The notes beneath the pieces were generated by a model that made no database searches, was not told the origin of the DNA, and saw only the letters and a program-made list of their open reading frames with translations. Of a DNA stretch of 64,000 nt, positions 1 to 64,000 are shown piece after piece; the stretch's first letter is position 1; each line of letters opens with the position of its first letter. The DNA is from a virus: positions 31,555-95,554 of IMG/VR virus record IMGVR_UViG_3300005573_000072. One strand, given 5' to 3'. Position numbers and translations under genes: made by a program.

Positions 1-3000
1 TTATTGCTTGAATCAATATAATCACGATAAAAAGACATTGAATATAGGGAATTGGAATCCACTAAAACTTTATTTGATACCATAACCACCGAAGAACCAC
101 TACTTCCATTCATTCTGAAAGTTAAATAATTACCACCCCAAAGATTAAATTGGGGTGAACTATGTTTTTCAATCCAATACCTATCAATTGAGCCCATAAC
201 AGACCAACCCCACAAATGGGGATTAATTAATGTACTTTTATCACCAGATACAGAATAATCAAATAACTCAAACGATCCATTTGTTAATAGATTATCAGAT
301 AATGTTACCTGATCTAATAAATCAATATTATTATTATCTGTCATAATATAAATAGTGCCTCGTTCAATGGTAATACCTTCAGCATTTATAATCGTCCTAG
401 AACCTCCGCTGTGGTTAACTACAATTCCCGTTGGATCAACAAAAACCGTACCTACATCATAGGTAGCCTTAAAATCTGTCGCTTGATTACCTTCTTCTAG
501 CTGAAATGCATCAAATCTAACTGTCGCACCAGAAGGTTGTGTAGTATTAGTTTGCCGGAATCTTATACGAATAGATTTTGTTTCTTCTTTTGGGATAAAA
601 GTATATATATGTCTATTATAAGAATTTGTTAATATGCCGAATGAAGAACAAACTGTATCTGTTCTGATTGGATTACTACCACTACTATATTCATTCAAAT
701 AAACATCTATTTTCGATCCTGATGTCCCAGCATAATAGAATGAAAATGTATATGGTATCTCTCCATTACTGATTATATCAATATAATCTGACCAAATTTC
801 TCCATTATAAGGAGATGTTCCACTTGCTACTAACTCAATATATCTTCTACCATATTTGGCAAAAGATGGGTTATCACCATAAACAAAAGTACCTACTGAA
901 CCACCTGATACTGACCAACATTCAGGATATTGATTTTCAAATAATGCATCTGGCACTTCAAAAGATGGATTTTTAACTCTGTTTATAAAATATCCTTTCC
1001 CAGCTACTTTCAACAAAGATAAATCAATAGTTCCTGTCTTTATATAGCCACCATCTATAACGGTTTCTCCTTCTTCTTCAGAAAAGAAACTATTCAACGA
1101 ACGAGCTGTACCAGAAGAACGAACATATATTTTTCCATCTTCGATTACAGTTCCACCATCACCAAAAACAGTAATATAACCTTTTTCAAATATAGCACCA
1201 TCACTTGTTAGCTTAAATCCACCACCTGTTTTATCATTATAAAGCTGTATACCTTTTGCAAGATTGATGATTCCTGCATCAATTTCATCTGCAACAAAGA
1301 ATGTTGATGCTTTTAATTCAGAAATATAATTTCCACTCGACCAAGCATAAGAACCACTCGGAAAATAGAACCGTAATTTTTTCACTTCTCGTTGATAAGG
1401 CCATTTAAAAGTAATCAATTGTGACCCACTCACAGGTAGCATGTTCGCATATGCTTCTTGTACAGAAGGACATTCATTTAAAAATTCTCCTCCGGCCAAA
1501 TAAACCCAATCTTCATCTTCGTCCTTTTTATAAGCCCAATACATATAATAATTTGTTCCACCAGAATATATATAAACCGAAGATTTATTAACTACATGTG
1601 TGACAGGAAATTCGATTTCAATAAATTGTTCTGTACTAGCACCACTACCAAAGTATGCGGGCAAATCATATTTCCCATCGTATAATCGTTTTATGTCATT
1701 TATTCCTAAACCATTTACATTTGTTTCTGCATATGAAGCACTGACCTTTAATTGGAAAATTTCTCCAGCTAATTCATCGGTGGTTATATAATCCGATGAT
1801 ACATAGGCAGAATCAGAAATATAACCACTTGGAGAATACTGATTAAATATGTCCTTGAACCTTAAACGATAATAATATTCTTTATCAGTCTCTAAACCTT
1901 CATGGACAAAGAAATTGTTTGTGATAGTAGCCAATAATTCAGGATTAGAAAAATCACCCGAAGTAGAATACCAAACCTCAACATCAGTAACATCTTTCAT
2001 TGTTATATCATTTCTTGCTCGATATATCTCTTCTGGTGAATCCCATTTTACAAATACTTTCTTAAAAGCTGGTATCACAATTGGCTTTGGAGGTTTATCA
2101 AAAGGAGAATTTTGACCTTCAAAAGGATATTTATTTCTCGCTGTCACCTCTGCAGGAGAAGCAGATTTCTGGCCTAATGCATCTACTGCATAAACCTTGA
2201 AATTAACTTGAGGAACCTTTGTTGTATTATTTTCATATAAATAAGAAAATCGATTGTTACTAACAAGATAAGAACCACTTGATGAACCGCTCGGAGTTAC
2301 AATAACTTCATACCCAACAATATCATAACAAATATTCTGTTGGCTATCTTTTGTGACAACATCCCACCAAATAAAAGCATCTTTCGTAGAAAAATCATAA
2401 TTTAGGTTTGTGACATTCGCTGGTGGGTAATTAGTAATTGTAGTTTCAGTATAATTTCCAGTTTGGTTTAATTTATCTAATGCCGTTACCTTCAATGTTA
2501 TTGTCGAAGCAGCACTTCCATTATCTTTAATATTATCACTCAAAGAATAAGTATAAGAAGTGCCTTTTGTAAGAAATTCACGTTTCTTATTTCCCCCAAT
2601 CCAAATTTCAACTTTATAACCATCTAAATCATAACATGTATTACCTTGGTTATCTGTTGTAACTGCGTTCCAGTTTGCGACCACATTTTCGGATTTAAAA
2701 TCTGCCGTTAATCCTGTAACTTGTGCCGGAGGATAATTTGTGGCAACTAATTCTTGATATCCTCCAAGTTGATTCAATGTATCAATTGCTCTTACTCTAA
2801 TCGTTACTTGACTAGCCGGTGTAGTATTATCTTTTATATTATCGTTCAAAGTATAAGTATATGACGTATCTTTTACTATCGCTTCCCTTTTCTTATTTCC
2901 GCCTACATATACTTCAACTTTATACCCAGCTATATCATAAACAGTATTATTCTGTGTATCTTTTGTTACTGCAGTCCATGTAGCCAGTAAATCCTCTGAT

Positions 3001-4511
3001 TTAAAATTCAAAGCTAAGTCTGTTACAGTAGCAGGTGCATAATTAGTTAAAGTTACAGTACTTGCTGGGCTTTCCAAACCCTCCGCATCTCTTGCATATA
3101 CTTTTATTTTAACTATATTTATAGGAGTTGTATTATCCGCAATATTTTTTTCTAATGTATAAACATATGAAGTAGAATTTACATATTCCGTTCTCTTTAA
3201 CTGATCTGAAGAATTATAAACTTCAACTTTATAATCTTTTGCATCAACCAAAAGAGTTCCCACATATGACTGAACTTTAGACCAAAATACTTCAGCATTT
3301 TCAGAATTGAAATTACTTTTTGAAGTATTAATTGTAGGTGCTGGGGGTTGTTGATTATAAGGCGTGGTGATATATGCGGACTCTACCCCCGAACTTGCAT
3401 TACCAACTTCATCCACAGCTTTGACCATTACTCTATATGTAGTATTTTTATTTAAATTATTTAACCTGTAAGTAAGAGTAGTCCCAGAAGGTTTATAGGA
3501 ATCTAAAACAAATGCACCATAATATTTATAATCCTGCCCACTAACTTTATAAAATATATCATAATGATCAAAATCTGTGTTTTCCCATAGATAATTATCC
3601 TCGTCATATGCTGTTGTGTCTATATGATTAAATTGAGCATCGATGTAAAAATTGAATCCGTTTAATTGTACAGATACACCTGATGATACAATTAAATTCA
3701 AAGGATTTAAAGGAGGAATACTATCTAACGATTCGGGGGGTAACTCAATAATAGTTGAACCAGGAATTTCTAATGATTTTCCCCAAAAGCTCAACCCAGA
3801 CCAAAAAACATAAGTATTAGGTGTATGAGATTGCATCATAAATTTAACACGAACAAAAGTTGCATTCTGTGGAGCACGGTTTATCAAAGAAAGATTAACC
3901 CAGCCATCTTTGGGGGAAATTACTTTCTTTTCACTCTCGTTGTATTCTGTAACCAATTTATTGCCATTTCTATCATACCATTCACCACTTAACCAAACTG
4001 CCATTGTTGCACTTTCATCATCTTCATTTAAAATTTTTACCCAGCATCCATGACGATATAATTCTCCGCTTATTACAGAAATGTAATTTATATCTTGGTA
4101 TATCTCTGCATCCCAAAATTGATAGGGTAATCCTTTTATAGAATAGGGGCCTATTTTCGCATCTGTATTAAGTTCAACATCACCAATATTTGCATATTTC
4201 CAATATTTTAAGTTACCTAGAGAAAAGTTGCCATTTCGAAGTAACTCGTTCCCGCCTATTTCCGGAATCGTTTCTGGAGGAATCGAGGAACTTCCATCAG
4301 GATTAACAATAATCGAATCTCCAGGCAAAACTGGACCAGTACTAGGCATAGGAAGAATATTATAACTACCGTCTGATAAAACAACTGTCACGGTATTATT
4401 ACTATTATCCACCGAAATTACATAGCCGGATTTTCTCTCTTTTTCCTTTTCTTGTTCGATTAATTTCTTAATTACATTAATTAAAGCCTTAACTTCCCTG
4501 CGTTCGTTCAT
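1..4511 (-). CDS. Large tail tip/central fibre protein with FN3-like repeats and carbohydrate-binding-like domains (partial, >1500 aa, runs off the window)
   Basis: Absent from the ORF track, presumably because no stop lies in the window. Manual translation gives ATG at 4511 after a GAAGGAGG RBS (MNERREVKALINVIKK...), and the same frame is open at position 1. It contains ~103-aa NYPPA.VT.L repeats and several 'L.NG.F/NPSFE' CBM-like starts. Confidence 0.85.
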   Translation of the reverse strand, partial: MNERREVKALINVIKKLIEQEKEKERKSGYVISVDNSNNTVTVVLSDGSYNILPMPSTGPVLPGDSIIVNPDGSSSIPPETIPEIGGNELLRNGNFSLGNLKYWKYANIGDVELNTDAKIGPYSIKGLPYQFWDAEIYQDINYISVISGELYRHGCWVKILNEDDESATMAVWLSGEWYDRNGNKLVTEYNESEKKVISPKDGWVNLSLINRAPQNATFVRVKFMMQSHTPNTYVFWSGLSFWGKSLEIPGSTIIELPPESLDSIPPLNPLNLIVSSGVSVQLNGFNFYIDAQFNHIDTTAYDEDNYLWENTDFDHYDIFYKVSGQDYKYYGAFVLDSYKPSGTTLTYRLNNLNKNTTYRVMVKAVDEVGNASSGVESAYITTPYNQQPPAPTINTSKSNFNSENAEVFWSKVQSYVGTLLVDAKDYKVEVYNSSDQLKRTEYVNSTSYVYTLEKNIADNTTPINIVKIKVYARDAEGLESPASTVTLTNYAPATVTDLALNFKSEDLLATWTAVTKDTQNNTVYDIAGYKVEVYVGGNKKREAIVKDTSYTYTLNDNIKDNTTPASQVTIRVRAIDTLNQLGGYQELVATNYPPAQVTGLTADFKSENVVANWNAVTTDNQGNTCYDLDGYKVEIWIGGNKKREFLTKGTSYTYSLSDNIKDNGSAASTITLKVTALDKLNQTGNYTETTITNYPPANVTNLNYDFSTKDAFIWWDVVTKDSQQNICYDIVGYEVIVTPSGSSSGSYLVSNNRFSYLYENNTTKVPQVNFKVYAVDALGQKSASPAEVTARNKYPFEGQNSPFDKPPKPIVIPAFKKVFVKWDSPEEIYRARNDITMKDVTDVEVWYSTSGDFSNPELLATITNNFFVHEGLETDKEYYYRLRFKDIFNQYSPSGYISDSAYVSSDYITTDELAGEIFQLKVSASYAETNVNGLGINDIKRLYDGKYDLPAYFGSGASTEQFIEIEFPVTHVVNKSSVYIYSGGTNYYMYWAYKKDEDEDWVYLAGGEFLNECPSVQEAYANMLPVSGSQLITFKWPYQREVKKLRFYFPSGSYAWSSGNYISELKASTFFVADEIDAGIINLAKGIQLYNDKTGGGFKLTSDGAIFEKGYITVFGDGGTVIEDGKIYVRSSGTARSLNSFFSEEEGETVIDGGYIKTGTIDLSLLKVAGKGYFINRVKNPSFEVPDALFENQYPECWSVSGGSVGTFVYGDNPSFAKYGRRYIELVASGTSPYNGEIWSDYIDIISNGEIPYTFSFYYAGTSGSKIDVYLNEYSSGSNPIRTDTVCSSFGILTNSYNRHIYTFIPKEETKSIRIRFRQTNTTQPSGATVRFDAFQLEEGNQATDFKATYDVGTVFVDPTGIVVNHSGGSRTIINAEGITIERGTIYIMTDNNNIDLLDQVTLSDNLLTNGSFELFDYSVSGDKSTLINPHLWGWSVMGSIDRYWIEKHSSPQFNLWGGNYLTFRMNGSSGSSVVMVSNKVLVDSNSLYSMSFYRDYIDSSN
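2100..3370 (-). repeat. About 4 tandem ~309-bp (103-aa) FN3-like coding repeats
   Basis: Repeat starts NYPPANVTNL (~2430), NYPPAQVTGL (~2740), NYAPATVTDL (~3045) and NQQPPAPTI (~3355), each followed by W..V...GYKVE-like segments. Confidence 0.7.
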
Positions 4512-7500
4512 TTAACAACATCCCTCCTTCATACATTGAGGCCAAAAATTGCCGCTCCGCTTTTGCTCTACTATCTAAATTAAGCGAAATTGAAACTGAA
4601 GGATCTTCTGTGCTATAAGATATATTTATAGCATTCACAAAGTAATAATCATCAATTTTCCCTATTGTATCTATAATTCTGAGTGTTGTAGTTGGTTCAA
4701 TTTCATAGAAAGGGTAACTTAATTCAAGAGATGCAACCTCTGCACCTTCTATTTCATTGTAATATTCTCTATAAGCTGTTAATTCAGCATCTCTAACTAC
4801 TTCAACGGAACTTTCTTCTACAAGTTTATATCTAACACCAAATCTTGTCAAACAATCAACATCAACAACTTCTCTTTTTATTCTCTGATCCTTCATCTCA
4901 GCATATACTTCTACCCAATTTACATATTCCATAGGATCATAAGAACGAGTAAAAGATGAAAATGCAGAGTTACTTATTGTTAATGCATTACCTTCGAATA
5001 TGTTAGGTTCCCACACGAAATTACCATTTCTATCAAAATACCAACGCATATTAAATCTTTTGGCCATTTGATTTAAGAATTCCAACGCAGATTTACCTTG
5101 TTCCCAAATTACAAAACCTATTAATGGATTTCTATAACCAGATTCAATGATATTTACATTAAATACTCCTTGGCTAGCCTTATACAATACATCTTTTACG
5201 ATATCAATATCTGTCTTTTCATATTCATTCATATCTGTCCTCAAAACCCTCGGGTTAGCAATTCTACACATTGCAGAAGCTATAAATTTCAACAAATATG
5301 ATTTATAAACTTTGCTAATTCTACCTACCCCAGTATTATAAATTACACACCCATTCTTTAAAATAATTCCACGAATTGTTTTAGCAATCATATCCAAATC
5401 GAAAGCAATTGTATACCATGTATTTAAATCAAGATTCACATATTTAGCGTTTATCTTCTCCGAACCATCATAAAGTTGTATCTTTGAACCATCATATTCA
5501 ACCCCCACATCATTTATTCCTAGAGAAAAATATCCATTATTTATTAGTTTCATATCCAGCAAAACCCTTACTCTTGGATAAGCGGCGAAATTTTTTGATT
5601 TTATAATACTGGAAGAATTAACTCGGTGCTCTGCAATCCCTTCATTTGGATAAACCTTAAAATTATTCAAATCACCAATCCATAATGTAGAACTAAGGCT
5701 CGAAGGAATCACTAATTGTCTCTGATCTAACATAACTGAATAATTATCTCGAAAATTATCCACAAATAACTGTATGGGAGATGCATATAAATATACTTCA
5801 GGTGCATTAAACTTATTCAATTGATAACCTAACCCATACACATTTATATTGAATATATTTTCCTCGCTAGTTAATGAATCTTCCGTCGCCCCGATTATTC
5901 CAACAAATACATTATCATATTTAGGTGTATCACCGGGTAAAAATCTTGCCATCTTAGCTTTCACTAAACGGGGTTTCCTATCGAACCAACTTCTTGGAAT
6001 TGTCCAATAAAGAGCATCAGAAGGATTTCTTAAATCACTTCTATCCGTCAAAGCCATGATAGTTAGAGACATTCTATCAGCACTCGATTCAAGATTTCTA
6101 TCAAAATTAAATGAGGTTACAATATCACTTATATCAACAACTGTAGAAGAATCCAATAATTCACGTCGATAAACATAAGACTGACCTTTCTTCGCAAGAA
6201 AGGCAATAATAGTATCTTTACAAGGAATCCATTTCAATACCATTTCATCGCTTGACGGAAGCAATAAAGCTGAACTAACGTGCTCAGGATGATAAGTCAT
6301 TAAATATTTACAGTCTAATTTATAATTATCCGATTTTGTAACTAAATTATGTGTTATATAACAACGATTATATAAATCTCTGTCAATTGCAATATTTTGG
6401 AAATATGTCTGGCCATTAACAGATGGCAACCGCATCAATTCCTTAGATTCCCAACTATCAGGAGCAAGAGATAGAGAACTATTAAGAGTAAATAGCATCA
6501 ATCTCAAAATATTATCAGCCGTTAGTCTTTGTGCTAAAGCCCGTAAAGCCCCATCATGCTCAAAAAATGTTATTTTAGCCGGTGCTGTTGTCAATGCTTC
6601 TGTCCAAAATATATATTGTTTGCTTGCTGTTTCTGAATTCCAATCTGTCGGATTACCAGACCAATTCAACCTGCAGTGCATGTTTGCACTTCTCCCGCAT
6701 TCTTTAAAATAAATTCTAATATTAGATATTTTAATATAAGCACTTTCACCAGGCGATGGATTACCCCCACCATTATAATAAAGCCTAAATGAAAAACCTT
6801 TTACCTCACCATTAAAGTATACATCTTTATCTTTAACATTTCGACTCTGTGAATCCATAAAAACAGTAGCCTGTTCATCATTACATATTCTAAATTGCCA
6901 CCCAGAAGGCAAATTGGTTTCATAATCAAAAACAATAGCTCTGATAGTACTATCTTTCTCCAAAGCTCTCCATCGCATTTGAGCTTCCCAACCAGTTTGG
7001 TATGTAATTCCGCTTTTTGTTCTTATTAAACAATATTCGGGTTTATTAACATAAAACCAATTATTAAAAACTCCCTGCTGAATATCATCTCCACCTTCCC
7101 AGAATTGCATATCAATTCCTAACAATTGGCGGAAAGGAGCCTGAAATGCAATAGCCATTAATTCATGATATTTAGTTTTTGATGTATTTATAAACAACCC
7201 TCTTGCTTTTGCATCTGGTATTGATGCCTGAAATTCCCATTTATTCGGTAAAATAGAGCCATTAGATAATTTCACATATAATCTATTCCAACCAGCATAT
7301 AGTTGCAAATTAACCGAGAATTCATTCACACTTAAAGGTCTTGTGTCTCGCTTTTCAGCAATTAATCTACCAGTAAAACTATTTTCACCCTCCCTTAGAA
7401 GATAAATTTTAACTCCATCATCACAACCAAAATTCATTGTAATATTCATATCATCAGGTGAATAAATATATGTGCATAACCAAGCAACACAATTCAGAGG

Positions 7501-9687
7501 ACTTTGGCTACCCCACAAATCCATCATATCAATTTTATAAGGATTGGGGCTAAAATATTTCACCCAAGTTTTACCATTTTCAACTAAACCAACAACAGGC
7601 TCATTAGCTGGATTAACTTGATCTGTTGAATCTAGCGCAGCATTTGCATTTGAATAACCGTCCCAATAACCAATAATTAACCAATCTTGAATATTTTCAT
7701 AGAAGACGTTTTCTCTAAAATCACAAACAAATGCATCACCAAATATGATACTTGAATACTTATCCCATATAGATTTATCCGATGCGATAAAATACCATAT
7801 CCAATAATCATATAAGCTTGTGCTAATATCTTTGTTTCTTGCTGAAACAATTATATTATTTATAATTATCTGTGGTAATGAAATATAAAATTCACCTGCC
7901 GACCAATTATTCTGTGCACATTGTAACTGAATTCCCCAACTAACATAATTATCATCCATTAATGATTTTTCTATAGTAGTCCCTGTATAATAATCAGTAT
8001 CTGAATCATTGCCTTGATAATCCCAATATTGACGAGAACCATTCTCTTTAACCGCAAAAACCCTAAATCTCCAAGAAGAAGGTAAACAAGAATAAGAGAT
8101 ATCAAATTTTATGGAATTGAGATAAACATTAATTGGAAATGCGCTATTAGAATTAAATAACCATTCAACTTGCCAGCCATTATTATAAACAATATTACTT
8201 TTTGCACTTAATTGTAATGCATCCTTGCGACGATTCGTTCCCCGTATTTTCTGATAATACCAATTATTCAGATTTTCCTGTGTTACAGGGGCGTCAGCAA
8301 TATTAATCCGATATGCATTCACATTCGTCAAACCAATAAAATCATCAAGTGTATTATGATAGAGAGAAGTAAAATTAATCTTCACCTCATATTTATCGCT
8401 TACATCCGTCCTAAAAACTTCTAAATTCATAGAGGGAGAAGTTATTGTTTTCTCAAACTTCCATTGTGTTTCACCATATTTCCTGCTATATATATCAAGC
8501 GTTAATAGTTCATTTGTGTCAGAACCTCCCCATCCATGAACTAAAGTAAGAGAAGATCCTTCAAATGAAACCACAGCTGAACGCAGACTAGTATCCATTA
8601 AATTAATTTGCCATACTCTATAATCAGTCGTTATATCACCCTCTGGTTTTATTCCTTCCCAATTACCCGAAAATACTATATTACCGAATAATCCCGCATT
8701 TTCATGATCAACATCATAATAAGCGGTTTTAGTTCCAGAAGGCGTATGATAAATATAATATTTATTTTCTAATGAAACAGTGATTGAACCATCAAATAAA
8801 GTCGTTCTAGTCCAATTAGTTGACCAAGGATCCGGAGATGTAGCAATCTTTAATTCCTTACCTTTTTTGTCCATATAAGTTACCCAATATACAGGCCCAT
8901 TTTTACCATTCGCTAAATAATTTATCCTGAATGGCTGATTTGCATCATAACCTAATCCCCCAGTAACCTCAAGAGAGGCTTGGTCACTGATTAAAGAATT
9001 GGTTGTTGGATTATATTTATATAAATAAATTCCATAAGTATAAGCATTATCTATAATTTTGCCAACACCGAGAATTACCAAATTTTCATTGATTCTACAA
9101 GCATCAAACACATAAGAATTATTAACATTCATTGGATTACCGGAAAAATTAACTTTGGTATCAAGCATAGATATATTAGACCAATAACGATTTTTCGTTT
9201 CGATATATAATTTTGCATCCATATTAATAACTGCATTATCTGTTACTTCAATCAAATTATCTGGCAAGTCATAACCAGAAGTCACAAAGAAATTAAACTC
9301 AAAACTATATAAAACAATTTTAATATTGCTAGTATCGCGGCTAAAATTAAACTTCACTTCTACATAACGAGCTACAGGAAGATCTGTTAAAGAAGATGTT
9401 GAAGAAGACCAATTATTTTTATCTTCAGATGACCTGAATTCAACTGAAATATTTCCATTTCCGTTTTTATAGCAACCAATTACATAATCCTTATAATCAG
9501 AAATTGAATCACCTAAATCAATAATTATTTTAAAATAACCTGTTAAATTGCTTCCGTCAAGATTTATTCCCAAATATGGGTGTTCATGAACATAAATAAG
9601 ATTCTCTGATATAATTCTATTAGACCATAAATTTTCGTATTCTAATTTTCTTTGAGATTCACTGAAATAAAGTGCCATATACACCAC
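4489..9687 (-). CDS. Baseplate hub/Tal-like tail protein with a long N-terminal extension (PA14-like and lectin-like domains)
   Basis: 1732 aa, located after the Dit-like gene. The C-terminal ~550 aa are hub-like (DISDIVTSFNFDR, WYFDRNGNFVW). A PA14-like FGCDDGVKIY...GWNRLYVKL segment is present. Confidence 0.7.
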   Translation of the reverse strand: MVYMALYFSESQRKLEYENLWSNRIISENLIYVHEHPYLGINLDGSNLTGYFKIIIDLGDSISDYKDYVIGCYKNGNGNISVEFRSSEDKNNWSSSTSSLTDLPVARYVEVKFNFSRDTSNIKIVLYSFEFNFFVTSGYDLPDNLIEVTDNAVINMDAKLYIETKNRYWSNISMLDTKVNFSGNPMNVNNSYVFDACRINENLVILGVGKIIDNAYTYGIYLYKYNPTTNSLISDQASLEVTGGLGYDANQPFRINYLANGKNGPVYWVTYMDKKGKELKIATSPDPWSTNWTRTTLFDGSITVSLENKYYIYHTPSGTKTAYYDVDHENAGLFGNIVFSGNWEGIKPEGDITTDYRVWQINLMDTSLRSAVVSFEGSSLTLVHGWGGSDTNELLTLDIYSRKYGETQWKFEKTITSPSMNLEVFRTDVSDKYEVKINFTSLYHNTLDDFIGLTNVNAYRINIADAPVTQENLNNWYYQKIRGTNRRKDALQLSAKSNIVYNNGWQVEWLFNSNSAFPINVYLNSIKFDISYSCLPSSWRFRVFAVKENGSRQYWDYQGNDSDTDYYTGTTIEKSLMDDNYVSWGIQLQCAQNNWSAGEFYISLPQIIINNIIVSARNKDISTSLYDYWIWYFIASDKSIWDKYSSIIFGDAFVCDFRENVFYENIQDWLIIGYWDGYSNANAALDSTDQVNPANEPVVGLVENGKTWVKYFSPNPYKIDMMDLWGSQSPLNCVAWLCTYIYSPDDMNITMNFGCDDGVKIYLLREGENSFTGRLIAEKRDTRPLSVNEFSVNLQLYAGWNRLYVKLSNGSILPNKWEFQASIPDAKARGLFINTSKTKYHELMAIAFQAPFRQLLGIDMQFWEGGDDIQQGVFNNWFYVNKPEYCLIRTKSGITYQTGWEAQMRWRALEKDSTIRAIVFDYETNLPSGWQFRICNDEQATVFMDSQSRNVKDKDVYFNGEVKGFSFRLYYNGGGNPSPGESAYIKISNIRIYFKECGRSANMHCRLNWSGNPTDWNSETASKQYIFWTEALTTAPAKITFFEHDGALRALAQRLTADNILRLMLFTLNSSLSLAPDSWESKELMRLPSVNGQTYFQNIAIDRDLYNRCYITHNLVTKSDNYKLDCKYLMTYHPEHVSSALLLPSSDEMVLKWIPCKDTIIAFLAKKGQSYVYRRELLDSSTVVDISDIVTSFNFDRNLESSADRMSLTIMALTDRSDLRNPSDALYWTIPRSWFDRKPRLVKAKMARFLPGDTPKYDNVFVGIIGATEDSLTSEENIFNINVYGLGYQLNKFNAPEVYLYASPIQLFVDNFRDNYSVMLDQRQLVIPSSLSSTLWIGDLNNFKVYPNEGIAEHRVNSSSIIKSKNFAAYPRVRVLLDMKLINNGYFSLGINDVGVEYDGSKIQLYDGSEKINAKYVNLDLNTWYTIAFDLDMIAKTIRGIILKNGCVIYNTGVGRISKVYKSYLLKFIASAMCRIANPRVLRTDMNEYEKTDIDIVKDVLYKASQGVFNVNIIESGYRNPLIGFVIWEQGKSALEFLNQMAKRFNMRWYFDRNGNFVWEPNIFEGNALTISNSAFSSFTRSYDPMEYVNWVEVYAEMKDQRIKREVVDVDCLTRFGVRYKLVEESSVEVVRDAELTAYREYYNEIEGAEVASLELSYPFYEIEPTTTLRIIDTIGKIDDYYFVNAINISYSTEDPSVSISLNLDSRAKAERQFLASMYEGGMLLNERTQGS

Positions 9688-9688
9688 C

Positions 9689-10072
9689 TTATTCTAATTT
9701 TCCAACACCAGTAAATATTATACTTCCTTCATATTCGCTTGGAACTGTTGCTACTATTTCACTAAATTCAAAACTTGTTATTCGCCCTATTAAAACTTCT
9801 CCATTGTGATCTTGCAAAGCAAACCTATGGCCAGAATAATACCTATCACGAAGCTCTAAATAAAAACTACGAGAAATTCTAGGCCAACGCATTATTCTTT
9901 TTTCTTTCGCAAAAGGAAATTTTATAACAATCCTTGAACCATCAGATGCCTTAACTTCTTGGAATGGTTTATCTTCCTCGATTGAATATTCTTCAGGATT
10001 TATCTCAAACGTCAATTGTGGAAAAGGATTATTATCTTCAACATCTGCCAATTTAAATCTCCAATCAGACAT
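9689..10072 (-). CDS. Putative distal tail (Dit-like) protein
   Basis: 127 aa with a 'LTFEINPEEYSI' motif typical of Dit/tube-initiator folds. It lies just upstream of the hub gene. Confidence 0.55.
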   Translation of the reverse strand: MSDWRFKLADVEDNNPFPQLTFEINPEEYSIEEDKPFQEVKASDGSRIVIKFPFAKEKRIMRWPRISRSFYLELRDRYYSGHRFALQDHNGEVLIGRITSFEFSEIVATVPSEYEGSIIFTGVGKLE

Positions 10073-13000
10073 TTATACCTCCTGTTTCACCGTAAAAGTC
10101 TTAACCAAATAATCACCACTTGGTGTTACATTACCTAATTCATCAGTAGCCCTAAATTTCACTATATATTGGCCATTCGTTAAATTTGTTTTTACGAAAG
10201 ACCAAGAAACGGGTGAAGAACCACTTGAACCATTTATTACTGTCCAGCTATAATTTGGATTATCAGCTCGATATAATTGATATTCTACTTTACTTATATT
10301 GGAATATTCATCATAAGCAGTTCCACTAATAGCTATGGATGTTCCGCTTACATATTCTGGCAAATAAGTAATATCAATATATGGAGCGGTATTATCAAAT
10401 AAAACATTTACTGACGTTCCTGAAGTATTACCTGCTATATCATATAATGTATAACCAACCTCTCGATAACCATCTGCATATTCTTTTGTGTCTAAATAAT
10501 AACTCGAACCAGATTCAACAAACGTCTTATATTGTCCATCTACATATATATCAAATTTATTATAACCAGATTCATTGTCTGTTCCAGAAGCACAAATTTC
10601 GATTTTATCCCGCCATTTCACTGTTGATGGACTAAATCCAGCTAATAAAGGAGAAGTATTATCAAAACAAATCAAATTTGAATTCTTCACTGTAGTAAGA
10701 TTATTGATATATTCCATTAACAAAGAAGGGTTATTTATTAAACCAGTTATATAGTTGAGCTCCTCCTGGCTAGCCGCATAGCCGCGGAGGATGATGGGGA
10801 GGATTAGACCATTAAAATGATATGCCTCGCTGTAACTGATACCAACTTTAAAATTTTGTGTTTGTGATTCTCTTGATATCACTGGACCTGAATAATAAGT
10901 TATTGGTGTTTGTCCATTAAAGGACATTCGCATTGTTGTTCCCGCCATTGATGCGGCGAACACATTAAATCCTTGATTCCATGAATAGTTCCCATAACTA
11001 GATTTGAAATAACGAATATTACCATTTGCATCCGCAAATGCAAAGTTAAAGTTGTTATCAGTGTATTTAAACGCAAGAATAACATTTGACAGTTGATTGT
11101 TCGTCGAAAATAAATAGTGATTCACTCCATCATTCGCAGCCCACGGATTCCAACATAGATAAATAATGGTAAAATCCTCACCTGGTGAAATAGGAGGTGG
11201 AAAGGTGGCATGGCATGCCGTAGCTTCCTGCGGGATGAAGGGAAGGGGGTTGGATCCTTGGACAAGGATTGCGCAATCGACATCAAAAGCTGCGCCCGCT
11301 GGGGGGCTGCTTGAACCATCAGAGGCATAAAAGAATATAGCCGCATTAGCAGTTGTTCTTCCGCTTCTCATTGTGAATGTGGCGGGTGGAAGCATTTGCC
11401 AATTATTTGTTATAGTTATTGCCTGCCCAACGCTCCCAGCATAATCTGGAGCATAGTCATATATTGAGCTTCTTGCCCGACAATTTAATGCCAAATCATT
11501 CGCTGCCTTCACAAAAGCGTAAAAGGTGTAAGCGGTATTATCATTCGTAATTGATAGAACGTTTATTACTAGATATTTATAACCAGATTCCTCTAAAACA
11601 ATAGCCCGCAAATTCTTCGTTCCATGTAAGCCGCCACCAACAACATTTAAGTTGGTCCTTATTCCAACCCAATTACCAACTGTTCCATTTTCAAATGTGG
11701 TGTTGTCTATTCCGCCCGAAAGCCCGGCCAGAAGATTAATTGTGGCGGCGGAAACTCTAAATGCATTCAAATTTAAATTAGGAAATTTAGGATAATCATC
11801 TTGCCATTTCTCTTCTCCTATACGAGTAGAACCACCAGTAATTGTGCCTTTACTATTTGATCTACCTTTATTAACTGCTTCATTAATCAAATAATTTCCA
11901 GATCGCTTCATATTGAAAGAAAGATTTTTGATGGTTCCCATATACCAAAATTTTTTCTTTCCTTTAAACAATTGAAGTTTTTCATTTATAACTTGATAAG
12001 GGTCTTTTCCTATATAATTATTTATATTGCTCAATTGATTAAGCTCCTCCTGACTGGCTGCATAACCACGGAAAATTATGGGGAGGATAAGAGCATTCGC
12101 ACTATTTGGGAGATTAATCATTTGAGGCAACGAAGATTCCAATGTTGTAGCTATAGGCGATTTGCTCACATAACTGAGGTCAGAGCACAACCGCTTAACA
12201 ATGCGGTGATTGTTTGTGTCCGCAATATAGAGGTACGTGCCGTAGGGGATGATACCGCTAGGATAATAAAACTGGTCGTTGCCGGAACCGTAACTGCCAA
12301 TCTTTGCTACATAACTAAGGTCAGAGCACAACCGCTTAACAATGCGGTGATTGTACATGTCCGCAACATAGAGGTACGTGCCGTCGGTGGTGATGCCGCT
12401 AGGATAATAAAACTGGTCGTTGCCGGAACCTTGACTTCCAATCTTTGCCACGTAACTGAGATCAGAGCACAACCGCTTAACAATGCGGTTGTTGTATGTG
12501 TCCGCAACATAGAGATATGTGCCGTCGGTGATGACGTCATAAGGATAATAAAATTGGTTGTTGCCAGAACCGTATAATACTCCATCCGAATCGGCACTCA
12601 CTCCGTCTACCGATAACCTCAATTCAACCTCGCCCGATTTTTGTAGGCGAGAAAATGCGAGAACATGGAATCCCATCCCTATTGTGGAGTTGAAGAAACG
12701 ACATTTTCCTGCGATACCGTTTGAGAAACCGAAGGAAATCCGATTGTCTAATGTTTCCAATTTCCAGCCACTATTGTTGGCTATACAACTCATGAAGGTT
12801 TTCGAAAGGTTGAGCGTACTGGCGGGTTGCCATACAAATAACAATCCGGTAATTGCCTCTCCCGGATTGTGCGGTGTAGGGAAATTCGCCGATGATGCAG
12901 TGGCTTCCTGTGGGACGAAGGGGAGGATAGATGAACCGCTGGTGAGCATGACGCTATCCAGATAGAATTCGCATGGGAACGCTGTAGGTTGTACATAGAG

Positions 13001-13807
13001 ATAGCGGTTATTATCACTGCTGAAGGTTTTGGTAATAACTGACAATCCTTCGGAAGTAATTGTGTTTCCCCATGTTGCGCCGCTGACATCTCCTGCTAAT
13101 CCTATTTTCACACCACCCGATACTACTTTGGCCATAAATTGTGCGGTATACTGGGCATTACTGGTAATGCTCGTGAGATTAAGATAAATTGGGCTGCCGG
13201 GATCGGAACCATATGCGATATGGAGCGATTTATTTCCATGTGTGGCCCAAGCGGAAGATATTTCCTGTATAGTTGGAGTGCCAGGAAATATCCAGCCGCC
13301 AAAACCCGAGCCTTCAAACGTTGTGTTTTGTATACCGCCTGAAAGTCCCGCTAATAAATTAGTAGTTGCAGCTGAAGCTCGTAATCCCCGAAAAGTATAT
13401 CCTGGAAATTTATGAAAATCATCTTCATATTTATCTCTCCCTGTCCTAGTTGAACCACCAACTAAAACCGCATCTAATGGTCTATCCCCTGATGGTGTAA
13501 TTGTTCCTCCAGAGGAAAAATATCCTGCTTCTGAAGAAACATAGCTTCCACAATCAGGAATAGTTTGCCATCTACTCTGAAAAGCATTCACCATATAATC
13601 GCCAGAACTGATTAAATCACCACTATTTTCATAAGGTAAAATCCTTATTCCAACTATATCATCATTTATACTCCAAGAATAATGTAAATTACAGCCACTA
13701 AATAGATAAGTACCACTATCATAATAAAGATAAGCCTTTGGTTCCGTTACATACCATCCATGATTTCCATCAGGAAATAAAGGGATGAATTTTGCATTTA
13801 CACCCAT
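10073..13807 (-). CDS. Modular adhesin/receptor-binding protein: Ig-like ends, two CBM+LamG-like modules and three NHL repeats
   Basis: 1244 aa. Duplicated anchors SAAT.NLLAGLSGGI.NTTFE, LPF.PQEATA and LILPII.RGYAASQEELN. NHL repeats GSGN.QFYYP...YVAD..N.RI. C-terminal Ig-like D.AGN/DNTAP motifs. Confidence 0.7.
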   Translation of the reverse strand: MGVNAKFIPLFPDGNHGWYVTEPKAYLYYDSGTYLFSGCNLHYSWSINDDIVGIRILPYENSGDLISSGDYMVNAFQSRWQTIPDCGSYVSSEAGYFSSGGTITPSGDRPLDAVLVGGSTRTGRDKYEDDFHKFPGYTFRGLRASAATTNLLAGLSGGIQNTTFEGSGFGGWIFPGTPTIQEISSAWATHGNKSLHIAYGSDPGSPIYLNLTSITSNAQYTAQFMAKVVSGGVKIGLAGDVSGATWGNTITSEGLSVITKTFSSDNNRYLYVQPTAFPCEFYLDSVMLTSGSSILPFVPQEATASSANFPTPHNPGEAITGLLFVWQPASTLNLSKTFMSCIANNSGWKLETLDNRISFGFSNGIAGKCRFFNSTIGMGFHVLAFSRLQKSGEVELRLSVDGVSADSDGVLYGSGNNQFYYPYDVITDGTYLYVADTYNNRIVKRLCSDLSYVAKIGSQGSGNDQFYYPSGITTDGTYLYVADMYNHRIVKRLCSDLSYVAKIGSYGSGNDQFYYPSGIIPYGTYLYIADTNNHRIVKRLCSDLSYVSKSPIATTLESSLPQMINLPNSANALILPIIFRGYAASQEELNQLSNINNYIGKDPYQVINEKLQLFKGKKKFWYMGTIKNLSFNMKRSGNYLINEAVNKGRSNSKGTITGGSTRIGEEKWQDDYPKFPNLNLNAFRVSAATINLLAGLSGGIDNTTFENGTVGNWVGIRTNLNVVGGGLHGTKNLRAIVLEESGYKYLVINVLSITNDNTAYTFYAFVKAANDLALNCRARSSIYDYAPDYAGSVGQAITITNNWQMLPPATFTMRSGRTTANAAIFFYASDGSSSPPAGAAFDVDCAILVQGSNPLPFIPQEATACHATFPPPISPGEDFTIIYLCWNPWAANDGVNHYLFSTNNQLSNVILAFKYTDNNFNFAFADANGNIRYFKSSYGNYSWNQGFNVFAASMAGTTMRMSFNGQTPITYYSGPVISRESQTQNFKVGISYSEAYHFNGLILPIILRGYAASQEELNYITGLINNPSLLMEYINNLTTVKNSNLICFDNTSPLLAGFSPSTVKWRDKIEICASGTDNESGYNKFDIYVDGQYKTFVESGSSYYLDTKEYADGYREVGYTLYDIAGNTSGTSVNVLFDNTAPYIDITYLPEYVSGTSIAISGTAYDEYSNISKVEYQLYRADNPNYSWTVINGSSGSSPVSWSFVKTNLTNGQYIVKFRATDELGNVTPSGDYLVKTFTVKQEV
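12168..12574 (-). repeat. Three 141-bp (47-aa) NHL beta-propeller blade repeats
   Basis: Near-identical units start at 12168, 12309 and 12450 on the + strand (acRtaact.ag.tcagagcacaaccgc...). Confidence 0.9.
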
Positions 13808-13810
13808 TTT

Positions 13811-14221
13811 TTATGTTACCTCCTCTTGAGGAAACTCCACCACAAAAGTTCTATTACTTAACTTAGAAATAGCTTCGATAACTTTATTCTTTCTTTGCTC
13901 CATTTCATTAGCAAGTAATAATTCTTTTTTTAATTCCTCTTCTGTTTTTTCAGGCAAAGTATCTAGCACAAATTCCGCAGATATTTTTTTATCGAGTCGC
14001 TCTTTAATCTGTCCCTCTATTTGTTCTTCTACACTAATATTCTCTTTTTCCCAAAATAAACGAGCAGCAGTATTTAAAATACCTTCCTCAACTTTCACTT
14101 CGCCAGTTGCTTCATCTATAAACCCAAAATGTTGTACCAAAACTTTTTCATTCTTCTCATTATACACTTCGGTAACTAGTAATAGGCCATCACGATAGGT
14201 ATTTCCTAAACGAAGTTCCAT
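13811..14221 (-). CDS. Hypothetical phage protein
   Basis: 136-aa ORF with an RBS, tightly packed in the tail operon. Confidence 0.7.
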   Translation of the reverse strand: MELRLGNTYRDGLLLVTEVYNEKNEKVLVQHFGFIDEATGEVKVEEGILNTAARLFWEKENISVEEQIEGQIKERLDKKISAEFVLDTLPEKTEEELKKELLLANEMEQRKNKVIEAISKLSNRTFVVEFPQEEVT

Positions 14222-14234
14222 ACACTATCACCCC

Positions 14235-17200
14235 TTAAATATACCTCCTTATTTCATTAACAATATTTCTTGATCTCTTTTTATCATAATCTTGTAAAGT
14301 TCTTGCAAGCTGTTGTTCACTTAAATTAGAACCATTTATGACAATCGTCGAATTATCAACATAATGAATAGCAGGTGCAGAAGCAAGCCGTTCAATTTTT
14401 TCAACAGTTTGTGATTTAATAACCACTTCTGCAGGATGCAAGTAAGCTAACCCTTCTTTTAATATTTCTCCACCAGTTGCTAATGTCGGATACATAACAG
14501 CTTGGCCATATTTAGGTGGGTAAAATCCACGGCCATGAGGATCATAAAATCTTAACAAATCAAACGGATTAACAGCCCCGCCACCCCCTGGATGGTATTC
14601 AAAATGCAAATGTGGTGGCCCACCTTTAGCATTACCCGTATCACCAACATATCCTATTAATTCACCGAACCCTACATGACGTTCTGGACCATAATACCTA
14701 TCGAGATGCATATAATAGAATACATCTCCTTCATCAGTTCTTAATACAACATAATTTCCTGCATTACCACCAGCTCGATGTTCAACATAACCAGCCCGCA
14801 CCGCTAATACTGGTGTACCTTTAGCAGCAAATATATCATTTCCTTTGTGTGTTCTACCTACCGCACGAGGAGCACCCCAGTCATTGGAATATGAATATTC
14901 ATAAGCTGGAGATATAGGAAACATAATCCTTGGGCCAGGAGGTCTTCCTGCGGGAGGAACACCAGCTGGGCCGCCACCCCCACCCCCATAAGGTGGAAAT
15001 TCTATTGGCCCTAGATTCGAAGCATTTTCACCATATAATATTTTTATTAAATTGAAGAAATTCCTGAATCCAGCGCTTTTATCTAAATCCCTCAAAGTCT
15101 GATACATTGAAGTCATACCATTGCGAGCTTCCGTAGAACGAACCATAGCCTCATATTCACGTTGAATAGATGCAATTTGTTCCCCATATTTAGAATTCAA
15201 AATATCCGCAGCTGTGACTAAATTATTTGTTGTATTTGCAAGAGCAATTTGTGAATTAGCAAATTGATTCATTAATTCAATCATTCTCTCTGTTGAGATA
15301 GCACTACGTTCATCCGCATTTATTAATTCCTCAACTTTTTGTTTGAGGTTTATAATAGTATTAATACCATTTTCATTAGTGGAATTAAATTTCTTCATAT
15401 ATTCCTCGAATTCCTTCATTAAATCCGCCCCCTCTTCAAGGGGAGATTCCTCACCTAAGAATTTTTTATATTCTTCTAAACTAATCCTCAATGGTCCCCG
15501 TAAGCCAGCCGCACGACGTACGATTTCCCTAGGCATAAACTCTGGTGTTGTGCTTAATTCTTTCTCCAAGCTATGAATCTTTTCTTCTATTGACCATTGT
15601 GTATATTCATCACCTTTTTCTCTAGCCCATTCAAGTATCCTTCTCAAAATAGCTAATTGCGATTCCTTACTTATCCGTTCCATAGCCACTTGATGATCTA
15701 ACCATCTCTGAGCAGCTTGAATTCTTTCATCAATCGACTGTTGCTCCAATTTATAAATATCTTCTTCAATCCTCCATATATCTTCACGTTCAGTAGCCAT
15801 CTCTAATTTTTGCTTCAGATATTGAAGTTTTTGCGCAGTATTCATTCTTCCCATAGCTTCCTCATGACTAATCCATTCATCCGCATATTTCAACCTTTTT
15901 TGTGCCATTTCCTTTTCTACTTCATGAATTTTTTCATCTATTTGCATTCTTTGCTCCCATGTTTCAGCCTGACTCCTTATATAACGTAATCCCTCAAGAT
16001 ATTGCTGAGTATTTATTTCCTCCATAGTTCGTAAATGTTCTAGCATCCTATTCAAAGCTTGAAATCTTGTATTCACATCTCTACTTCCTTGATTTGCTCT
16101 ATTAATCTTATCGGCTTCTGCTTGTGCCCATTGTCTCGCTCGGCTTATTGATTGCACAGCAAGAGATGCTGCAACTTCTTGAGGCATTGGTGGCTCTTCA
16201 CCCGCTGCTAACGACTGATTTACTGATTGTAATGCTTGTAAAGCAAGATCAAGCCCTTCCCTGCTCATTCTTTCGCCAGCTTGTTGAACCAATGGAACTA
16301 AACCAGGCATAATTCCTTCAGCTGTAAGTTCTTGTAATTGAGACCATATTTCTCCTGAAATTCCACCAAATTGATATACCATACCCAACATTGCTTGTGC
16401 AATTTGTTGCCACAATTCATTAGCTTTTTGTAAATCAATGAGTGCCTGCATTGTAAGATTATTAGTATTCTCAAGATGTGTATTTCTCTCTTGCTCCAGA
16501 CTATTACGTTGTTCAATTAAGGAATTAATATTTTGTTCAATCAAATTGATTCTATTTATATCACCATAATTATTCTCTATAAGATTCCTTCTTTCATTTT
16601 CTAACTCAGCAATTTGATTATTTATTGAAATAATTTCTTCCTGCCTAGTTTTTACTGCATCCATTTCAGTTTTTATTTGATTATTAGTATCATTGATTCT
16701 TGACATCACATCTTTATAGTAAGAAGATGCATGTTGGATTGTTGCACCCAAAAAACCAGCATAACTTGCTCCACCTGCTAATGGAGTTATAGTTTTCCCT
16801 AATACTTTAGCGCCCAATGGAATTGTAAGTCCTTTCAAAGCTTGATTAAGTTTTTCCATGCCACCTTCTTGCGCAAGAATACTCTTAAGGGCATCCACAT
16901 GTAATTTTGTAACTTCATCTATAATACCCTGGTTAAAACGATCATAAAACTCTTTTATGTTTTCATCAAATCTCTCATGCTGAAAATAATTATATATTTT
17001 CCTTATTTCATCATCCGGATTAAGTTGTGGTATTTTAATTGTCTTTACCCATTCTGCAAAAGATATATTTGATTGAAATTTCTTGATATAGTCTTGCCAT
17101 TCCTTTTTCCAATCTTCGCCTGAAAATGTAGGGAGCTTAATTGTCAAAAACCATTCTTCGAATGTCATATCTCCAAATATTCTTACAGCATCATTCCATT

Positions 17201-20200
17201 CTCTTATTAAATCATTTACAGATGTTGCAAAATCTGCCCCGTTTTTCAAAGCCTCAACCATCATTTCAGATTGATGAAACACGCTTCCTAAAATAGTATT
17301 AGGATTGCTTGCCTCCCCAACAATTTCATTCAATATTTCTTCAATTATCGGAGCATTTTCTGATCCAATTTGTAATCCCTTTTCACCCATTTTCTTAATT
17401 TCATCTGCTGAAAGGCCGATGGCAGTTAAAAGGTCTTCAAACATTTTCAATTCAGCTTCAGTATTCAATACCAACGAATAATATATATCCGTTGCTTCAT
17501 TCTTATAAAATATTTCATAACCTGGCCCACCTGATATAGCTCCACCATACATCGGTAATTTTCCTTTTGTAGGAGTATAAAAAGTTCTATACGGACCAGA
17601 CTCAGCAGAATAGGCTTTTGGGGCAAATTTAATGCGCATTTCACTTAAGGGAACTTCAACATCTTTTATAAATTGATCTAAAACCTGTTTAAACAGATAA
17701 GCACTTGCTTCTACCGAAGTTCCCATTTTTCGTAGTGACCCAGCAAAATCTTCAGAACTTTTTGCCCATTCTCGCAAACCAGTAATTTCTCCACCAGGCC
17801 CGTAAGTTACTGCAAAAGGATGCTCTCTTGCAAATTCACTTAGCAATGAGTTCACCTGTTGTTGTATATAAGCTTGTTGTTCTACCAACCTATTATATCG
17901 TTCTTGTAAAGCTATTTTTTCCTCATGCGCTAAATTTTGATTCTTTAATTGTTCACTAATTTTATCCTGTTCTTTCGCAAGCCAATCTAACGTATTCTTA
18001 TAAGGCTCATATTTCTCCGATATAGATTTAAGTTTCTCATTATAATCCTTTGCTTTTTCTATCAAGTTATTTGTCATTTCTTCTATTTTTTGTTTTGTCC
18101 TTTCCCTGTCTCGCATTATAGCATCAAATATAAACATACCAGCCATTAAAGATATTCCAAAAATATTCTGTTTCAAAAAGTTACCTATGCCTACAGCAGC
18201 ACCTTTTGTCCAATCCAGTAAGGATTGAGTAACATTTTTTAACCTGTCTTTCATACCAATGTTTATTCCTGTTGCAAGTTCTCCACCTATATTCCGCCCC
18301 GCACTTGCAATTTCTTCGCCTATATTTTGTTCCATATTTGCAACTTCTTCTACAATTGGAGCTCCGGCAATAAATCCTTTTATTCCTCCAAATCGTTTTT
18401 GGAACCATACGTTTGTATTTAAACCCCCAAGTCTAGAAAGAAGCCCAATACCAGTTCTTAAGCTTACTTGCTTAGAAAATTCTGCAGCTCTTGTTGTTAT
18501 TTTTGTGCCAATCTCACCACCTAATGGCATTAAAGCTAAACCAGCCGAAGCAATTTTTAACATACCAAATACAGCTATTGTAGACATAATTGCTCGGCCA
18601 AAACCACCAAATGCATTCGCAACTCTGTTAACTATATCCAAAATATGAGAGAAAAACTCAATAAAAGGCATTAAAACTCTAACAATACCACCCAATGTAT
18701 TTTTAAATTCCATTAAAACCGTAGTAAATATTTGCCATCTCTTGGCAAGAGTATCCATTATAATCTCATTTTCTTTAGAAGCCGACCCATTAGACCTGAG
18801 GCTAATAGTTACAGCATCTTGATAAGTTGCATATTGATCCATTAAAGCGAGAAAATATTGATAACGTTTCTTTTCAGCCATTGCATTAGCAATAGCCATT
18901 TTTTCTGCCCTATTCAAATCATCCCACTTTGTTGCAATCTCATCTAAAATATTACCAAATGGTTTTAATTCACCAGAAGCGTCATAAACATCCACACCTA
19001 TTTGCCGCAAAGCTTCTCTTGTAGTTTCCAACTGAGTTCTAGCAAACATTGCTTTAAATGCGGTAGCAATTTCTTCACCACTCCTACCAGTAGCTGCCGC
19101 TACAGTAGCTACCATGGCGTTTAATTCGTCAAAACTTACTCCGGCTTCACCAGCCGCCGTACCTGCCACTCTAACTGCATCTGTCAAGTCACTTGTGTTT
19201 ACGCGCATTTTCCGAGATAATTCATTCCACGAATCAACTAATCGTTCAGATTCACCAACAGTCAAATTAAACTGTTCAAGAGATGCAGTCATTAATTTAG
19301 AAGCATCAGATAAATCTAAACCAGCAACATTAGCAGCTAATAAAGAAACACGGGTTAATTCAAGTACATCAGATGTATTTCGTCCTGTCCTGGCAATATC
19401 TGTCATAGTTTGAATTACTTCAGGAAGTCCACGTCCATAACTTTTTGCTAGCTCATAAGCACCACGGGATAAGGCATTCATATCCCTGTCTGTTCCTCTT
19501 AAAACAGCCCTCAATTCAGCAAACCTCTTATCTAACTCCACAACTTCTTTAACTGCTTGCTTTATCGTTCTCCACGTCCCCCAGATTGCCGTAGAAGCCG
19601 CACCCCACAATACAACACGCTTCAAAGCAATGCCAAATTGCTCCGAAATACTACCTGTTGCTGCTCCCAAGCTCCTCATTACCTTATCAGCATTCTCTAT
19701 TGCTCTACCCAAAGCTTTTACCTTCAATTCTTGTTGTGTATATTCATTACTACCTTTTTCAAGCTGCCCAAGAAGAGTCTTCTCTTTTTCTAATTGTTCA
19801 TTGAGACCCTTTATAATTTCCGCCCGTGCTTGAGCTTCAACTTCCTTATATCTACCAGGAATTTTTTCTTGTGCCCTTAATTGTTGGGTTACTTGTTGAT
19901 AATAACGGCCAATTATACTTAAATACGTTTCTTCTAACTTACGCAAAGATTCCTGTTGAGCCAACTCCATTTGGGGCCTAAAAGCTTCCCGAATACTCAT
20001 CAAGCGCCTCTTTACTTCCTCTAATGGTATTATTCCTTTTTCCAACATGGGTTTCTGCATTGCTGCACTAAATTCATAAAACTTGCCAGTTTCAGTATCA
20101 AAATATAAACCTAATTCTTTCAATACATCTTGGTATGCTACTAGCATGTTTTCGGCATCCGCAATGGTATTTTTATTATTTTTAAAAGCATCCCCAAGAG

Positions 20201-21227
20201 CGTATATTCGCGCAGTTAAATCATCATATACATTTGGAAGTGTTTGCAGATTTTTACTATGTTGTGCTTCCGTAATCCCTTCTGTTGCCAATATACTTTT
20301 CCCTTCAAGCAATTTTTGCTGGTATTCATCAAGAGCACCAATAATCATTTTTATATCCGCAGTTGCTTTGGGTGAAACTCCTAATACTCCAGCTGCCTGC
20401 TCCATAATATTTCCCTTTCCTGTCAACATAATTTTGTCTATTTTTTCTAAAGTAGGTTGTAGTGTTCCCAATACCTCTTCAATTGTCTTTGGCTGACGAA
20501 AACCAAATCTTGTCAAAGGCACTCCACTCAGTAAAAGATTTATTTGTTCCCATGCTTCTTTAGGAATTTTAAGCTGACTATACATTTCTTTTGCTTCTTC
20601 TGGGGTTATCTTCCCACGCCTTATTTGCATCAATAAATTATTATAAGCAAGCAAAGAATTTTTCTGTGTGTCAATTGTTTCCTTTATAATATGAGAATAT
20701 TCCTTTTCAGTATTATTCAATCTTTCTTGAGCAGATGTTGCAGTATTTATAATATTTATAAGTTGCCCTATCATTGCAGCAGAATTTTCAAACTCTTTTC
20801 CAATTGATCCACTTGCAATCGAAGCATATAGTTTTCCAAATTCCTCCGTAATCATAGCAACTTTTGCCCTAATACCCTCTATAGGTTCCATACCATGAGA
20901 CAACCCCTCGAACATATCCGCAACCATAAAGCGTGTACGCCTACTAACCTTTGCAAACTCAGCTTCCATCCTAGTCAAAGAACTCGCAAGCTGAGCTGAA
21001 CCCATCATTGCCTCTCTGAAGAAATCAGGCAAGAAGGGTCGTTGAACCCCCGAAGTCATCATCTGTATAAGACGAATTGTTTGTGCTACATTCTGATTAA
21101 ATTGGTTTACAACCCTATAATCGAAAGCATTAGAAAGCTGGCGACTTTGTGCCACAGCATTAGATATTTGACTTGCGTCAATATTTAAACGAACAACTAA
21201 TTCTACAATATCAGTCCAAAGAGCCAT
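14235..21227 (-). CDS. Tail tape measure protein with a C-terminal M23 peptidase
   Basis: 2330 aa, helical. TP901-type TMP core (ELDKRFAELRAV...GEEIATAFKAMFAR). M23 motifs HKGND, YMHL and HLHFE. Confidence 0.93.
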   Translation of the reverse strand: MALWTDIVELVVRLNIDASQISNAVAQSRQLSNAFDYRVVNQFNQNVAQTIRLIQMMTSGVQRPFLPDFFREAMMGSAQLASSLTRMEAEFAKVSRRTRFMVADMFEGLSHGMEPIEGIRAKVAMITEEFGKLYASIASGSIGKEFENSAAMIGQLINIINTATSAQERLNNTEKEYSHIIKETIDTQKNSLLAYNNLLMQIRRGKITPEEAKEMYSQLKIPKEAWEQINLLLSGVPLTRFGFRQPKTIEEVLGTLQPTLEKIDKIMLTGKGNIMEQAAGVLGVSPKATADIKMIIGALDEYQQKLLEGKSILATEGITEAQHSKNLQTLPNVYDDLTARIYALGDAFKNNKNTIADAENMLVAYQDVLKELGLYFDTETGKFYEFSAAMQKPMLEKGIIPLEEVKRRLMSIREAFRPQMELAQQESLRKLEETYLSIIGRYYQQVTQQLRAQEKIPGRYKEVEAQARAEIIKGLNEQLEKEKTLLGQLEKGSNEYTQQELKVKALGRAIENADKVMRSLGAATGSISEQFGIALKRVVLWGAASTAIWGTWRTIKQAVKEVVELDKRFAELRAVLRGTDRDMNALSRGAYELAKSYGRGLPEVIQTMTDIARTGRNTSDVLELTRVSLLAANVAGLDLSDASKLMTASLEQFNLTVGESERLVDSWNELSRKMRVNTSDLTDAVRVAGTAAGEAGVSFDELNAMVATVAAATGRSGEEIATAFKAMFARTQLETTREALRQIGVDVYDASGELKPFGNILDEIATKWDDLNRAEKMAIANAMAEKKRYQYFLALMDQYATYQDAVTISLRSNGSASKENEIIMDTLAKRWQIFTTVLMEFKNTLGGIVRVLMPFIEFFSHILDIVNRVANAFGGFGRAIMSTIAVFGMLKIASAGLALMPLGGEIGTKITTRAAEFSKQVSLRTGIGLLSRLGGLNTNVWFQKRFGGIKGFIAGAPIVEEVANMEQNIGEEIASAGRNIGGELATGINIGMKDRLKNVTQSLLDWTKGAAVGIGNFLKQNIFGISLMAGMFIFDAIMRDRERTKQKIEEMTNNLIEKAKDYNEKLKSISEKYEPYKNTLDWLAKEQDKISEQLKNQNLAHEEKIALQERYNRLVEQQAYIQQQVNSLLSEFAREHPFAVTYGPGGEITGLREWAKSSEDFAGSLRKMGTSVEASAYLFKQVLDQFIKDVEVPLSEMRIKFAPKAYSAESGPYRTFYTPTKGKLPMYGGAISGGPGYEIFYKNEATDIYYSLVLNTEAELKMFEDLLTAIGLSADEIKKMGEKGLQIGSENAPIIEEILNEIVGEASNPNTILGSVFHQSEMMVEALKNGADFATSVNDLIREWNDAVRIFGDMTFEEWFLTIKLPTFSGEDWKKEWQDYIKKFQSNISFAEWVKTIKIPQLNPDDEIRKIYNYFQHERFDENIKEFYDRFNQGIIDEVTKLHVDALKSILAQEGGMEKLNQALKGLTIPLGAKVLGKTITPLAGGASYAGFLGATIQHASSYYKDVMSRINDTNNQIKTEMDAVKTRQEEIISINNQIAELENERRNLIENNYGDINRINLIEQNINSLIEQRNSLEQERNTHLENTNNLTMQALIDLQKANELWQQIAQAMLGMVYQFGGISGEIWSQLQELTAEGIMPGLVPLVQQAGERMSREGLDLALQALQSVNQSLAAGEEPPMPQEVAASLAVQSISRARQWAQAEADKINRANQGSRDVNTRFQALNRMLEHLRTMEEINTQQYLEGLRYIRSQAETWEQRMQIDEKIHEVEKEMAQKRLKYADEWISHEEAMGRMNTAQKLQYLKQKLEMATEREDIWRIEEDIYKLEQQSIDERIQAAQRWLDHQVAMERISKESQLAILRRILEWAREKGDEYTQWSIEEKIHSLEKELSTTPEFMPREIVRRAAGLRGPLRISLEEYKKFLGEESPLEEGADLMKEFEEYMKKFNSTNENGINTIINLKQKVEELINADERSAISTERMIELMNQFANSQIALANTTNNLVTAADILNSKYGEQIASIQREYEAMVRSTEARNGMTSMYQTLRDLDKSAGFRNFFNLIKILYGENASNLGPIEFPPYGGGGGGPAGVPPAGRPPGPRIMFPISPAYEYSYSNDWGAPRAVGRTHKGNDIFAAKGTPVLAVRAGYVEHRAGGNAGNYVVLRTDEGDVFYYMHLDRYYGPERHVGFGELIGYVGDTGNAKGGPPHLHFEYHPGGGGAVNPFDLLRFYDPHGRGFYPPKYGQAVMYPTLATGGEILKEGLAYLHPAEVVIKSQTVEKIERLASAPAIHYVDNSTIVINGSNLSEQQLARTLQDYDKKRSRNIVNEIRRYI

Positions 21228-21240
21228 AACACCACCTTAT

Positions 21241-21273
21241 AAAAAACCCTCTGGTGGCATCGCCACAGAGGGT
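21241..21273 (-). terminator. Intrinsic terminator between the tail chaperones and the tape measure gene
   Basis: Minus-strand stem ACCCTCTGTGGC/GCCACCAGAGGGT followed by a T-run. Confidence 0.7.
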
Positions 21274-21339
21274 AGTTTTATAAATTCACCCGTTATGCCA
21301 CCACCAATTAATCCATATTTTTCCAAATGCTCTTTCGAG

Positions 21340-21723
21340 CTACATAAATTCGTCCTCAACCTCATAAATTTCATCTGCTTGATATGCAGATATTCCTTTA
21401 TGCCCAAAACCAAGCTTACGATAATTTTCTTCGTATCTTATGTTAAACTGCTCGTTTTGATATTCCATCCATTTATCGAGCAATTCATCATCTTTTATTA
21501 TCCGTTCAGGCGGTCTATCTATTGAAGAATAGACCGAATCATACATTAAACACCAATTCACAAAAGCTAATTGTGCTATTGACCAATCATTTATTTCAGT
21601 TGGGAATAAATTCGATTTCAACTCTTTGCTTGATACCCACAATAATCTAGCTAAATTATTCTTTGCTAATAATCGCATTAATTTATCTACTGGTATAAGT
21701 TCTCCTCGTCGCCACTTCCTCAT
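21340..21723 (-). CDS. Putative tail assembly chaperone 2
   Basis: 127 aa directly upstream of the TMP, with an ATGA overlap with the preceding gene. Confidence 0.6.
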   Translation of the reverse strand: MRKWRRGELIPVDKLMRLLAKNNLARLLWVSSKELKSNLFPTEINDWSIAQLAFVNWCLMYDSVYSSIDRPPERIIKDDELLDKWMEYQNEQFNIRYEENYRKLGFGHKGISAYQADEIYEVEDEFM

Positions 21724-22484
21724 CCTTCCTCCGCCATTAATTTAGATAAAACCTCAATTTCTGGAAATTCTTTTATAAACTCTGCCGAAACACCCGCAGA
21801 AAACGTTATAAATTGATACATCGCCTGTGCAAGTAAATTATTATTTGTTTCATTCAAATAATCTTCATAATCTTCCCAATATCTTTCGTTTGTATCTACT
21901 CTATAAAGGCATTTATATAGTAAATAACCCATACGAGCTTCATTAGCTCTTCCTTCAGCTGTATTTGTAAAATATGAATCTTTTTCCATCTTTAAACTTG
22001 TAGCTTCATCCCTAAGAGATGCGATTTTCTTGGCCAACTCCAACGACTTTTTCTTCGATTTCTTATCCTCAAGATTTTTTATCTCGTCCAATTCAACCAA
22101 CAATTTTACAATCTGTGAAGTCAATTTATCAACTTTTTCATCTATTTCCTTTATTAAGCCTCGTTCATCAAGGATTTTTTCCATTTCCTTATTCGTAGGG
22201 AGGCCCTCTTTTAACGCTTTGCCCAACATTTTGGTGTATTGCCAATCTGCTTCTTGTTGGTCTCTTACTGTGGGAGTCTTTATATATAAATCCCCAATCC
22301 CTGCTGCTGAAAAATATCTACGGCCTGTTCGCAATTCAGTCAATAACTTATTAGCCTGTTCGTTTGTTAACTCATCATTTTTAACAATTAAATCTTCGTC
22401 AACTTCCTGAAGATTAGACTTTATCTCCATAATATCTTCCTTTGTAATTTCCTCATCATTAGATAGTACTTTATCCTCTTCCAT
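21720..22484 (-). CDS. Putative tail assembly chaperone
   Basis: Charged helical protein between the tail tube and the TMP. Start moved to MEEDK, which follows a GGAGG RBS. Confidence 0.6.
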   Translation of the reverse strand: MEEDKVLSNDEEITKEDIMEIKSNLQEVDEDLIVKNDELTNEQANKLLTELRTGRRYFSAAGIGDLYIKTPTVRDQQEADWQYTKMLGKALKEGLPTNKEMEKILDERGLIKEIDEKVDKLTSQIVKLLVELDEIKNLEDKKSKKKSLELAKKIASLRDEATSLKMEKDSYFTNTAEGRANEARMGYLLYKCLYRVDTNERYWEDYEDYLNETNNNLLAQAMYQFITFSAGVSAEFIKEFPEIEVLSKLMAEEG

Positions 22485-22485
22485 C

Positions 22486-22731
22486 TTAATTCTCCTCCAC
22501 TTCCATTTTTTCCACAATCAAATCATATCTTTTCCGTATGTCATATAAATCTACGATAGAATGTAACCGCCTAATAGCATCATTACCATGATCTAATACA
22601 CGTGTCCTAAATCTTTTATAAGTCCATTGATTAGGTGTAGCAAGTTCAGCATCTCTCAAAATTTTATCAAACATCACAGTAATTTCTCGCTGAATCTCCC
22701 CTTTAAGAGATTCCCTATCCACTAAATCCAT
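22486..22731 (-). CDS. Hypothetical phage protein
   Basis: 81 aa with a strong AAGGAGG RBS. Confidence 0.7.
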   Translation of the reverse strand: MDLVDRESLKGEIQREITVMFDKILRDAELATPNQWTYKRFRTRVLDHGNDAIRRLHSIVDLYDIRKRYDLIVEKMEVEEN

Positions 22732-22779
22732 TTTTTACCTCCTTATTATTTTTCCTTTTTATCCAACCCTAAATCTTGG

Positions 22780-22803
22780 TAAAGGGGGATTTCTCCCCCT
22801 TTA
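22780..22803 (-). terminator. Stem-loop after the major tail protein gene
   Basis: TAAAGGGGGA-GAAA-TCCCCCTTTA, a perfect 10-bp stem immediately after the stop codon. Confidence 0.65.
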
Positions 22804-22805
22804 TA

Positions 22806-24431
22806 TTAACGGCAACCAGTAACCGTAATATTATCGCACGTCAAAGTCCAGTTTTGTGTAGCATTAGCATCTACACGCAAATCAAACGCATCATTTGTCA
22901 CACTTAGATCAGTAAGAACAATTTTCTTTAAATATGGCTGCCACTTATAAGGAGCTTCCTGCCGCTTTACATCATTTTCCCTATACATATAGATATATAG
23001 GTACAAATTCTTAATGAAATCATCAAGTTGTAATTCTGTAGCCGAAGAAAGACTTATACCACAAAGCTTAGCAAGCTCCTCAAGATCAGAAGCAGTAGTA
23101 TTTAAATTCACCGTCACAGGAATAGGCATCTGCAAAGGACGAGAATAAGGCAAATGATGGCCTATTTCATTAAGAGCTGTTCTTGTCAACCCTAACGAAA
23201 CTGAACAAGACTCAACACGCAGAGTCATGCTAGAAGACGAGGGTGAGAATTGCTCAGGAGGCAGAAGTGACAAATAAACCTCAATCTGTCCCTGATTAAG
23301 AACCGCAGGAAGATCAGGATGAGATTTATCAGGCTTAGGCAACTTCTTGAAAACGCACCATAAATCAACATTCGCCGCATATCTAGCAATAATTGTTGTA
23401 GTATTTGGGATGCTATAATTAAATGTAAGCGTCTTGGTACCAGAATTATAAGAAAATTCATCATTAGCTGAAACAGTAGTTACCTCTTTAAGTGTTGTAT
23501 ATTTACCTGTAGTGCTATCATATAAATAGACCTTCAAGAAATATTTACCATTTTTGAGTTGCACAGGATCAGGAGTACTACCTAACTCTTTCTGAACTGT
23601 CATCGAAGACAAGGTTTTTGTAGTTCCCGAGCCAACAGCCCTTGCATCAACGATTGTACGCTTATTACCTAAAAACCACCTACGGTTATCAGTTTCAGCA
23701 GACATATTTTCTGTGGAAGCCCCACCAGTATTGCACGCAAATTCAAGACGACTCAGGAAAGCATTCTCCATGTAAGCGGTACGAGTAATATAATCTGTAG
23801 TAGTGGAAGCATCACCAGATTCCTTCACACCAACAATCACGTCCACACTGGCATTCTCAAAATCTTTCTCTGTAATCGTAATATAATCATGACAATTAAG
23901 AATATGCTTATTTTCTATTGTTGTCTGCCCAGAGCTTAAATAAATCTCAGCAATCTTCAAGTTGCCTGCGGGCGTAGTCGGTGGTGTAGGGTTAACACCC
24001 GAAGTACCACTTGTAATCGCCAATGTACCATTTTTTGTAAGAGACAGCACAACAATACAGTTATTGCTACTAGGAGCAGCCAATGTTGCGGTTCCACCAG
24101 AGAATACATAACGGCATTCATCGATAAAATATTCATCATTACTAATGTTAACAGTCATACCGCCAGAGGGTGTAACTTGTACATAACCATAATTAAAGCA
24201 CTTGTTGGCAAATAAAGCCAATGTCTTCATAGAACCATCTTGGTTTCTATCTAATGTAATATCAACAGTCGGAACACCATCAGCCACCTCAACAATACTA
24301 TCATTACCAATTTCTTTAATCTCTTCAGGATTTAACGCTGAAGTAAACCCAATCGCCTGCAAACGATGAAGCTGATGGTCATTGGCTTTAACCCCAACTG
24401 CAGAATGTTTTATTCTAACAGGTTTCGGCAT
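22806..24431 (-). CDS. Major tail (tube) protein with inserted accessory domains
   Basis: 541 aa, located after the tail-completion gene and before the chaperones and TMP. Beta-rich and followed by a hairpin. Confidence 0.7.
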   Translation of the reverse strand: MPKPVRIKHSAVGVKANDHQLHRLQAIGFTSALNPEEIKEIGNDSIVEVADGVPTVDITLDRNQDGSMKTLALFANKCFNYGYVQVTPSGGMTVNISNDEYFIDECRYVFSGGTATLAAPSSNNCIVVLSLTKNGTLAITSGTSGVNPTPPTTPAGNLKIAEIYLSSGQTTIENKHILNCHDYITITEKDFENASVDVIVGVKESGDASTTTDYITRTAYMENAFLSRLEFACNTGGASTENMSAETDNRRWFLGNKRTIVDARAVGSGTTKTLSSMTVQKELGSTPDPVQLKNGKYFLKVYLYDSTTGKYTTLKEVTTVSANDEFSYNSGTKTLTFNYSIPNTTTIIARYAANVDLWCVFKKLPKPDKSHPDLPAVLNQGQIEVYLSLLPPEQFSPSSSSMTLRVESCSVSLGLTRTALNEIGHHLPYSRPLQMPIPVTVNLNTTASDLEELAKLCGISLSSATELQLDDFIKNLYLYIYMYRENDVKRQEAPYKWQPYLKKIVLTDLSVTNDAFDLRVDANATQNWTLTCDNITVTGCR

Positions 24432-24452
24432 TAAGCTTTTCCTCCTTTCATT

Positions 24453-25004
24453 TTATCTTAAACATACAGCAGTAAAAGTGAGTTGAACACGATGAGCCAT
24501 TATATCACCAACAATTTCTGCTGGTGCTAAATTAACAGCGCTCATATTTTCAAACCACAACTCCGAATCAACATATTCCCCACTTGGAAATTGCTTCATT
24601 AATTTATTACCACTATTTGAATAAAAATATTCCGGAAAACCAGAAGAATCAAAATCATATACATAACTACTTTTATCAAGCAAATCCTCATATAAAATAG
24701 TTTTAAGAAAATTCTTCTCTGCATCACTTTTAGCAAAAATATCAACCACACAAGATTGCCTTATATAATAACCGCCACCAATTTGTAATCCTGAATCATT
24801 TCTTTCAAGACTATAGAAAGCAACCGTAGGCAAAGGAATATTTAATTCCTCGGGCCACCCATTTATTACCTTAACATAATAAGGTACTTCATCACGGTAT
24901 AAATTGTCCTGGTAACCTTCATCTATTGTGTTGCAACCATGGTTGTGTAAAATATCTTTTATATAATATATAACTGACAAATCGATTTTTGTACTCCGAT
25001 CCAC
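24453..25004 (-). CDS. Putative tail terminator/completion protein
   Basis: 183 aa with 'LPTVA..., VDIFAKSD' and the canonical position before the tail tube. Confidence 0.6.
   Translation of the reverse strand: MDRSTKIDLSVIYYIKDILHNHGCNTIDEGYQDNLYRDEVPYYVKVINGWPEELNIPLPTVAFYSLERNDSGLQIGGGYYIRQSCVVDIFAKSDAEKNFLKTILYEDLLDKSSYVYDFDSSGFPEYFYSNSGNKLMKQFPSGEYVDSELWFENMSAVNLAPAEIVGDIMAHRVQLTFTAVCLR
24603..24633 (-). promoter_or_regulatory. Putative phage late promoter upstream of the tail tube gene
   Basis: GGAATA-N17-GTAATAAA about 170 nt upstream of the start at 24431. It lies inside a CDS, so it is less certain. Confidence 0.4.
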
Positions 25005-25005
25005 T

Positions 25006-25923
25006 TTAACCCCTCTTTATTTGTAAAAGATTTCTTCTCACAATCCGATGAACAATATTCTCGTTACCAACAACTCGCCTAATACAGCAATAAGCCTTGC
25101 TTGCCTTTGGTAAATCAAGTGTTTCAACAGTACCTTTATATGTAGTATAATAAGCTTTAAATGTCTTTTTAGAGCGTCTTTGAACCATATAATAAGACAC
25201 ATACGAATGCCTTTCCTGCCCCGCTTTCATTAACTTTCTTTTAGATGTACGATACTTGGGATTCTTCTCTACTATCCCTAATGGCCCTCTTTTTACAAAA
25301 AAATCTTTTGGTGTTGGACGCATATAATAATATTCTTTTCCATGGACAGTCAATTTTGCCATTATATAATTAGAAGGAACAACTGTTCCATATTCAAGTA
25401 AACGCCAATAATGATAAGTTGTAGGATATACGCCAGCAAATATCTTTCTTCCACGAATTACAAATTTTCTAGGTTTTTCAACTCCAACCATTAACACAAT
25501 ATCTTTTCTTTTCAACTGTTCTGGAATATCAAGCCATCTACTATCGACTACAATATAATGAAAATCGTTGCCTAATTCTTCAACTTCAATTTCTCGATGC
25601 GAACGTAATATTTCCCCAGGAGACCTAAACTCCTCTGCCCTAGATTTTCGTCCAATTTCGTTACCTTTAAATTCATTATGTGCCGCATCAAAATTATTAG
25701 CAATAATATCACGCATTTCAAGCGCAGCATTAGCAAAAGCTTCATTAACTATACTTTGTGCGTATGCTTTATATCTTTCAGCAACTCTGGAAGTGTAACT
25801 TACTACATATTTATTAATCACATCGCCCGCTTTTAATAAATCAGGTAAATTAAGTAAAGTAATATACGCACTTTCCTGTTGCTTCGAGCCTATTATAAAT
25901 GTAGGTGCTTGCTTTACTATCAT
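25006..25923 (-). CDS. Neck/tail-completion protein (HK97 gp10-like)
   Basis: 305 aa, basic, with a 'YWRLLEYGT' motif and a neck-module position. Confidence 0.55.
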   Translation of the reverse strand: MIVKQAPTFIIGSKQQESAYITLLNLPDLLKAGDVINKYVVSYTSRVAERYKAYAQSIVNEAFANAALEMRDIIANNFDAAHNEFKGNEIGRKSRAEEFRSPGEILRSHREIEVEELGNDFHYIVVDSRWLDIPEQLKRKDIVLMVGVEKPRKFVIRGRKIFAGVYPTTYHYWRLLEYGTVVPSNYIMAKLTVHGKEYYYMRPTPKDFFVKRGPLGIVEKNPKYRTSKRKLMKAGQERHSYVSYYMVQRRSKKTFKAYYTTYKGTVETLDLPKASKAYCCIRRVVGNENIVHRIVRRNLLQIKRG

Positions 25924-26348
25924 TTTTCTCTCTTCCTACAATTGAATATAGTAAATTCATGCGTATAGATAATCGTTTTTGATATTTCTATAATATCATA
26001 TTCCACATTATTAATTAATAATGTCTTTTTATTCTCCAAATATTTCCTAAAATAATATATAGATTTACTATCTACATAAACTTGAGCCAAACTCTCTTCT
26101 TTTATCCCGCCACTTTGCCAAACCCCAATTGATGTTCCATATTGAACAATAGCTGGAATTATAACTTTCTTTAATTGACTTATTTTACCTGTCCCGCCAC
26201 ACACAGGGCATTGCGGGTTTGTACTTTGTCTCAAGATTGGATTGTAATCACACGAACCACAAAATGTATCCATCGAAACGTTTATTTGCACTCTAACAGA
26301 TTTTCCTAATTCTTTTATTAATTTTTTATAATCACTTGCTATACTCAT
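25920..26348 (-). CDS. Putative head-closure protein with two CxxC pairs
   Basis: 142 aa with CGSC...CPVCGGTG, located after the adaptor. Confidence 0.55.
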   Translation of the reverse strand: MSIASDYKKLIKELGKSVRVQINVSMDTFCGSCDYNPILRQSTNPQCPVCGGTGKISQLKKVIIPAIVQYGTSIGVWQSGGIKEESLAQVYVDSKSIYYFRKYLENKKTLLINNVEYDIIEISKTIIYTHEFTIFNCRKREK

Positions 26349-27046
26349 AGCAAATCACTTAACCAAATTCTTCCAGATTCTATGATAGCTACTTTGTCAG
26401 GAAAACTACCGGCTTCCAGCGGTTTAAACCCGCCTGATAAAATATATGGATTAAATGAAATATTCATATTTATATAATTAATCAAACTGTTTATTTCTTG
26501 ACGTAATTTATCTAAGGCAGCCAGTCTATCCCTTGTAATATTAGCTTTATTCACTGCAATATCTGCAGTTCTCCAACTATAATATTCACCAGCTTCTGCA
26601 ACCATCCTATTTACTTCTAATTCATAATGAGCAAATAACAAAATCAATTTTCTTTCAATATTTGTTGGATCAGGATTAACAACATAAGCTGGATTCTGGC
26701 CTGAAACCTCAAAAGATGAACCTATCATTATATTACAATCTAAAACAGCATCTTTCAAATAATCTAATAAAACCCTGTCTGATACCTGATAAGTTTTGTA
26801 AAAAACGGATATTACGGTATTTTCGGCAGGAGCATCACTGAACTGTAATTTACCTGTTTCTCCATCAATATTGTAATATGTGGTTAATACCCCATCTAAA
26901 TAAACTTCTCCTACTGAACTATCTATAGGAATAAATTGCAGAAAAAAACTCTTTGTTGTACCATCCCCTATAAATTCTTGATAATTTACTTCACCATAAT
27001 CATTAATTCGTCTACGAAAATCAGAAAGCAAATCACCTAGTAGCAT
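26345..27046 (-). CDS. Putative head-tail adaptor with an inserted beta-sandwich domain
   Basis: Helical adaptor-like flanks around a 'GDGTTKSF...VYLDG...TGKLQFSDAPA' insertion. Confidence 0.55.
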   Translation of the reverse strand: MLLGDLLSDFRRRINDYGEVNYQEFIGDGTTKSFFLQFIPIDSSVGEVYLDGVLTTYYNIDGETGKLQFSDAPAENTVISVFYKTYQVSDRVLLDYLKDAVLDCNIMIGSSFEVSGQNPAYVVNPDPTNIERKLILLFAHYELEVNRMVAEAGEYYSWRTADIAVNKANITRDRLAALDKLRQEINSLINYINMNISFNPYILSGGFKPLEAGSFPDKVAIIESGRIWLSDLL

Positions 27047-27366
27047 TAAACACACTCCTTAACAAAAATAAAATCACGATTAATAGTTCGTTTTAAACCA
27101 TTTGGGAAGGTAAGCTCAATTTCATACATATAGCAACCAGGTTTTATTAAAGTATCACCAGAAGTTAAATATAATTTAAATTGCCCACCAGAAGGATTAT
27201 ATAAGTCTATTTCCTCTATATTTTCTGATGATTTTGTTAAAATTGTCCTATTTCCATCTAATATATAAAATTTAACCAATACATCAACTAAATTCAATGC
27301 CTTGCCTTCACTTGTAACTGTCACATCATATTCTTCAGTATCTCCACATATCGCTTCAATTGGCAC
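27046..27366 (-). CDS. Small beta-sandwich virion protein (BppU N-terminal-like)
   Basis: 106 aa with a 'GDT...LTSGDT...PG.Y.YEIEL' pattern. Confidence 0.55.
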   Translation of the reverse strand: MPIEAICGDTEEYDVTVTSEGKALNLVDVLVKFYILDGNRTILTKSSENIEEIDLYNPSGGQFKLYLTSGDTLIKPGCYMYEIELTFPNGLKRTINRDFIFVKECV

Positions 27367-27382
27367 CTAAACCACCTCTGGC

Positions 27383-27401
27383 GGGTGGATAAAATCCACC
27401 C
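27383..27401 (-). terminator. Stem-loop after the major capsid gene
   Basis: An 8-bp stem GGGTGGAT/ATCCACCC. There is no U-tract on the minus strand, so it may be an RNA-stabilising hairpin. Confidence 0.45.
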
Positions 27402-27409
27402 TTTATCTA

Positions 27410-28294
27410 TTAGAAGCTAATATTAATCACTTCAACAATGCGGTCAGAATCAAGCACACCAAATCCAACTTCTTCGTAAGCGATAACACCCACCCTAAAC
27501 TTCTTAATAGCGGTCGGATCATCAAACGTCCGCAAATTCTCACGAATCGGCATAAACCCAAGAAGTCCGGGGCGAGTATCAAAAGCAAAACACTCATCTT
27601 CCCCAAGACGATGCGAAACATTCAGGGTCGCACCCCACAGACCTTCAAGACCAGCACCCACAAAAATCTCACGCTGTGTTGTGGGATCAATCTTTGTGGC
27701 TTCCCAATCACGAATGGAAGCAAGACCCTTTGCACTCGCATATACAGCTGTGCACTTATAACCACGACGCTCCTCAAACTTCACAAAAACTGCATTCAAA
27801 ATTTTCTTTGTTATTCCTGCTTCGCCCGTACCATAAAGATCAGAAGCATCTACTTGATTAGTAGCCTGAGAAGCTGCCTTTAGCACAGCCCAACCAGCTT
27901 CTTCCTCTTGGTCAACAATGGAGTCCATTAAACGTTGCTGAGCACGCTCAGCCACATTAAAACGCCCGTCACGAGCAAACTGCTCCTTATACTCAACATT
28001 GCCAGTAATCTCAAAGGTAGGAATAGTCACTTCCTCGGTTGTCACAAGGTTTATCGGATGACTACCCATCTTTGGGAGCACCCACGCATTGATATAGGGC
28101 AAGTCAATCGTATAAACAGGAACAGCCCTATCAGGAAGCTCATCAACAGTAAAAATATTACGAACATTAACTTCAGCGGGAAGTTTCTCAAGAATTAACT
28201 GCGCCCAAGTCCTAGCGTAGGCCGCACGCTCTCTTTCGGAAGCAATAGTTTTTCTAAAAAGCTCCTCTTTCTCCTTTCTTGTAAGTTCAGACAT
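27410..28294 (-). CDS. Major capsid protein (HK97-type fold)
   Basis: 294 aa in the order protease-scaffold-decoration-MCP, followed by a hairpin. It has 'VTIPTFEI' and a C-terminal 'GVIAYEEVGFGVLD'. Confidence 0.8.
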   Translation of the reverse strand: MSELTRKEKEELFRKTIASERERAAYARTWAQLILEKLPAEVNVRNIFTVDELPDRAVPVYTIDLPYINAWVLPKMGSHPINLVTTEEVTIPTFEITGNVEYKEQFARDGRFNVAERAQQRLMDSIVDQEEEAGWAVLKAASQATNQVDASDLYGTGEAGITKKILNAVFVKFEERRGYKCTAVYASAKGLASIRDWEATKIDPTTQREIFVGAGLEGLWGATLNVSHRLGEDECFAFDTRPGLLGFMPIRENLRTFDDPTAIKKFRVGVIAYEEVGFGVLDSDRIVEVINISF

Positions 28295-28322
28295 TTCAAC
28301 CTCCCATCACTATATTTAAATA

Positions 28323-28760
28323 TTAAATAAGACTCTTAAAGCGAATCACACCATTATTAGGAGCACCATCAGCAATACCAACCACTTGACCACCAGAAGT
28401 GTTGGTTAAATAACCACCACTAGCACTGTGGCAATAAAGTTTTGTTCCAGCCTGAATAGTACCAATGTACTTATCTGTCTTCAAAATGGCAGTACCCATA
28501 TACACACCAACTTTGTCACCAACCTTAGCGGTACGGGAAATCAGACCATTAATTGCACTTTGGTCACTAATTCCAGTTGTCGTTACATCCTGGGTAACAA
28601 AACCAAACGGAGTATCCGCACTGGTAGCCTTATAAAGCATACCATCATTCCTTAAAGTAACCACCATCATTTCTTCCATAGGTTCACCAGCTGCGTAGAA
28701 AATCACTATCTCAGGCGGCTCCACAATATCTAAGAAGAGATTCGGATTATTAACAGACAT
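28323..28760 (-). CDS. Putative capsid decoration/cement protein
   Basis: 145 aa, Gly/beta-rich, immediately upstream of the MCP. Confidence 0.65.
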   Translation of the reverse strand: MSVNNPNLFLDIVEPPEIVIFYAAGEPMEEMMVVTLRNDGMLYKATSADTPFGFVTQDVTTTGISDQSAINGLISRTAKVGDKVGVYMGTAILKTDKYIGTIQAGTKLYCHSASGGYLTNTSGGQVVGIADGAPNNGVIRFKSLI

Positions 28761-28786
28761 CTCCTATCATAACCTCCTTTTCATTT

Positions 28787-29758
28787 TTACTTATGTATCT
28801 TTAAAAATTCTTGAACTAATTCTTCATCTACAGGCATATCTTCAAGATTTAAACTAATCGAAGCCGAGGTTTTAACAATAATTTCACTATCTTCGGCTTC
28901 ATCATCATAACGCTCGACACGGCGAGCTTTTACTTCTTCTCCAGAAGCATCAGCCTTATCAGGCTCTTCAGCTTCTTCTTCAGCCTTCGCTTCAACTGTT
29001 TCAGTTGCTTCAACTTTTTCTTCAGCTGCTTCCTCCTGTATTTCCTCACTAGCTGCAACAGATTCCTCAGTTTGCTCACCTTCCTTAGAAACATTTTCTT
29101 CGGAAGCCTCAACTTTATTAGGAAGTAAGCTAATAAGAAGATCAAAAATCTCATCTTCTAAATTAGCAATTGCTTCCATCTTTTCTTCGGGAATTTCTAC
29201 ACCCTTCTCAGCAAGCATGGATGCACGAGAAAACATCCTTTTTTCATACTGAAACTGCGCCACAATTTCTTGTAATCTCTGGTTTTCAGCCTCAGCTTTC
29301 TCAATACGCTCCTTTAAACTGTTGTAATCTTCAAGCAGTTTTTCATAATTCATCTTTATCTCTTCATAAGCCTTCGCTTCTTCCAAAGATGCTTCACCTC
29401 TTTTCTTCTTCTGACAAATCACACACTCATCGTGTTCAACTCCATATTTATTTTTCAGAATTCGCACGATTCTATCATGAACGCGCTTAAAATCCTCCTT
29501 CGAGTAGCCTGCTGTAACACCACCCGCAGAAGGATTGTTATAATATTTAGCGAGATACCTTAAAGCTGCTAAAGCTCGCGCTTTAGTATCACATGGAAAA
29601 GCATTATGTTCTGGATCACCTAATAACTCAGAAGGTACATCCTCCCACCTATGTTTGTTGTAATAAGGTTCTTCTTTTTTTGCTTCCACTGTTTCTAATT
29701 CAGCCATTGCCTGCTCAAGCTGAACTTCAAAAGGTAAAGTTTCATCTATATCACGCAT
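28787..29758 (-). CDS. Putative capsid scaffold protein with an N-terminal DUF6582-like domain
   Basis: Coiled-coil and highly acidic C-terminal half, plus a 'GDPEHNAFPCDT..RALAALRY' N-terminal domain. Start moved to the ATG after the GGAGG RBS. Confidence 0.6.
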   Translation of the reverse strand: MRDIDETLPFEVQLEQAMAELETVEAKKEEPYYNKHRWEDVPSELLGDPEHNAFPCDTKARALAALRYLAKYYNNPSAGGVTAGYSKEDFKRVHDRIVRILKNKYGVEHDECVICQKKKRGEASLEEAKAYEEIKMNYEKLLEDYNSLKERIEKAEAENQRLQEIVAQFQYEKRMFSRASMLAEKGVEIPEEKMEAIANLEDEIFDLLISLLPNKVEASEENVSKEGEQTEESVAASEEIQEEAAEEKVEATETVEAKAEEEAEEPDKADASGEEVKARRVERYDDEAEDSEIIVKTSASISLNLEDMPVDEELVQEFLKIHK

Positions 29759-29780
29759 CAATATCCCTCCTTTCAATGTT

Positions 29781-29811
29781 ATATATACATTAAATATTAA
29801 TTAAATATTCC
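29781..29811 (-). promoter_or_regulatory. Putative phage late promoter for scaffold-decoration-capsid
   Basis: GGAATA-N17-GTATATAT directly upstream of the scaffold RBS. Confidence 0.55.
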
Positions 29812-30547
29812 ACAATTGCCTATGAACTCGTTCATGTTCTTTTATCAATTGCTCCTCCGAAAGAGGAGAATGTATTTCACCAGCGAAGGCTTTATGCAAA
29901 TATTTATGATATTCTTCTAAATTAGAGTAAAGCGAAGCAACGCTTTTAATTATTGCACCTTTATCCGCAGGAGATGCCGTAATAGCACCACCACCAAAGA
30001 TTACATTCCTTAATTCTCTCGATACAAACCTACCATCATCTAAATAAGTACCTCTTAATTCGTGCAATTCCTCAGCTTTTGCTTCACCCTTTTCATATAC
30101 CTCTTCATAATCGCCAACTACCATTCTATAGGAAGAAAACCAAGCTTCCATAGAAATAAAAGCAGAATCCACATGATATTCCGGGGAATCTTTAGCCATA
30201 GCTTCATAAATAAGATTGGCATAATCTTCATATAGAAATTTCCAAATTTTTCCTACACATTCAATATAATATAAACCATCTTCAGTCTTTTTCAATGAAG
30301 AAGAAGCAATTGTCCCAATAATAGGTTCCTTATGCTCCCAATTCAAAGGTTTATAAATAGGTGTGCGCCAAGAAGCCTTTAATTCTTCAGCCGTAAATCT
30401 ATCCCCACGACTATTCACACCTTCATGACATAAGATGAATTCTAAATTCATCAAATCAACGCTTTCGCGTGTGCTTGCAGTACTTATATCCACTAAATGG
30501 ACTTTACTAAGAGGAATATCAAGGACAATTCTTTGTAAATTCTTCAT
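29801..30547 (-). CDS. Prohead maturation protease
   Basis: 248 aa with 'N.RGDRF..EEL', 'KPLNWEH', 'ISMEAW' and 'GAITASPAD', located between portal and scaffold. Confidence 0.7.
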   Translation of the reverse strand: MKNLQRIVLDIPLSKVHLVDISTASTRESVDLMNLEFILCHEGVNSRGDRFTAEELKASWRTPIYKPLNWEHKEPIIGTIASSSLKKTEDGLYYIECVGKIWKFLYEDYANLIYEAMAKDSPEYHVDSAFISMEAWFSSYRMVVGDYEEVYEKGEAKAEELHELRGTYLDDGRFVSRELRNVIFGGGAITASPADKGAIIKSVASLYSNLEEYHKYLHKAFAGEIHSPLSEEQLIKEHERVHRQLWNI

Positions 30548-30557
30548 TTTATCCTCC

Positions 30558-30701
30558 TTATTTCTTAACCATCACATTTCCATTATTAACTTTATCCCAA
30601 AGCAAACGCTGGTTTGTAAAAATTTGCTCAGCAATTTCTTTTGCTCGCTCTTTCAATTCTTTGGTTGATGCAAGCAGGTCTTTCTTATCATCACTATTCA
30701 T
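30558..30701 (-). CDS. Small hypothetical protein (47 aa, not in the ORF track)
   Basis: MNSDDKKDLLASTKELKERAKEIAEQIFTNQRLLWDKVNNGNVMVKK* with an AAGGGGG RBS. It fills the intergenic gap. Confidence 0.55.
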   Translation of the reverse strand: MNSDDKKDLLASTKELKERAKEIAEQIFTNQRLLWDKVNNGNVMVKK

Positions 30702-31047
30702 CTTGACCCCCTTTCTTCTTACCCTCTGCGAAAATTAATAGTTGTAGTGTATTATTTATACCACTCAATGCTTGCAATATTAATTCCTGTGTAGCATTTA
30801 ATTCACCTAATATTTTATAAATATTATCCAAATCCTTAGCTCTTATTTGATTACTTTCAGTAATTTGCCCTGAAAAATCATTACACATTTGCAATACTCT
30901 ATTATATAACTCTTTTGGTACATAATTTTTCAAATAAAATCTAACTAAGCCACCAATAAAAGTAGCTAATGCTACAATTGCTGCAATCAGTATCCCTAAT
31001 AACCACTCTGTTGTAGGATTACTAGGCACATTAATATTAAACCACAT
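30694..31047 (-). CDS. Small membrane protein with one TM helix and a coiled coil (holin/haemolysin-like?)
   Basis: 117 aa with the hydrophobic segment WLLGILIAAIVALATFIGGLV. Confidence 0.5.
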   Translation of the reverse strand: MWFNINVPSNPTTEWLLGILIAAIVALATFIGGLVRFYLKNYVPKELYNRVLQMCNDFSGQITESNQIRAKDLDNIYKILGELNATQELILQALSGINNTLQLLIFAEGKKKGGQDE

Positions 31048-31066
31048 ATATTATCACCCAAACAAA

Positions 31067-32638
31067 TTATTCAGGATTCGCAGGTTCACTAATTATATCT
31101 TTTTCCAACGACTTTGGAGCAACTTCATCTGTTGGCCTCCCTAAACCCCCTGGTTTCTGCGTCTTAGGGCGGGGTGGTTTTGGGCTTGAAGGAGGCTGTG
31201 TGGGTGGCATCCCGGAGAAAGGTGTATAAGGTACACTCCACAATTCCATTTTATCCTTATAATATTCTTTCCTGCTAATAACTGCATCAGGATCAAAACC
31301 AGCTTCTTCAAGAATTGTCTCTGGGTCAAGTAACCCTCTATCATAAAGATTTTGTAATACATTCTTAAATGTTTTATCATCTCGCAAGGCCAAGCTATTA
31401 AATTTAACTTTGGGGTAAGTCTTAAATCCTTCTATTGCAGCTATCCGGCGATATTCGCTTTCTAACCATCGTTTAACCTCGTGCCTTGCCCTTTCTAACC
31501 GCTCCACCAAGCTTACAATACTAGTCCATGCCGTAGCAAAAGCTCCTTGACCGCTTAAAAGGACAGCAGGTATACCCAAAGCATTTAAAATATCATTGTC
31601 TACTTCTTTATACTTGTCGGATGAAAGCGTTCTTGAATCAGGACTAATAAGCTGAATATCAATCGCATGATTCCAAAGCAATTGGAAAGATTTGGATGCA
31701 GTTTGTAAGCATGAATTTAGGAGGTCAAGTTGTTGTGGTGTTGCAGGATATTCGTCATTTCCCACTTTTATAAGCATTAATGTATTTATATTGCCTTCCG
31801 CCGTAGCCAAATCCATTTCCCTCAATCTACGTTTTATCAATACTGGCTCAAAAGCGCCCACTAAAAAAGAAACAGCATACCTTTGGTATGGTTGCCGTTT
31901 TCTACTAATTCTGGAAACTTTTTCTGGATTAAGAACTAATCTTCCTTGATTCATAAGCTTCGCCTTAGCCCCAGAATTAGAGTTATCAAATATTTTACGA
32001 AATTCTTTTGGCATTTTTCTTATAAAATCGTTTCTTAACTGTTCAGGCAAAGATTCTATTTGTTTTATCTCATTGCTTATATCAACTGAAATATATTCAC
32101 TATCGAAAAGCAAAGAACCTTCAACAAATGTTCGTGAAGGATTTAAAATTGTATATGGATAATAGCGTGCTCCTCTATCTGGGCCTTCTGATACTACAAG
32201 CGAATCGCCACGATAAATAAAAACATCACCAACAAGAAAATATTCTAAAAATATTCTACGAATCAACTTGTCCATATCTGTATATTTACAATGTAAATCA
32301 AAAAATTTCTTAACTTTTTGCTGCTCACAATGATTTTCAAAACCAGTCGAAGAGAAATCAACCATCATATCAACAGCAGTTCTTACAATACCTTCTTTAA
32401 AATAAATATCACGAGCTAATAATACAACTTCATGAAAATTTGAAGGATCAGGAATGGAAATTTGTTGTTGTTGGACTAAACCATACCTACCACCCAATTC
32501 TGTTGCCGAAGCCAAAATAAATCCTTTTTCTCCATCATAAAGTGTGGCAAGCGTTTTCAGTTGACGTTGTGTCTGCTTATCACTTATAAATGGAGAAAGG
32601 GCTATTGTATGATATAAAATATCTTTATGTGTATCCAT
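31067..32638 (-). CDS. Portal protein
   Basis: About 523 aa with 'YFKEGIVRTAVD', 'EYFLVGDVF' and 'ILNALGIP', upstream of the protease. The ATG follows a GAAGGAGG RBS. Confidence 0.8.
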   Translation of the reverse strand: MDTHKDILYHTIALSPFISDKQTQRQLKTLATLYDGEKGFILASATELGGRYGLVQQQQISIPDPSNFHEVVLLARDIYFKEGIVRTAVDMMVDFSSTGFENHCEQQKVKKFFDLHCKYTDMDKLIRRIFLEYFLVGDVFIYRGDSLVVSEGPDRGARYYPYTILNPSRTFVEGSLLFDSEYISVDISNEIKQIESLPEQLRNDFIRKMPKEFRKIFDNSNSGAKAKLMNQGRLVLNPEKVSRISRKRQPYQRYAVSFLVGAFEPVLIKRRLREMDLATAEGNINTLMLIKVGNDEYPATPQQLDLLNSCLQTASKSFQLLWNHAIDIQLISPDSRTLSSDKYKEVDNDILNALGIPAVLLSGQGAFATAWTSIVSLVERLERARHEVKRWLESEYRRIAAIEGFKTYPKVKFNSLALRDDKTFKNVLQNLYDRGLLDPETILEEAGFDPDAVISRKEYYKDKMELWSVPYTPFSGMPPTQPPSSPKPPRPKTQKPGGLGRPTDEVAPKSLEKDIISEPANPE

Positions 32639-32656
32639 AACAACCTCCTTCAACCA

Positions 32657-32699
32657 TATAATACAAAAAATATGAAATTTTTATTCCTTCCTCCATATT
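32657..32699. repeat. 43-bp direct repeat, copy 1 (contains the putative late promoter GGAATA-N17-GTATTATA for the portal)
   Basis: tataatacaaaaaatatgaaatttttattccttcctccatatt, 41/43 identical to 33895-33937. Confidence 0.9.
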
Positions 32700-32724
32700 A
32701 ACATTTATTCTAGCTAACCACCAC

Positions 32725-32883
32725 TCAGAAAACAACATCAGGTATCCCTGGCAAGTCTTTGCAATGTTTTCGAAAACGAAAACCTCTTGCCCACATCGCT
32801 TTGCGTAGAGCCAATTCGGCCCTGGTATCTTTCGAACGTACCGAAGCCATAATCCTGGATGTTATTTGCTCATCGCAAGGCAT
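32725..32883 (-). pseudogene. vsr: Truncated very-short-patch-repair endonuclease (N-terminal 52 aa)
   Basis: Manual translation: MPCDEQITSRIMASVRSKDTRAELALRKAMWARGFRFRKHCKDLPGIPDVVF*. This is a classic Vsr N-terminus overlapping the MTase stop, and it lacks the FxxGCFWH half. Confidence 0.85.
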
Positions 32884-33869
32884 TTATTTACATCATCCAA
32901 AGCAACCTGCACGCTTTTTGCGATATGCCAAGCAAGTACAGGAGGCACGGCATTACCCACTTGCTTGTATGCCATCGTGGTGCTCCCTTTGATAATAAAA
33001 TTATCAGGGAATGATTGAATTCTACAACATTCCCTAACACTTAATCTCCTGGTCCCTCGATAATGGAATTCAATATTACCATGGTGTTCCGCCCTTATTG
33101 TAGGCCCCGGCAAATCAGGTCTTATCGGTTTGTTCCCTTGGCAATGACTTCCGTAATTCTTGGCCATCGAAATCTGATCATGATTAGGTGGCGCTAATGA
33201 TGTCTTCTCAAGACCCCAGAGGTCGTCAATAGCCTCACGAGCCGTAACCCAAGGCTCTAGTCCGTCCAACCCCCCAGGCGAATGAGTCGGATTTGGGAAT
33301 TCATATTCCGCATCAATATCTCGACGAAAACCCACAATGAAAAGTCTTTCCCTCGTCTGAGGCACCCCATAATCAGCTGCATTTAAGACTTTTCTATATA
33401 TTTTATACCCAATTCCAACTTTTGCGAAATCCTCAACTATTATCTCTAGAGCATTCGCTATATTCGTGAGGCCTTTAACGTTTTCCGCAACGAACACAAG
33501 CGGTTGCCTCAATCTTATTACTTCTCGCATCTTTTCATAAAGTCGCCCCCTATCACTATTAAGCCCCCTTCTCTTACCTGCGATACTAAAATCTTGGCAA
33601 GGGAATCCGCCTAATACAACTTCGCATTCGGGTATAAGGTTCGGCTGTTCCGCTAATATTTTAGATATATCGCATAGAATCACGTGGTTACCGAAATTAT
33701 ATCTATATGTCTCGACTGCTTCTTTCATTATGTCATTAGCCCAAATAATATTAAATTTGTTCTCGCAAAACTCCCTATCTAAAAACGAGAACCCACCCTT
33801 AAAGCCAAGATCCATGCCGCCACAGCCAGAGAATAGCGAAACAACACGATAATGAGCTTCTTTTTCCAT
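32862..33869 (-). CDS. DNA (cytosine-5)-methyltransferase, 335 aa
   Basis: Motifs LFSGCGG, GGFPCQ, ENV, Q.RER, RIQSFPD and GNAVPP. The true start is MEKEAH after a GGGAGG RBS. Higher GC than its flanks. Confidence 0.95.
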   Translation of the reverse strand: MEKEAHYRVVSLFSGCGGMDLGFKGGFSFLDREFCENKFNIIWANDIMKEAVETYRYNFGNHVILCDISKILAEQPNLIPECEVVLGGFPCQDFSIAGKRRGLNSDRGRLYEKMREVIRLRQPLVFVAENVKGLTNIANALEIIVEDFAKVGIGYKIYRKVLNAADYGVPQTRERLFIVGFRRDIDAEYEFPNPTHSPGGLDGLEPWVTAREAIDDLWGLEKTSLAPPNHDQISMAKNYGSHCQGNKPIRPDLPGPTIRAEHHGNIEFHYRGTRRLSVRECCRIQSFPDNFIIKGSTTMAYKQVGNAVPPVLAWHIAKSVQVALDDVNKCLAMSK

Positions 33870-33894
33870 TTCATACCTCCCTTCTAAAGCACTG

Positions 33895-33937
33895 TATAAT
33901 GCAAAAAATGTGAAATTTTTATTCCTTCCTCCATATT
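33895..33937. repeat. 43-bp direct repeat, copy 2 (contains the putative late promoter GGAATA-N17-GCATTATA for the MTase)
   Basis: tataatgcaaaaaatgtgaaatttttattccttcctccatatt, overlapping the stop codon of the 715-aa gene. Confidence 0.9.
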
Positions 33938-36066
33938 TTAATGCCCAAATTACCATATTTGCGCTTAATGTTAACATTTATTTTATCAAAATTAATTCTA
34001 ACATTAATATCTTCAGAATCAACTGCTCTTATTATTTTCGGTATATCAATATCTATTGATTCAATAAAAGCATTCAATATATTAATGACTAATACTTTAT
34101 CTTTATCTCCAATTTCTGAAATATTCACCAAATCAACAATATTATCCGATAACACCATAAATCTGGCTTTAACCCACGGCTGACAAATTAAAATTATAAA
34201 ATAAGAAGTATCAACCCGTTCCTTTGAACGAACCAATATATCCTTTATCAAATATAATGACGCAGACGAAATCACTTTATTACAATCATGAACAATATTA
34301 TCTTCAAATACAGATAATGAACTTAATACCAAAACTTTATCTTTGTTGATTACTTCTGGTAAATCCTCGAATATTGCAATATTTATGCCAACAACCTTGT
34401 CTTTAGACTTAACGATGCATTCCTTAACACAATCCGAAACCGTAAACGTTAAAACCTTACCTCTATCCTTAACCACTAGTACATCTTCGTAGTAAGCACC
34501 AGCCCTCTCTTCGAATGCAACAACCCTATCCTTAGATTTAACCAAAATATTTTCTAATCCATCAACAACACTATTTGTTTTTACCAAATCCTTTGACTTA
34601 ACTGTAGCTACACTTATAGCTTCTACTCTATTGGAAGTAACAATTTTATCTTTAGATTTAATTACACAACTTTCTGTAAAAACGAATACTAATACATCGA
34701 ATGTTACAACCTTATCTTTTTCTTTTACAACACAAATTGAAGTATAAACTTCAACTTCAGTTGATATGATTTTATCCTTACTTTTAACTAAAGTCGAAGA
34801 TTCACATACACAAACATTAATAGTAATAACCTTTTCCTTAGCCCTCACAACACAAGTTTCCGAATATTGTGCTATTAAATTTTCTGTTGTGATTACTTTC
34901 TCCTTAGATTTTACAACACAGGTTTCTATATAAATTTTAGGTATCTGGAAAACAACAATTAAATAAGGATCAATAAAAGTAGTATGATCATATAAAGCAA
35001 TAGAACGATGTGCATCCGAACTGCTCTTATCGCCATCATCACTTAAACCTATAGCAATATAATTAGCCGGATCACTACCATTAGGATTATAATCACTACT
35101 ATTAACCCTATCTTGAACACGATTTGCAATATTAGGAGTAGAAATTATATGTCCTTCCCTATCAAATGTTTGTATAGAAGACCAAAGCGTATATGAACTA
35201 TTTATGAAAGTTCCCAAAGTTGAATATTCATTACTACTAAATGCAGATGCATCAGTTAAAGCACCGATTCTAGCACTAGCAGATGCTGTATCAGCTTCAT
35301 AAGCATTAAATACAATTATAGCATTATAAACCGTTGCTGATTTTGGAATATCTATAGCCCAACGTAAGCCTACACGGCTAAATTGGTCACTTACATTTTT
35401 ATTATTTTGCTGTATTTGACCAAATCTACCATAAGTAGCAGCTGTATTATTATTTGAATCATTTGATGCATTCCAAGTATCATCTGCCGAAGCAGAAATT
35501 TTATACGCCCTACATTTCTTGCCCTCTGTATAATGAACCCATTCTACAACAAGAAATGTTGCAAAATCACCTCCTTCCCAGTCAATCTGCACAGCCTGAA
35601 AATAATTATTGCTGGAAATATCATCACAAGAGATACGAAAACCAATATAATTACCAGATGCATAGCCAGATCTACTTATGAATCCTTGAACAAGGGAAGA
35701 AATATCTGGCGATTGTCTCCAACTATTGGCAGTTCCAACAGGACTATTCCATGTTACAGGAGAAGGATTAGATGTTACATTTCTATCCCAAGGATTTGAA
35801 GTAAAAGCAGCACAATTAGTTTCATCAAGTAAACTTATTTTAGAATTTGAAGGTTGGCCCAATGAACCAGCATCTTGGTAAAAATACAAATAAGCAGATA
35901 AAATAGTTGCACCAACTGGTATATCTAATACAAAACGCAAATAAGTTCTATTAATTGTGTTGCTAATATTACCCCATCGTAGATAAGTACCAGTCGAATC
36001 ATAACTAGAAGAAGATGCATAACAATCATCTTCACTTGCTGCAATAATATAAAAACCGTTTGGCAT
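33919..36066 (-). CDS. Fibre-like virion protein: two N-terminal carbohydrate-binding-like (DNRLRE-type) domains plus a ~20-aa beta-repeat shaft
   Basis: 715 aa with duplicated I.AS.DD...LRF/W..DIP..AT domains and about 14 V.K.K(D/E).V repeats. Confidence 0.6.
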   Translation of the reverse strand: MPNGFYIIAASEDDCYASSSSYDSTGTYLRWGNISNTINRTYLRFVLDIPVGATILSAYLYFYQDAGSLGQPSNSKISLLDETNCAAFTSNPWDRNVTSNPSPVTWNSPVGTANSWRQSPDISSLVQGFISRSGYASGNYIGFRISCDDISSNNYFQAVQIDWEGGDFATFLVVEWVHYTEGKKCRAYKISASADDTWNASNDSNNNTAATYGRFGQIQQNNKNVSDQFSRVGLRWAIDIPKSATVYNAIIVFNAYEADTASASARIGALTDASAFSSNEYSTLGTFINSSYTLWSSIQTFDREGHIISTPNIANRVQDRVNSSDYNPNGSDPANYIAIGLSDDGDKSSSDAHRSIALYDHTTFIDPYLIVVFQIPKIYIETCVVKSKEKVITTENLIAQYSETCVVRAKEKVITINVCVCESSTLVKSKDKIISTEVEVYTSICVVKEKDKVVTFDVLVFVFTESCVIKSKDKIVTSNRVEAISVATVKSKDLVKTNSVVDGLENILVKSKDRVVAFEERAGAYYEDVLVVKDRGKVLTFTVSDCVKECIVKSKDKVVGINIAIFEDLPEVINKDKVLVLSSLSVFEDNIVHDCNKVISSASLYLIKDILVRSKERVDTSYFIILICQPWVKARFMVLSDNIVDLVNISEIGDKDKVLVINILNAFIESIDIDIPKIIRAVDSEDINVRINFDKINVNIKRKYGNLGIKIWRKE

Positions 36067-36071
36067 ATAAT

Positions 36072-36641
36072 TTACCTCAGTATATATTTAAGTATATTAA
36101 ATCCCCAATCATTTTTTCCCGCTACCTCATCCCAAAACCAGATTAAACAAAATTTCAATTTCTCTTCCTTTTGCTCATAATCTAATTCCTTAAAATTAGT
36201 TACATCTGTTGGAACTTCCTTTTCACATTGAGTAAATCCTTTGCACCATCTTTCACATAAAGGGTACCTATTTCCTTCATCCTTAAAAAAAGCACCTTCT
36301 TTAAAATACCATATACATGATAAACATTGAAAAACTTCCCACTTACGAGGCTCCTCTTTACATATAGGAATACCAGGACAGTTTAAATCATAACACATTT
36401 CTGCTTTAACCATAGTCATAGATGTTTTATGCTTTTTATTATATTCAGCAATAACTCTATCACAAAGCTCACATTTGAAGCTATTTAACCCTTTAGGCCG
36501 CATTTGCTCAAACAAATTATCTAATCTAGAAGAAAAAGGGCTTTCGCCCTCTTTCAATAGCTCCACAACATTTTTTAATGCTATAGCCACTGAAATCCAA
36601 TAATCATATACAGATTGTTTGATATCTGAAAATATTGACAA
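36072..36641 (-). CDS. Cys-rich hypothetical protein
   Basis: 189 aa, TTG start after GGAGG, with several CxxC/CxxxC motifs. Confidence 0.65.
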   Translation of the reverse strand: MSIFSDIKQSVYDYWISVAIALKNVVELLKEGESPFSSRLDNLFEQMRPKGLNSFKCELCDRVIAEYNKKHKTSMTMVKAEMCYDLNCPGIPICKEEPRKWEVFQCLSCIWYFKEGAFFKDEGNRYPLCERWCKGFTQCEKEVPTDVTNFKELDYEQKEEKLKFCLIWFWDEVAGKNDWGFNILKYILR

Positions 36642-36715
36642 AATACTAACCTCCTTCCCAAAACCTAGAATACATATATTATCTGTATAGCAAACAAAAC
36701 ATTAATATACCAAAA

Positions 36716-37270
36716 TTATTCAGCTGTCGGGTTTTCACGCTCAATATATAGAGTAACCTTTAATGTATCTTGATCTTGCAGTGTTCTAGCAACAGCAAAA
36801 CCATCCCAACAAACTGCATAAGTTCCTGATGCATCTCTTATATAAGCTCCATAAACAGTAGGCCAAGAACCACCACTAGCTTGGAAGGTGCATTCTTTAG
36901 ATGTTATACGCATTTGCCCATTAACTGCTTGCAAAGTAGGCCATCCCGTACTATCACGAGATATAGAAACAGCGGCATATCCATTACCACTTGGCTCTGT
37001 GAAATCAGACAAAACACTATCCTTACTTAAACCACTACTATTAGTATAGAGTTCCATATAGAATCCAGTAGGAGCAGTCGCACCCCTAAAGAACACATCC
37101 CAAATTTTTTGCAATCCTTCATTCGTAATCATATTGTGACTTCCAAGTTCTTCATACAGAAGATTACCATCTTTGTCATAATGACGAATGTCACAATAGA
37201 AGCCAAGATTTAAATCCCACGAATCTCTCCTTTTACTGTACTTTTTCTTATCATGGATAATTCGTTCCAT
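36716..37270 (-). CDS. Phage structural protein (fibre-anchor-like)
   Basis: 184 aa with the pattern 'NMITNEG', 'EPSGNGYA', 'TFQASGGSW', common in phage fibre-associated proteins. Confidence 0.6.
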   Translation of the reverse strand: MERIIHDKKKYSKRRDSWDLNLGFYCDIRHYDKDGNLLYEELGSHNMITNEGLQKIWDVFFRGATAPTGFYMELYTNSSGLSKDSVLSDFTEPSGNGYAAVSISRDSTGWPTLQAVNGQMRITSKECTFQASGGSWPTVYGAYIRDASGTYAVCWDGFAVARTLQDQDTLKVTLYIERENPTAE

Positions 37271-37273
37271 TAA

Positions 37274-37438
37274 TTATCTACCTCCTTCTTTTAATTCGAG
37301 AAATATTGACATTACAAGAGCATAGAACTTTTTAGGATTCTCTTCTTCAAGAGAAGCCCCATATTGATCTATTACTAATCTTTTGGCTCTCTCCCAAAGA
37401 AGTTCATCTTCATGCGTTTTCACAACTGATGTGGGCAT
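37274..37438 (-). CDS. Small helical protein (ChaB-like?)
   Basis: MPTSVVKTHEDELLWERAK...YALVMSIF, with an AAGGAGG RBS at the end of terL. Confidence 0.5.
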   Translation of the reverse strand: MPTSVVKTHEDELLWERAKRLVIDQYGASLEEENPKKFYALVMSIFLELKEGGR

Positions 37439-37440
37439 CT

Positions 37441-39012
37441 TTACCTCCTTAATAGATTTATCCAACCACCAGTTGGTAAAATGATACCTTTAGGCTCAAC
37501 AGTTAAATGATCAGCCGCCCAAGAAGCATATAATAAAGCCGAATAAAGGTCACTTCTTTGACCTTCCGGCGAAATAAACTTTAAATAACCTAATTGGGTT
37601 TCCTCTACCGTTACATTCGTAAGTTGCCTCAATAAAGTCATTATGTTCTTATATATCATATCAGTTTCTTCTGTAGGATTATTACCCGAAGAACTTGGCA
37701 TTTGAATCTGCTGGTTTTCAAACTTTGCTCTCAAGTCAAAATTCATTTCATTTAAACTAACTAACGAAGGAGTAATAAGTTCAATCATCCGATTACCTTT
37801 GATATGTTCTGTTTCCTTGTCATCAATAACTAGCAAAGGAGGTTTTTTTACTAATTCACCAGTAACTTTATTCACGTATATCCTCTCAACCAAAAACAAG
37901 TCCTTCAACGCTTTTCCTCCACCATATTCTTCCAACCCAATACGCTGAATAGTAGGAAACTTATCTAACAAATCATCAATATGTTGCCGTAATTTAGGTA
38001 AGCTCATCTGTACCTCTTCTGCGTAAACAATCTTTAACTCAAATCCATCTACTTCAGCAATAATAATTCCCGTTGTATCACCAGGGTCAATCCCCATTAC
38101 ATATTGAGCTGTTGGATTACCCCTTATTTGTGGCTCAAGAAATCTCGTTCTGGAATTATATACCATACTAGCGGGATAAAATCCCATACTATCTCTTGGC
38201 ATTTTTGCCAAATATTCCATTGCAAATTCCAACTCACTCATTGTTTGCCGCTGCATTTCAATAACTTCCATCTCTACGAAACCTTCAGGTACATCATTAA
38301 AATCAAAAACACTAACGAAGTATTCCTCATTTCCCTTCATCATTTCTTCAATATACATTATATACCTTTCATACACATGATTAAATTGATAATAAGCAGA
38401 TGTACAAAATACCAACACATTTTTCTCTTGTGTTTCTGGTTTACCTAAATACTTTGCTAATGGGTCTTTCCTTGTCACCATGAATGGAATAACAGCGGCT
38501 TCAATTACTTCTTTATCGACTTCACGAGCCTCATCCACAATAATACAAGTTGCACGAGTTCCCCTAATCTTTGAACCATCTGTGCCTAATGGTAAAGCCG
38601 TAATTGTGGATTCATTCCATAATTCCGCTTTATATTCAACCGTATGATGTCTTGGGGGCCATTTTTTAAAGTTCTTCTGCAGCAGTTTATGATTATTTAC
38701 AATTTTTTCCATTTCATTGAACACGAATATTGACTGGCGAAAAGAAGGCCCAACAATTACAATCTTTTCTCCCGAATATAATAATGCTCTTAAAAGAGCA
38801 TATAACCCAGACATAAAAGTTTTTCCAATACCACGAGAAGCAATATTCAAAACCCAACGAGCCTTCCACATACCTTTGAGCATAATTCTTTGATGAGGAG
38901 CTAAATCCACATTAAGAATATCTTTCGCAGCAAAAACAGGGTTTGCACGACAATATTCAATATATTCACCTAATGTATCTATGTCAATTAAGCCAACGCT
39001 ATCGACTTCCAT
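37441..39012 (-). CDS. terL: Terminase large subunit
   Basis: Walker A ASRGIGKT, Walker B IIVDEA, nuclease GIDPG and a C-terminal 'SDLYSAL'. Confidence 0.92.
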   Translation of the reverse strand: MEVDSVGLIDIDTLGEYIEYCRANPVFAAKDILNVDLAPHQRIMLKGMWKARWVLNIASRGIGKTFMSGLYALLRALLYSGEKIVIVGPSFRQSIFVFNEMEKIVNNHKLLQKNFKKWPPRHHTVEYKAELWNESTITALPLGTDGSKIRGTRATCIIVDEAREVDKEVIEAAVIPFMVTRKDPLAKYLGKPETQEKNVLVFCTSAYYQFNHVYERYIMYIEEMMKGNEEYFVSVFDFNDVPEGFVEMEVIEMQRQTMSELEFAMEYLAKMPRDSMGFYPASMVYNSRTRFLEPQIRGNPTAQYVMGIDPGDTTGIIIAEVDGFELKIVYAEEVQMSLPKLRQHIDDLLDKFPTIQRIGLEEYGGGKALKDLFLVERIYVNKVTGELVKKPPLLVIDDKETEHIKGNRMIELITPSLVSLNEMNFDLRAKFENQQIQMPSSSGNNPTEETDMIYKNIMTLLRQLTNVTVEETQLGYLKFISPEGQRSDLYSALLYASWAADHLTVEPKGIILPTGGWINLLRR

Positions 39013-39785
39013 ATCTTATCACCCGAACCATTCTCATCGTCTTTCTTTTCTACTTTAGGCGGTTTATACTTAACTTGCTCTGTCATATCAGTATAGCCTT
39101 CTCTGTATTCTACAATATCTGCCTCAAATTGCTTCTTATTCTTCTCCATTAGAACCCGCTCTTCTTCTTCTTTCTTTGGTAATTCTTCTTCATACAATAG
39201 CTTTCTCTTATCCCATTCCTGTATTAATTTAGCCAGACTAGTTTCTTCATCTAACCGCTGCCATTTCTGTTTACGAATGGTAGAAAGTTTGCTAAATGCA
39301 TCCTTTCTCCTATCCATACATTTTTTCATCTGCTCAGATAAATCCGTTTTTTCATTTTGTAATGTCAAAGTTCTTAGCCTATTCATTAAAATCTCTTCCA
39401 TGATAACATCTCGAAGCAATGCTTCATCAGCCGCCGTTTGAATGTCAAAATCTCGCTTATACTCTCTCCATCTTCTTATGTAATATTTCTTCTCATCTGC
39501 GTTCAAACTCATATAAGAGCTTAAAACTTTTTCCGTTTCACCATCGGGGAATTCAAGTTCTGGTTGTTGCTCCTCCTCAACCTCAGGCAAAAACATAGAG
39601 TCTTTTTTCTTCGTAGGAGCATAAGGACGCAAATTGCGCAAAGCCTTTTCTCTTCCCTCAGGAGTAATTGGCCCCGTAAGATACGGATTATCCGTATCTC
39701 TCCAATCCCTATAAACCTTCTTCTTTAATTTTTGAATCTGCTCTTCAGTTAATAATGTACGTAACCTCGTATCTTTTTCTGCCAT
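38988..39785 (-). CDS. Putative terminase small subunit
   Basis: 265 aa, helical, overlapping the terL start, with a 'GPITPEG...ALRNL' motif. Confidence 0.55.
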   Translation of the reverse strand: MAEKDTRLRTLLTEEQIQKLKKKVYRDWRDTDNPYLTGPITPEGREKALRNLRPYAPTKKKDSMFLPEVEEEQQPELEFPDGETEKVLSSYMSLNADEKKYYIRRWREYKRDFDIQTAADEALLRDVIMEEILMNRLRTLTLQNEKTDLSEQMKKCMDRRKDAFSKLSTIRKQKWQRLDEETSLAKLIQEWDKRKLLYEEELPKKEEEERVLMEKNKKQFEADIVEYREGYTDMTEQVKYKPPKVEKKDDENGSGDKIWKSIALA

Positions 39786-40958
39786 TTAAACCACCAACAA
39801 TTTATGTATTTTGTAGTTCTCGGATTCCGATTTCTTACGTTCTGTTGCGAGTATTTTATTAACAAATTTTGGTAACTGATTAGACCAAGTATATTGCTTA
39901 GCCCATTCTATACAACGTTCACTATACAAATTTAAAAGTTGCCTGTTTTCAATTAATTTATTTATCCTGCTAGCAAGCATTTTTATACTTACCAAAGGAC
40001 GTTGCTGACAATAGGGACGATGCATCATCCATGCTTCAGGCTTCACTAATTCACCTCTATTTTCGACTAACTCAGTAATTGCCGAATAATTTGTTGCTAC
40101 TGTAGGAACACCACAAGCTGCCGCTTCTAAAATAGGTAAACCAAACCCCTCACATTTAGAAGGTAAAGCCAAAACATCAAAAAGATTATAAAGTTTGGCT
40201 AAGGCAATATCTGAAATACCAAAAGGGCCAGACCTTGAACTAAAAAATATCTGGCCAGGATGCAAACCAACTTGTCGAGCTGCTTCCATCAAATCCCAAC
40301 CTTCCTTTTCATTGTATGCATCTGTATGCATAAACAAAACAGCTTCTGGATGCTTTTTAACAACCAATGAAAAAGCCTCAATCAACCTTACTGGCATTTT
40401 CCTCAATGCATTTACACCTACATAACCAACAACAAATTTACCCTCCATACCAAATTCCTTTTTCACTTGCTCTTTATCCATTGGATAAAAAACAGCATCA
40501 TCATAACCCGGATAAATCACATCAACATCAATCCCTAAAAACTTTTTCAATTCTTGCTTTCCATAATACGTATAAGCAAACAAATTATCAACATCCCGCA
40601 AAGGAGCTTCCCAAAAACTTGGCAAAGGGCCAGAATCTACAGGAACATAATAACAAAACGCAAAACTATCTCTAAACAAAGAATTTTTAACATGCACAAT
40701 TGCATATATATCCATTAAAGAAAAAACTATATCAGGTTCAAATGTATAAATAACTTCATCAAAAATCTTAAATCCAAAAAGATCATCCTCACTTACATTA
40801 AACAATGGATAATCATATATTACAGGTCTTGTCTGAAAAACAGCTAAGCAAGCCACTTCATGGCCTTCTTTCTTTAAAGCTTCATTTATCCTTTTCAAAA
40901 TTAACCCATAACCAGATGAAATTAACGGTGAATCGCCATATGTGAGTATCCTTGCCAA
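39786..40958 (-). CDS. Glycosyltransferase, GT-B/GT4-like
   Basis: N-terminal SGYG, 'N.LRK' and EGFGLPILEAAACGVP. Confidence 0.92.
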   Translation of the reverse strand: MARILTYGDSPLISSGYGLILKRINEALKKEGHEVACLAVFQTRPVIYDYPLFNVSEDDLFGFKIFDEVIYTFEPDIVFSLMDIYAIVHVKNSLFRDSFAFCYYVPVDSGPLPSFWEAPLRDVDNLFAYTYYGKQELKKFLGIDVDVIYPGYDDAVFYPMDKEQVKKEFGMEGKFVVGYVGVNALRKMPVRLIEAFSLVVKKHPEAVLFMHTDAYNEKEGWDLMEAARQVGLHPGQIFFSSRSGPFGISDIALAKLYNLFDVLALPSKCEGFGLPILEAAACGVPTVATNYSAITELVENRGELVKPEAWMMHRPYCQQRPLVSIKMLASRINKLIENRQLLNLYSERCIEWAKQYTWSNQLPKFVNKILATERKKSESENYKIHKLLVV

Positions 40959-41116
40959 TTTTCCTTTACCTCCTTATTATATATTTCCTTCTCACGCATT
41001 TTACATAAATTATCCGATTTATTAATCGTAAGATTAAAGCATTCAAAAAAACTAGGACAATTTCGCTCCCAACAAATATCCTCATTTAAAAACAAATTGT
41101 AATAATTTTTCTTCAT
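40922..41116 (-). CDS. Small Cys-containing hypothetical protein
   Basis: ATG after GGTGG. It is the first ORF downstream of the putative late promoter and has four Cys. Confidence 0.4.
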   Translation of the reverse strand: MKKNYYNLFLNEDICWERNCPSFFECFNLTINKSDNLCKMREKEIYNKEVKENWQGYSHMAIHR

Positions 41117-41163
41117 GACCACCACCACCAAAATAAACCTAATCCAAATAACCTTTCTACTAC

Positions 41164-41194
41164 AAAATTACAAACCAATTTTTAAAAATATTCC
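41164..41194 (-). promoter_or_regulatory. Putative phage late promoter at the head of the morphogenesis operon
   Basis: GGAATA-N17-GTAATTTT. Confidence 0.55.
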
Positions 41195-41259
41195 AAAATA
41201 ATATGTTTACGTGGCAGTAACTTTCTAACTGGGAATAAAATTTTAAAAATTTCCATAAA

Positions 41260-41425
41260 ATAACTATAGGAATACAATATAACCTAGGTATTCTAAATAC
41301 CTATGGATAATAATATATATTATTTGGATACTATAGTTTAATTTATATACCTAGTTAACGTAATATACCTTATTATTCAGTAAAGTATAATACCCTAAGG
41401 TATAATTATATATACCAAGGTATAG
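41260..41425. repeat. Array of degenerate palindromic repeats (consensus about ATACCTAGGTAT)
   Basis: acctaggt (41282), atacctatgg (41297), actatagt (41330), atacctagtt (41347), ataccctaaggtat (41390), tataccaaggtata (41411). Confidence 0.55.
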
Positions 41426-41506
41426 TAAATTTTATATATAATTTTAATATATTTGGTTATTATAACAAATAATTAATATATAAATAAAAATAAAAATAAA
41501 AAAATT

Positions 41507-41549
41507 ATAAATTATTTATATTCCACTACGTTTCATATAAATAATTTAT
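41507..41549. repeat. Perfect 15-bp inverted repeat with a 13-nt loop
   Basis: ataaattatttatat-tccactacgtttc-atataaataatttat. Confidence 0.8.
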
Positions 41550-41698
41550 GTGCGAAATGCGCAAAATTGAATAAATTTACTCGATGCATTGAGCGAAGGG
41601 TGTTTCACCTATCAGCTTTTATTTAATTTTATTTAACTGGTGAGTAACAAAATAAAGCTATCGCTATCACAAAGGATAATAAGACAAAGCAAAGGTTA

Positions 41699-41727
41699 TT
41701 GACAAACATTTACAGGTAGATTACGCT
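41699..41727 (+). promoter_or_regulatory. Sigma70/SigA-type promoter for the rightward operon
   Basis: TTGACA-N17-TACGCT, about 40 nt before the GGAGG RBS/ATG at 41769. Confidence 0.6.
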
Positions 41728-41768
41728 GGGCGTGGAATGAGAATTTCAAGAATGATTGGAGGACTGAT

Positions 41769-42680
41769 ATGTTAGCACTAGAGATGAGGCCCTCTTCGTT
41801 GGAAGAGCTGGTCGGACAGGAACCCATAAAAAAGATTTTGGCTAAGGCAGTTGAAGAAAGGAAAATTCCCCAAACAATGCTTTTTGCTGGCCCCCATGGC
41901 GTTGGCAAAACGTCTACGGCACGTATTATTGCCGACATCATAAATGCCGATTTGATTGAAATCGATGTCGCTTCTAACAGAGGTATTGAATCTGCCCATA
42001 AGCTTGTCGAACTAACTAATTTTGTCCCTCAGTCTGATAACGTTGTCATAATTTTGGATGAATGCCATATGATGACAAGAGAAGCTTTTAATGCTCTCCT
42101 TAAATTGCTTGAAGAGCCGCCCACTGGTTATTATTTTATTTTAGTTACAACTGATTCTACTAAGATGCCCAAAACCATATTGAGTAGATGTTACATTTTT
42201 CGCTTTCAGAAATTAGGAAAAGATTTGATAAATGCTGAATTAAAACGTGTTGTTGATAAATTAGGTAAAGGAGTTGATGACGATATCTTAAATATTATTG
42301 CTGAATCTTGTGATGGCTCTTTAAGAGATGCTTTTAACCTATTAGACCAAATATTATTATATGGTAATTCACTGGACATAAATGATATCCAACGATATTT
42401 TGGTATGGCTTCAAAAGAAGAAATAAAGAAATTATTCCATATTTTAAAGCATAAAGATGTAAATGAATTGATTGCTTATGTAGATAGGCTTCATGCTCAG
42501 GGCGTTAATGGGTTAAAGTTTTCTTATCAAATATTGGAAATTTTGGAAGGTAATCTTACTACAACAAAGCGTATTTACCTTTACAAAATGATATGTGATA
42601 ATATCCTAAAATATGAATATGCAACTGATGACAAGGTTTTTATGAAGAGATTATTCCTTGAGTTTATGGAGGTATACTGA
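41769..42680 (+). CDS. Clamp-loader AAA+ ATPase (DnaX gamma/tau-like, short, no C4 zinc module)
   Basis: RP..L.ELVGQ, GPHGVGKT, DECH, AFNALLKLLEEPP and SRC. Confidence 0.9.
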   Translation: MLALEMRPSSLEELVGQEPIKKILAKAVEERKIPQTMLFAGPHGVGKTSTARIIADIINADLIEIDVASNRGIESAHKLVELTNFVPQSDNVVIILDECHMMTREAFNALLKLLEEPPTGYYFILVTTDSTKMPKTILSRCYIFRFQKLGKDLINAELKRVVDKLGKGVDDDILNIIAESCDGSLRDAFNLLDQILLYGNSLDINDIQRYFGMASKEEIKKLFHILKHKDVNELIAYVDRLHAQGVNGLKFSYQILEILEGNLTTTKRIYLYKMICDNILKYEYATDDKVFMKRLFLEFMEVY

Positions 42681-44821
42681 TGGGAATGGATTTAAAGTGG
42701 CATGGATTATATTGGGAACCAACAGGCTATGGGACATTAACCCGTGAGTGCGTTGTTGCTCTCTATAAACTTGGTGCTAATTTGGCTTTGATGAATACTT
42801 CACCTTTGCTATCCCCTGTGTTTGAAATGCCAAAAATTTATTCACATGTTTATGTAGCTACGAAAGGAAGAAATGTTCCTCCTTATGCTCCTTGTGTTAC
42901 GTGCTGGACAGCAGAAAAAGCCTTGCTTTCTGTGAATGGGAAAAATATAATTTTTACTATGCTGGAATCAGATAGGATTCCTGATTTCTGGGTAAAGCGC
43001 TTGAATATGATGGATGAAATTTGGGTTCCGAGTCATTTTAATCTTAATACTTTTGTGGAAAGTGGTGTATATCGTGATTTAATTCATGTTGTTAATTTAG
43101 GTGTTAATAGGCAATTTTATCACCCAAATATTGAGCCTTCAATTTTTGATATTGATGAGCCTTATCTTTATCTTACAGTATTTGAATGGGCAACTAGAAA
43201 AAATGCAGATAATCTTATTAATGGTTTTATGGAGGTGTTTCATGATGTAGATGATGTTGTTTTGCTATTAATTGTTAATCCAGGAAGCTCTTATCAACGA
43301 AAAATATTTGAATTTATAAAGAATTTACGCAGAAAAACAAATAGTAATGCTAAAATTTATGTTACGTGGTCGGTATTTAATTATGATGAATTGGCCTCCT
43401 TGTATAAGAGAGCATATTGTTATATCAGTTTATCTCGTGGTGAAGGGTGGTGTTTACCTGCTAATGAGAGCATGGCCTGTGGTACGCCCGTTATTATCAC
43501 GGGTTGGTCTGCTCCTTTAGAATATGTTAATGAACAAAATTCTTTTATCGTTAGGGTCAATAATTTGATAGAAGCCAAAACTGGTGATCATTTCCAAATT
43601 TACTACGATAATTCTTATTGGGCCGATCCTGATATTAATCATTATAAAGAATTATTGTGGTTAACATATAAAAATCCTAATTTAGTAATGGAAAAAGGAA
43701 TGAGAGCTGCAAAAGATGTTGAGCATTTAACCTGGGATAATACAGCACAAACGATTATTGAACGTTTAAAATATTTAAACAAGGCTAATAATCAAAAGAA
43801 ACTTTTTATGGTAGAACAGGATATTGTTGAATCAAGGGTATTACATATTGTGCCTTCCTTAAAGGATAGAACTTGTACCTTACGAAATTATTTTTCGTGG
43901 CTTTTCGAAACGAATAAAATGGGGGATAAATCTAAAGCGATAAATATTGACGGGTTATCTTCTATTGATTTGGATGACTATAACATCGTGCATTTTTATT
44001 TTGCTTATGATTTTTTGAACAATGTTGAACTACGCAAATTATTTAGAAAACTAAATAACAAATTGGTTATTGTTGAGTTTCATTCTGTTAATGCGTTTGA
44101 GGTAATTACAAACAATTATCTTTGTCAGGTTGCAGACTGTATTGTAGTTCATTCGAAAGAGGAGCAAAATTTACTTTATCCATTTGCACAAGGTAAAATA
44201 GAAATTGTCCCTTTAGGTGTAAAAGTGTTGAATAATTTAGAACCTAAAAAGGAATTTAGAGATATTAAATATTTATCTATAGTAAAAGAATTAAATGAAA
44301 ATGAGGGTTTAATGTCTGTAGTAAGCAAAATACAATATTTGCCAAATTATGATTTCACCATATATGGTGTTTATAAAGATAAGAATTATATGTTTTACAA
44401 GGAGCTCCTTACATTAAGAGATGAGTTAAATATTTTGAATCTAAATTTAGATATTACAAACTATGATTATCCTGTATTAGTTGAAAAATTAAATAATTCC
44501 GATTTGATAATTTTTCCAAACGCAACCTCTGAATTTAATCCAAATGTATGTAAATTAATCCCATTATTATTAGCTTCCTATACTCCTATTATTGTTTGGA
44601 ACATAGAAGGTGAGTTATATGGATTTCCAAATAATCTTTTTATGATTGTTAATACTTTTGAGGATCTTATATCAGTCTTAGAAGATAAATTAAATCCATC
44701 TGAATATATTAGTTTGAGTAATTTAATGTATGAATATGTTCATACAAACTCTGTTTATGTTATAGCGGAAAAATATAAGCTTTTATACAAAAAACTGTTG
44801 GAAGGAGGTATGGGTAAATGA
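42680..44821 (+). CDS. Glycosyltransferase, GT4-like, with a second degenerate GT-B unit
   Basis: PTGYG, DEIWVPS and RGEGWCLPANESMACG. The C-terminal half repeats a GT-B-like layout. TGATG overlap with the clamp-loader gene. Confidence 0.88.
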   Translation: MGMDLKWHGLYWEPTGYGTLTRECVVALYKLGANLALMNTSPLLSPVFEMPKIYSHVYVATKGRNVPPYAPCVTCWTAEKALLSVNGKNIIFTMLESDRIPDFWVKRLNMMDEIWVPSHFNLNTFVESGVYRDLIHVVNLGVNRQFYHPNIEPSIFDIDEPYLYLTVFEWATRKNADNLINGFMEVFHDVDDVVLLLIVNPGSSYQRKIFEFIKNLRRKTNSNAKIYVTWSVFNYDELASLYKRAYCYISLSRGEGWCLPANESMACGTPVIITGWSAPLEYVNEQNSFIVRVNNLIEAKTGDHFQIYYDNSYWADPDINHYKELLWLTYKNPNLVMEKGMRAAKDVEHLTWDNTAQTIIERLKYLNKANNQKKLFMVEQDIVESRVLHIVPSLKDRTCTLRNYFSWLFETNKMGDKSKAINIDGLSSIDLDDYNIVHFYFAYDFLNNVELRKLFRKLNNKLVIVEFHSVNAFEVITNNYLCQVADCIVVHSKEEQNLLYPFAQGKIEIVPLGVKVLNNLEPKKEFRDIKYLSIVKELNENEGLMSVVSKIQYLPNYDFTIYGVYKDKNYMFYKELLTLRDELNILNLNLDITNYDYPVLVEKLNNSDLIIFPNATSEFNPNVCKLIPLLLASYTPIIVWNIEGELYGFPNNLFMIVNTFEDLISVLEDKLNPSEYISLSNLMYEYVHTNSVYVIAEKYKLLYKKLLEGGMGK

Positions 44822-45048
44822 AAAAATTATTGGGTGTTTTCTTATTAATATTAGCTATAATAGGGTTTATTTTATTATTTTCGTTTATAATTATGTTGTT
44901 GTGGAACAACAGCGTTACTAAGTTCATCACAGTATGCAAGACTATGAATTATTGGCAAGCTGTGTTATTCTATTTATTGGTAATATTGCTTACTGCAAAA
45001 GGAAGTATGAAAGGGGAATTAAGGAATGGCCAAGAGAAAAAAGAATGA
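44818..45048 (+). CDS. Small two-TM membrane protein
   Basis: 76 aa with two hydrophobic segments and a GGAGG RBS. Confidence 0.7.
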   Translation: MKKLLGVFLLILAIIGFILLFSFIIMLLWNNSVTKFITVCKTMNYWQAVLFYLLVILLTAKGSMKGELRNGQEKKE

Positions 45049-45217
45049 GGAATATATCAATGATTTGCTAACTATCATCGAGTCATTGACAAATCACATA
45101 AAACATCTCTATGATAGTGTGAATAATCTGTCGTTTTTACTTTTAGAAACTCAAAAGATGTTTGATCAGAAGATTAAAGCTTTGGAATCAAAAGTTAATG
45201 AAGGAGGTGAAAATTAA
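45026..45217 (+). CDS. Hypothetical coiled-coil protein
   Basis: 63 aa, tightly packed in the operon. Confidence 0.6.
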   Translation: MAKRKKNEEYINDLLTIIESLTNHIKHLYDSVNNLSFLLLETQKMFDQKIKALESKVNEGGEN

Positions 45218-45844
45218 TTGGAGCTATTCCCTGAAGAAGCCCATAAAGTATCTTTTCCTGCTTATAGAAGTAGGCTTTCGGATTTGTTTCCTAAAATTAA
45301 GCATGTTGTTTATGAATCTAACACATGGGGTACATTTTTTACTAAAGCATTAGAAAGATTGGATTGGAGTGATTATAAAGCTCTTATTAGAGAATTATTG
45401 AAAAGTGATGACCAAACCTTGGTTCTAGTAGTTCTTGATTTTATTCAATTACCTGCGCCAATAGGTATTGAATATAATGATGTATGGTATAAACTTTTTG
45501 TAGAGTATAAAACTGAAGTTGATAAGTTGAATAAGAAGTTAAAGGAATTTTCAGATAGATATCAAAAAGAATATGAAGAGAATTGCCGACAATTTAAGCA
45601 GGAATATTTCAGTATTTTAAAAAAGAATAATGAATTGTTTGAACAAGGCTTACTATCTAATGACGAATATATTTCACGAAATGACAAAGCACATATGATA
45701 TTTGTAACTTTGTGCACAGAAGAATATCAGAAAATGACTAATAAATTGGGGGTAATTGAGCGAGATATTATCGAACAGAAATATACTTTGTGGGCACGGA
45801 TTAGAGATGAATTAAGGGAATGGCTTCTAACTAATTTACTATGA
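45218..45844 (+). CDS. Hypothetical helical protein
   Basis: 208 aa, TTG start after AAGGAGG. Confidence 0.7.
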   Translation: MELFPEEAHKVSFPAYRSRLSDLFPKIKHVVYESNTWGTFFTKALERLDWSDYKALIRELLKSDDQTLVLVVLDFIQLPAPIGIEYNDVWYKLFVEYKTEVDKLNKKLKEFSDRYQKEYEENCRQFKQEYFSILKKNNELFEQGLLSNDEYISRNDKAHMIFVTLCTEEYQKMTNKLGVIERDIIEQKYTLWARIRDELREWLLTNLL

Positions 45845-46185
45845 GATTGGCTAATTATTGCCCGCATTGCAAGAAAAGAAGGTTTCTTTCTGAGGAAGGA
45901 TTAGGAAAAGCACATTATCCGCCACCGAGATTGTGGAAGAAGGTATGGCTCAATACATTAGGTTATTATCCTTTTGGAAAATATTATTATGCTTTTTGTG
46001 ATTTATGCAATAGGAAATTGGCTGTTTTTGACCAACACATTTTTAAACAAATGAAAGGCAAGCCTATTGTGTTTTACCGTTGTACTCTTACTGATCGTCC
46101 TTACAATAAGGATTATTGTGTTAATTTTCCAAAGTGTAGAAAATGCCCGGCGTTGAAGAAGGAGAATATCTATGGAAGACGATGA
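45841..46185 (+). CDS. Cys-rich (zinc-binding?) hypothetical protein
   Basis: 114 aa with CPHC, CDLC and CRKC. Confidence 0.65.
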   Translation: MRLANYCPHCKKRRFLSEEGLGKAHYPPPRLWKKVWLNTLGYYPFGKYYYAFCDLCNRKLAVFDQHIFKQMKGKPIVFYRCTLTDRPYNKDYCVNFPKCRKCPALKKENIYGRR

Positions 46186-46669
46186 GGTTATCTTAAGATT
46201 AATTGAAGATTTAAAACCGTATATTAACTCATTAATATACAAATTTAGGTATTATACATGTTTGGATGATGAAGATTTGATGCAAGAAGGTTATTATAAA
46301 ATTGTGTATGCCTATAGAAAAATAAAAAGTAGAAACGTCGATTTTGAATATATTGTAAATTATATCAAAAAAGCTATTGTTAATCATTTTATAAATATAG
46401 TTAAGGCAAACCCTATAAAGATTGGTAATGAGAAAAATGTAAGTTTTCTTGAAGGTTTTGAGTATTTTCTTAACGAAGAGGATAATAATATTGACGATTT
46501 TTATTCCATTTATAACTCTTTGGATGAAAAACAAAAAATACTTTTTACGCTTGTTGGTGAGGGCTATAGACAAAATGAAATAGCTAAAATATTGGATTAT
46601 AAATCACAAGGTACCGTGAGCAAAAATATTAAAAAATTACGTGAAGCAATGAGAGGTGAAAATGAGTAA
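46172..46669 (+). CDS. Phage RNA polymerase sigma factor (sigma70 regions 2 and 4)
   Basis: Region 2 'DDEDLMQEG' and region 4 HTH 'GYRQNEIAKILDYKSQGTVSK'. Confidence 0.88.
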   Translation: MEDDEVILRLIEDLKPYINSLIYKFRYYTCLDDEDLMQEGYYKIVYAYRKIKSRNVDFEYIVNYIKKAIVNHFINIVKANPIKIGNEKNVSFLEGFEYFLNEEDNNIDDFYSIYNSLDEKQKILFTLVGEGYRQNEIAKILDYKSQGTVSKNIKKLREAMRGENE

Positions 46670-47075
46670 GAATAGCCAATTTAGCAAGCATATCGAACAA
46701 TTAAGACGAGATTTATTAAAGCGCTGGGAAGCAATTCCGGATAATGCTAAAGATTTGTTCAAAACAAAATTCGAAGAAGAATTAAATTTGTCAAATTACT
46801 CTATTCCGTGGTTGGATGGGTTTGAGGAAGGACTTTTGGTTAGCCTTCTGTTTAGTGTGAATGTCAATAAATCAGTTAAATATTTCATTTTTCAATCTAA
46901 TGAATTTGCTAGGTTAGCTATTTTAATGTGTTATATTGAGGATATAGTGGCTAAAAAATTAAATGCTTTATATAATTGGAACGATTCTAATGAAAGTGAA
47001 GAAAAGAAAGAAGAAAATAAAAATGTAAATGGGGATAAAGGAGATGATGATAATGGAAGCTCTGGAGGAGAATGA
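46656..47075 (+). CDS. Hypothetical protein
   Basis: 139 aa, overlapping its neighbours. Confidence 0.65.
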   Translation: MKMSKNSQFSKHIEQLRRDLLKRWEAIPDNAKDLFKTKFEEELNLSNYSIPWLDGFEEGLLVSLLFSVNVNKSVKYFIFQSNEFARLAILMCYIEDIVAKKLNALYNWNDSNESEEKKEENKNVNGDKGDDDNGSSGGE

Positions 47076-47760
47076 TTTTAACATTCCGTTTGCGTATTTA
47101 ATGGACTATGATGTGGCTAAAAATGCTGAACGTTATATAGAATTACCGTTTGTTATCAAACAAATAAAGTTATTCAAAGCTCAAAAAGGTTATAAACCTC
47201 GCATACTAGACATTGGTTGTTGTGAGAATAGGATGTTACTTTATTCTGCTGAAGTTTTAGATGTTGATGCATGGGGTATAGATTTAAGGCCTTATGATAA
47301 AGATTCATATGAGAAATTTATTCAATGTGATGCTCGTGATATTCCTTTTGAGGATAATTCTTTTGATATTACTTATTCTATAAGTACTATAGAACATATT
47401 GGTTTAATCCATGAACGATATGATGCATGGGAATTTGATGAAGAGGGTGATTTTAAGGTTGTTAAGGAAGCCATCAGAGTAACAAAACCTGGTGGTTGGA
47501 TTCTTCTTACTTTTCCTATAGGAGAAGGAGATTCCGAATGGTATGGTTATTCCAATTGGATAAGATTTTATGATCAAAAAAGACTAAATAGGCTTTTTGA
47601 AATTTTTGAAGAAAATAATTGTAATTACGAATATCAGGCATATGTGATAAAAGATGGATGTTGGAATCCATCATCTTTGGAAGAAGCACTCAAAGTCTAT
47701 TCACAAAATACAGACGTTATCCAAACAAATTTACATTTAAAGATAGAGAAGGTTAGCTAA
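47029..47760 (+). CDS. Class I SAM-dependent methyltransferase (not a DNA MTase; DUF268/Methyltransf_11-like)
   Basis: ILDIG, GIDLR, 'PFEDNSFD..YSISTIEHIG' and 'R.TKPGG'. Confidence 0.85.
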   Translation: MGIKEMMIMEALEENDFNIPFAYLMDYDVAKNAERYIELPFVIKQIKLFKAQKGYKPRILDIGCCENRMLLYSAEVLDVDAWGIDLRPYDKDSYEKFIQCDARDIPFEDNSFDITYSISTIEHIGLIHERYDAWEFDEEGDFKVVKEAIRVTKPGGWILLTFPIGEGDSEWYGYSNWIRFYDQKRLNRLFEIFEENNCNYEYQAYVIKDGCWNPSSLEEALKVYSQNTDVIQTNLHLKIEKVS

Positions 47761-47854
47761 CCTCTTTCTCTTATAATATAGCTATCTTTATCTGGTGGGC
47801 TATAATAAAATATCTTAGAGATATTGATTCGTCCACAAAGAGATTAAAGACATT

Positions 47855-50800
47855 TTAGGAAGCCGCCTCTTCAAATCTCATGGTGCCGAATATCATATTG
47901 CTAAGGCGTTTGCCCATCCTCTCGATTAAGCCAACAACTAGAGAGTTTCCCAGACAAAAGTATCTCCCCGACAACGTCATCCCTGTATCGGTCCATCCAT
48001 CCGGGAAGCCGAAAATCCGTTCGACTTCGACCGGTGTCAATCGCCTTAACCTATCTGTTTGCGGATCCTTGATGATGTGGGTACATCTATTGGGTGAACG
48101 ACTACCTTCGCTGGTCAATATTGTCCTTGCAGGTTTGCTAAGGTCATCTGGGAATGGTATCGCTCCCTCTTTATAATAATATTCGTACCCAGACTTGGTA
48201 CGTCGCGGTTCCGATTTTGCACCCTTCGCATATCTCCATGCGCTGATGCTACTTTCGGGAATATAGAAGTCTTCCGACACATCTTCTTCAAGAACCGCTG
48301 AGAGTGGAGTAAACGGCTCTTTGATAGGCTCAACATGTATTGTATAGAATCTTCCGCCCGACATGATACCGGCATTTTGAAAAGGATATCTGAACCCATC
48401 TGACAACTCCATCAAGCTACCTTCTAAAGGATATGAGATATCAATCCCCGTTATTGGCAAGAGATTTGACGAACACGTTGCTGGGAACTCACTTGCGAAA
48501 AACCCCTTTTCTAGAAGCCAGGCATGCCAGTCAGTCGTGTTCTTAAGGCTTTCACCAATAGGAGTGTCATCTCGAAAAGCAAAAATGAACAGCCTTCTCC
48601 TACGTTGTGCAAATCCGTAGTCCGCAGCATTGATTACCCGCCATTCAACCGAATAGCCCAAGTCGTTTTCTGCTAGAAGGTCGCGGAAACAGGCTAGCAT
48701 GATACCGAAATCCCTGCCTCTTTGTGAAGCGGGTGATTTTAAAAGACGGTCTACGTTCTCAAGTAGAACATACGGTGGTCTTTTTGCTCTTAGGATGCGG
48801 TTGATTTCCCACCATAAGACGCCCTTCTTGCCATGTATGCCCTTCGTCTTAGTCGCAGCAACCGAGTAATCTTGGCATGGGAATCCCCCGACCAAAAGGT
48901 CATGCTCTGGTATGTCGTCTACATGGACCTTGCAAATATCTTCATTAGAGTGGCCCTCTGCTCCGAAATGTGCCACATAGCATTCAGATGCGTTCTGTCT
49001 CTTGGTAGCGGGTTCCCATTGGTTGGACCAAATAACCCTATGGCCTGCTTTCTCAAGACCTAACCTAAAGCCTCCGATACCTGCGAATAACTCGCATACC
49101 AACAAGCCTTCTGGGCTAGTTCTGATGACTTTGCCTTTCTGCGCCTTGTTCGACTTCTCCCACGCTTCGAGGACAAGGCGGCGAGTGCGGTAGAAACCGT
49201 ATTTTTTGATTTCTTTTTCCTTGAGAATGCGGAAAGTCTCGCCGGGGAAGGTGGAGGTCTCGCAGCGGTGGCGATAGGCCTCCTCGTCCAGGGGGTCCTC
49301 TACCTCCTCGTAGTCGTCGAGGATGTTCTCCAGCTCCTTCTCGGTGAGGTCGGCGGGGTCGAGGATGTAGCGGAGCTGCTTGCGGTTGAGGCCGTAAAGC
49401 TTGGCGTAAATGGCGTCAAGCTCTGCGCGCAGGCGGGCGCGTCGCTCCTCGTCCCACTTGAAGGGAGGCAGGGGGATGCCGTCCTCGGCGACCTCGGCCC
49501 ACTCGGGAGGATCCCAGGCATGTCCTCCCGTGGCCCGTTTGTTCTCCTCCCATTGGGCTCGGATGGCCTTCCGGAGATCCTCATCAGCCTCGCGCCACAC
49601 GTCATCGGCGAAAGGCTTGATGTCCCAGGAAGTGTATAAAATTTCGAGCGCTTTCGGCAATAAAAGAACTGTTTGAGATTTTTCATATTTATCATGAGAA
49701 ATAACAGGCAATTGATTTAAGTAATGGTAAGTCAAATGAGTCCCTCCCATCTTTTGTCTTGCAGCATAATCAAAAGCTAGGCAATCAAAGTTCCCAATAA
49801 AAAGAGGTGATAATAATTGCGAAATTTTTTTCATAAATATTAATGGCATTGTATGTCCGACGGCGGTTTGGGGGATAACGGTGAAGATGGCGGTGCGCTC
49901 ATTGGTGGCATTTGTAATATCCCGGAATCCGAGGAGCCAGCCTTTATCGTAGTTGCCGAGCCTGGCGTTTACCTCGGTCTTCGATACCCAATACCAGGGA
50001 AGGGATAGGAAGGAAGGGTTTGCATATTGGTCTGGTGTTGGAGTGGGGATGTGGGTGCTGGAGCGGGAGTTTACTCCTTCGTAGGTTCCGAAGCGGTGGT
50101 CGAATTGCCAAATCATCTTCGCTTCGTATAGCGGGAGCCAGATCTCCTGGTCGTCACCTTCGCCCTTGACGAAGCGGTTGCCGTGGAGGCGGAAGCCGGC
50201 TTTCTCGAGCTCCCGGCGGGTGCGGAAGAGGTGGGAGTCGTTGGACATGTCAAACATGCGTAAAAACCTTATGCCCCAGGGGTTTTCGCCGGTGGCCTCG
50301 TTCACCAGCACCGGCACCCTCCGGTAGATGTACCTGGTGAGCTCGGCATCCTGGCGGGTACGGAAAACGGGGCAGGTGCGGGTGTTGGGGTTGAGGAGGA
50401 AGAAATCCTCCGCGGTGAGCTCGAAAACCCGCCTCCCGTCCCGGAGCTGGGAGGCGCGGGTGAGGAAGAAGGCGAAGCGCGCCGGCTTACCAGCTTCGGC
50501 ACCGTCGCCCTTGAGAGTGAGGAGGGAGAATTTCTGCCTGCTATCAACCGCCGGAAAGATCTTATCCCGGTTCTCGAAATCGTAGAGGCTGGCCAGGCGG
50601 CCCGTATTCACCAGGTGGGAGAAGAACACCTTGTTGGTGTCGTCGGTGGCGATGCCGGTGGGCACCACCACGCCCGCCCTGCCCTCCGGGTTGATCAACC
50701 CGCTGAAGAGCTCGGAGAAGACGGAGTAGGTGTTGATGTCCCCGCGGGCGGACAGCGGGAAACGCCCCGACTGGCGCAGGAATTTGCTATGCGACTCGGC

Positions 50801-53226
50801 GTAATGCAGGGCACCCTGGTACTCGGACCACAGGGAGGGGTTGGTCTGCGGCAGTCGTTTTATCAGGCGTTCGCGGGCGGCCTTGTTGGGCGCCAGGGCG
50901 ATCTCCGAATCCCGGGTGGCGAAGAACTCTTTCTCCTGCAGCTTTATGCGCTCCCACGGGGGATTGCAGAGCACCACGTCGAAGCCCCCCTTCTCGAAGA
51001 CCTCGGGGAACTCCAGGGGCCAGTGGAAGAAACGGTGGCGCAGCGCCGCCTCCCAGGCGTGGCTTGGATATCGAGGATCAACGGATGCCGGATTGTCTAA
51101 ATAATTGCGCAGGACCTCGGTGGTGGGGATAGCCTTCTCCCGGTAGCCATCCTTATCCAGCCTGGCGAAGAAGGCGGACGTCCAGAGGTGGCAGGCGGTG
51201 TTGTCGTTCCACCAGCGCCCTCCCTCGCCCCGCAGCCTCTCGTAGGCCTCCTGCTTTTTCCGCACCTGTTCCGGAGTGTCGTCGGGGATCTCGGAGAGCT
51301 TTCGGTAGGCCTCGGATAGCTCGTGGGCGTCGCTTTCAACATCCAGCGCAAAGGAAAGCCAACCGGCCCTCTCGGTCCTCTCCGCCTTGTTGTCTTTCTT
51401 TATGGACTTGGCGAGGGCCTTATCATCGTCCGCCACGGGCTCGAAGGCCCCATCGGGTATGCCCTCCTCGAGGACCTTGAGGTCGAAGACGCCCACCAGG
51501 GAGTCGCCGCAGCGGATGCGGTGGTCGAGGAAGGTGAGGGGACGCCCCTCGGCGTGGCCCTCTATCCACAGGGCCACCTTGCAGAGGTCCACGGCCAGGG
51601 GGTTCTTGTCCACCCCGTAGATGCAGTGGCCGATGACGTCGCGCACGGCGGAGCGTACCTCCTCGGGGGCGGGCTCCTCGTCGCCGGTGCGCACGCGGGC
51701 CAGCTCCTTTCCCAGGCGGCGGGCGGCGGCCAGGAGGAAATGGCCGCTCCCGCAGGCGGGGTCGCAGACCTTGATGTCCAGGATGGCCCTCTCCTTTTCC
51801 ACCTTTCCCCTCGCCCTGGCAAGCCTCTCCGCGAGCACGGGCTCGAGGGCGCTCTTCACCAGCTCGTTGACCAGCTCGGGCGGGGTGTAGTAGGAGCCGG
51901 TGGTCTTGCGCTCCGTGCCCGGCACCAGACGGAAGACGGTCCTCCCCTCCTGCTCGAGGAAGGCGGGGTGGTAATCGAGCAGGCTCTCGTAAACGCTCCC
52001 CAGCTCCTCCACGTCCAGGGCGGAGTAGTTGACGCGGCGGCGGGGGGAGCGGGCGTCCTCGGTGTAGGTGGAGAGCTCGCGCAAGGCAGCCAGGAGGTCC
52101 CGGTTGTAGAGGGCGCGGCGGTCCAGCTCCGTCTCCTCGAAGAGCTCCCCGTTGAGCGGGGGGACCTGGAGAAGGGCCCCCAGTTCCTGGCGGCGGAAGA
52201 GGTCGAAGGTGACCTGCAGGGATATCCAGAGGTCCCGGTGGTCCTCGTCGCGCAGGCGCAGGTCGGCCAGGCGGCGCAGGCGCTCCAGGCTGTAGTGCTC
52301 CAGGTAAACGGCGGACGGCGAGATGAGCCTCCTCTCCTCGGCCACCATGAGGAAGAGCAGGCGGTAGACGAGGCGTAAAAGGTCCCGGTAGAAGGACTCC
52401 GGCCCGGTCTCGCCCGTTTCCACCCGCTCGCGCAGCCTGTCGTTGACGGGGTGGGAGAGAAAACCATTACCAAATATTTCCAAAACCTTCTCCACCCCGT
52501 CGCGCAGCCGTTCGCGCACCCTTCCCCCCTGCTCCACACTCTCCATGTAGTAGCTCTCCAAGAGGCAGGAGGGGGCGTCGTCCATGCCGCGGGGAAGCCG
52601 GGTGCGGTGGACCAGGCGCCAGAAAAGGGCGAAGTCGGAGAGCCTCTCCCCCTCGAACATGGACTCCAGGTCGAACTCGATATAGGCCTGGCGGGAGAGG
52701 AGCTGGCTGTCGCGCAGCAGGCGCAGGATGCGGCCGTTGGTGACCACGCCCCAGAGGTGCTCGGTGCGGTTGAGGTATTCCTGCACCAGAACGTGGGGCG
52801 CCAGGCGGGGGCGACCGGATGGCGGGAGCTTGCCCAGGTCCTGTCGCCAACCCACCACGTGGACCGGCGGCGCGTCCGCGTCCCGGTCGGCGCCGTGGCT
52901 CACGGCGAAGGTGAGCCCGTCCACCTCCTGGGCCCGGGGCCGGTAGGTCAGCTCGTAGCCCAGGAGGCTCATCAGGGGTATCACCCACTGGTCGCGGGTG
53001 GGCCCGGTGGCCAGGTCGTCGGGGGACAGGCGCTCCAGGCGGGCCCGGAAGGCCTCCCAGAAGCGGCGGGCGGCGCCCCAGGCCTCGGAGACCTCGTCTA
53101 TGAAGGCGGCCCTGGGCGGAAGGCCGAAATCGGCCGGCTTCTGCCCCGGCGCCTCGCCGTCGGCGATGCGGTCGATGAGATCCGGGCTGAGGAGCCCGCC
53201 CTCCACGCGAAAGCTCTCGAAGCGAC

Positions 53227-53230
<4 letters not shown>
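47855..53230 (-). CDS. Fusion: DrmMI/Eco57I-like amino-MTase with TRD, plus a C-terminal Sau3AI-like C5-cytosine MTase
   Basis: The N-terminal part has GSYYTP, DPACGSGHFL and NPPW, ending at RTRRLVLEAW. The last ~420 aa have ELFAGIGG, NQWEP, GGFPCQDYSVA, ENVDRLLKSP, QRRRR, GFPD and GNSLVV. The frame is single and uninterrupted. Confidence 0.9.
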
Positions 53231-56063
<2,833 letters not shown>

Positions 56064-56067
<4 letters not shown>

Positions 56068-59000
56068 GGTCTCGCCTCCCCGAAAACGTCAGGATATCTG
56101 GATATCTGCTCCTCCAGGTCACGGTCATAACGGATGACGATGACTCGATACCCAAGATCTTCCAGCTCCTGCCGCACCTTCATGTCCTTCTCCCTCTGGG
56201 CGGGCTCGTCGTGCACGGAGCCGTCGCAGAAGACGCAGGTGTACTTCTCGTAAAAGAAATCGGGGACGGTGCCGTGGTGGTCGGCCAGCGCCCGCTGGGC
56301 GTCGTCGGGAAGGCGGCGCCCGGTGGCATAGAGGTGGTCGAGGAACCTTCTCTCCAGTTCGGAACGGGAATCGGCGAGGGCGCGCAGCCATTGATAATGT
56401 TCGTGGTAATCCCGGCCCCCGACCTTGGGATGCGTCTCGGAGCTGGCGATCTCCGCGAGAAGATCCCTGGCCAGCGCGCGGTCGAGCAGGGAATAGTCGC
56501 GCTGGTTGGTGTAGGAGAGCAGGCAATCGTAGCAGGCGCGCAGGCATTCCGCTTTGAGGTCTTCCAGGCTGTCCGGTTGGTAATGGCACGCCACCAGGGC
56601 CTCGCGGGCCACGCCGGCCAAGGCGTCCCTCTCCACGGCGAGGGCGCGCAGGATCCCGTAGCCGCCCTCGCTGGCCTCGTAGAAGAGGATGCCCCGGCGG
56701 CCGCTTTGTCCGATGCGCTCCGAGGCGAGCTCGGAGGGTTCCAGCTGGTAGACCCTCTCGATGCCGCGGCGCAGGGCGTGTTCCAGGGTGGCCAGGGCCT
56801 CCTCGGTAAGCCCGAGGCCGTCGCGGCCGGGGTAGAGGAGCATGACGTTCATGGTGTCGCGCACGAAGAGGCGCACCGTCTCCACCCGGGCGGTGGCGGC
56901 CCTCTTAACATCCCGATCGCTCCTGGAAAGGAACTCCCCCGTATCCATGTTCAGGAGATAGCCCGACTCCCTGCTGTTCCTCCACCGATGGTTCACGCGG
57001 TACAGGGTGGCCGACGGCGCGTAAACGAGCTCCAGGAGCGGCTTGCCTCCCTTGTCGGTCACCACGGCCGGGACGCGCCCCTCGCTCGACCCGCTGGAGG
57101 GGGAGAACTCGAAGTGGGTGGTTATGTCGTAACCGTAACGCACCCTTTCCTCTTCCTCGCTGGTGATGCGCTCCCTGCGGCGGGTATAGACGTTCGTGGC
57201 CTCGAGCAGAGTGGCGTAGGTGTAACCATCGCCGGAGAGGCGGCTCTCGCAGTTGTGGCATATGTCCACGCTCTCGTCGGAGTGGAGGTATCCGCAGTTG
57301 CCGCAGATCTTCACTTGGAGGAGCCTCTTTTCCAGGTCGGAAAGGACGGTCTTGAGGCTGGTCACCCTGTACTTGGAACCCTCGTGGTAGATGAGGTTCT
57401 CGGGGCCGAACTCGGAGATGGCCAGGAAGCGGGGCCGCGACACGTAATCGCCTTCCCCTTTCCGCGGGATGAAGGCGGTAAGGGGCAGGCGGGGGAAGTT
57501 ATAGCCGGGAAGGAAAGCCTCGCTGGCCAGGTAGCGGTAGGGGTAGAAGTCCGATTCCTCGTAGAACCGGGTGCTGTTCTCCAGTAGCTGCTTCTGGCGT
57601 TCCGCCTCGTCGCGCCTTCTCCTGGCCTCCTCCCTCTCTTTGTTGTTCCCGGTTGGATAGCGAAGGATCTCGTTGGCCTCCACCCACTGGCGATCCGCGG
57701 CGCGGTAGAGCTCCCGGAAGCGTTCGAAGGCCCGGTTGAACTCCTCCGGGGCCCGCCTGAGCGCCTCTTCCAACCACTCCTCGGAATACCACGCCGGTGC
57801 CTCGCCCTCCGGATAGCAGGAATCGAATATGCGCCGGGCCTCCTCCAGGCATTCCCGGAAAGCCCTCTCGCCGAGCCTCACCTTGTTCGCCGCGTCCTCG
57901 TTCAGGGGGTAGTCCTCCAGGCGTACGTCGACGAACTCGGTTATGGAACGGCCCAGGGAAAGCCCGGTCCTGGCCAGCCAAATGGAGTGAAGGTGGGCCC
58001 GGGCCAGTTCCTCGCTGGAGAGGTCGATGCGCGGGGGCTGCACGGAACCGGAGACCATCTCCCGTTTATGATGGAAGAAGTACTGGTCGTGGCCGCTTCC
58101 GGCCAGGCAGTAGGTGATGACCAGGGCGGGGTCGCCCTTGCGTCCGGCGCGGCCGCTGCGCTGGGCGTAGTTGGCTGGAGTGGGCGGGACGTTGCGCAGG
58201 TGCACCAGCTGCAGGTCGGCGATGTCGATGCCCAGTTCCATGGTGGGCGAGCAGAAGAGGCATTTGAGCTCGCCGTCCCGGAAACGGAGCTCCCTCTCCT
58301 GCCTCCGCTCGTAATCGACCTGGGCGGTGTGCTCCCGCCCCTCCGCAAGGCGCAGCAAGCCGGGCGGCCGGGTGTAGAAGCTGACGAAATAGCGGTTGGC
58401 CTCCTTTTCCACCTTTTGGTAAATGGGGTCGTCGGAGCGCCTCCGGTAAAGGGGTTCCCCGGCCGGCGTCCCGTCACCCGGCCCCCAGACCAGGCAAGAT
58501 GATTCCACCTGGACGTAGGAGACGCCCCTTTCGCTGCCGCGGCGCAATAGGCCGTGGGCGCAGAGGATGTCCGTGAGCCTTTGCATGTTCTCGGAGTATT
58601 CCGGCAAGAAGGAAGGAAGGACCCGCTTCAGGTAGCGGTACACCAGGCTCCTCTCGGCCAGGCTGTAGCTGTTGGGAATCTTTTCCTCCTGCCCAGGAAG
58701 GACGAAACGCGAGGCGGTGAACAGGCGTCCCTCCTCGCCGAAACTCCACTTCTCGTCTATGCATTCCTCCACGCGCTTCCTCAATTGCTGTTGGTTGGTC
58801 TCCTGCAGCCAGTAGGCGTGGACGGCCAGCTGCCTGCGGAAGTGGTCCAGCAGGGCGGTGAGGATCTCCCGCCGCCCGGCGGCGTCGAGGTCCGCGAAGG
58901 GTTTGAGCTCTCGCCAGGCCTCCCCGTCGGCGCACAGCTCCTCGAGCCCCAGGTATCCGAACCGCAGAAGGCCGCACTGTTCCAGGTTGGGCTGCACGAA

Positions 59001-61142
59001 CCGCCAACCCCGGCGCATGTCCTCGTAAACGCGGTACTCGACGAGGTCGGTGAAGACCTTCATAACCTCGCCTCCCCTGGGGGTGTCGGGAAGGAGATCC
59101 TTGCTGGCGGAGATCTCCCGGAAGGGAAGCTCCAGGGCCTCTACCACCTTGGTCGCCACCTGGTCGTGGCGCAGGGGGCCAGCTTCACTCACCGCCCGGT
59201 ATATGGCGGCCCGGAGGAGCCCAGTGCGGACGAAGTCGTTGAAATGACCGGCCTGCAGGCTGGCGTCCTGCCGGTTGTCGGTGAAGCTGAGGACCTTGCG
59301 GGCTCCCTCCTCGATGTCGCCCATGGGCGCCTTCTCCAGCGCCGAGAGGGCCAGGACGGTGGTGGCGCTGCTCCGCCCCTCGCTGGAGAGGCCGGCGAGC
59401 TTGCTGAACTCGCTGTCCTTGCCGGTGTAGAAGACCCCGCAGTTCAAGCAGAGGCGGAAGGGGTAGGGCTGGAACCAGGCCTTGACGGCGTCATCGACAA
59501 GGTATTGGGAATAATTACCATCTGGATAGACCCACGCGGGCCGTGGCACATATTCCCGGTAATCCCTCTTGACCTTTCCGTTGTCCTGGAGCCATTCCCT
59601 GGGAAGATTTTCCGGTCCCCACTCCACGTCGCGTCCCTGCGGAGGTATGAGAAGGTATCCCCGTTCCTTGGTCTCGCCGTATCCGTCGAGAAGCTCGGAC
59701 TCGTCGCCCAAGGGCTCGAAACGGCTGGCTTGAGAGTCGTGCGCCACCTCGTAGTACTCCATACCGCAGACCCGGCAGAACTTGAGGGAAAAGAGGGGGA
59801 GCGTTTTCCCTTCCCTGCTGGCGTAGGCGTGCCCTTCCATGTCCAGGAGGCGCTGGGAAGGATGCTCCAGGGTGGCGAAAACACGGTTCCCCTGGGCTAT
59901 GAACTGGTGCAGCTTGAAAGAGAGCAGGGGTTCACCCTCCGCGTTCCGAAGGGACGCTCCCTTCAAGAAAACCCGGCTCAAGGCCTCCTTGCAGGCCTCC
60001 TCGTCCAGCCCCGTAAGGTCCGAGAGCCTCGAAGCGCCCTCCTCCAGGCTGAGCGGGGGGCGGCGCCTGAACCGCCCTTCTTCCTCCTCCTCGAGGCCGA
60101 AGTTGTCCTCCACCCATGAGACCAGGGGGTGGCGCAGGAAGGCTTCCGGATCGTCGGGCAACGGGGAGCCCACGGCCTCCTTCAGCCTTTGGCCATCGAC
60201 GTCTCCGGCGCCGGAGGTCAGGCGCTCCAGGCTTTCCTCGACCACTTGATCGGGCTGGAACGGGGCGCCGAACATCTTCTGCGCGAATTCGGCCACCACC
60301 CGGCGCCTCTCCCGGCGCGAGGAATCCCTTCCGGCGATCATGGTGGCGCTGGTGCCTATGCACATGAGATGCGGGTTACCGCACCTTTCCTTGAGGCGGC
60401 GGATGAGGAGGGCCACGTCCGCGCCCTGGCGCCCCCGATAGGTGTGGAGCTCGTCTATGACCAGGTACTTGACGCCGGCCGTGGTGCGATCCACGAAAAC
60501 GTGCTCTTCGGGGCGGACCAGCATCAGCTCCAGCATGACGTAGTTGGTGAGGAGTATGTGGGGTGGCTCCTTCTGGATAGCCGGACGCTCGTTGAGGTTC
60601 TGGCCGGTATAGCGGTTAAAACGGACCGGGAACTGGCGGCCGGTCCTTTCTTGATACGCTTTCGCCAGCTCCTGCAGGGCTAAAAATTGCGAGTTCACCA
60701 GGGCGTTCATGGGGTAGATGATGATGGCCCATACCTTGTGCGCCTGGGGATCGCCCCTGAGCACGGCGTCGATTATGGGCACGAAGTAGGTGAGGCTCTT
60801 TCCGGAGCCCGTTCCGCTGGTGACCACGAAACCCCTTCCCGAGAGGGCCGTCTCGATGGCCTCCTGCTGGTGCTGGAAAAGGGTTATGGATCTGCCGTCC
60901 CGGTCGCGGAAGATCTCCGCGCATTCGGGATGCAGCTTCCCCTCGGCCACCAAATCCTCTATACTCGCCGCCTTTCTGTAGGCGGGATTGAGCTGGACGA
61001 GGGCCGGCGGCCACAGGACGCCTTTGTCCACCAATTCCCGGGAGACGAAATCACGGATCCTGTCGTCCTGGATGGTGAGGAAACTGTGTATATATTCCTT
61101 ATATTCCTCGATTACGGCGTCCTTCAGTTGGAAGATGCTCAT
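56064..61142 (-). CDS. DEAD/DEAH SF2 helicase with DUF1998 and a C-terminal Vsr/DUF559-like nuclease
   Basis: GTGSGKS, DELH, SAT, MELGIDI and QRSGRAGR. DUF1998 motif C..ACYDCLLSY.NQ. C-terminal PDF...DGSVHD...GYRVI. Confidence 0.9.
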
Positions 61143-61188
61143 GGATCACCCTCCCGACTAAATATTCTAGACATTCGACTAAGGTTTT

Positions 61189-61201
61189 TGGTCAATGACC
61201 A
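61189..61201. promoter_or_regulatory. 13-bp palindrome (possible operator) upstream of the helicase operon
   Basis: TGGTCA-A-TGACCA, overlapping a TTGACC on the minus strand, with TAGAAT further downstream. Confidence 0.35.
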
Positions 61202-61244
61202 CTTTTACGTTTCATCGTGTTTTTCTCCATTACATAGCCATCCC

Positions 61245-63269
61245 TCATCTGTCGGGAGGGCTGTCCGTCGGGTCCTCCTGTTGGCCCCCTGGCTTGACCG
61301 AGGGCGGGTTTTGGGGATTGCCGCTCGTCGGATCCTCATGTTGGCCGTCCAACGGGGCCGCGAGCGCGCTTCCGGGCCGGGCGAGCCGGGCGTCCTGCGG
61401 GCCTGCGGGTTGGCTCTCGGTCCGGGCGTCCTGCGGGCCTGCGGGTTGGCTCTCGGTCCGGGCGTCCCGCTGGCCTGCGGGTTGGCTCTCGGTCCGGGCG
61501 TCCCGCTGGCCTGCGGGTTGGCTTTCGTGCCGCGCGTCCCGCGGGTCAGAGGGTGGGCTTTCGGGCGGGTTTTCGGGCGGGTTTTCGGGCGGGCTCCAGG
61601 CCCGGTCGTGCACCACGAAGAGGAGGTGCTTGGCGCGGGTGACGGCCACGTACTGGTCCTTGCGGTCGTGGATGGGGAACCTCCCGTCCATGTCGCAGAA
61701 GATGACCACGTCGGACTCCAGGCCCTTGAAGCGCTTGAGGGTGGAGAAGGCCAGGGCGTCGGGGGGGACCGGCTCCTCGTAATCCACCACCCGGCACCCG
61801 GCGAGCTCCTCCACCCCGGCGAGGCAGCTCTTCTCCCTCACCCGCGGCGAGAGGATGGTTATCTGCGCCGGTTTCACGCCCTTCTTGAGGAGCTTGCGCA
61901 CCGTGTCCTCGATGATCCCCGGCTGCTCGGCCGGGTCGCGGTAGGGGAGGAAGCGCACCTTCTCGCCCTCCGGGTTCCTCTGGTAGCGGTAGCCCTCCGG
62001 GTCGATGCCGCCTATGCGGGAGGCCATCTCGCAGATCCTCCTGGTGTTGCGGCAGTTCTCGCTCAAAACGTAGGGCTCGCCTCGAACCGGGAACTGCAGG
62101 TCGTCCCCGTGGTAGATGTTCTGCCTCTCGTCGTAGAAGATGTAGAGGTAGCCCTCCTTCGGGTCCCGCAGCAGCTTGAGCACGCCCTTCGACCAGTGGC
62201 GTTTGAAGTCCTGGCCCTCGTCCATGATCACCGCGTCGTAACGGACGTCGAGGACGTCCAACGCCTTCTCCAGGAGGACGGGAACCTCTTCGTCCCAGAA
62301 GCGCCGCCTTCTCTGGGGATCCTCCTCGCCCGGCACCTCGTAGGGGAGGCCCGCCCTCTGGGCCAGGCGGATGCACAGGTCGTGGTAGTTGTAGGCCTCT
62401 ATCTTTCCCTCTTCCGGCCGGAGTTGACGGCGCAGGTAGGCGGCCAGGGGGCTGTTGAAGCACAGCAGGAGCACGGAATGCCCCTCCGCGGCCAGGCGGC
62501 GGGCCTTCTCCACGGCCAGCTGGGTCTTGCCCGTCCCCGCGTACCCCTGGATGAGGGCCCTTTTCCGGTTGCGGAGGAAATCCAGGATGCGGCACTGCTC
62601 CTCGGTGAGGCGGACGATCTCCGCCTCCTCGTCCTCCAGGCGCCGGGCTATGGAAGCGGTGAGGCGGAACTCCGGGAGGAGGAACTTGTTGTAGAGGTCG
62701 TTGTACTCCTGTTCGCTCATGGCCCGGCTGCCCTGGCGCCTCATGCGGCCCATGATCTCCTCTATCCTTTCCCCCACCCGGTCCAGGCCGTCGCGGTCGA
62801 TGACCAGCTCCGGAATGACGTGGGGAGGAAAATACTTGGTCTGCACCGAGGCGTCTGGGAAGGTCACCGCGTACCCGTAGGCGAAGGGCAGGTCCTCCGC
62901 CCCGGGGAAGACCCCGCGGTTGAGGATCTCCTTCTTGAGCCAGTGCATGTTCCTCCGTGCCTGGTCGAAGGGGTCCTTTATCTCGTGGCGCTTTTCGCCC
63001 GAGGCGGGGACGGAGAACCATTTCTTCTCCTTGGGGCGGTAGATGATCTCCTCGCCGCCCTTGACCTCGAGGGTCAGGATGCCCTTCTTCCGGTGGACGA
63101 CCAGGAAATCTATCTCATGATCGAAGATGCCCCTCTCCCCGGCGGATAGGTAGGGAAGGGAGTGGAAGACCGTGTAGTCGTCGGGCAACCCGTCCTTCAG
63201 GTACCGGTATAACCTGAGCTCTCCCCGGGCGCCCGGCTCCACCCTGGTTTCCGGTATCATCTTGGCCAA
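61245..63269 (-). CDS. NERD nuclease - UvrD-like SF1 helicase fusion with a repetitive C-terminal tail
   Basis: NERD EIDF...LEVKG, Walker A GYAGTGKT, DEGQD, FKGLE and YVAVTRA. The likely start is TTG at 63269 after AAGGA. Confidence 0.88.
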   Translation of the reverse strand: MAKMIPETRVEPGARGELRLYRYLKDGLPDDYTVFHSLPYLSAGERGIFDHEIDFLVVHRKKGILTLEVKGGEEIIYRPKEKKWFSVPASGEKRHEIKDPFDQARRNMHWLKKEILNRGVFPGAEDLPFAYGYAVTFPDASVQTKYFPPHVIPELVIDRDGLDRVGERIEEIMGRMRRQGSRAMSEQEYNDLYNKFLLPEFRLTASIARRLEDEEAEIVRLTEEQCRILDFLRNRKRALIQGYAGTGKTQLAVEKARRLAAEGHSVLLLCFNSPLAAYLRRQLRPEEGKIEAYNYHDLCIRLAQRAGLPYEVPGEEDPQRRRRFWDEEVPVLLEKALDVLDVRYDAVIMDEGQDFKRHWSKGVLKLLRDPKEGYLYIFYDERQNIYHGDDLQFPVRGEPYVLSENCRNTRRICEMASRIGGIDPEGYRYQRNPEGEKVRFLPYRDPAEQPGIIEDTVRKLLKKGVKPAQITILSPRVREKSCLAGVEELAGCRVVDYEEPVPPDALAFSTLKRFKGLESDVVIFCDMDGRFPIHDRKDQYVAVTRAKHLLFVVHDRAWSPPENPPENPPESPPSDPRDARHESQPAGQRDARTESQPAGQRDARTESQPAGPQDARTESQPAGPQDARLARPGSALAAPLDGQHEDPTSGNPQNPPSVKPGGQQEDPTDSPPDR
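61391..61592. repeat. In-frame VNTR: four 36-bp units plus about three 12-bp units
   Basis: cgtcc(t/c)gc(g/t)ggcctgcgggttggctctcggtccggg x4 (DARTESQPAG.. peptide) and (gggcgggttttc)n (PPEN peptide). Confidence 0.9.
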
Positions 63270-63762
63270 TGCGGAATTCCTTTCCTTTATTTTCCAGGTA
63301 TATTCGCGGACCTCACCCTTCCCCACCAACCGGCGGTGGGGGGTCCTCCGCCCGTTCCTTCCCTGTCTCGCCCCTAGTTTTTTACCTGTCTCCTAACCCC
63401 ACGGTCGTTGGGCCATCGTTTTTGTCATTCGCACGCTTTTTTGCCCTCTCCCCTCCCGTACCCCGCGATGGTCGCAGAATCGACCTTTCTCCCTCACCCC
63501 ACTGCCGTTGACTGTCGGGTTCCGGTATTCGCAAATCACCTTCACCTATTTTCCTTCAGCGATGAAGCTTTTCTTCACACTCGCACGCTGTTTCTGGTCT
63601 CTCCTTCCACACGCCCCGCCAAGGCCGCCGAATCAAACTTGCCCCCTTTCTTCTAAACCATTGATTCCCGCGTTTCGGCAACCGCGGTTCATCCTCGCAC
63701 ACCTAGTCGCCATATACACGATAGACATATGCCTCGTTTACCAGGATCTACCGGAAAAGAAC

Positions 63763-63987
63763 TTACCAGTTGTCCTCGAAGTCCCCGCCCTCCTCATCTT
63801 CCTCGTCGAGATCCTCGTCGTAGTACTCCTCCTCCAGGCACCGGGGGCAGAGGTACTCCTCGAAGCCCTCCTCGTCGAAGGCCACCTCCCCGCCGCAGCG
63901 GCGGCACTCCCGGGTGTTGTCCTCGATGAAGCCGATGATCTCCCCGGCCAGGAAGGCGTCGCCTAAGGAATCGAAAAATCCGGCCAT
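63763..63987 (-). CDS. Small acidic zinc-ribbon protein
   Basis: 74 aa with CRRC...CPRC, an acidic tail, GC3-rich codons and GGGGTGA upstream. Confidence 0.65.
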   Translation of the reverse strand: MAGFFDSLGDAFLAGEIIGFIEDNTRECRRCGGEVAFDEEGFEEYLCPRCLEEEYYDEDLDEEDEEGGDFEDNW

Positions 63988-64000
63988 GGCCCATCACCCC

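What the first reader, a model, noticed from the sequence alone, without database searches (positions are those of the whole stretch)
47855..53230. Single polypeptide combining an N6-adenine-type MTase and a full Sau3AI-like 5mC MTase in a DISARM-like defence operon
Seen: one 1791-aa frame carries complete amino-MTase motifs (DPACGSG, NPPW). After the expected end of that module (RTRRLVLEAW) comes a ~17-aa linker and then a full set of C5-MTase motifs. The C5 part (about 47855-49130) is visibly lower in GC, which suggests a recent graft. Known: DISARM class I uses an adenine MTase (DrmMI) with an SNF2 helicase (DrmD), and class II uses a C5 MTase (DrmMII). The NQWEP, ENVDRLLKSP and RGRDF signatures match my recollection of M.Sau3AI (GATC). 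Inference: this is a dual-chemistry self-marking enzyme that could give a helicase-nuclease system two recognition marks, a class I/II hybrid I do not recognise as described. No cognate Sau3AI/MutH endonuclease follows it.
Basis: partly seen in the sequence, partly recalled or inferred. Interest (0 to 1): 0.8.

Follow-up and report, generated by a model that had tools for sequence, protein, structure and literature searches.

The report
Phage methylase fused to stolen defence methylase
The 1791-residue double methylase is really written in this hot-spring contig and its fusion joint is real, but the contig most likely stitches a low-GC phage to a high-GC bacterium inside that gene, so the enzyme is probably a phage counter-defence methylase, not part of the neighbouring bacterial defence operon.

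Summary
The open frame 47855-53230(-) exists. It carries intact N6-adenine motifs (DPACGSG, NPPW) and a full C5 motif set, and the GC drop is real. The context changes the reading. The record is a 95.5-kb IMG/VR virus contig: about 79 kb of 33-35% GC phage, the 47% GC C5 module, then 15 kb of 64-69% GC DNA running to the contig end.

That 15 kb is an ARMADA type I defence operon (YprA-like helicase-nuclease, SNF2, PglX-like methylase), described in 2025 and conserved in many phyla without any C5 methylase. Logan contigs of two hot-spring runs carry phage, C5 and 200-400 nt of the N6 gene at phage depth (23.5 and 53), then stop. Pieces identical to the rest of the N6 gene and the operon have about a third of that depth, whatever their GC. 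Two other runs hold the operon without phage or C5.

No other such fusion turned up in proteins, metagenomes, viral contigs or genomes. So the joint is real and the operon linkage is probably an assembly crossover.

Best model (inferred): the phage carries a host-derived, possibly 5'-truncated, ArmB-like methylase fused to its own Sau3AI-family Dcm, as a protective self-methylating device. Interest is moderate.

The parts
47855..49105 (-). C5 cytosine methylase module (residues 1376-1791), Sau3AI-associated family, 47% GC. It is physically continuous with phage DNA.
   Evidence: Pfam PF00145 E 1e-59 and PADLOC MTase_II 504 bits. Nearest relatives are free-standing proteins of 410-450 aa, best 84% identity. 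Logan contigs run unbroken from phage genes through it.
49106..49162 (-). Fusion joint (WEKSNKAQKGKVIRTSPEG). The last ~4 codons and stop of the N6 gene, and the start codon of the C5 gene, are missing.
   Evidence: Alignments with L018/P0005 tails and the P0122 leader. Nucleotide homology to L018 ends at 49145. Identical in contigs of runs X1 and X2.
49145..49558 (-). Conserved 3' block of the ArmB/PglX-like N6 methylase gene, carried on the phage-depth contigs.
   Evidence: The X1 contig (7925 nt, depth 23.5) ends at 49357. The X2 contig (15648 nt, depth 53) ends at 49558.
49559..50050 (-). Low-GC (45%) variable patch of the N6 methylase, a candidate target-recognition region and strain-variable. 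The probable assembly crossover lies at its 3' edge.
   Evidence: 62-72% identity to L018 here against 90-98% on either side. Several strain variants diverge at 49636 (table 7). The piece identical to the window has depth 8.28 in X1.
50051..53230 (-). Catalytic and N-terminal parts of the ArmB/PglX-like N6-adenine methylase, bacterial version.
   Evidence: 94% identical over 1357 aa to the free-standing P0002 of 1375 aa. Pieces identical to the window have depth 6-10 in X1, except one short piece at 51575-51919 (depth 21) that lies where strains share sequence. Summed depth is 8.7-10.3 at 52421-53623.
53227..56067 (-). ArmA-like SNF2/RapA-type helicase.
   Evidence: Pfam SNF2-rel_dom + Helicase_C; PADLOC DpdE 684 bits, DrmD 300 bits; NCBIfam DrmD 325 bits, below its cut-off of 610.
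56064..61142 (-). ArmC-like YprA-family helicase with a DUF1998/MZB zinc domain and a weak C-terminal Vsr-type (DUF559) match.
   Evidence: Pfam DEAD, Helicase_C, MZB, DUF559 (E 0.005); PADLOC DruE 318 bits. The exact protein also occurs on an ENA contig. A relative at 90% or more is in an Actinomycetota MAG on a 108,660-nt contig.
61245..63329 (-). NERD nuclease + UvrD-like helicase upstream of the operon, an accessory gene not conserved with the trio.
   Evidence: Pfam NERD, UvrD_C; PADLOC RTasNERD-Hel 247 bits. Absent from all 80 genome loci.
41769..47760 (+). Phage flank (clamp loader, glycosyltransferase, sigma-like gene, SAM methyltransferase), convergent on the C5 gene.
   Evidence: Pfam/PHROGs hits. 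Collinear with the related phage G001.

Best explanation
The window's 1791-aa frame is a hybrid of two populations that share a near-identical stretch of one gene. Shown: a 33-35% GC hot-spring phage carries a Sau3AI-family C5 methylase gene. Its 5' end is joined in frame, end to end, to the 3' end of an ArmB/PglX-like N6-adenine methylase gene, for at least 136 codons. Shown: the rest of the frame and the three genes upstream (YprA-like helicase-nuclease, SNF2 helicase, N6 methylase) form an ARMADA type I defence operon, with a NERD-UvrD gene beside it. This operon belongs to a co-resident high-GC bacterium, most like an Actinomycetota MAG, present at about a third of the phage's depth. Inferred: the assembler crossed from phage to bacterium inside the shared methylase sequence, at about 49560-49600. 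Inferred: the phage's real gene is a host-derived ArmB module, perhaps 5'-truncated at residue 246 as in contig L018, fused to its own Dcm. Such an enzyme would put the host's ARMADA-type m6A mark and a GATC-type m5C mark on phage DNA. The phage would then pass as self to ARMADA and resist GATC-cutting restriction enzymes, a 'Trojan horse' methylase.
For: Composition and layout: 0.35 GC for 1-47760, 0.47 for C5, 0.61-0.69 beyond, and the high-GC block ends the contig. G000 is an IMG/VR virus record with TerL, clamp loader and sigma-like genes. It is collinear over 7.5-78 kb with a 122-kb relative that CheckV% complete and that has no match to the fusion protein. So the phage genome is incomplete and the contig leaves it at this gene. 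Reads: the X1 contig of depth 23.5 covers 44000-49357 and the X2 contig of depth 53 covers 44000-49558, and both stop inside the conserved 3' block. All but one of the listed pieces identical to the window from 49600 to 55872 have depth 6-10 in X1 and about 16 in X2. This holds in the 42% GC patch as well as in 70% GC DNA, so GC bias does not explain the drop. Runs X3 and X4 hold the operon from 49176 upward with no phage and no C5. Uniqueness: none of the 120 best long proteins carries both PF07669 and PF00145. P0001 is seen on one contig only, and its 90% cluster mates are 1375 and 1368 aa. No fusion was found in IMG/VR, JGI metagenomes or 80 genome loci. C5 methylases of this family are common on viral contigs. 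The joint is end to end. Second joint: contig L018 joins low-GC DNA to this methylase at residue 246 (window 52491). That low-GC DNA holds a phosphoesterase 49% identical to one at 12.5-13.2 kb of G001, about 2 kb from G001's sigma-like gene. 29 of 31 variant letters in X1/X2 contigs equal L018's letters, and those contigs end at 52492.
Against: Only Logan contigs could be laid, not raw reads, so no read pair or long read shows which N6 variant continues from 49558. Depth is one figure per contig. The depth ratio of high-GC block to phage is similar in both runs (about 0.37 and 0.30). That is also what a fixed subpopulation of phages carrying the operon would give. One short piece identical to the window (X1, 51575-51919) has depth 21, close to the phage's; several strains share sequence there, so it does not decide. 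The L018-like variant has 60-110% of phage depth, not exactly phage depth. At 49269 and 49327 the phage-depth contig does not carry L018's letters. The orientation of L018's phosphoesterase relative to G001 does not fit the simplest map. L018's methylase is only mildly AT-shifted (GC3 0.77 against 0.87) and matches its own downstream island, so long residence in a phage is not shown. No complete truncated-ArmB-Dcm protein was found in any database.
Confidence: 0.55

Rival explanations
1. The phage carries only a dead 3' remnant of the host N6 methylase gene, captured next to its C5 methylase. This would resemble the truncated vsr that another note reports beside the phage's other C5 methylase. 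The C5 enzyme is made alone from an internal start, and the long frame exists only in the chimeric contig.
For: The phage-depth contigs prove no more than 136 codons of N6 sequence. In-frame TTG-TTG codons lie 5-6 residues before motif I, where free-standing homologues start (MNLSVCELF, MDLIVCELF), with GAAGG 1-4 nt upstream. No full truncated-ArmB-Dcm protein is in the databases.
Against: The joint is end to end (native tail of one gene to native leader of the other). That is expected from two whole adjacent genes losing a stop, not from a random capture break. No sigma-70-like or phage late-promoter motif precedes the C5 module, and the GAAGG spacing is short. Summed depth near phage depth persists in bins up to about 52,000, and an L018-type 5' joint is present in the same runs.
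Confidence: 0.2
2. The contig is correct. This phage, or a sizeable subpopulation of it, carries a complete ARMADA type I operon recently taken from its host. The operon's methylase has become fused to a C5 methylase and gives two self-marks to a phage-borne defence system.
For: The IMG assembly joins them. The frame is open throughout. The ratio of operon depth to phage depth is similar in X1 and X2. The ARMADA paper reports ARMADA on phage-satellite-like mobile elements.
Against: Depth is about threefold lower across the operon, with no GC bias between the 42% and 70% GC pieces. Logan contigs break just inside the gene. The operon is present without the phage in X3 and X4, and in an Actinomycetota MAG on a 108-kb contig. 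GC differs by more than 30 points with no amelioration (N-terminal GC3 0.92). The block sits at the contig end. The related phage lacks it. C5 is never linked to this operon in 80 genomes.
Confidence: 0.1
3. The N6-C5 joint itself is an artefact: a misjoin common to short-read graphs at a shared word. The phage has a plain free-standing C5 methylase.
For: The fusion is unique among billions of proteins. Both halves have close free-standing relatives. The contig start is poly-G/poly-C junk, so the assembly contains artefacts.
Against: Two different runs, assembled by a different pipeline, cross the joint. Their sequence is identical to the window there, and 200-400 nt of N6 sequence lies beyond the joint, with no branch at 49145. 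There is no repeat or shared word at the joint.
Confidence: 0.07

Closest known systems
ARMADA type I defence system (ArmC YprA-like helicase-Vsr nuclease, ArmA SNF2/BrxHII-like helicase, ArmB PglX-like methylase); bioRxiv 10.1101/2025.09.15.676423
   Same: Same three proteins in the stated type I order, YprA homologue first, then SNF2, then methylase. [quoted passage not shown] The trio is conserved in 52-58 of 80 genome loci.
   Different: The paper never mentions a cytosine methylase (0 occurrences of 'cytosine'). An upstream NERD-UvrD gene replaces the RelE-GajB-like ArmD of type II. Only here does the ArmB frame run on into a C5 methylase, and that part is probably phage DNA.
DISARM class I (DrmA, DrmB, DrmC, DrmD, DrmMI) and class II (DrmMII)
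   Same: An SNF2 helicase related to DrmD, an N6 methylase related to DrmMI (PADLOC 282 bits), and a DUF1998 helicase.
   Different: Helicase and DUF1998 are one protein of the Druantia/ARMADA clade. There is no PLD DrmC. The SNF2 protein is below NCBIfam's DrmD cut-off (325 against 610 bits). The C5 module matches DrmMII only weakly.
Sau3AI-type (GATC, m5C) methylases
   Same: Same signature blocks (QWEP, ENVDRL.KSP..QRGRDFG). 43% identity to a relative fused to a MutH/Sau3AI nuclease domain.
   Different: No Sau3AI/MutH-like endonuclease is nearby. GATC specificity was not tested, and no sequence of M.Sau3AI itself was on hand.
Phage 'Trojan horse' methylases. The acquisition of protective methylation by phages is reviewed in PMC12707154, as are phage enzymes that array several target-recognition domains in one polypeptide. 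From my own knowledge, not checked here: lactococcal phage phi50 captured the LlaI methylase domain from pTR2030 (Hill et al. 1991), and phage P1 Dmt is described as an N6A-C5 two-domain methylase.
   Same: A phage-borne methylase without a nuclease partner, built from host-derived modules, of a kind that could hide phage DNA from host defence.
   Different: Here the captured module would come from an ARMADA/BREX-like (PglX-type) system of about 1100-1360 aa, not a small type II enzyme. The function is inferred only.

Membership tests
ARMADA type I | YprA-family DExH helicase with DUF1998 | tested here: met
   Pfam DEAD 88 bits, Helicase_C, MZB (DUF1998) 39 bits; PADLOC DruE-type 318 bits.
ARMADA type I | C-terminal Vsr-type nuclease on the YprA homologue | tested here: inconclusive
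   DUF559 at residues 1628-1674, E 0.005, 17.1 bits, below the Pfam cut-off of 20.6.
ARMADA type I | BrxHII/RapA-like SNF2 helicase and PglX-like methylase, in the order YprA, SNF2, methylase | tested here: met
   Overlapping co-directional genes 56064-61142, 53227-56067, then the methylase. Pfam, PADLOC and NCBIfam hits to SNF2, RapA, Eco57I and BREX PglX. Order as stated in the paper.
ARMADA type I | BrxA-like helical insert after RecA1 of the YprA homologue | not tested
   No structure prediction was run.
DISARM class I | Separate DrmA helicase and DrmB (DUF1998), a PLD nuclease DrmC, and an SNF2 protein above the DrmD cut-off | tested here: not met
   Helicase and DUF1998 are fused. DrmA models score 49 bits or less against 318 for DruE. 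No PLD gene. DrmD scores 325 bits against a cut-off of 610.
DISARM class II methylase DrmMII | The C5 methylase is best described by DrmMII models and sits in a DrmABC context | tested here: not met
   DrmMII 125 bits against MTase_II 504 bits. No DrmABC genes.
Sau3AI-type C5 methylase (GATC) | All ten C5 motifs intact, and family signatures shared with enzymes linked to Sau3AI/MutH nucleases | tested here: met
   Motif positions. 43% identity to P0019, which carries PF00145 + PF02976.
Sau3AI-type C5 methylase (GATC) | Methylation of GATC at C5 | not testable with these tools
   Needs a methylome or methylation-sensitive digestion.
Single-chain N6A + C5 methylase as a natural protein | Both modules on one molecule along the full length of the frame | tested here: inconclusive
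   The joint plus 136 codons is bridged in two runs. Upstream of 49558 the depth drops and contigs break.

The most novel reading that the evidence does not exclude
Phages of this low-GC hot-spring family steal the methylase of their host's ARMADA system. They cut off its N-terminal domain and weld it to their own Dcm, producing one roughly 1550-aa enzyme that writes both the host's m6A self-mark and a GATC-type m5C mark on phage DNA. This would be the first counter-defence against ARMADA, and a natural test of whether ARMADA tells self from non-self by ArmB methylation.
Probability: 0.4. Interest if true: 0.65.

Novelty: new variant of a known kind. Interest (0 to 1): 0.4.

Why it matters
If the contig is taken at face value, it would add a false 'dual-chemistry DISARM hybrid' to the catalogue of defence systems. 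Showing that the operon is ordinary ARMADA type I and that the linkage is doubtful prevents that.

What remains is still useful. A real in-frame joint between a PglX/ArmB-type methylase and a phage Dcm suggests that phages capture the self-marking enzyme of BREX/DISARM/ARMADA-like systems. No inhibitor or escape route for ARMADA has been reported in the two papers read here, and how ARMADA recognises self is open. A phage-borne ArmB fragment would give a direct handle on both questions. The case also shows how genes shared between phage and host create chimeric 'viral' contigs in public collections.

Tried and rejected

Megablast of the region against plasmids and phages gave only a 72% Thermus plasmid match to the N6 gene, or nothing.

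IMG/VR scans found no other copy. I used the neighbouring phage methyltransferase protein and the exact 40-nt joint.

GC bias as the cause of the depth drop was rejected. X1 pieces identical to the window have depth 8.3-10 at 42% GC as well as at 70% GC, and X3/X4 depths are flat over 52-70% GC.

I first read the strong GC-to-AT asymmetry of L018 against the window (244:52 upstream of 50100) as amelioration inside a phage. I dropped this because L018's GC3 is still 0.77 and matches its own downstream 53-64% GC island.

The phage late-promoter motif noted by another reader (GGAATA-N17-GYA) and sigma-70-like sites were sought upstream of the C5 module, and none was found.

A prophage-in-host reading was rejected. 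The Logan contigs show no branch at the phage/C5 boundary (47,800), and the depths differ.

Tracing single variants through table 3 led nowhere firm. Only some rows are shown, and depth is given per contig.

The two-domain nature of P1 Dmt could not be confirmed in the held papers.


Full report
OBSERVATION. The frame 47855-53230(-) is open for 1791 codons from an ATG. Pfam places Eco57I/N6_Mtase/MmeI_Mtase matches at residues 439-768 and a full-length C5 DNA_methylase match at 1378-1777, E 1e-59. The N6 motifs are intact: DPACGSG at 490-496 and NPPW at 756-759. So are the C5 motifs: FAGIGG, GFPCQDYS, ENV, QRRRR and GNSLV. GC is 0.472 in the C5 part, 0.614 at 49106-49558, 0.447 in a patch at 49559-50050 and 0.661 in the rest of the gene.

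THE JOINT. The closest relative of the N6 part, P0002, is 94% identical over 1357 residues without a gap, and ends 18 residues after '...AW'. Its other 90% cluster mate is 1368 aa. The closest relatives of the C5 part are free-standing proteins of 410-450 aa, best 84% identity. The 'linker' is made of two pieces. EKSNK corresponds to the native tail of N6 homologues (EAWERLNERDWK* in L018). The rest corresponds to the N-terminal leader of the C5 homologue P0122. Nucleotide homology to L018 stops at 49145, about four codons before the native stop. So two whole genes are joined end to end, with loss of one stop and one start. The tails after 'EAW' differ among close homologues, so this point is a boundary where different downstream DNA is attached in different strains.

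CONTEXT. The whole record is a single 95,554-nt contig, an IMG/VR virus record.
- Bases 1-120 are poly-G/poly-C junk.
- About 79 kb is 33-35% GC and encodes a large terminase, clamp loader, glycosyltransferases, a sigma-like protein and very large virion-type ORFs.
- This part is collinear, from 7.5 to 78 kb, with a 122-kb IMG/VR relative that CheckV rates 79% complete and that has no match to the fusion protein. The phage genome in the window's contig is therefore incomplete, and the contig leaves phage sequence exactly at the methylase gene.
- The last 15 kb, up to the contig end, is 64-69% GC.

THE HIGH-GC BLOCK. It encodes four proteins:
- a NERD-UvrD helicase;
- a 1692-aa DEAD helicase with a DUF1998/MZB domain and a weak Vsr-type (DUF559) match;
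- an SNF2 helicase;
- the N6 methylase.

The last three, in this order, are what a 2025 preprint defines as ARMADA type I (YprA homologue, BrxHII-like helicase, PglX-like methylase). [quoted passage not shown] An mBio paper gives the same domain description for type II. It is not canonical DISARM: helicase and DUF1998 are fused, there is no PLD gene, and the SNF2 protein is below NCBIfam's DrmD cut-off.

In 80 genome loci holding relatives of the methylase, from many phyla, 58 have the SNF2 gene and 52 the YprA-like gene. None has a C5 methylase or the NERD gene within the locus, which takes in up to 10 kb on each side. The exact 1692-aa protein also occurs on an ENA contig, and a relative at 90% or more is in an Actinomycetota MAG on a 108,660-nt contig.

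IS THE FUSION SEEN ELSEWHERE? No.
- Among proteins of 985-3135 aa, none of the 120 best hits has both Eco57I and C5 domains.
- The exact protein is on one contig only.
- IMG/VR and JGI metagenome scans with a query spanning the joint returned matches to one half or the other only.
- C5 methylases of this family are frequent on viral contigs.

READ-LEVEL EVIDENCE. Two hot-spring runs of 2017 hold 87-89% of the sampled words of 46500-51500. Only Logan contigs could be laid.
- In X1 one contig of 7925 nt, depth 23.5, covers 44000-49357 and ends there.
- In X2 one contig of 15,648 nt, depth 53, covers 44000-49558 and ends there.
- Both cross the phage/C5 boundary and the C5/N6 joint without a branch, indel or stop. 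The joint is therefore real and belongs to the molecule that carries the phage genes.
- The X1 end at 49357 is where a variant with C at 49327 (depth 7.93) begins to share 31-mers. The X2 end at 49558 is the edge of the conserved 3' block, beyond which strains diverge.
- From 49600 onward, seven X1 pieces identical to the window are listed. Six have depth 6.3-10.1, including the 290-nt piece in the 42% GC patch (8.28) and pieces in 70% GC DNA. The seventh (51575-51919) has depth 21, in a stretch where summed depth shows that several strains share sequence.
- Summed depth at 52421-53623 is 8.7-10.3 in X1 and 17-21 in X2.
- Depth does not depend on GC among these pieces, and it is flat in X3 and X4 over 52-70% GC. 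So GC bias does not explain a threefold drop.
- X3 and X4 hold the operon at 94-99% identity from 49176 upward, with zero depth on the phage and the C5 module.

The simplest reading is two populations, phage and bacterium, that share a near-identical piece of the methylase gene. The assembler crossed between them at about 49560-49600.

A SECOND JOINT. The only metagenome contig matching the N6 half, L018 (Ga0078972_1007249), has 31% GC DNA joined to the same methylase at residue 246 (window 52491). A new start (MNIFQLTK...) is supplied by the low-GC side. A native stop follows, then 53-64% GC defence genes up to the contig end. Its low-GC part holds an endolysin-like amidase. It also holds a phosphoesterase 49% identical to a gene at 12.5-13.2 kb of phage G001, about 2 kb from G001's sigma-like gene. 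That is the slot where the window's phage carries the C5 gene. Of 31 variant letters reported for X1/X2 contigs, 29 equal L018's letters, and those contigs end at 52492, the L018 joint.

This suggests that the same runs contain a methylase copy truncated at residue 246 and attached to phage-family DNA. It also suggests that both public contigs are crossovers through the shared gene, one entered from each side.

The caveats are real. The L018-like variant has 60-110% of phage depth, not exactly phage depth. At 49269 and 49327 the phage-depth contig does not carry L018's letters. The phosphoesterase orientation does not fit the simplest map. L018's AT shift is modest (GC3 0.77 against 0.87, dN/dS 0.29) and matches its own downstream island.

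MECHANISM. Shown:
- the phage molecule encodes a complete Dcm-type methylase preceded in frame by at least 136 codons of ArmB-type sequence;
- the operon is bacterial ARMADA type I.

Inferred:
- the phage gene continues upstream as a host-derived ArmB module that keeps the catalytic and target-recognition parts;
- it methylates the ARMADA site (m6A) and a GATC-type site (m5C) on phage DNA, hiding the phage from ARMADA and from GATC-cutting restriction enzymes.

The GATC assignment rests on 43% identity and shared signatures with a relative fused to a MutH/Sau3AI nuclease domain. It was not tested. The acquisition of protective methylases by phages is a known strategy.

RIVALS.
- A dead remnant with the C5 enzyme started internally (0.2). 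In-frame TTG codons lie where homologues start, but there is no promoter and the ribosome-site spacing is poor.
- The contig is right and the phage carries the operon (0.1). This is contradicted by depth, contig breaks, operon-only runs, extreme unameliorated GC and the contig-end position.
- The joint is an artefact (0.07). This is contradicted by two independent runs.

VERDICT. The 'class I/II DISARM hybrid' is most likely an assembly crossover next to an already described ARMADA type I operon. The real novelty is smaller and still unproven: a phage Dcm fused to a captured ArmB-type methylase. No fusion of this kind was noted on other DNA.

Noticed in passing
L001:1-120 (start of the contig, 31.5 kb before the window): The contig begins with about 120 nt of poly-G/poly-C low-complexity sequence. 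This looks like a two-colour-chemistry sequencing artefact and marks an unreliable contig end. About 2.8 kb of 46-50% GC DNA with four ORFs of no known family follows.
   Followed up: partly
L018:1-17941 (Ga0078972_1007249): A second public contig joins 31% GC phage-family DNA to the same methylase family, here at residue 246 with a new start codon. It then runs into 53-64% GC Mrr_N/GmrSD/helicase genes up to its end. It is either another crossover or a phage-borne truncated methylase.
   Followed up: partly
window 49559-50050: A 45% GC patch inside the 61-66% GC methylase gene is shared by the 94% relative P0002 but only 62-72% identical to L018. Several strain variants switch sequence at 49636. 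It looks like a swapped target-recognition segment.
   Followed up: partly
window 49145-49176: The C-terminal tails after 'EAW' differ completely among methylases that are otherwise 76-94% identical (SGVGIKCK..., DKLVLEV..., ERLNERDWK). The X3 contig ends at 49176. The 3' end of armB seems to be a recombination boundary.
   Followed up: no
window 61245-61620: The NERD-UvrD protein ends in proline-rich repeats (PENPPENPPESPP) and four to five copies of DARTESQPAGQR/PQ. This low-complexity tail was not seen in the family models.
   Followed up: no
window 61073-61107: An AT-rich GGAATATAAGGAATATATACAC element sits at the 5' end of the YprA-like gene (start 61142), inside otherwise 64-69% GC DNA. 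It resembles the phage late-promoter half-site by chance or otherwise.
   Followed up: no
G001 (IMGVR_UViG_3300037067_008519), L178-L186: A 122-kb relative is collinear with the window's phage over about 94 kb and rated 79% complete. This implies a genome of roughly 150 kb at about 35% GC for this hot-spring phage family. The window's contig lacks the part matching G001 1-15 kb and 109-122 kb.
   Followed up: partly
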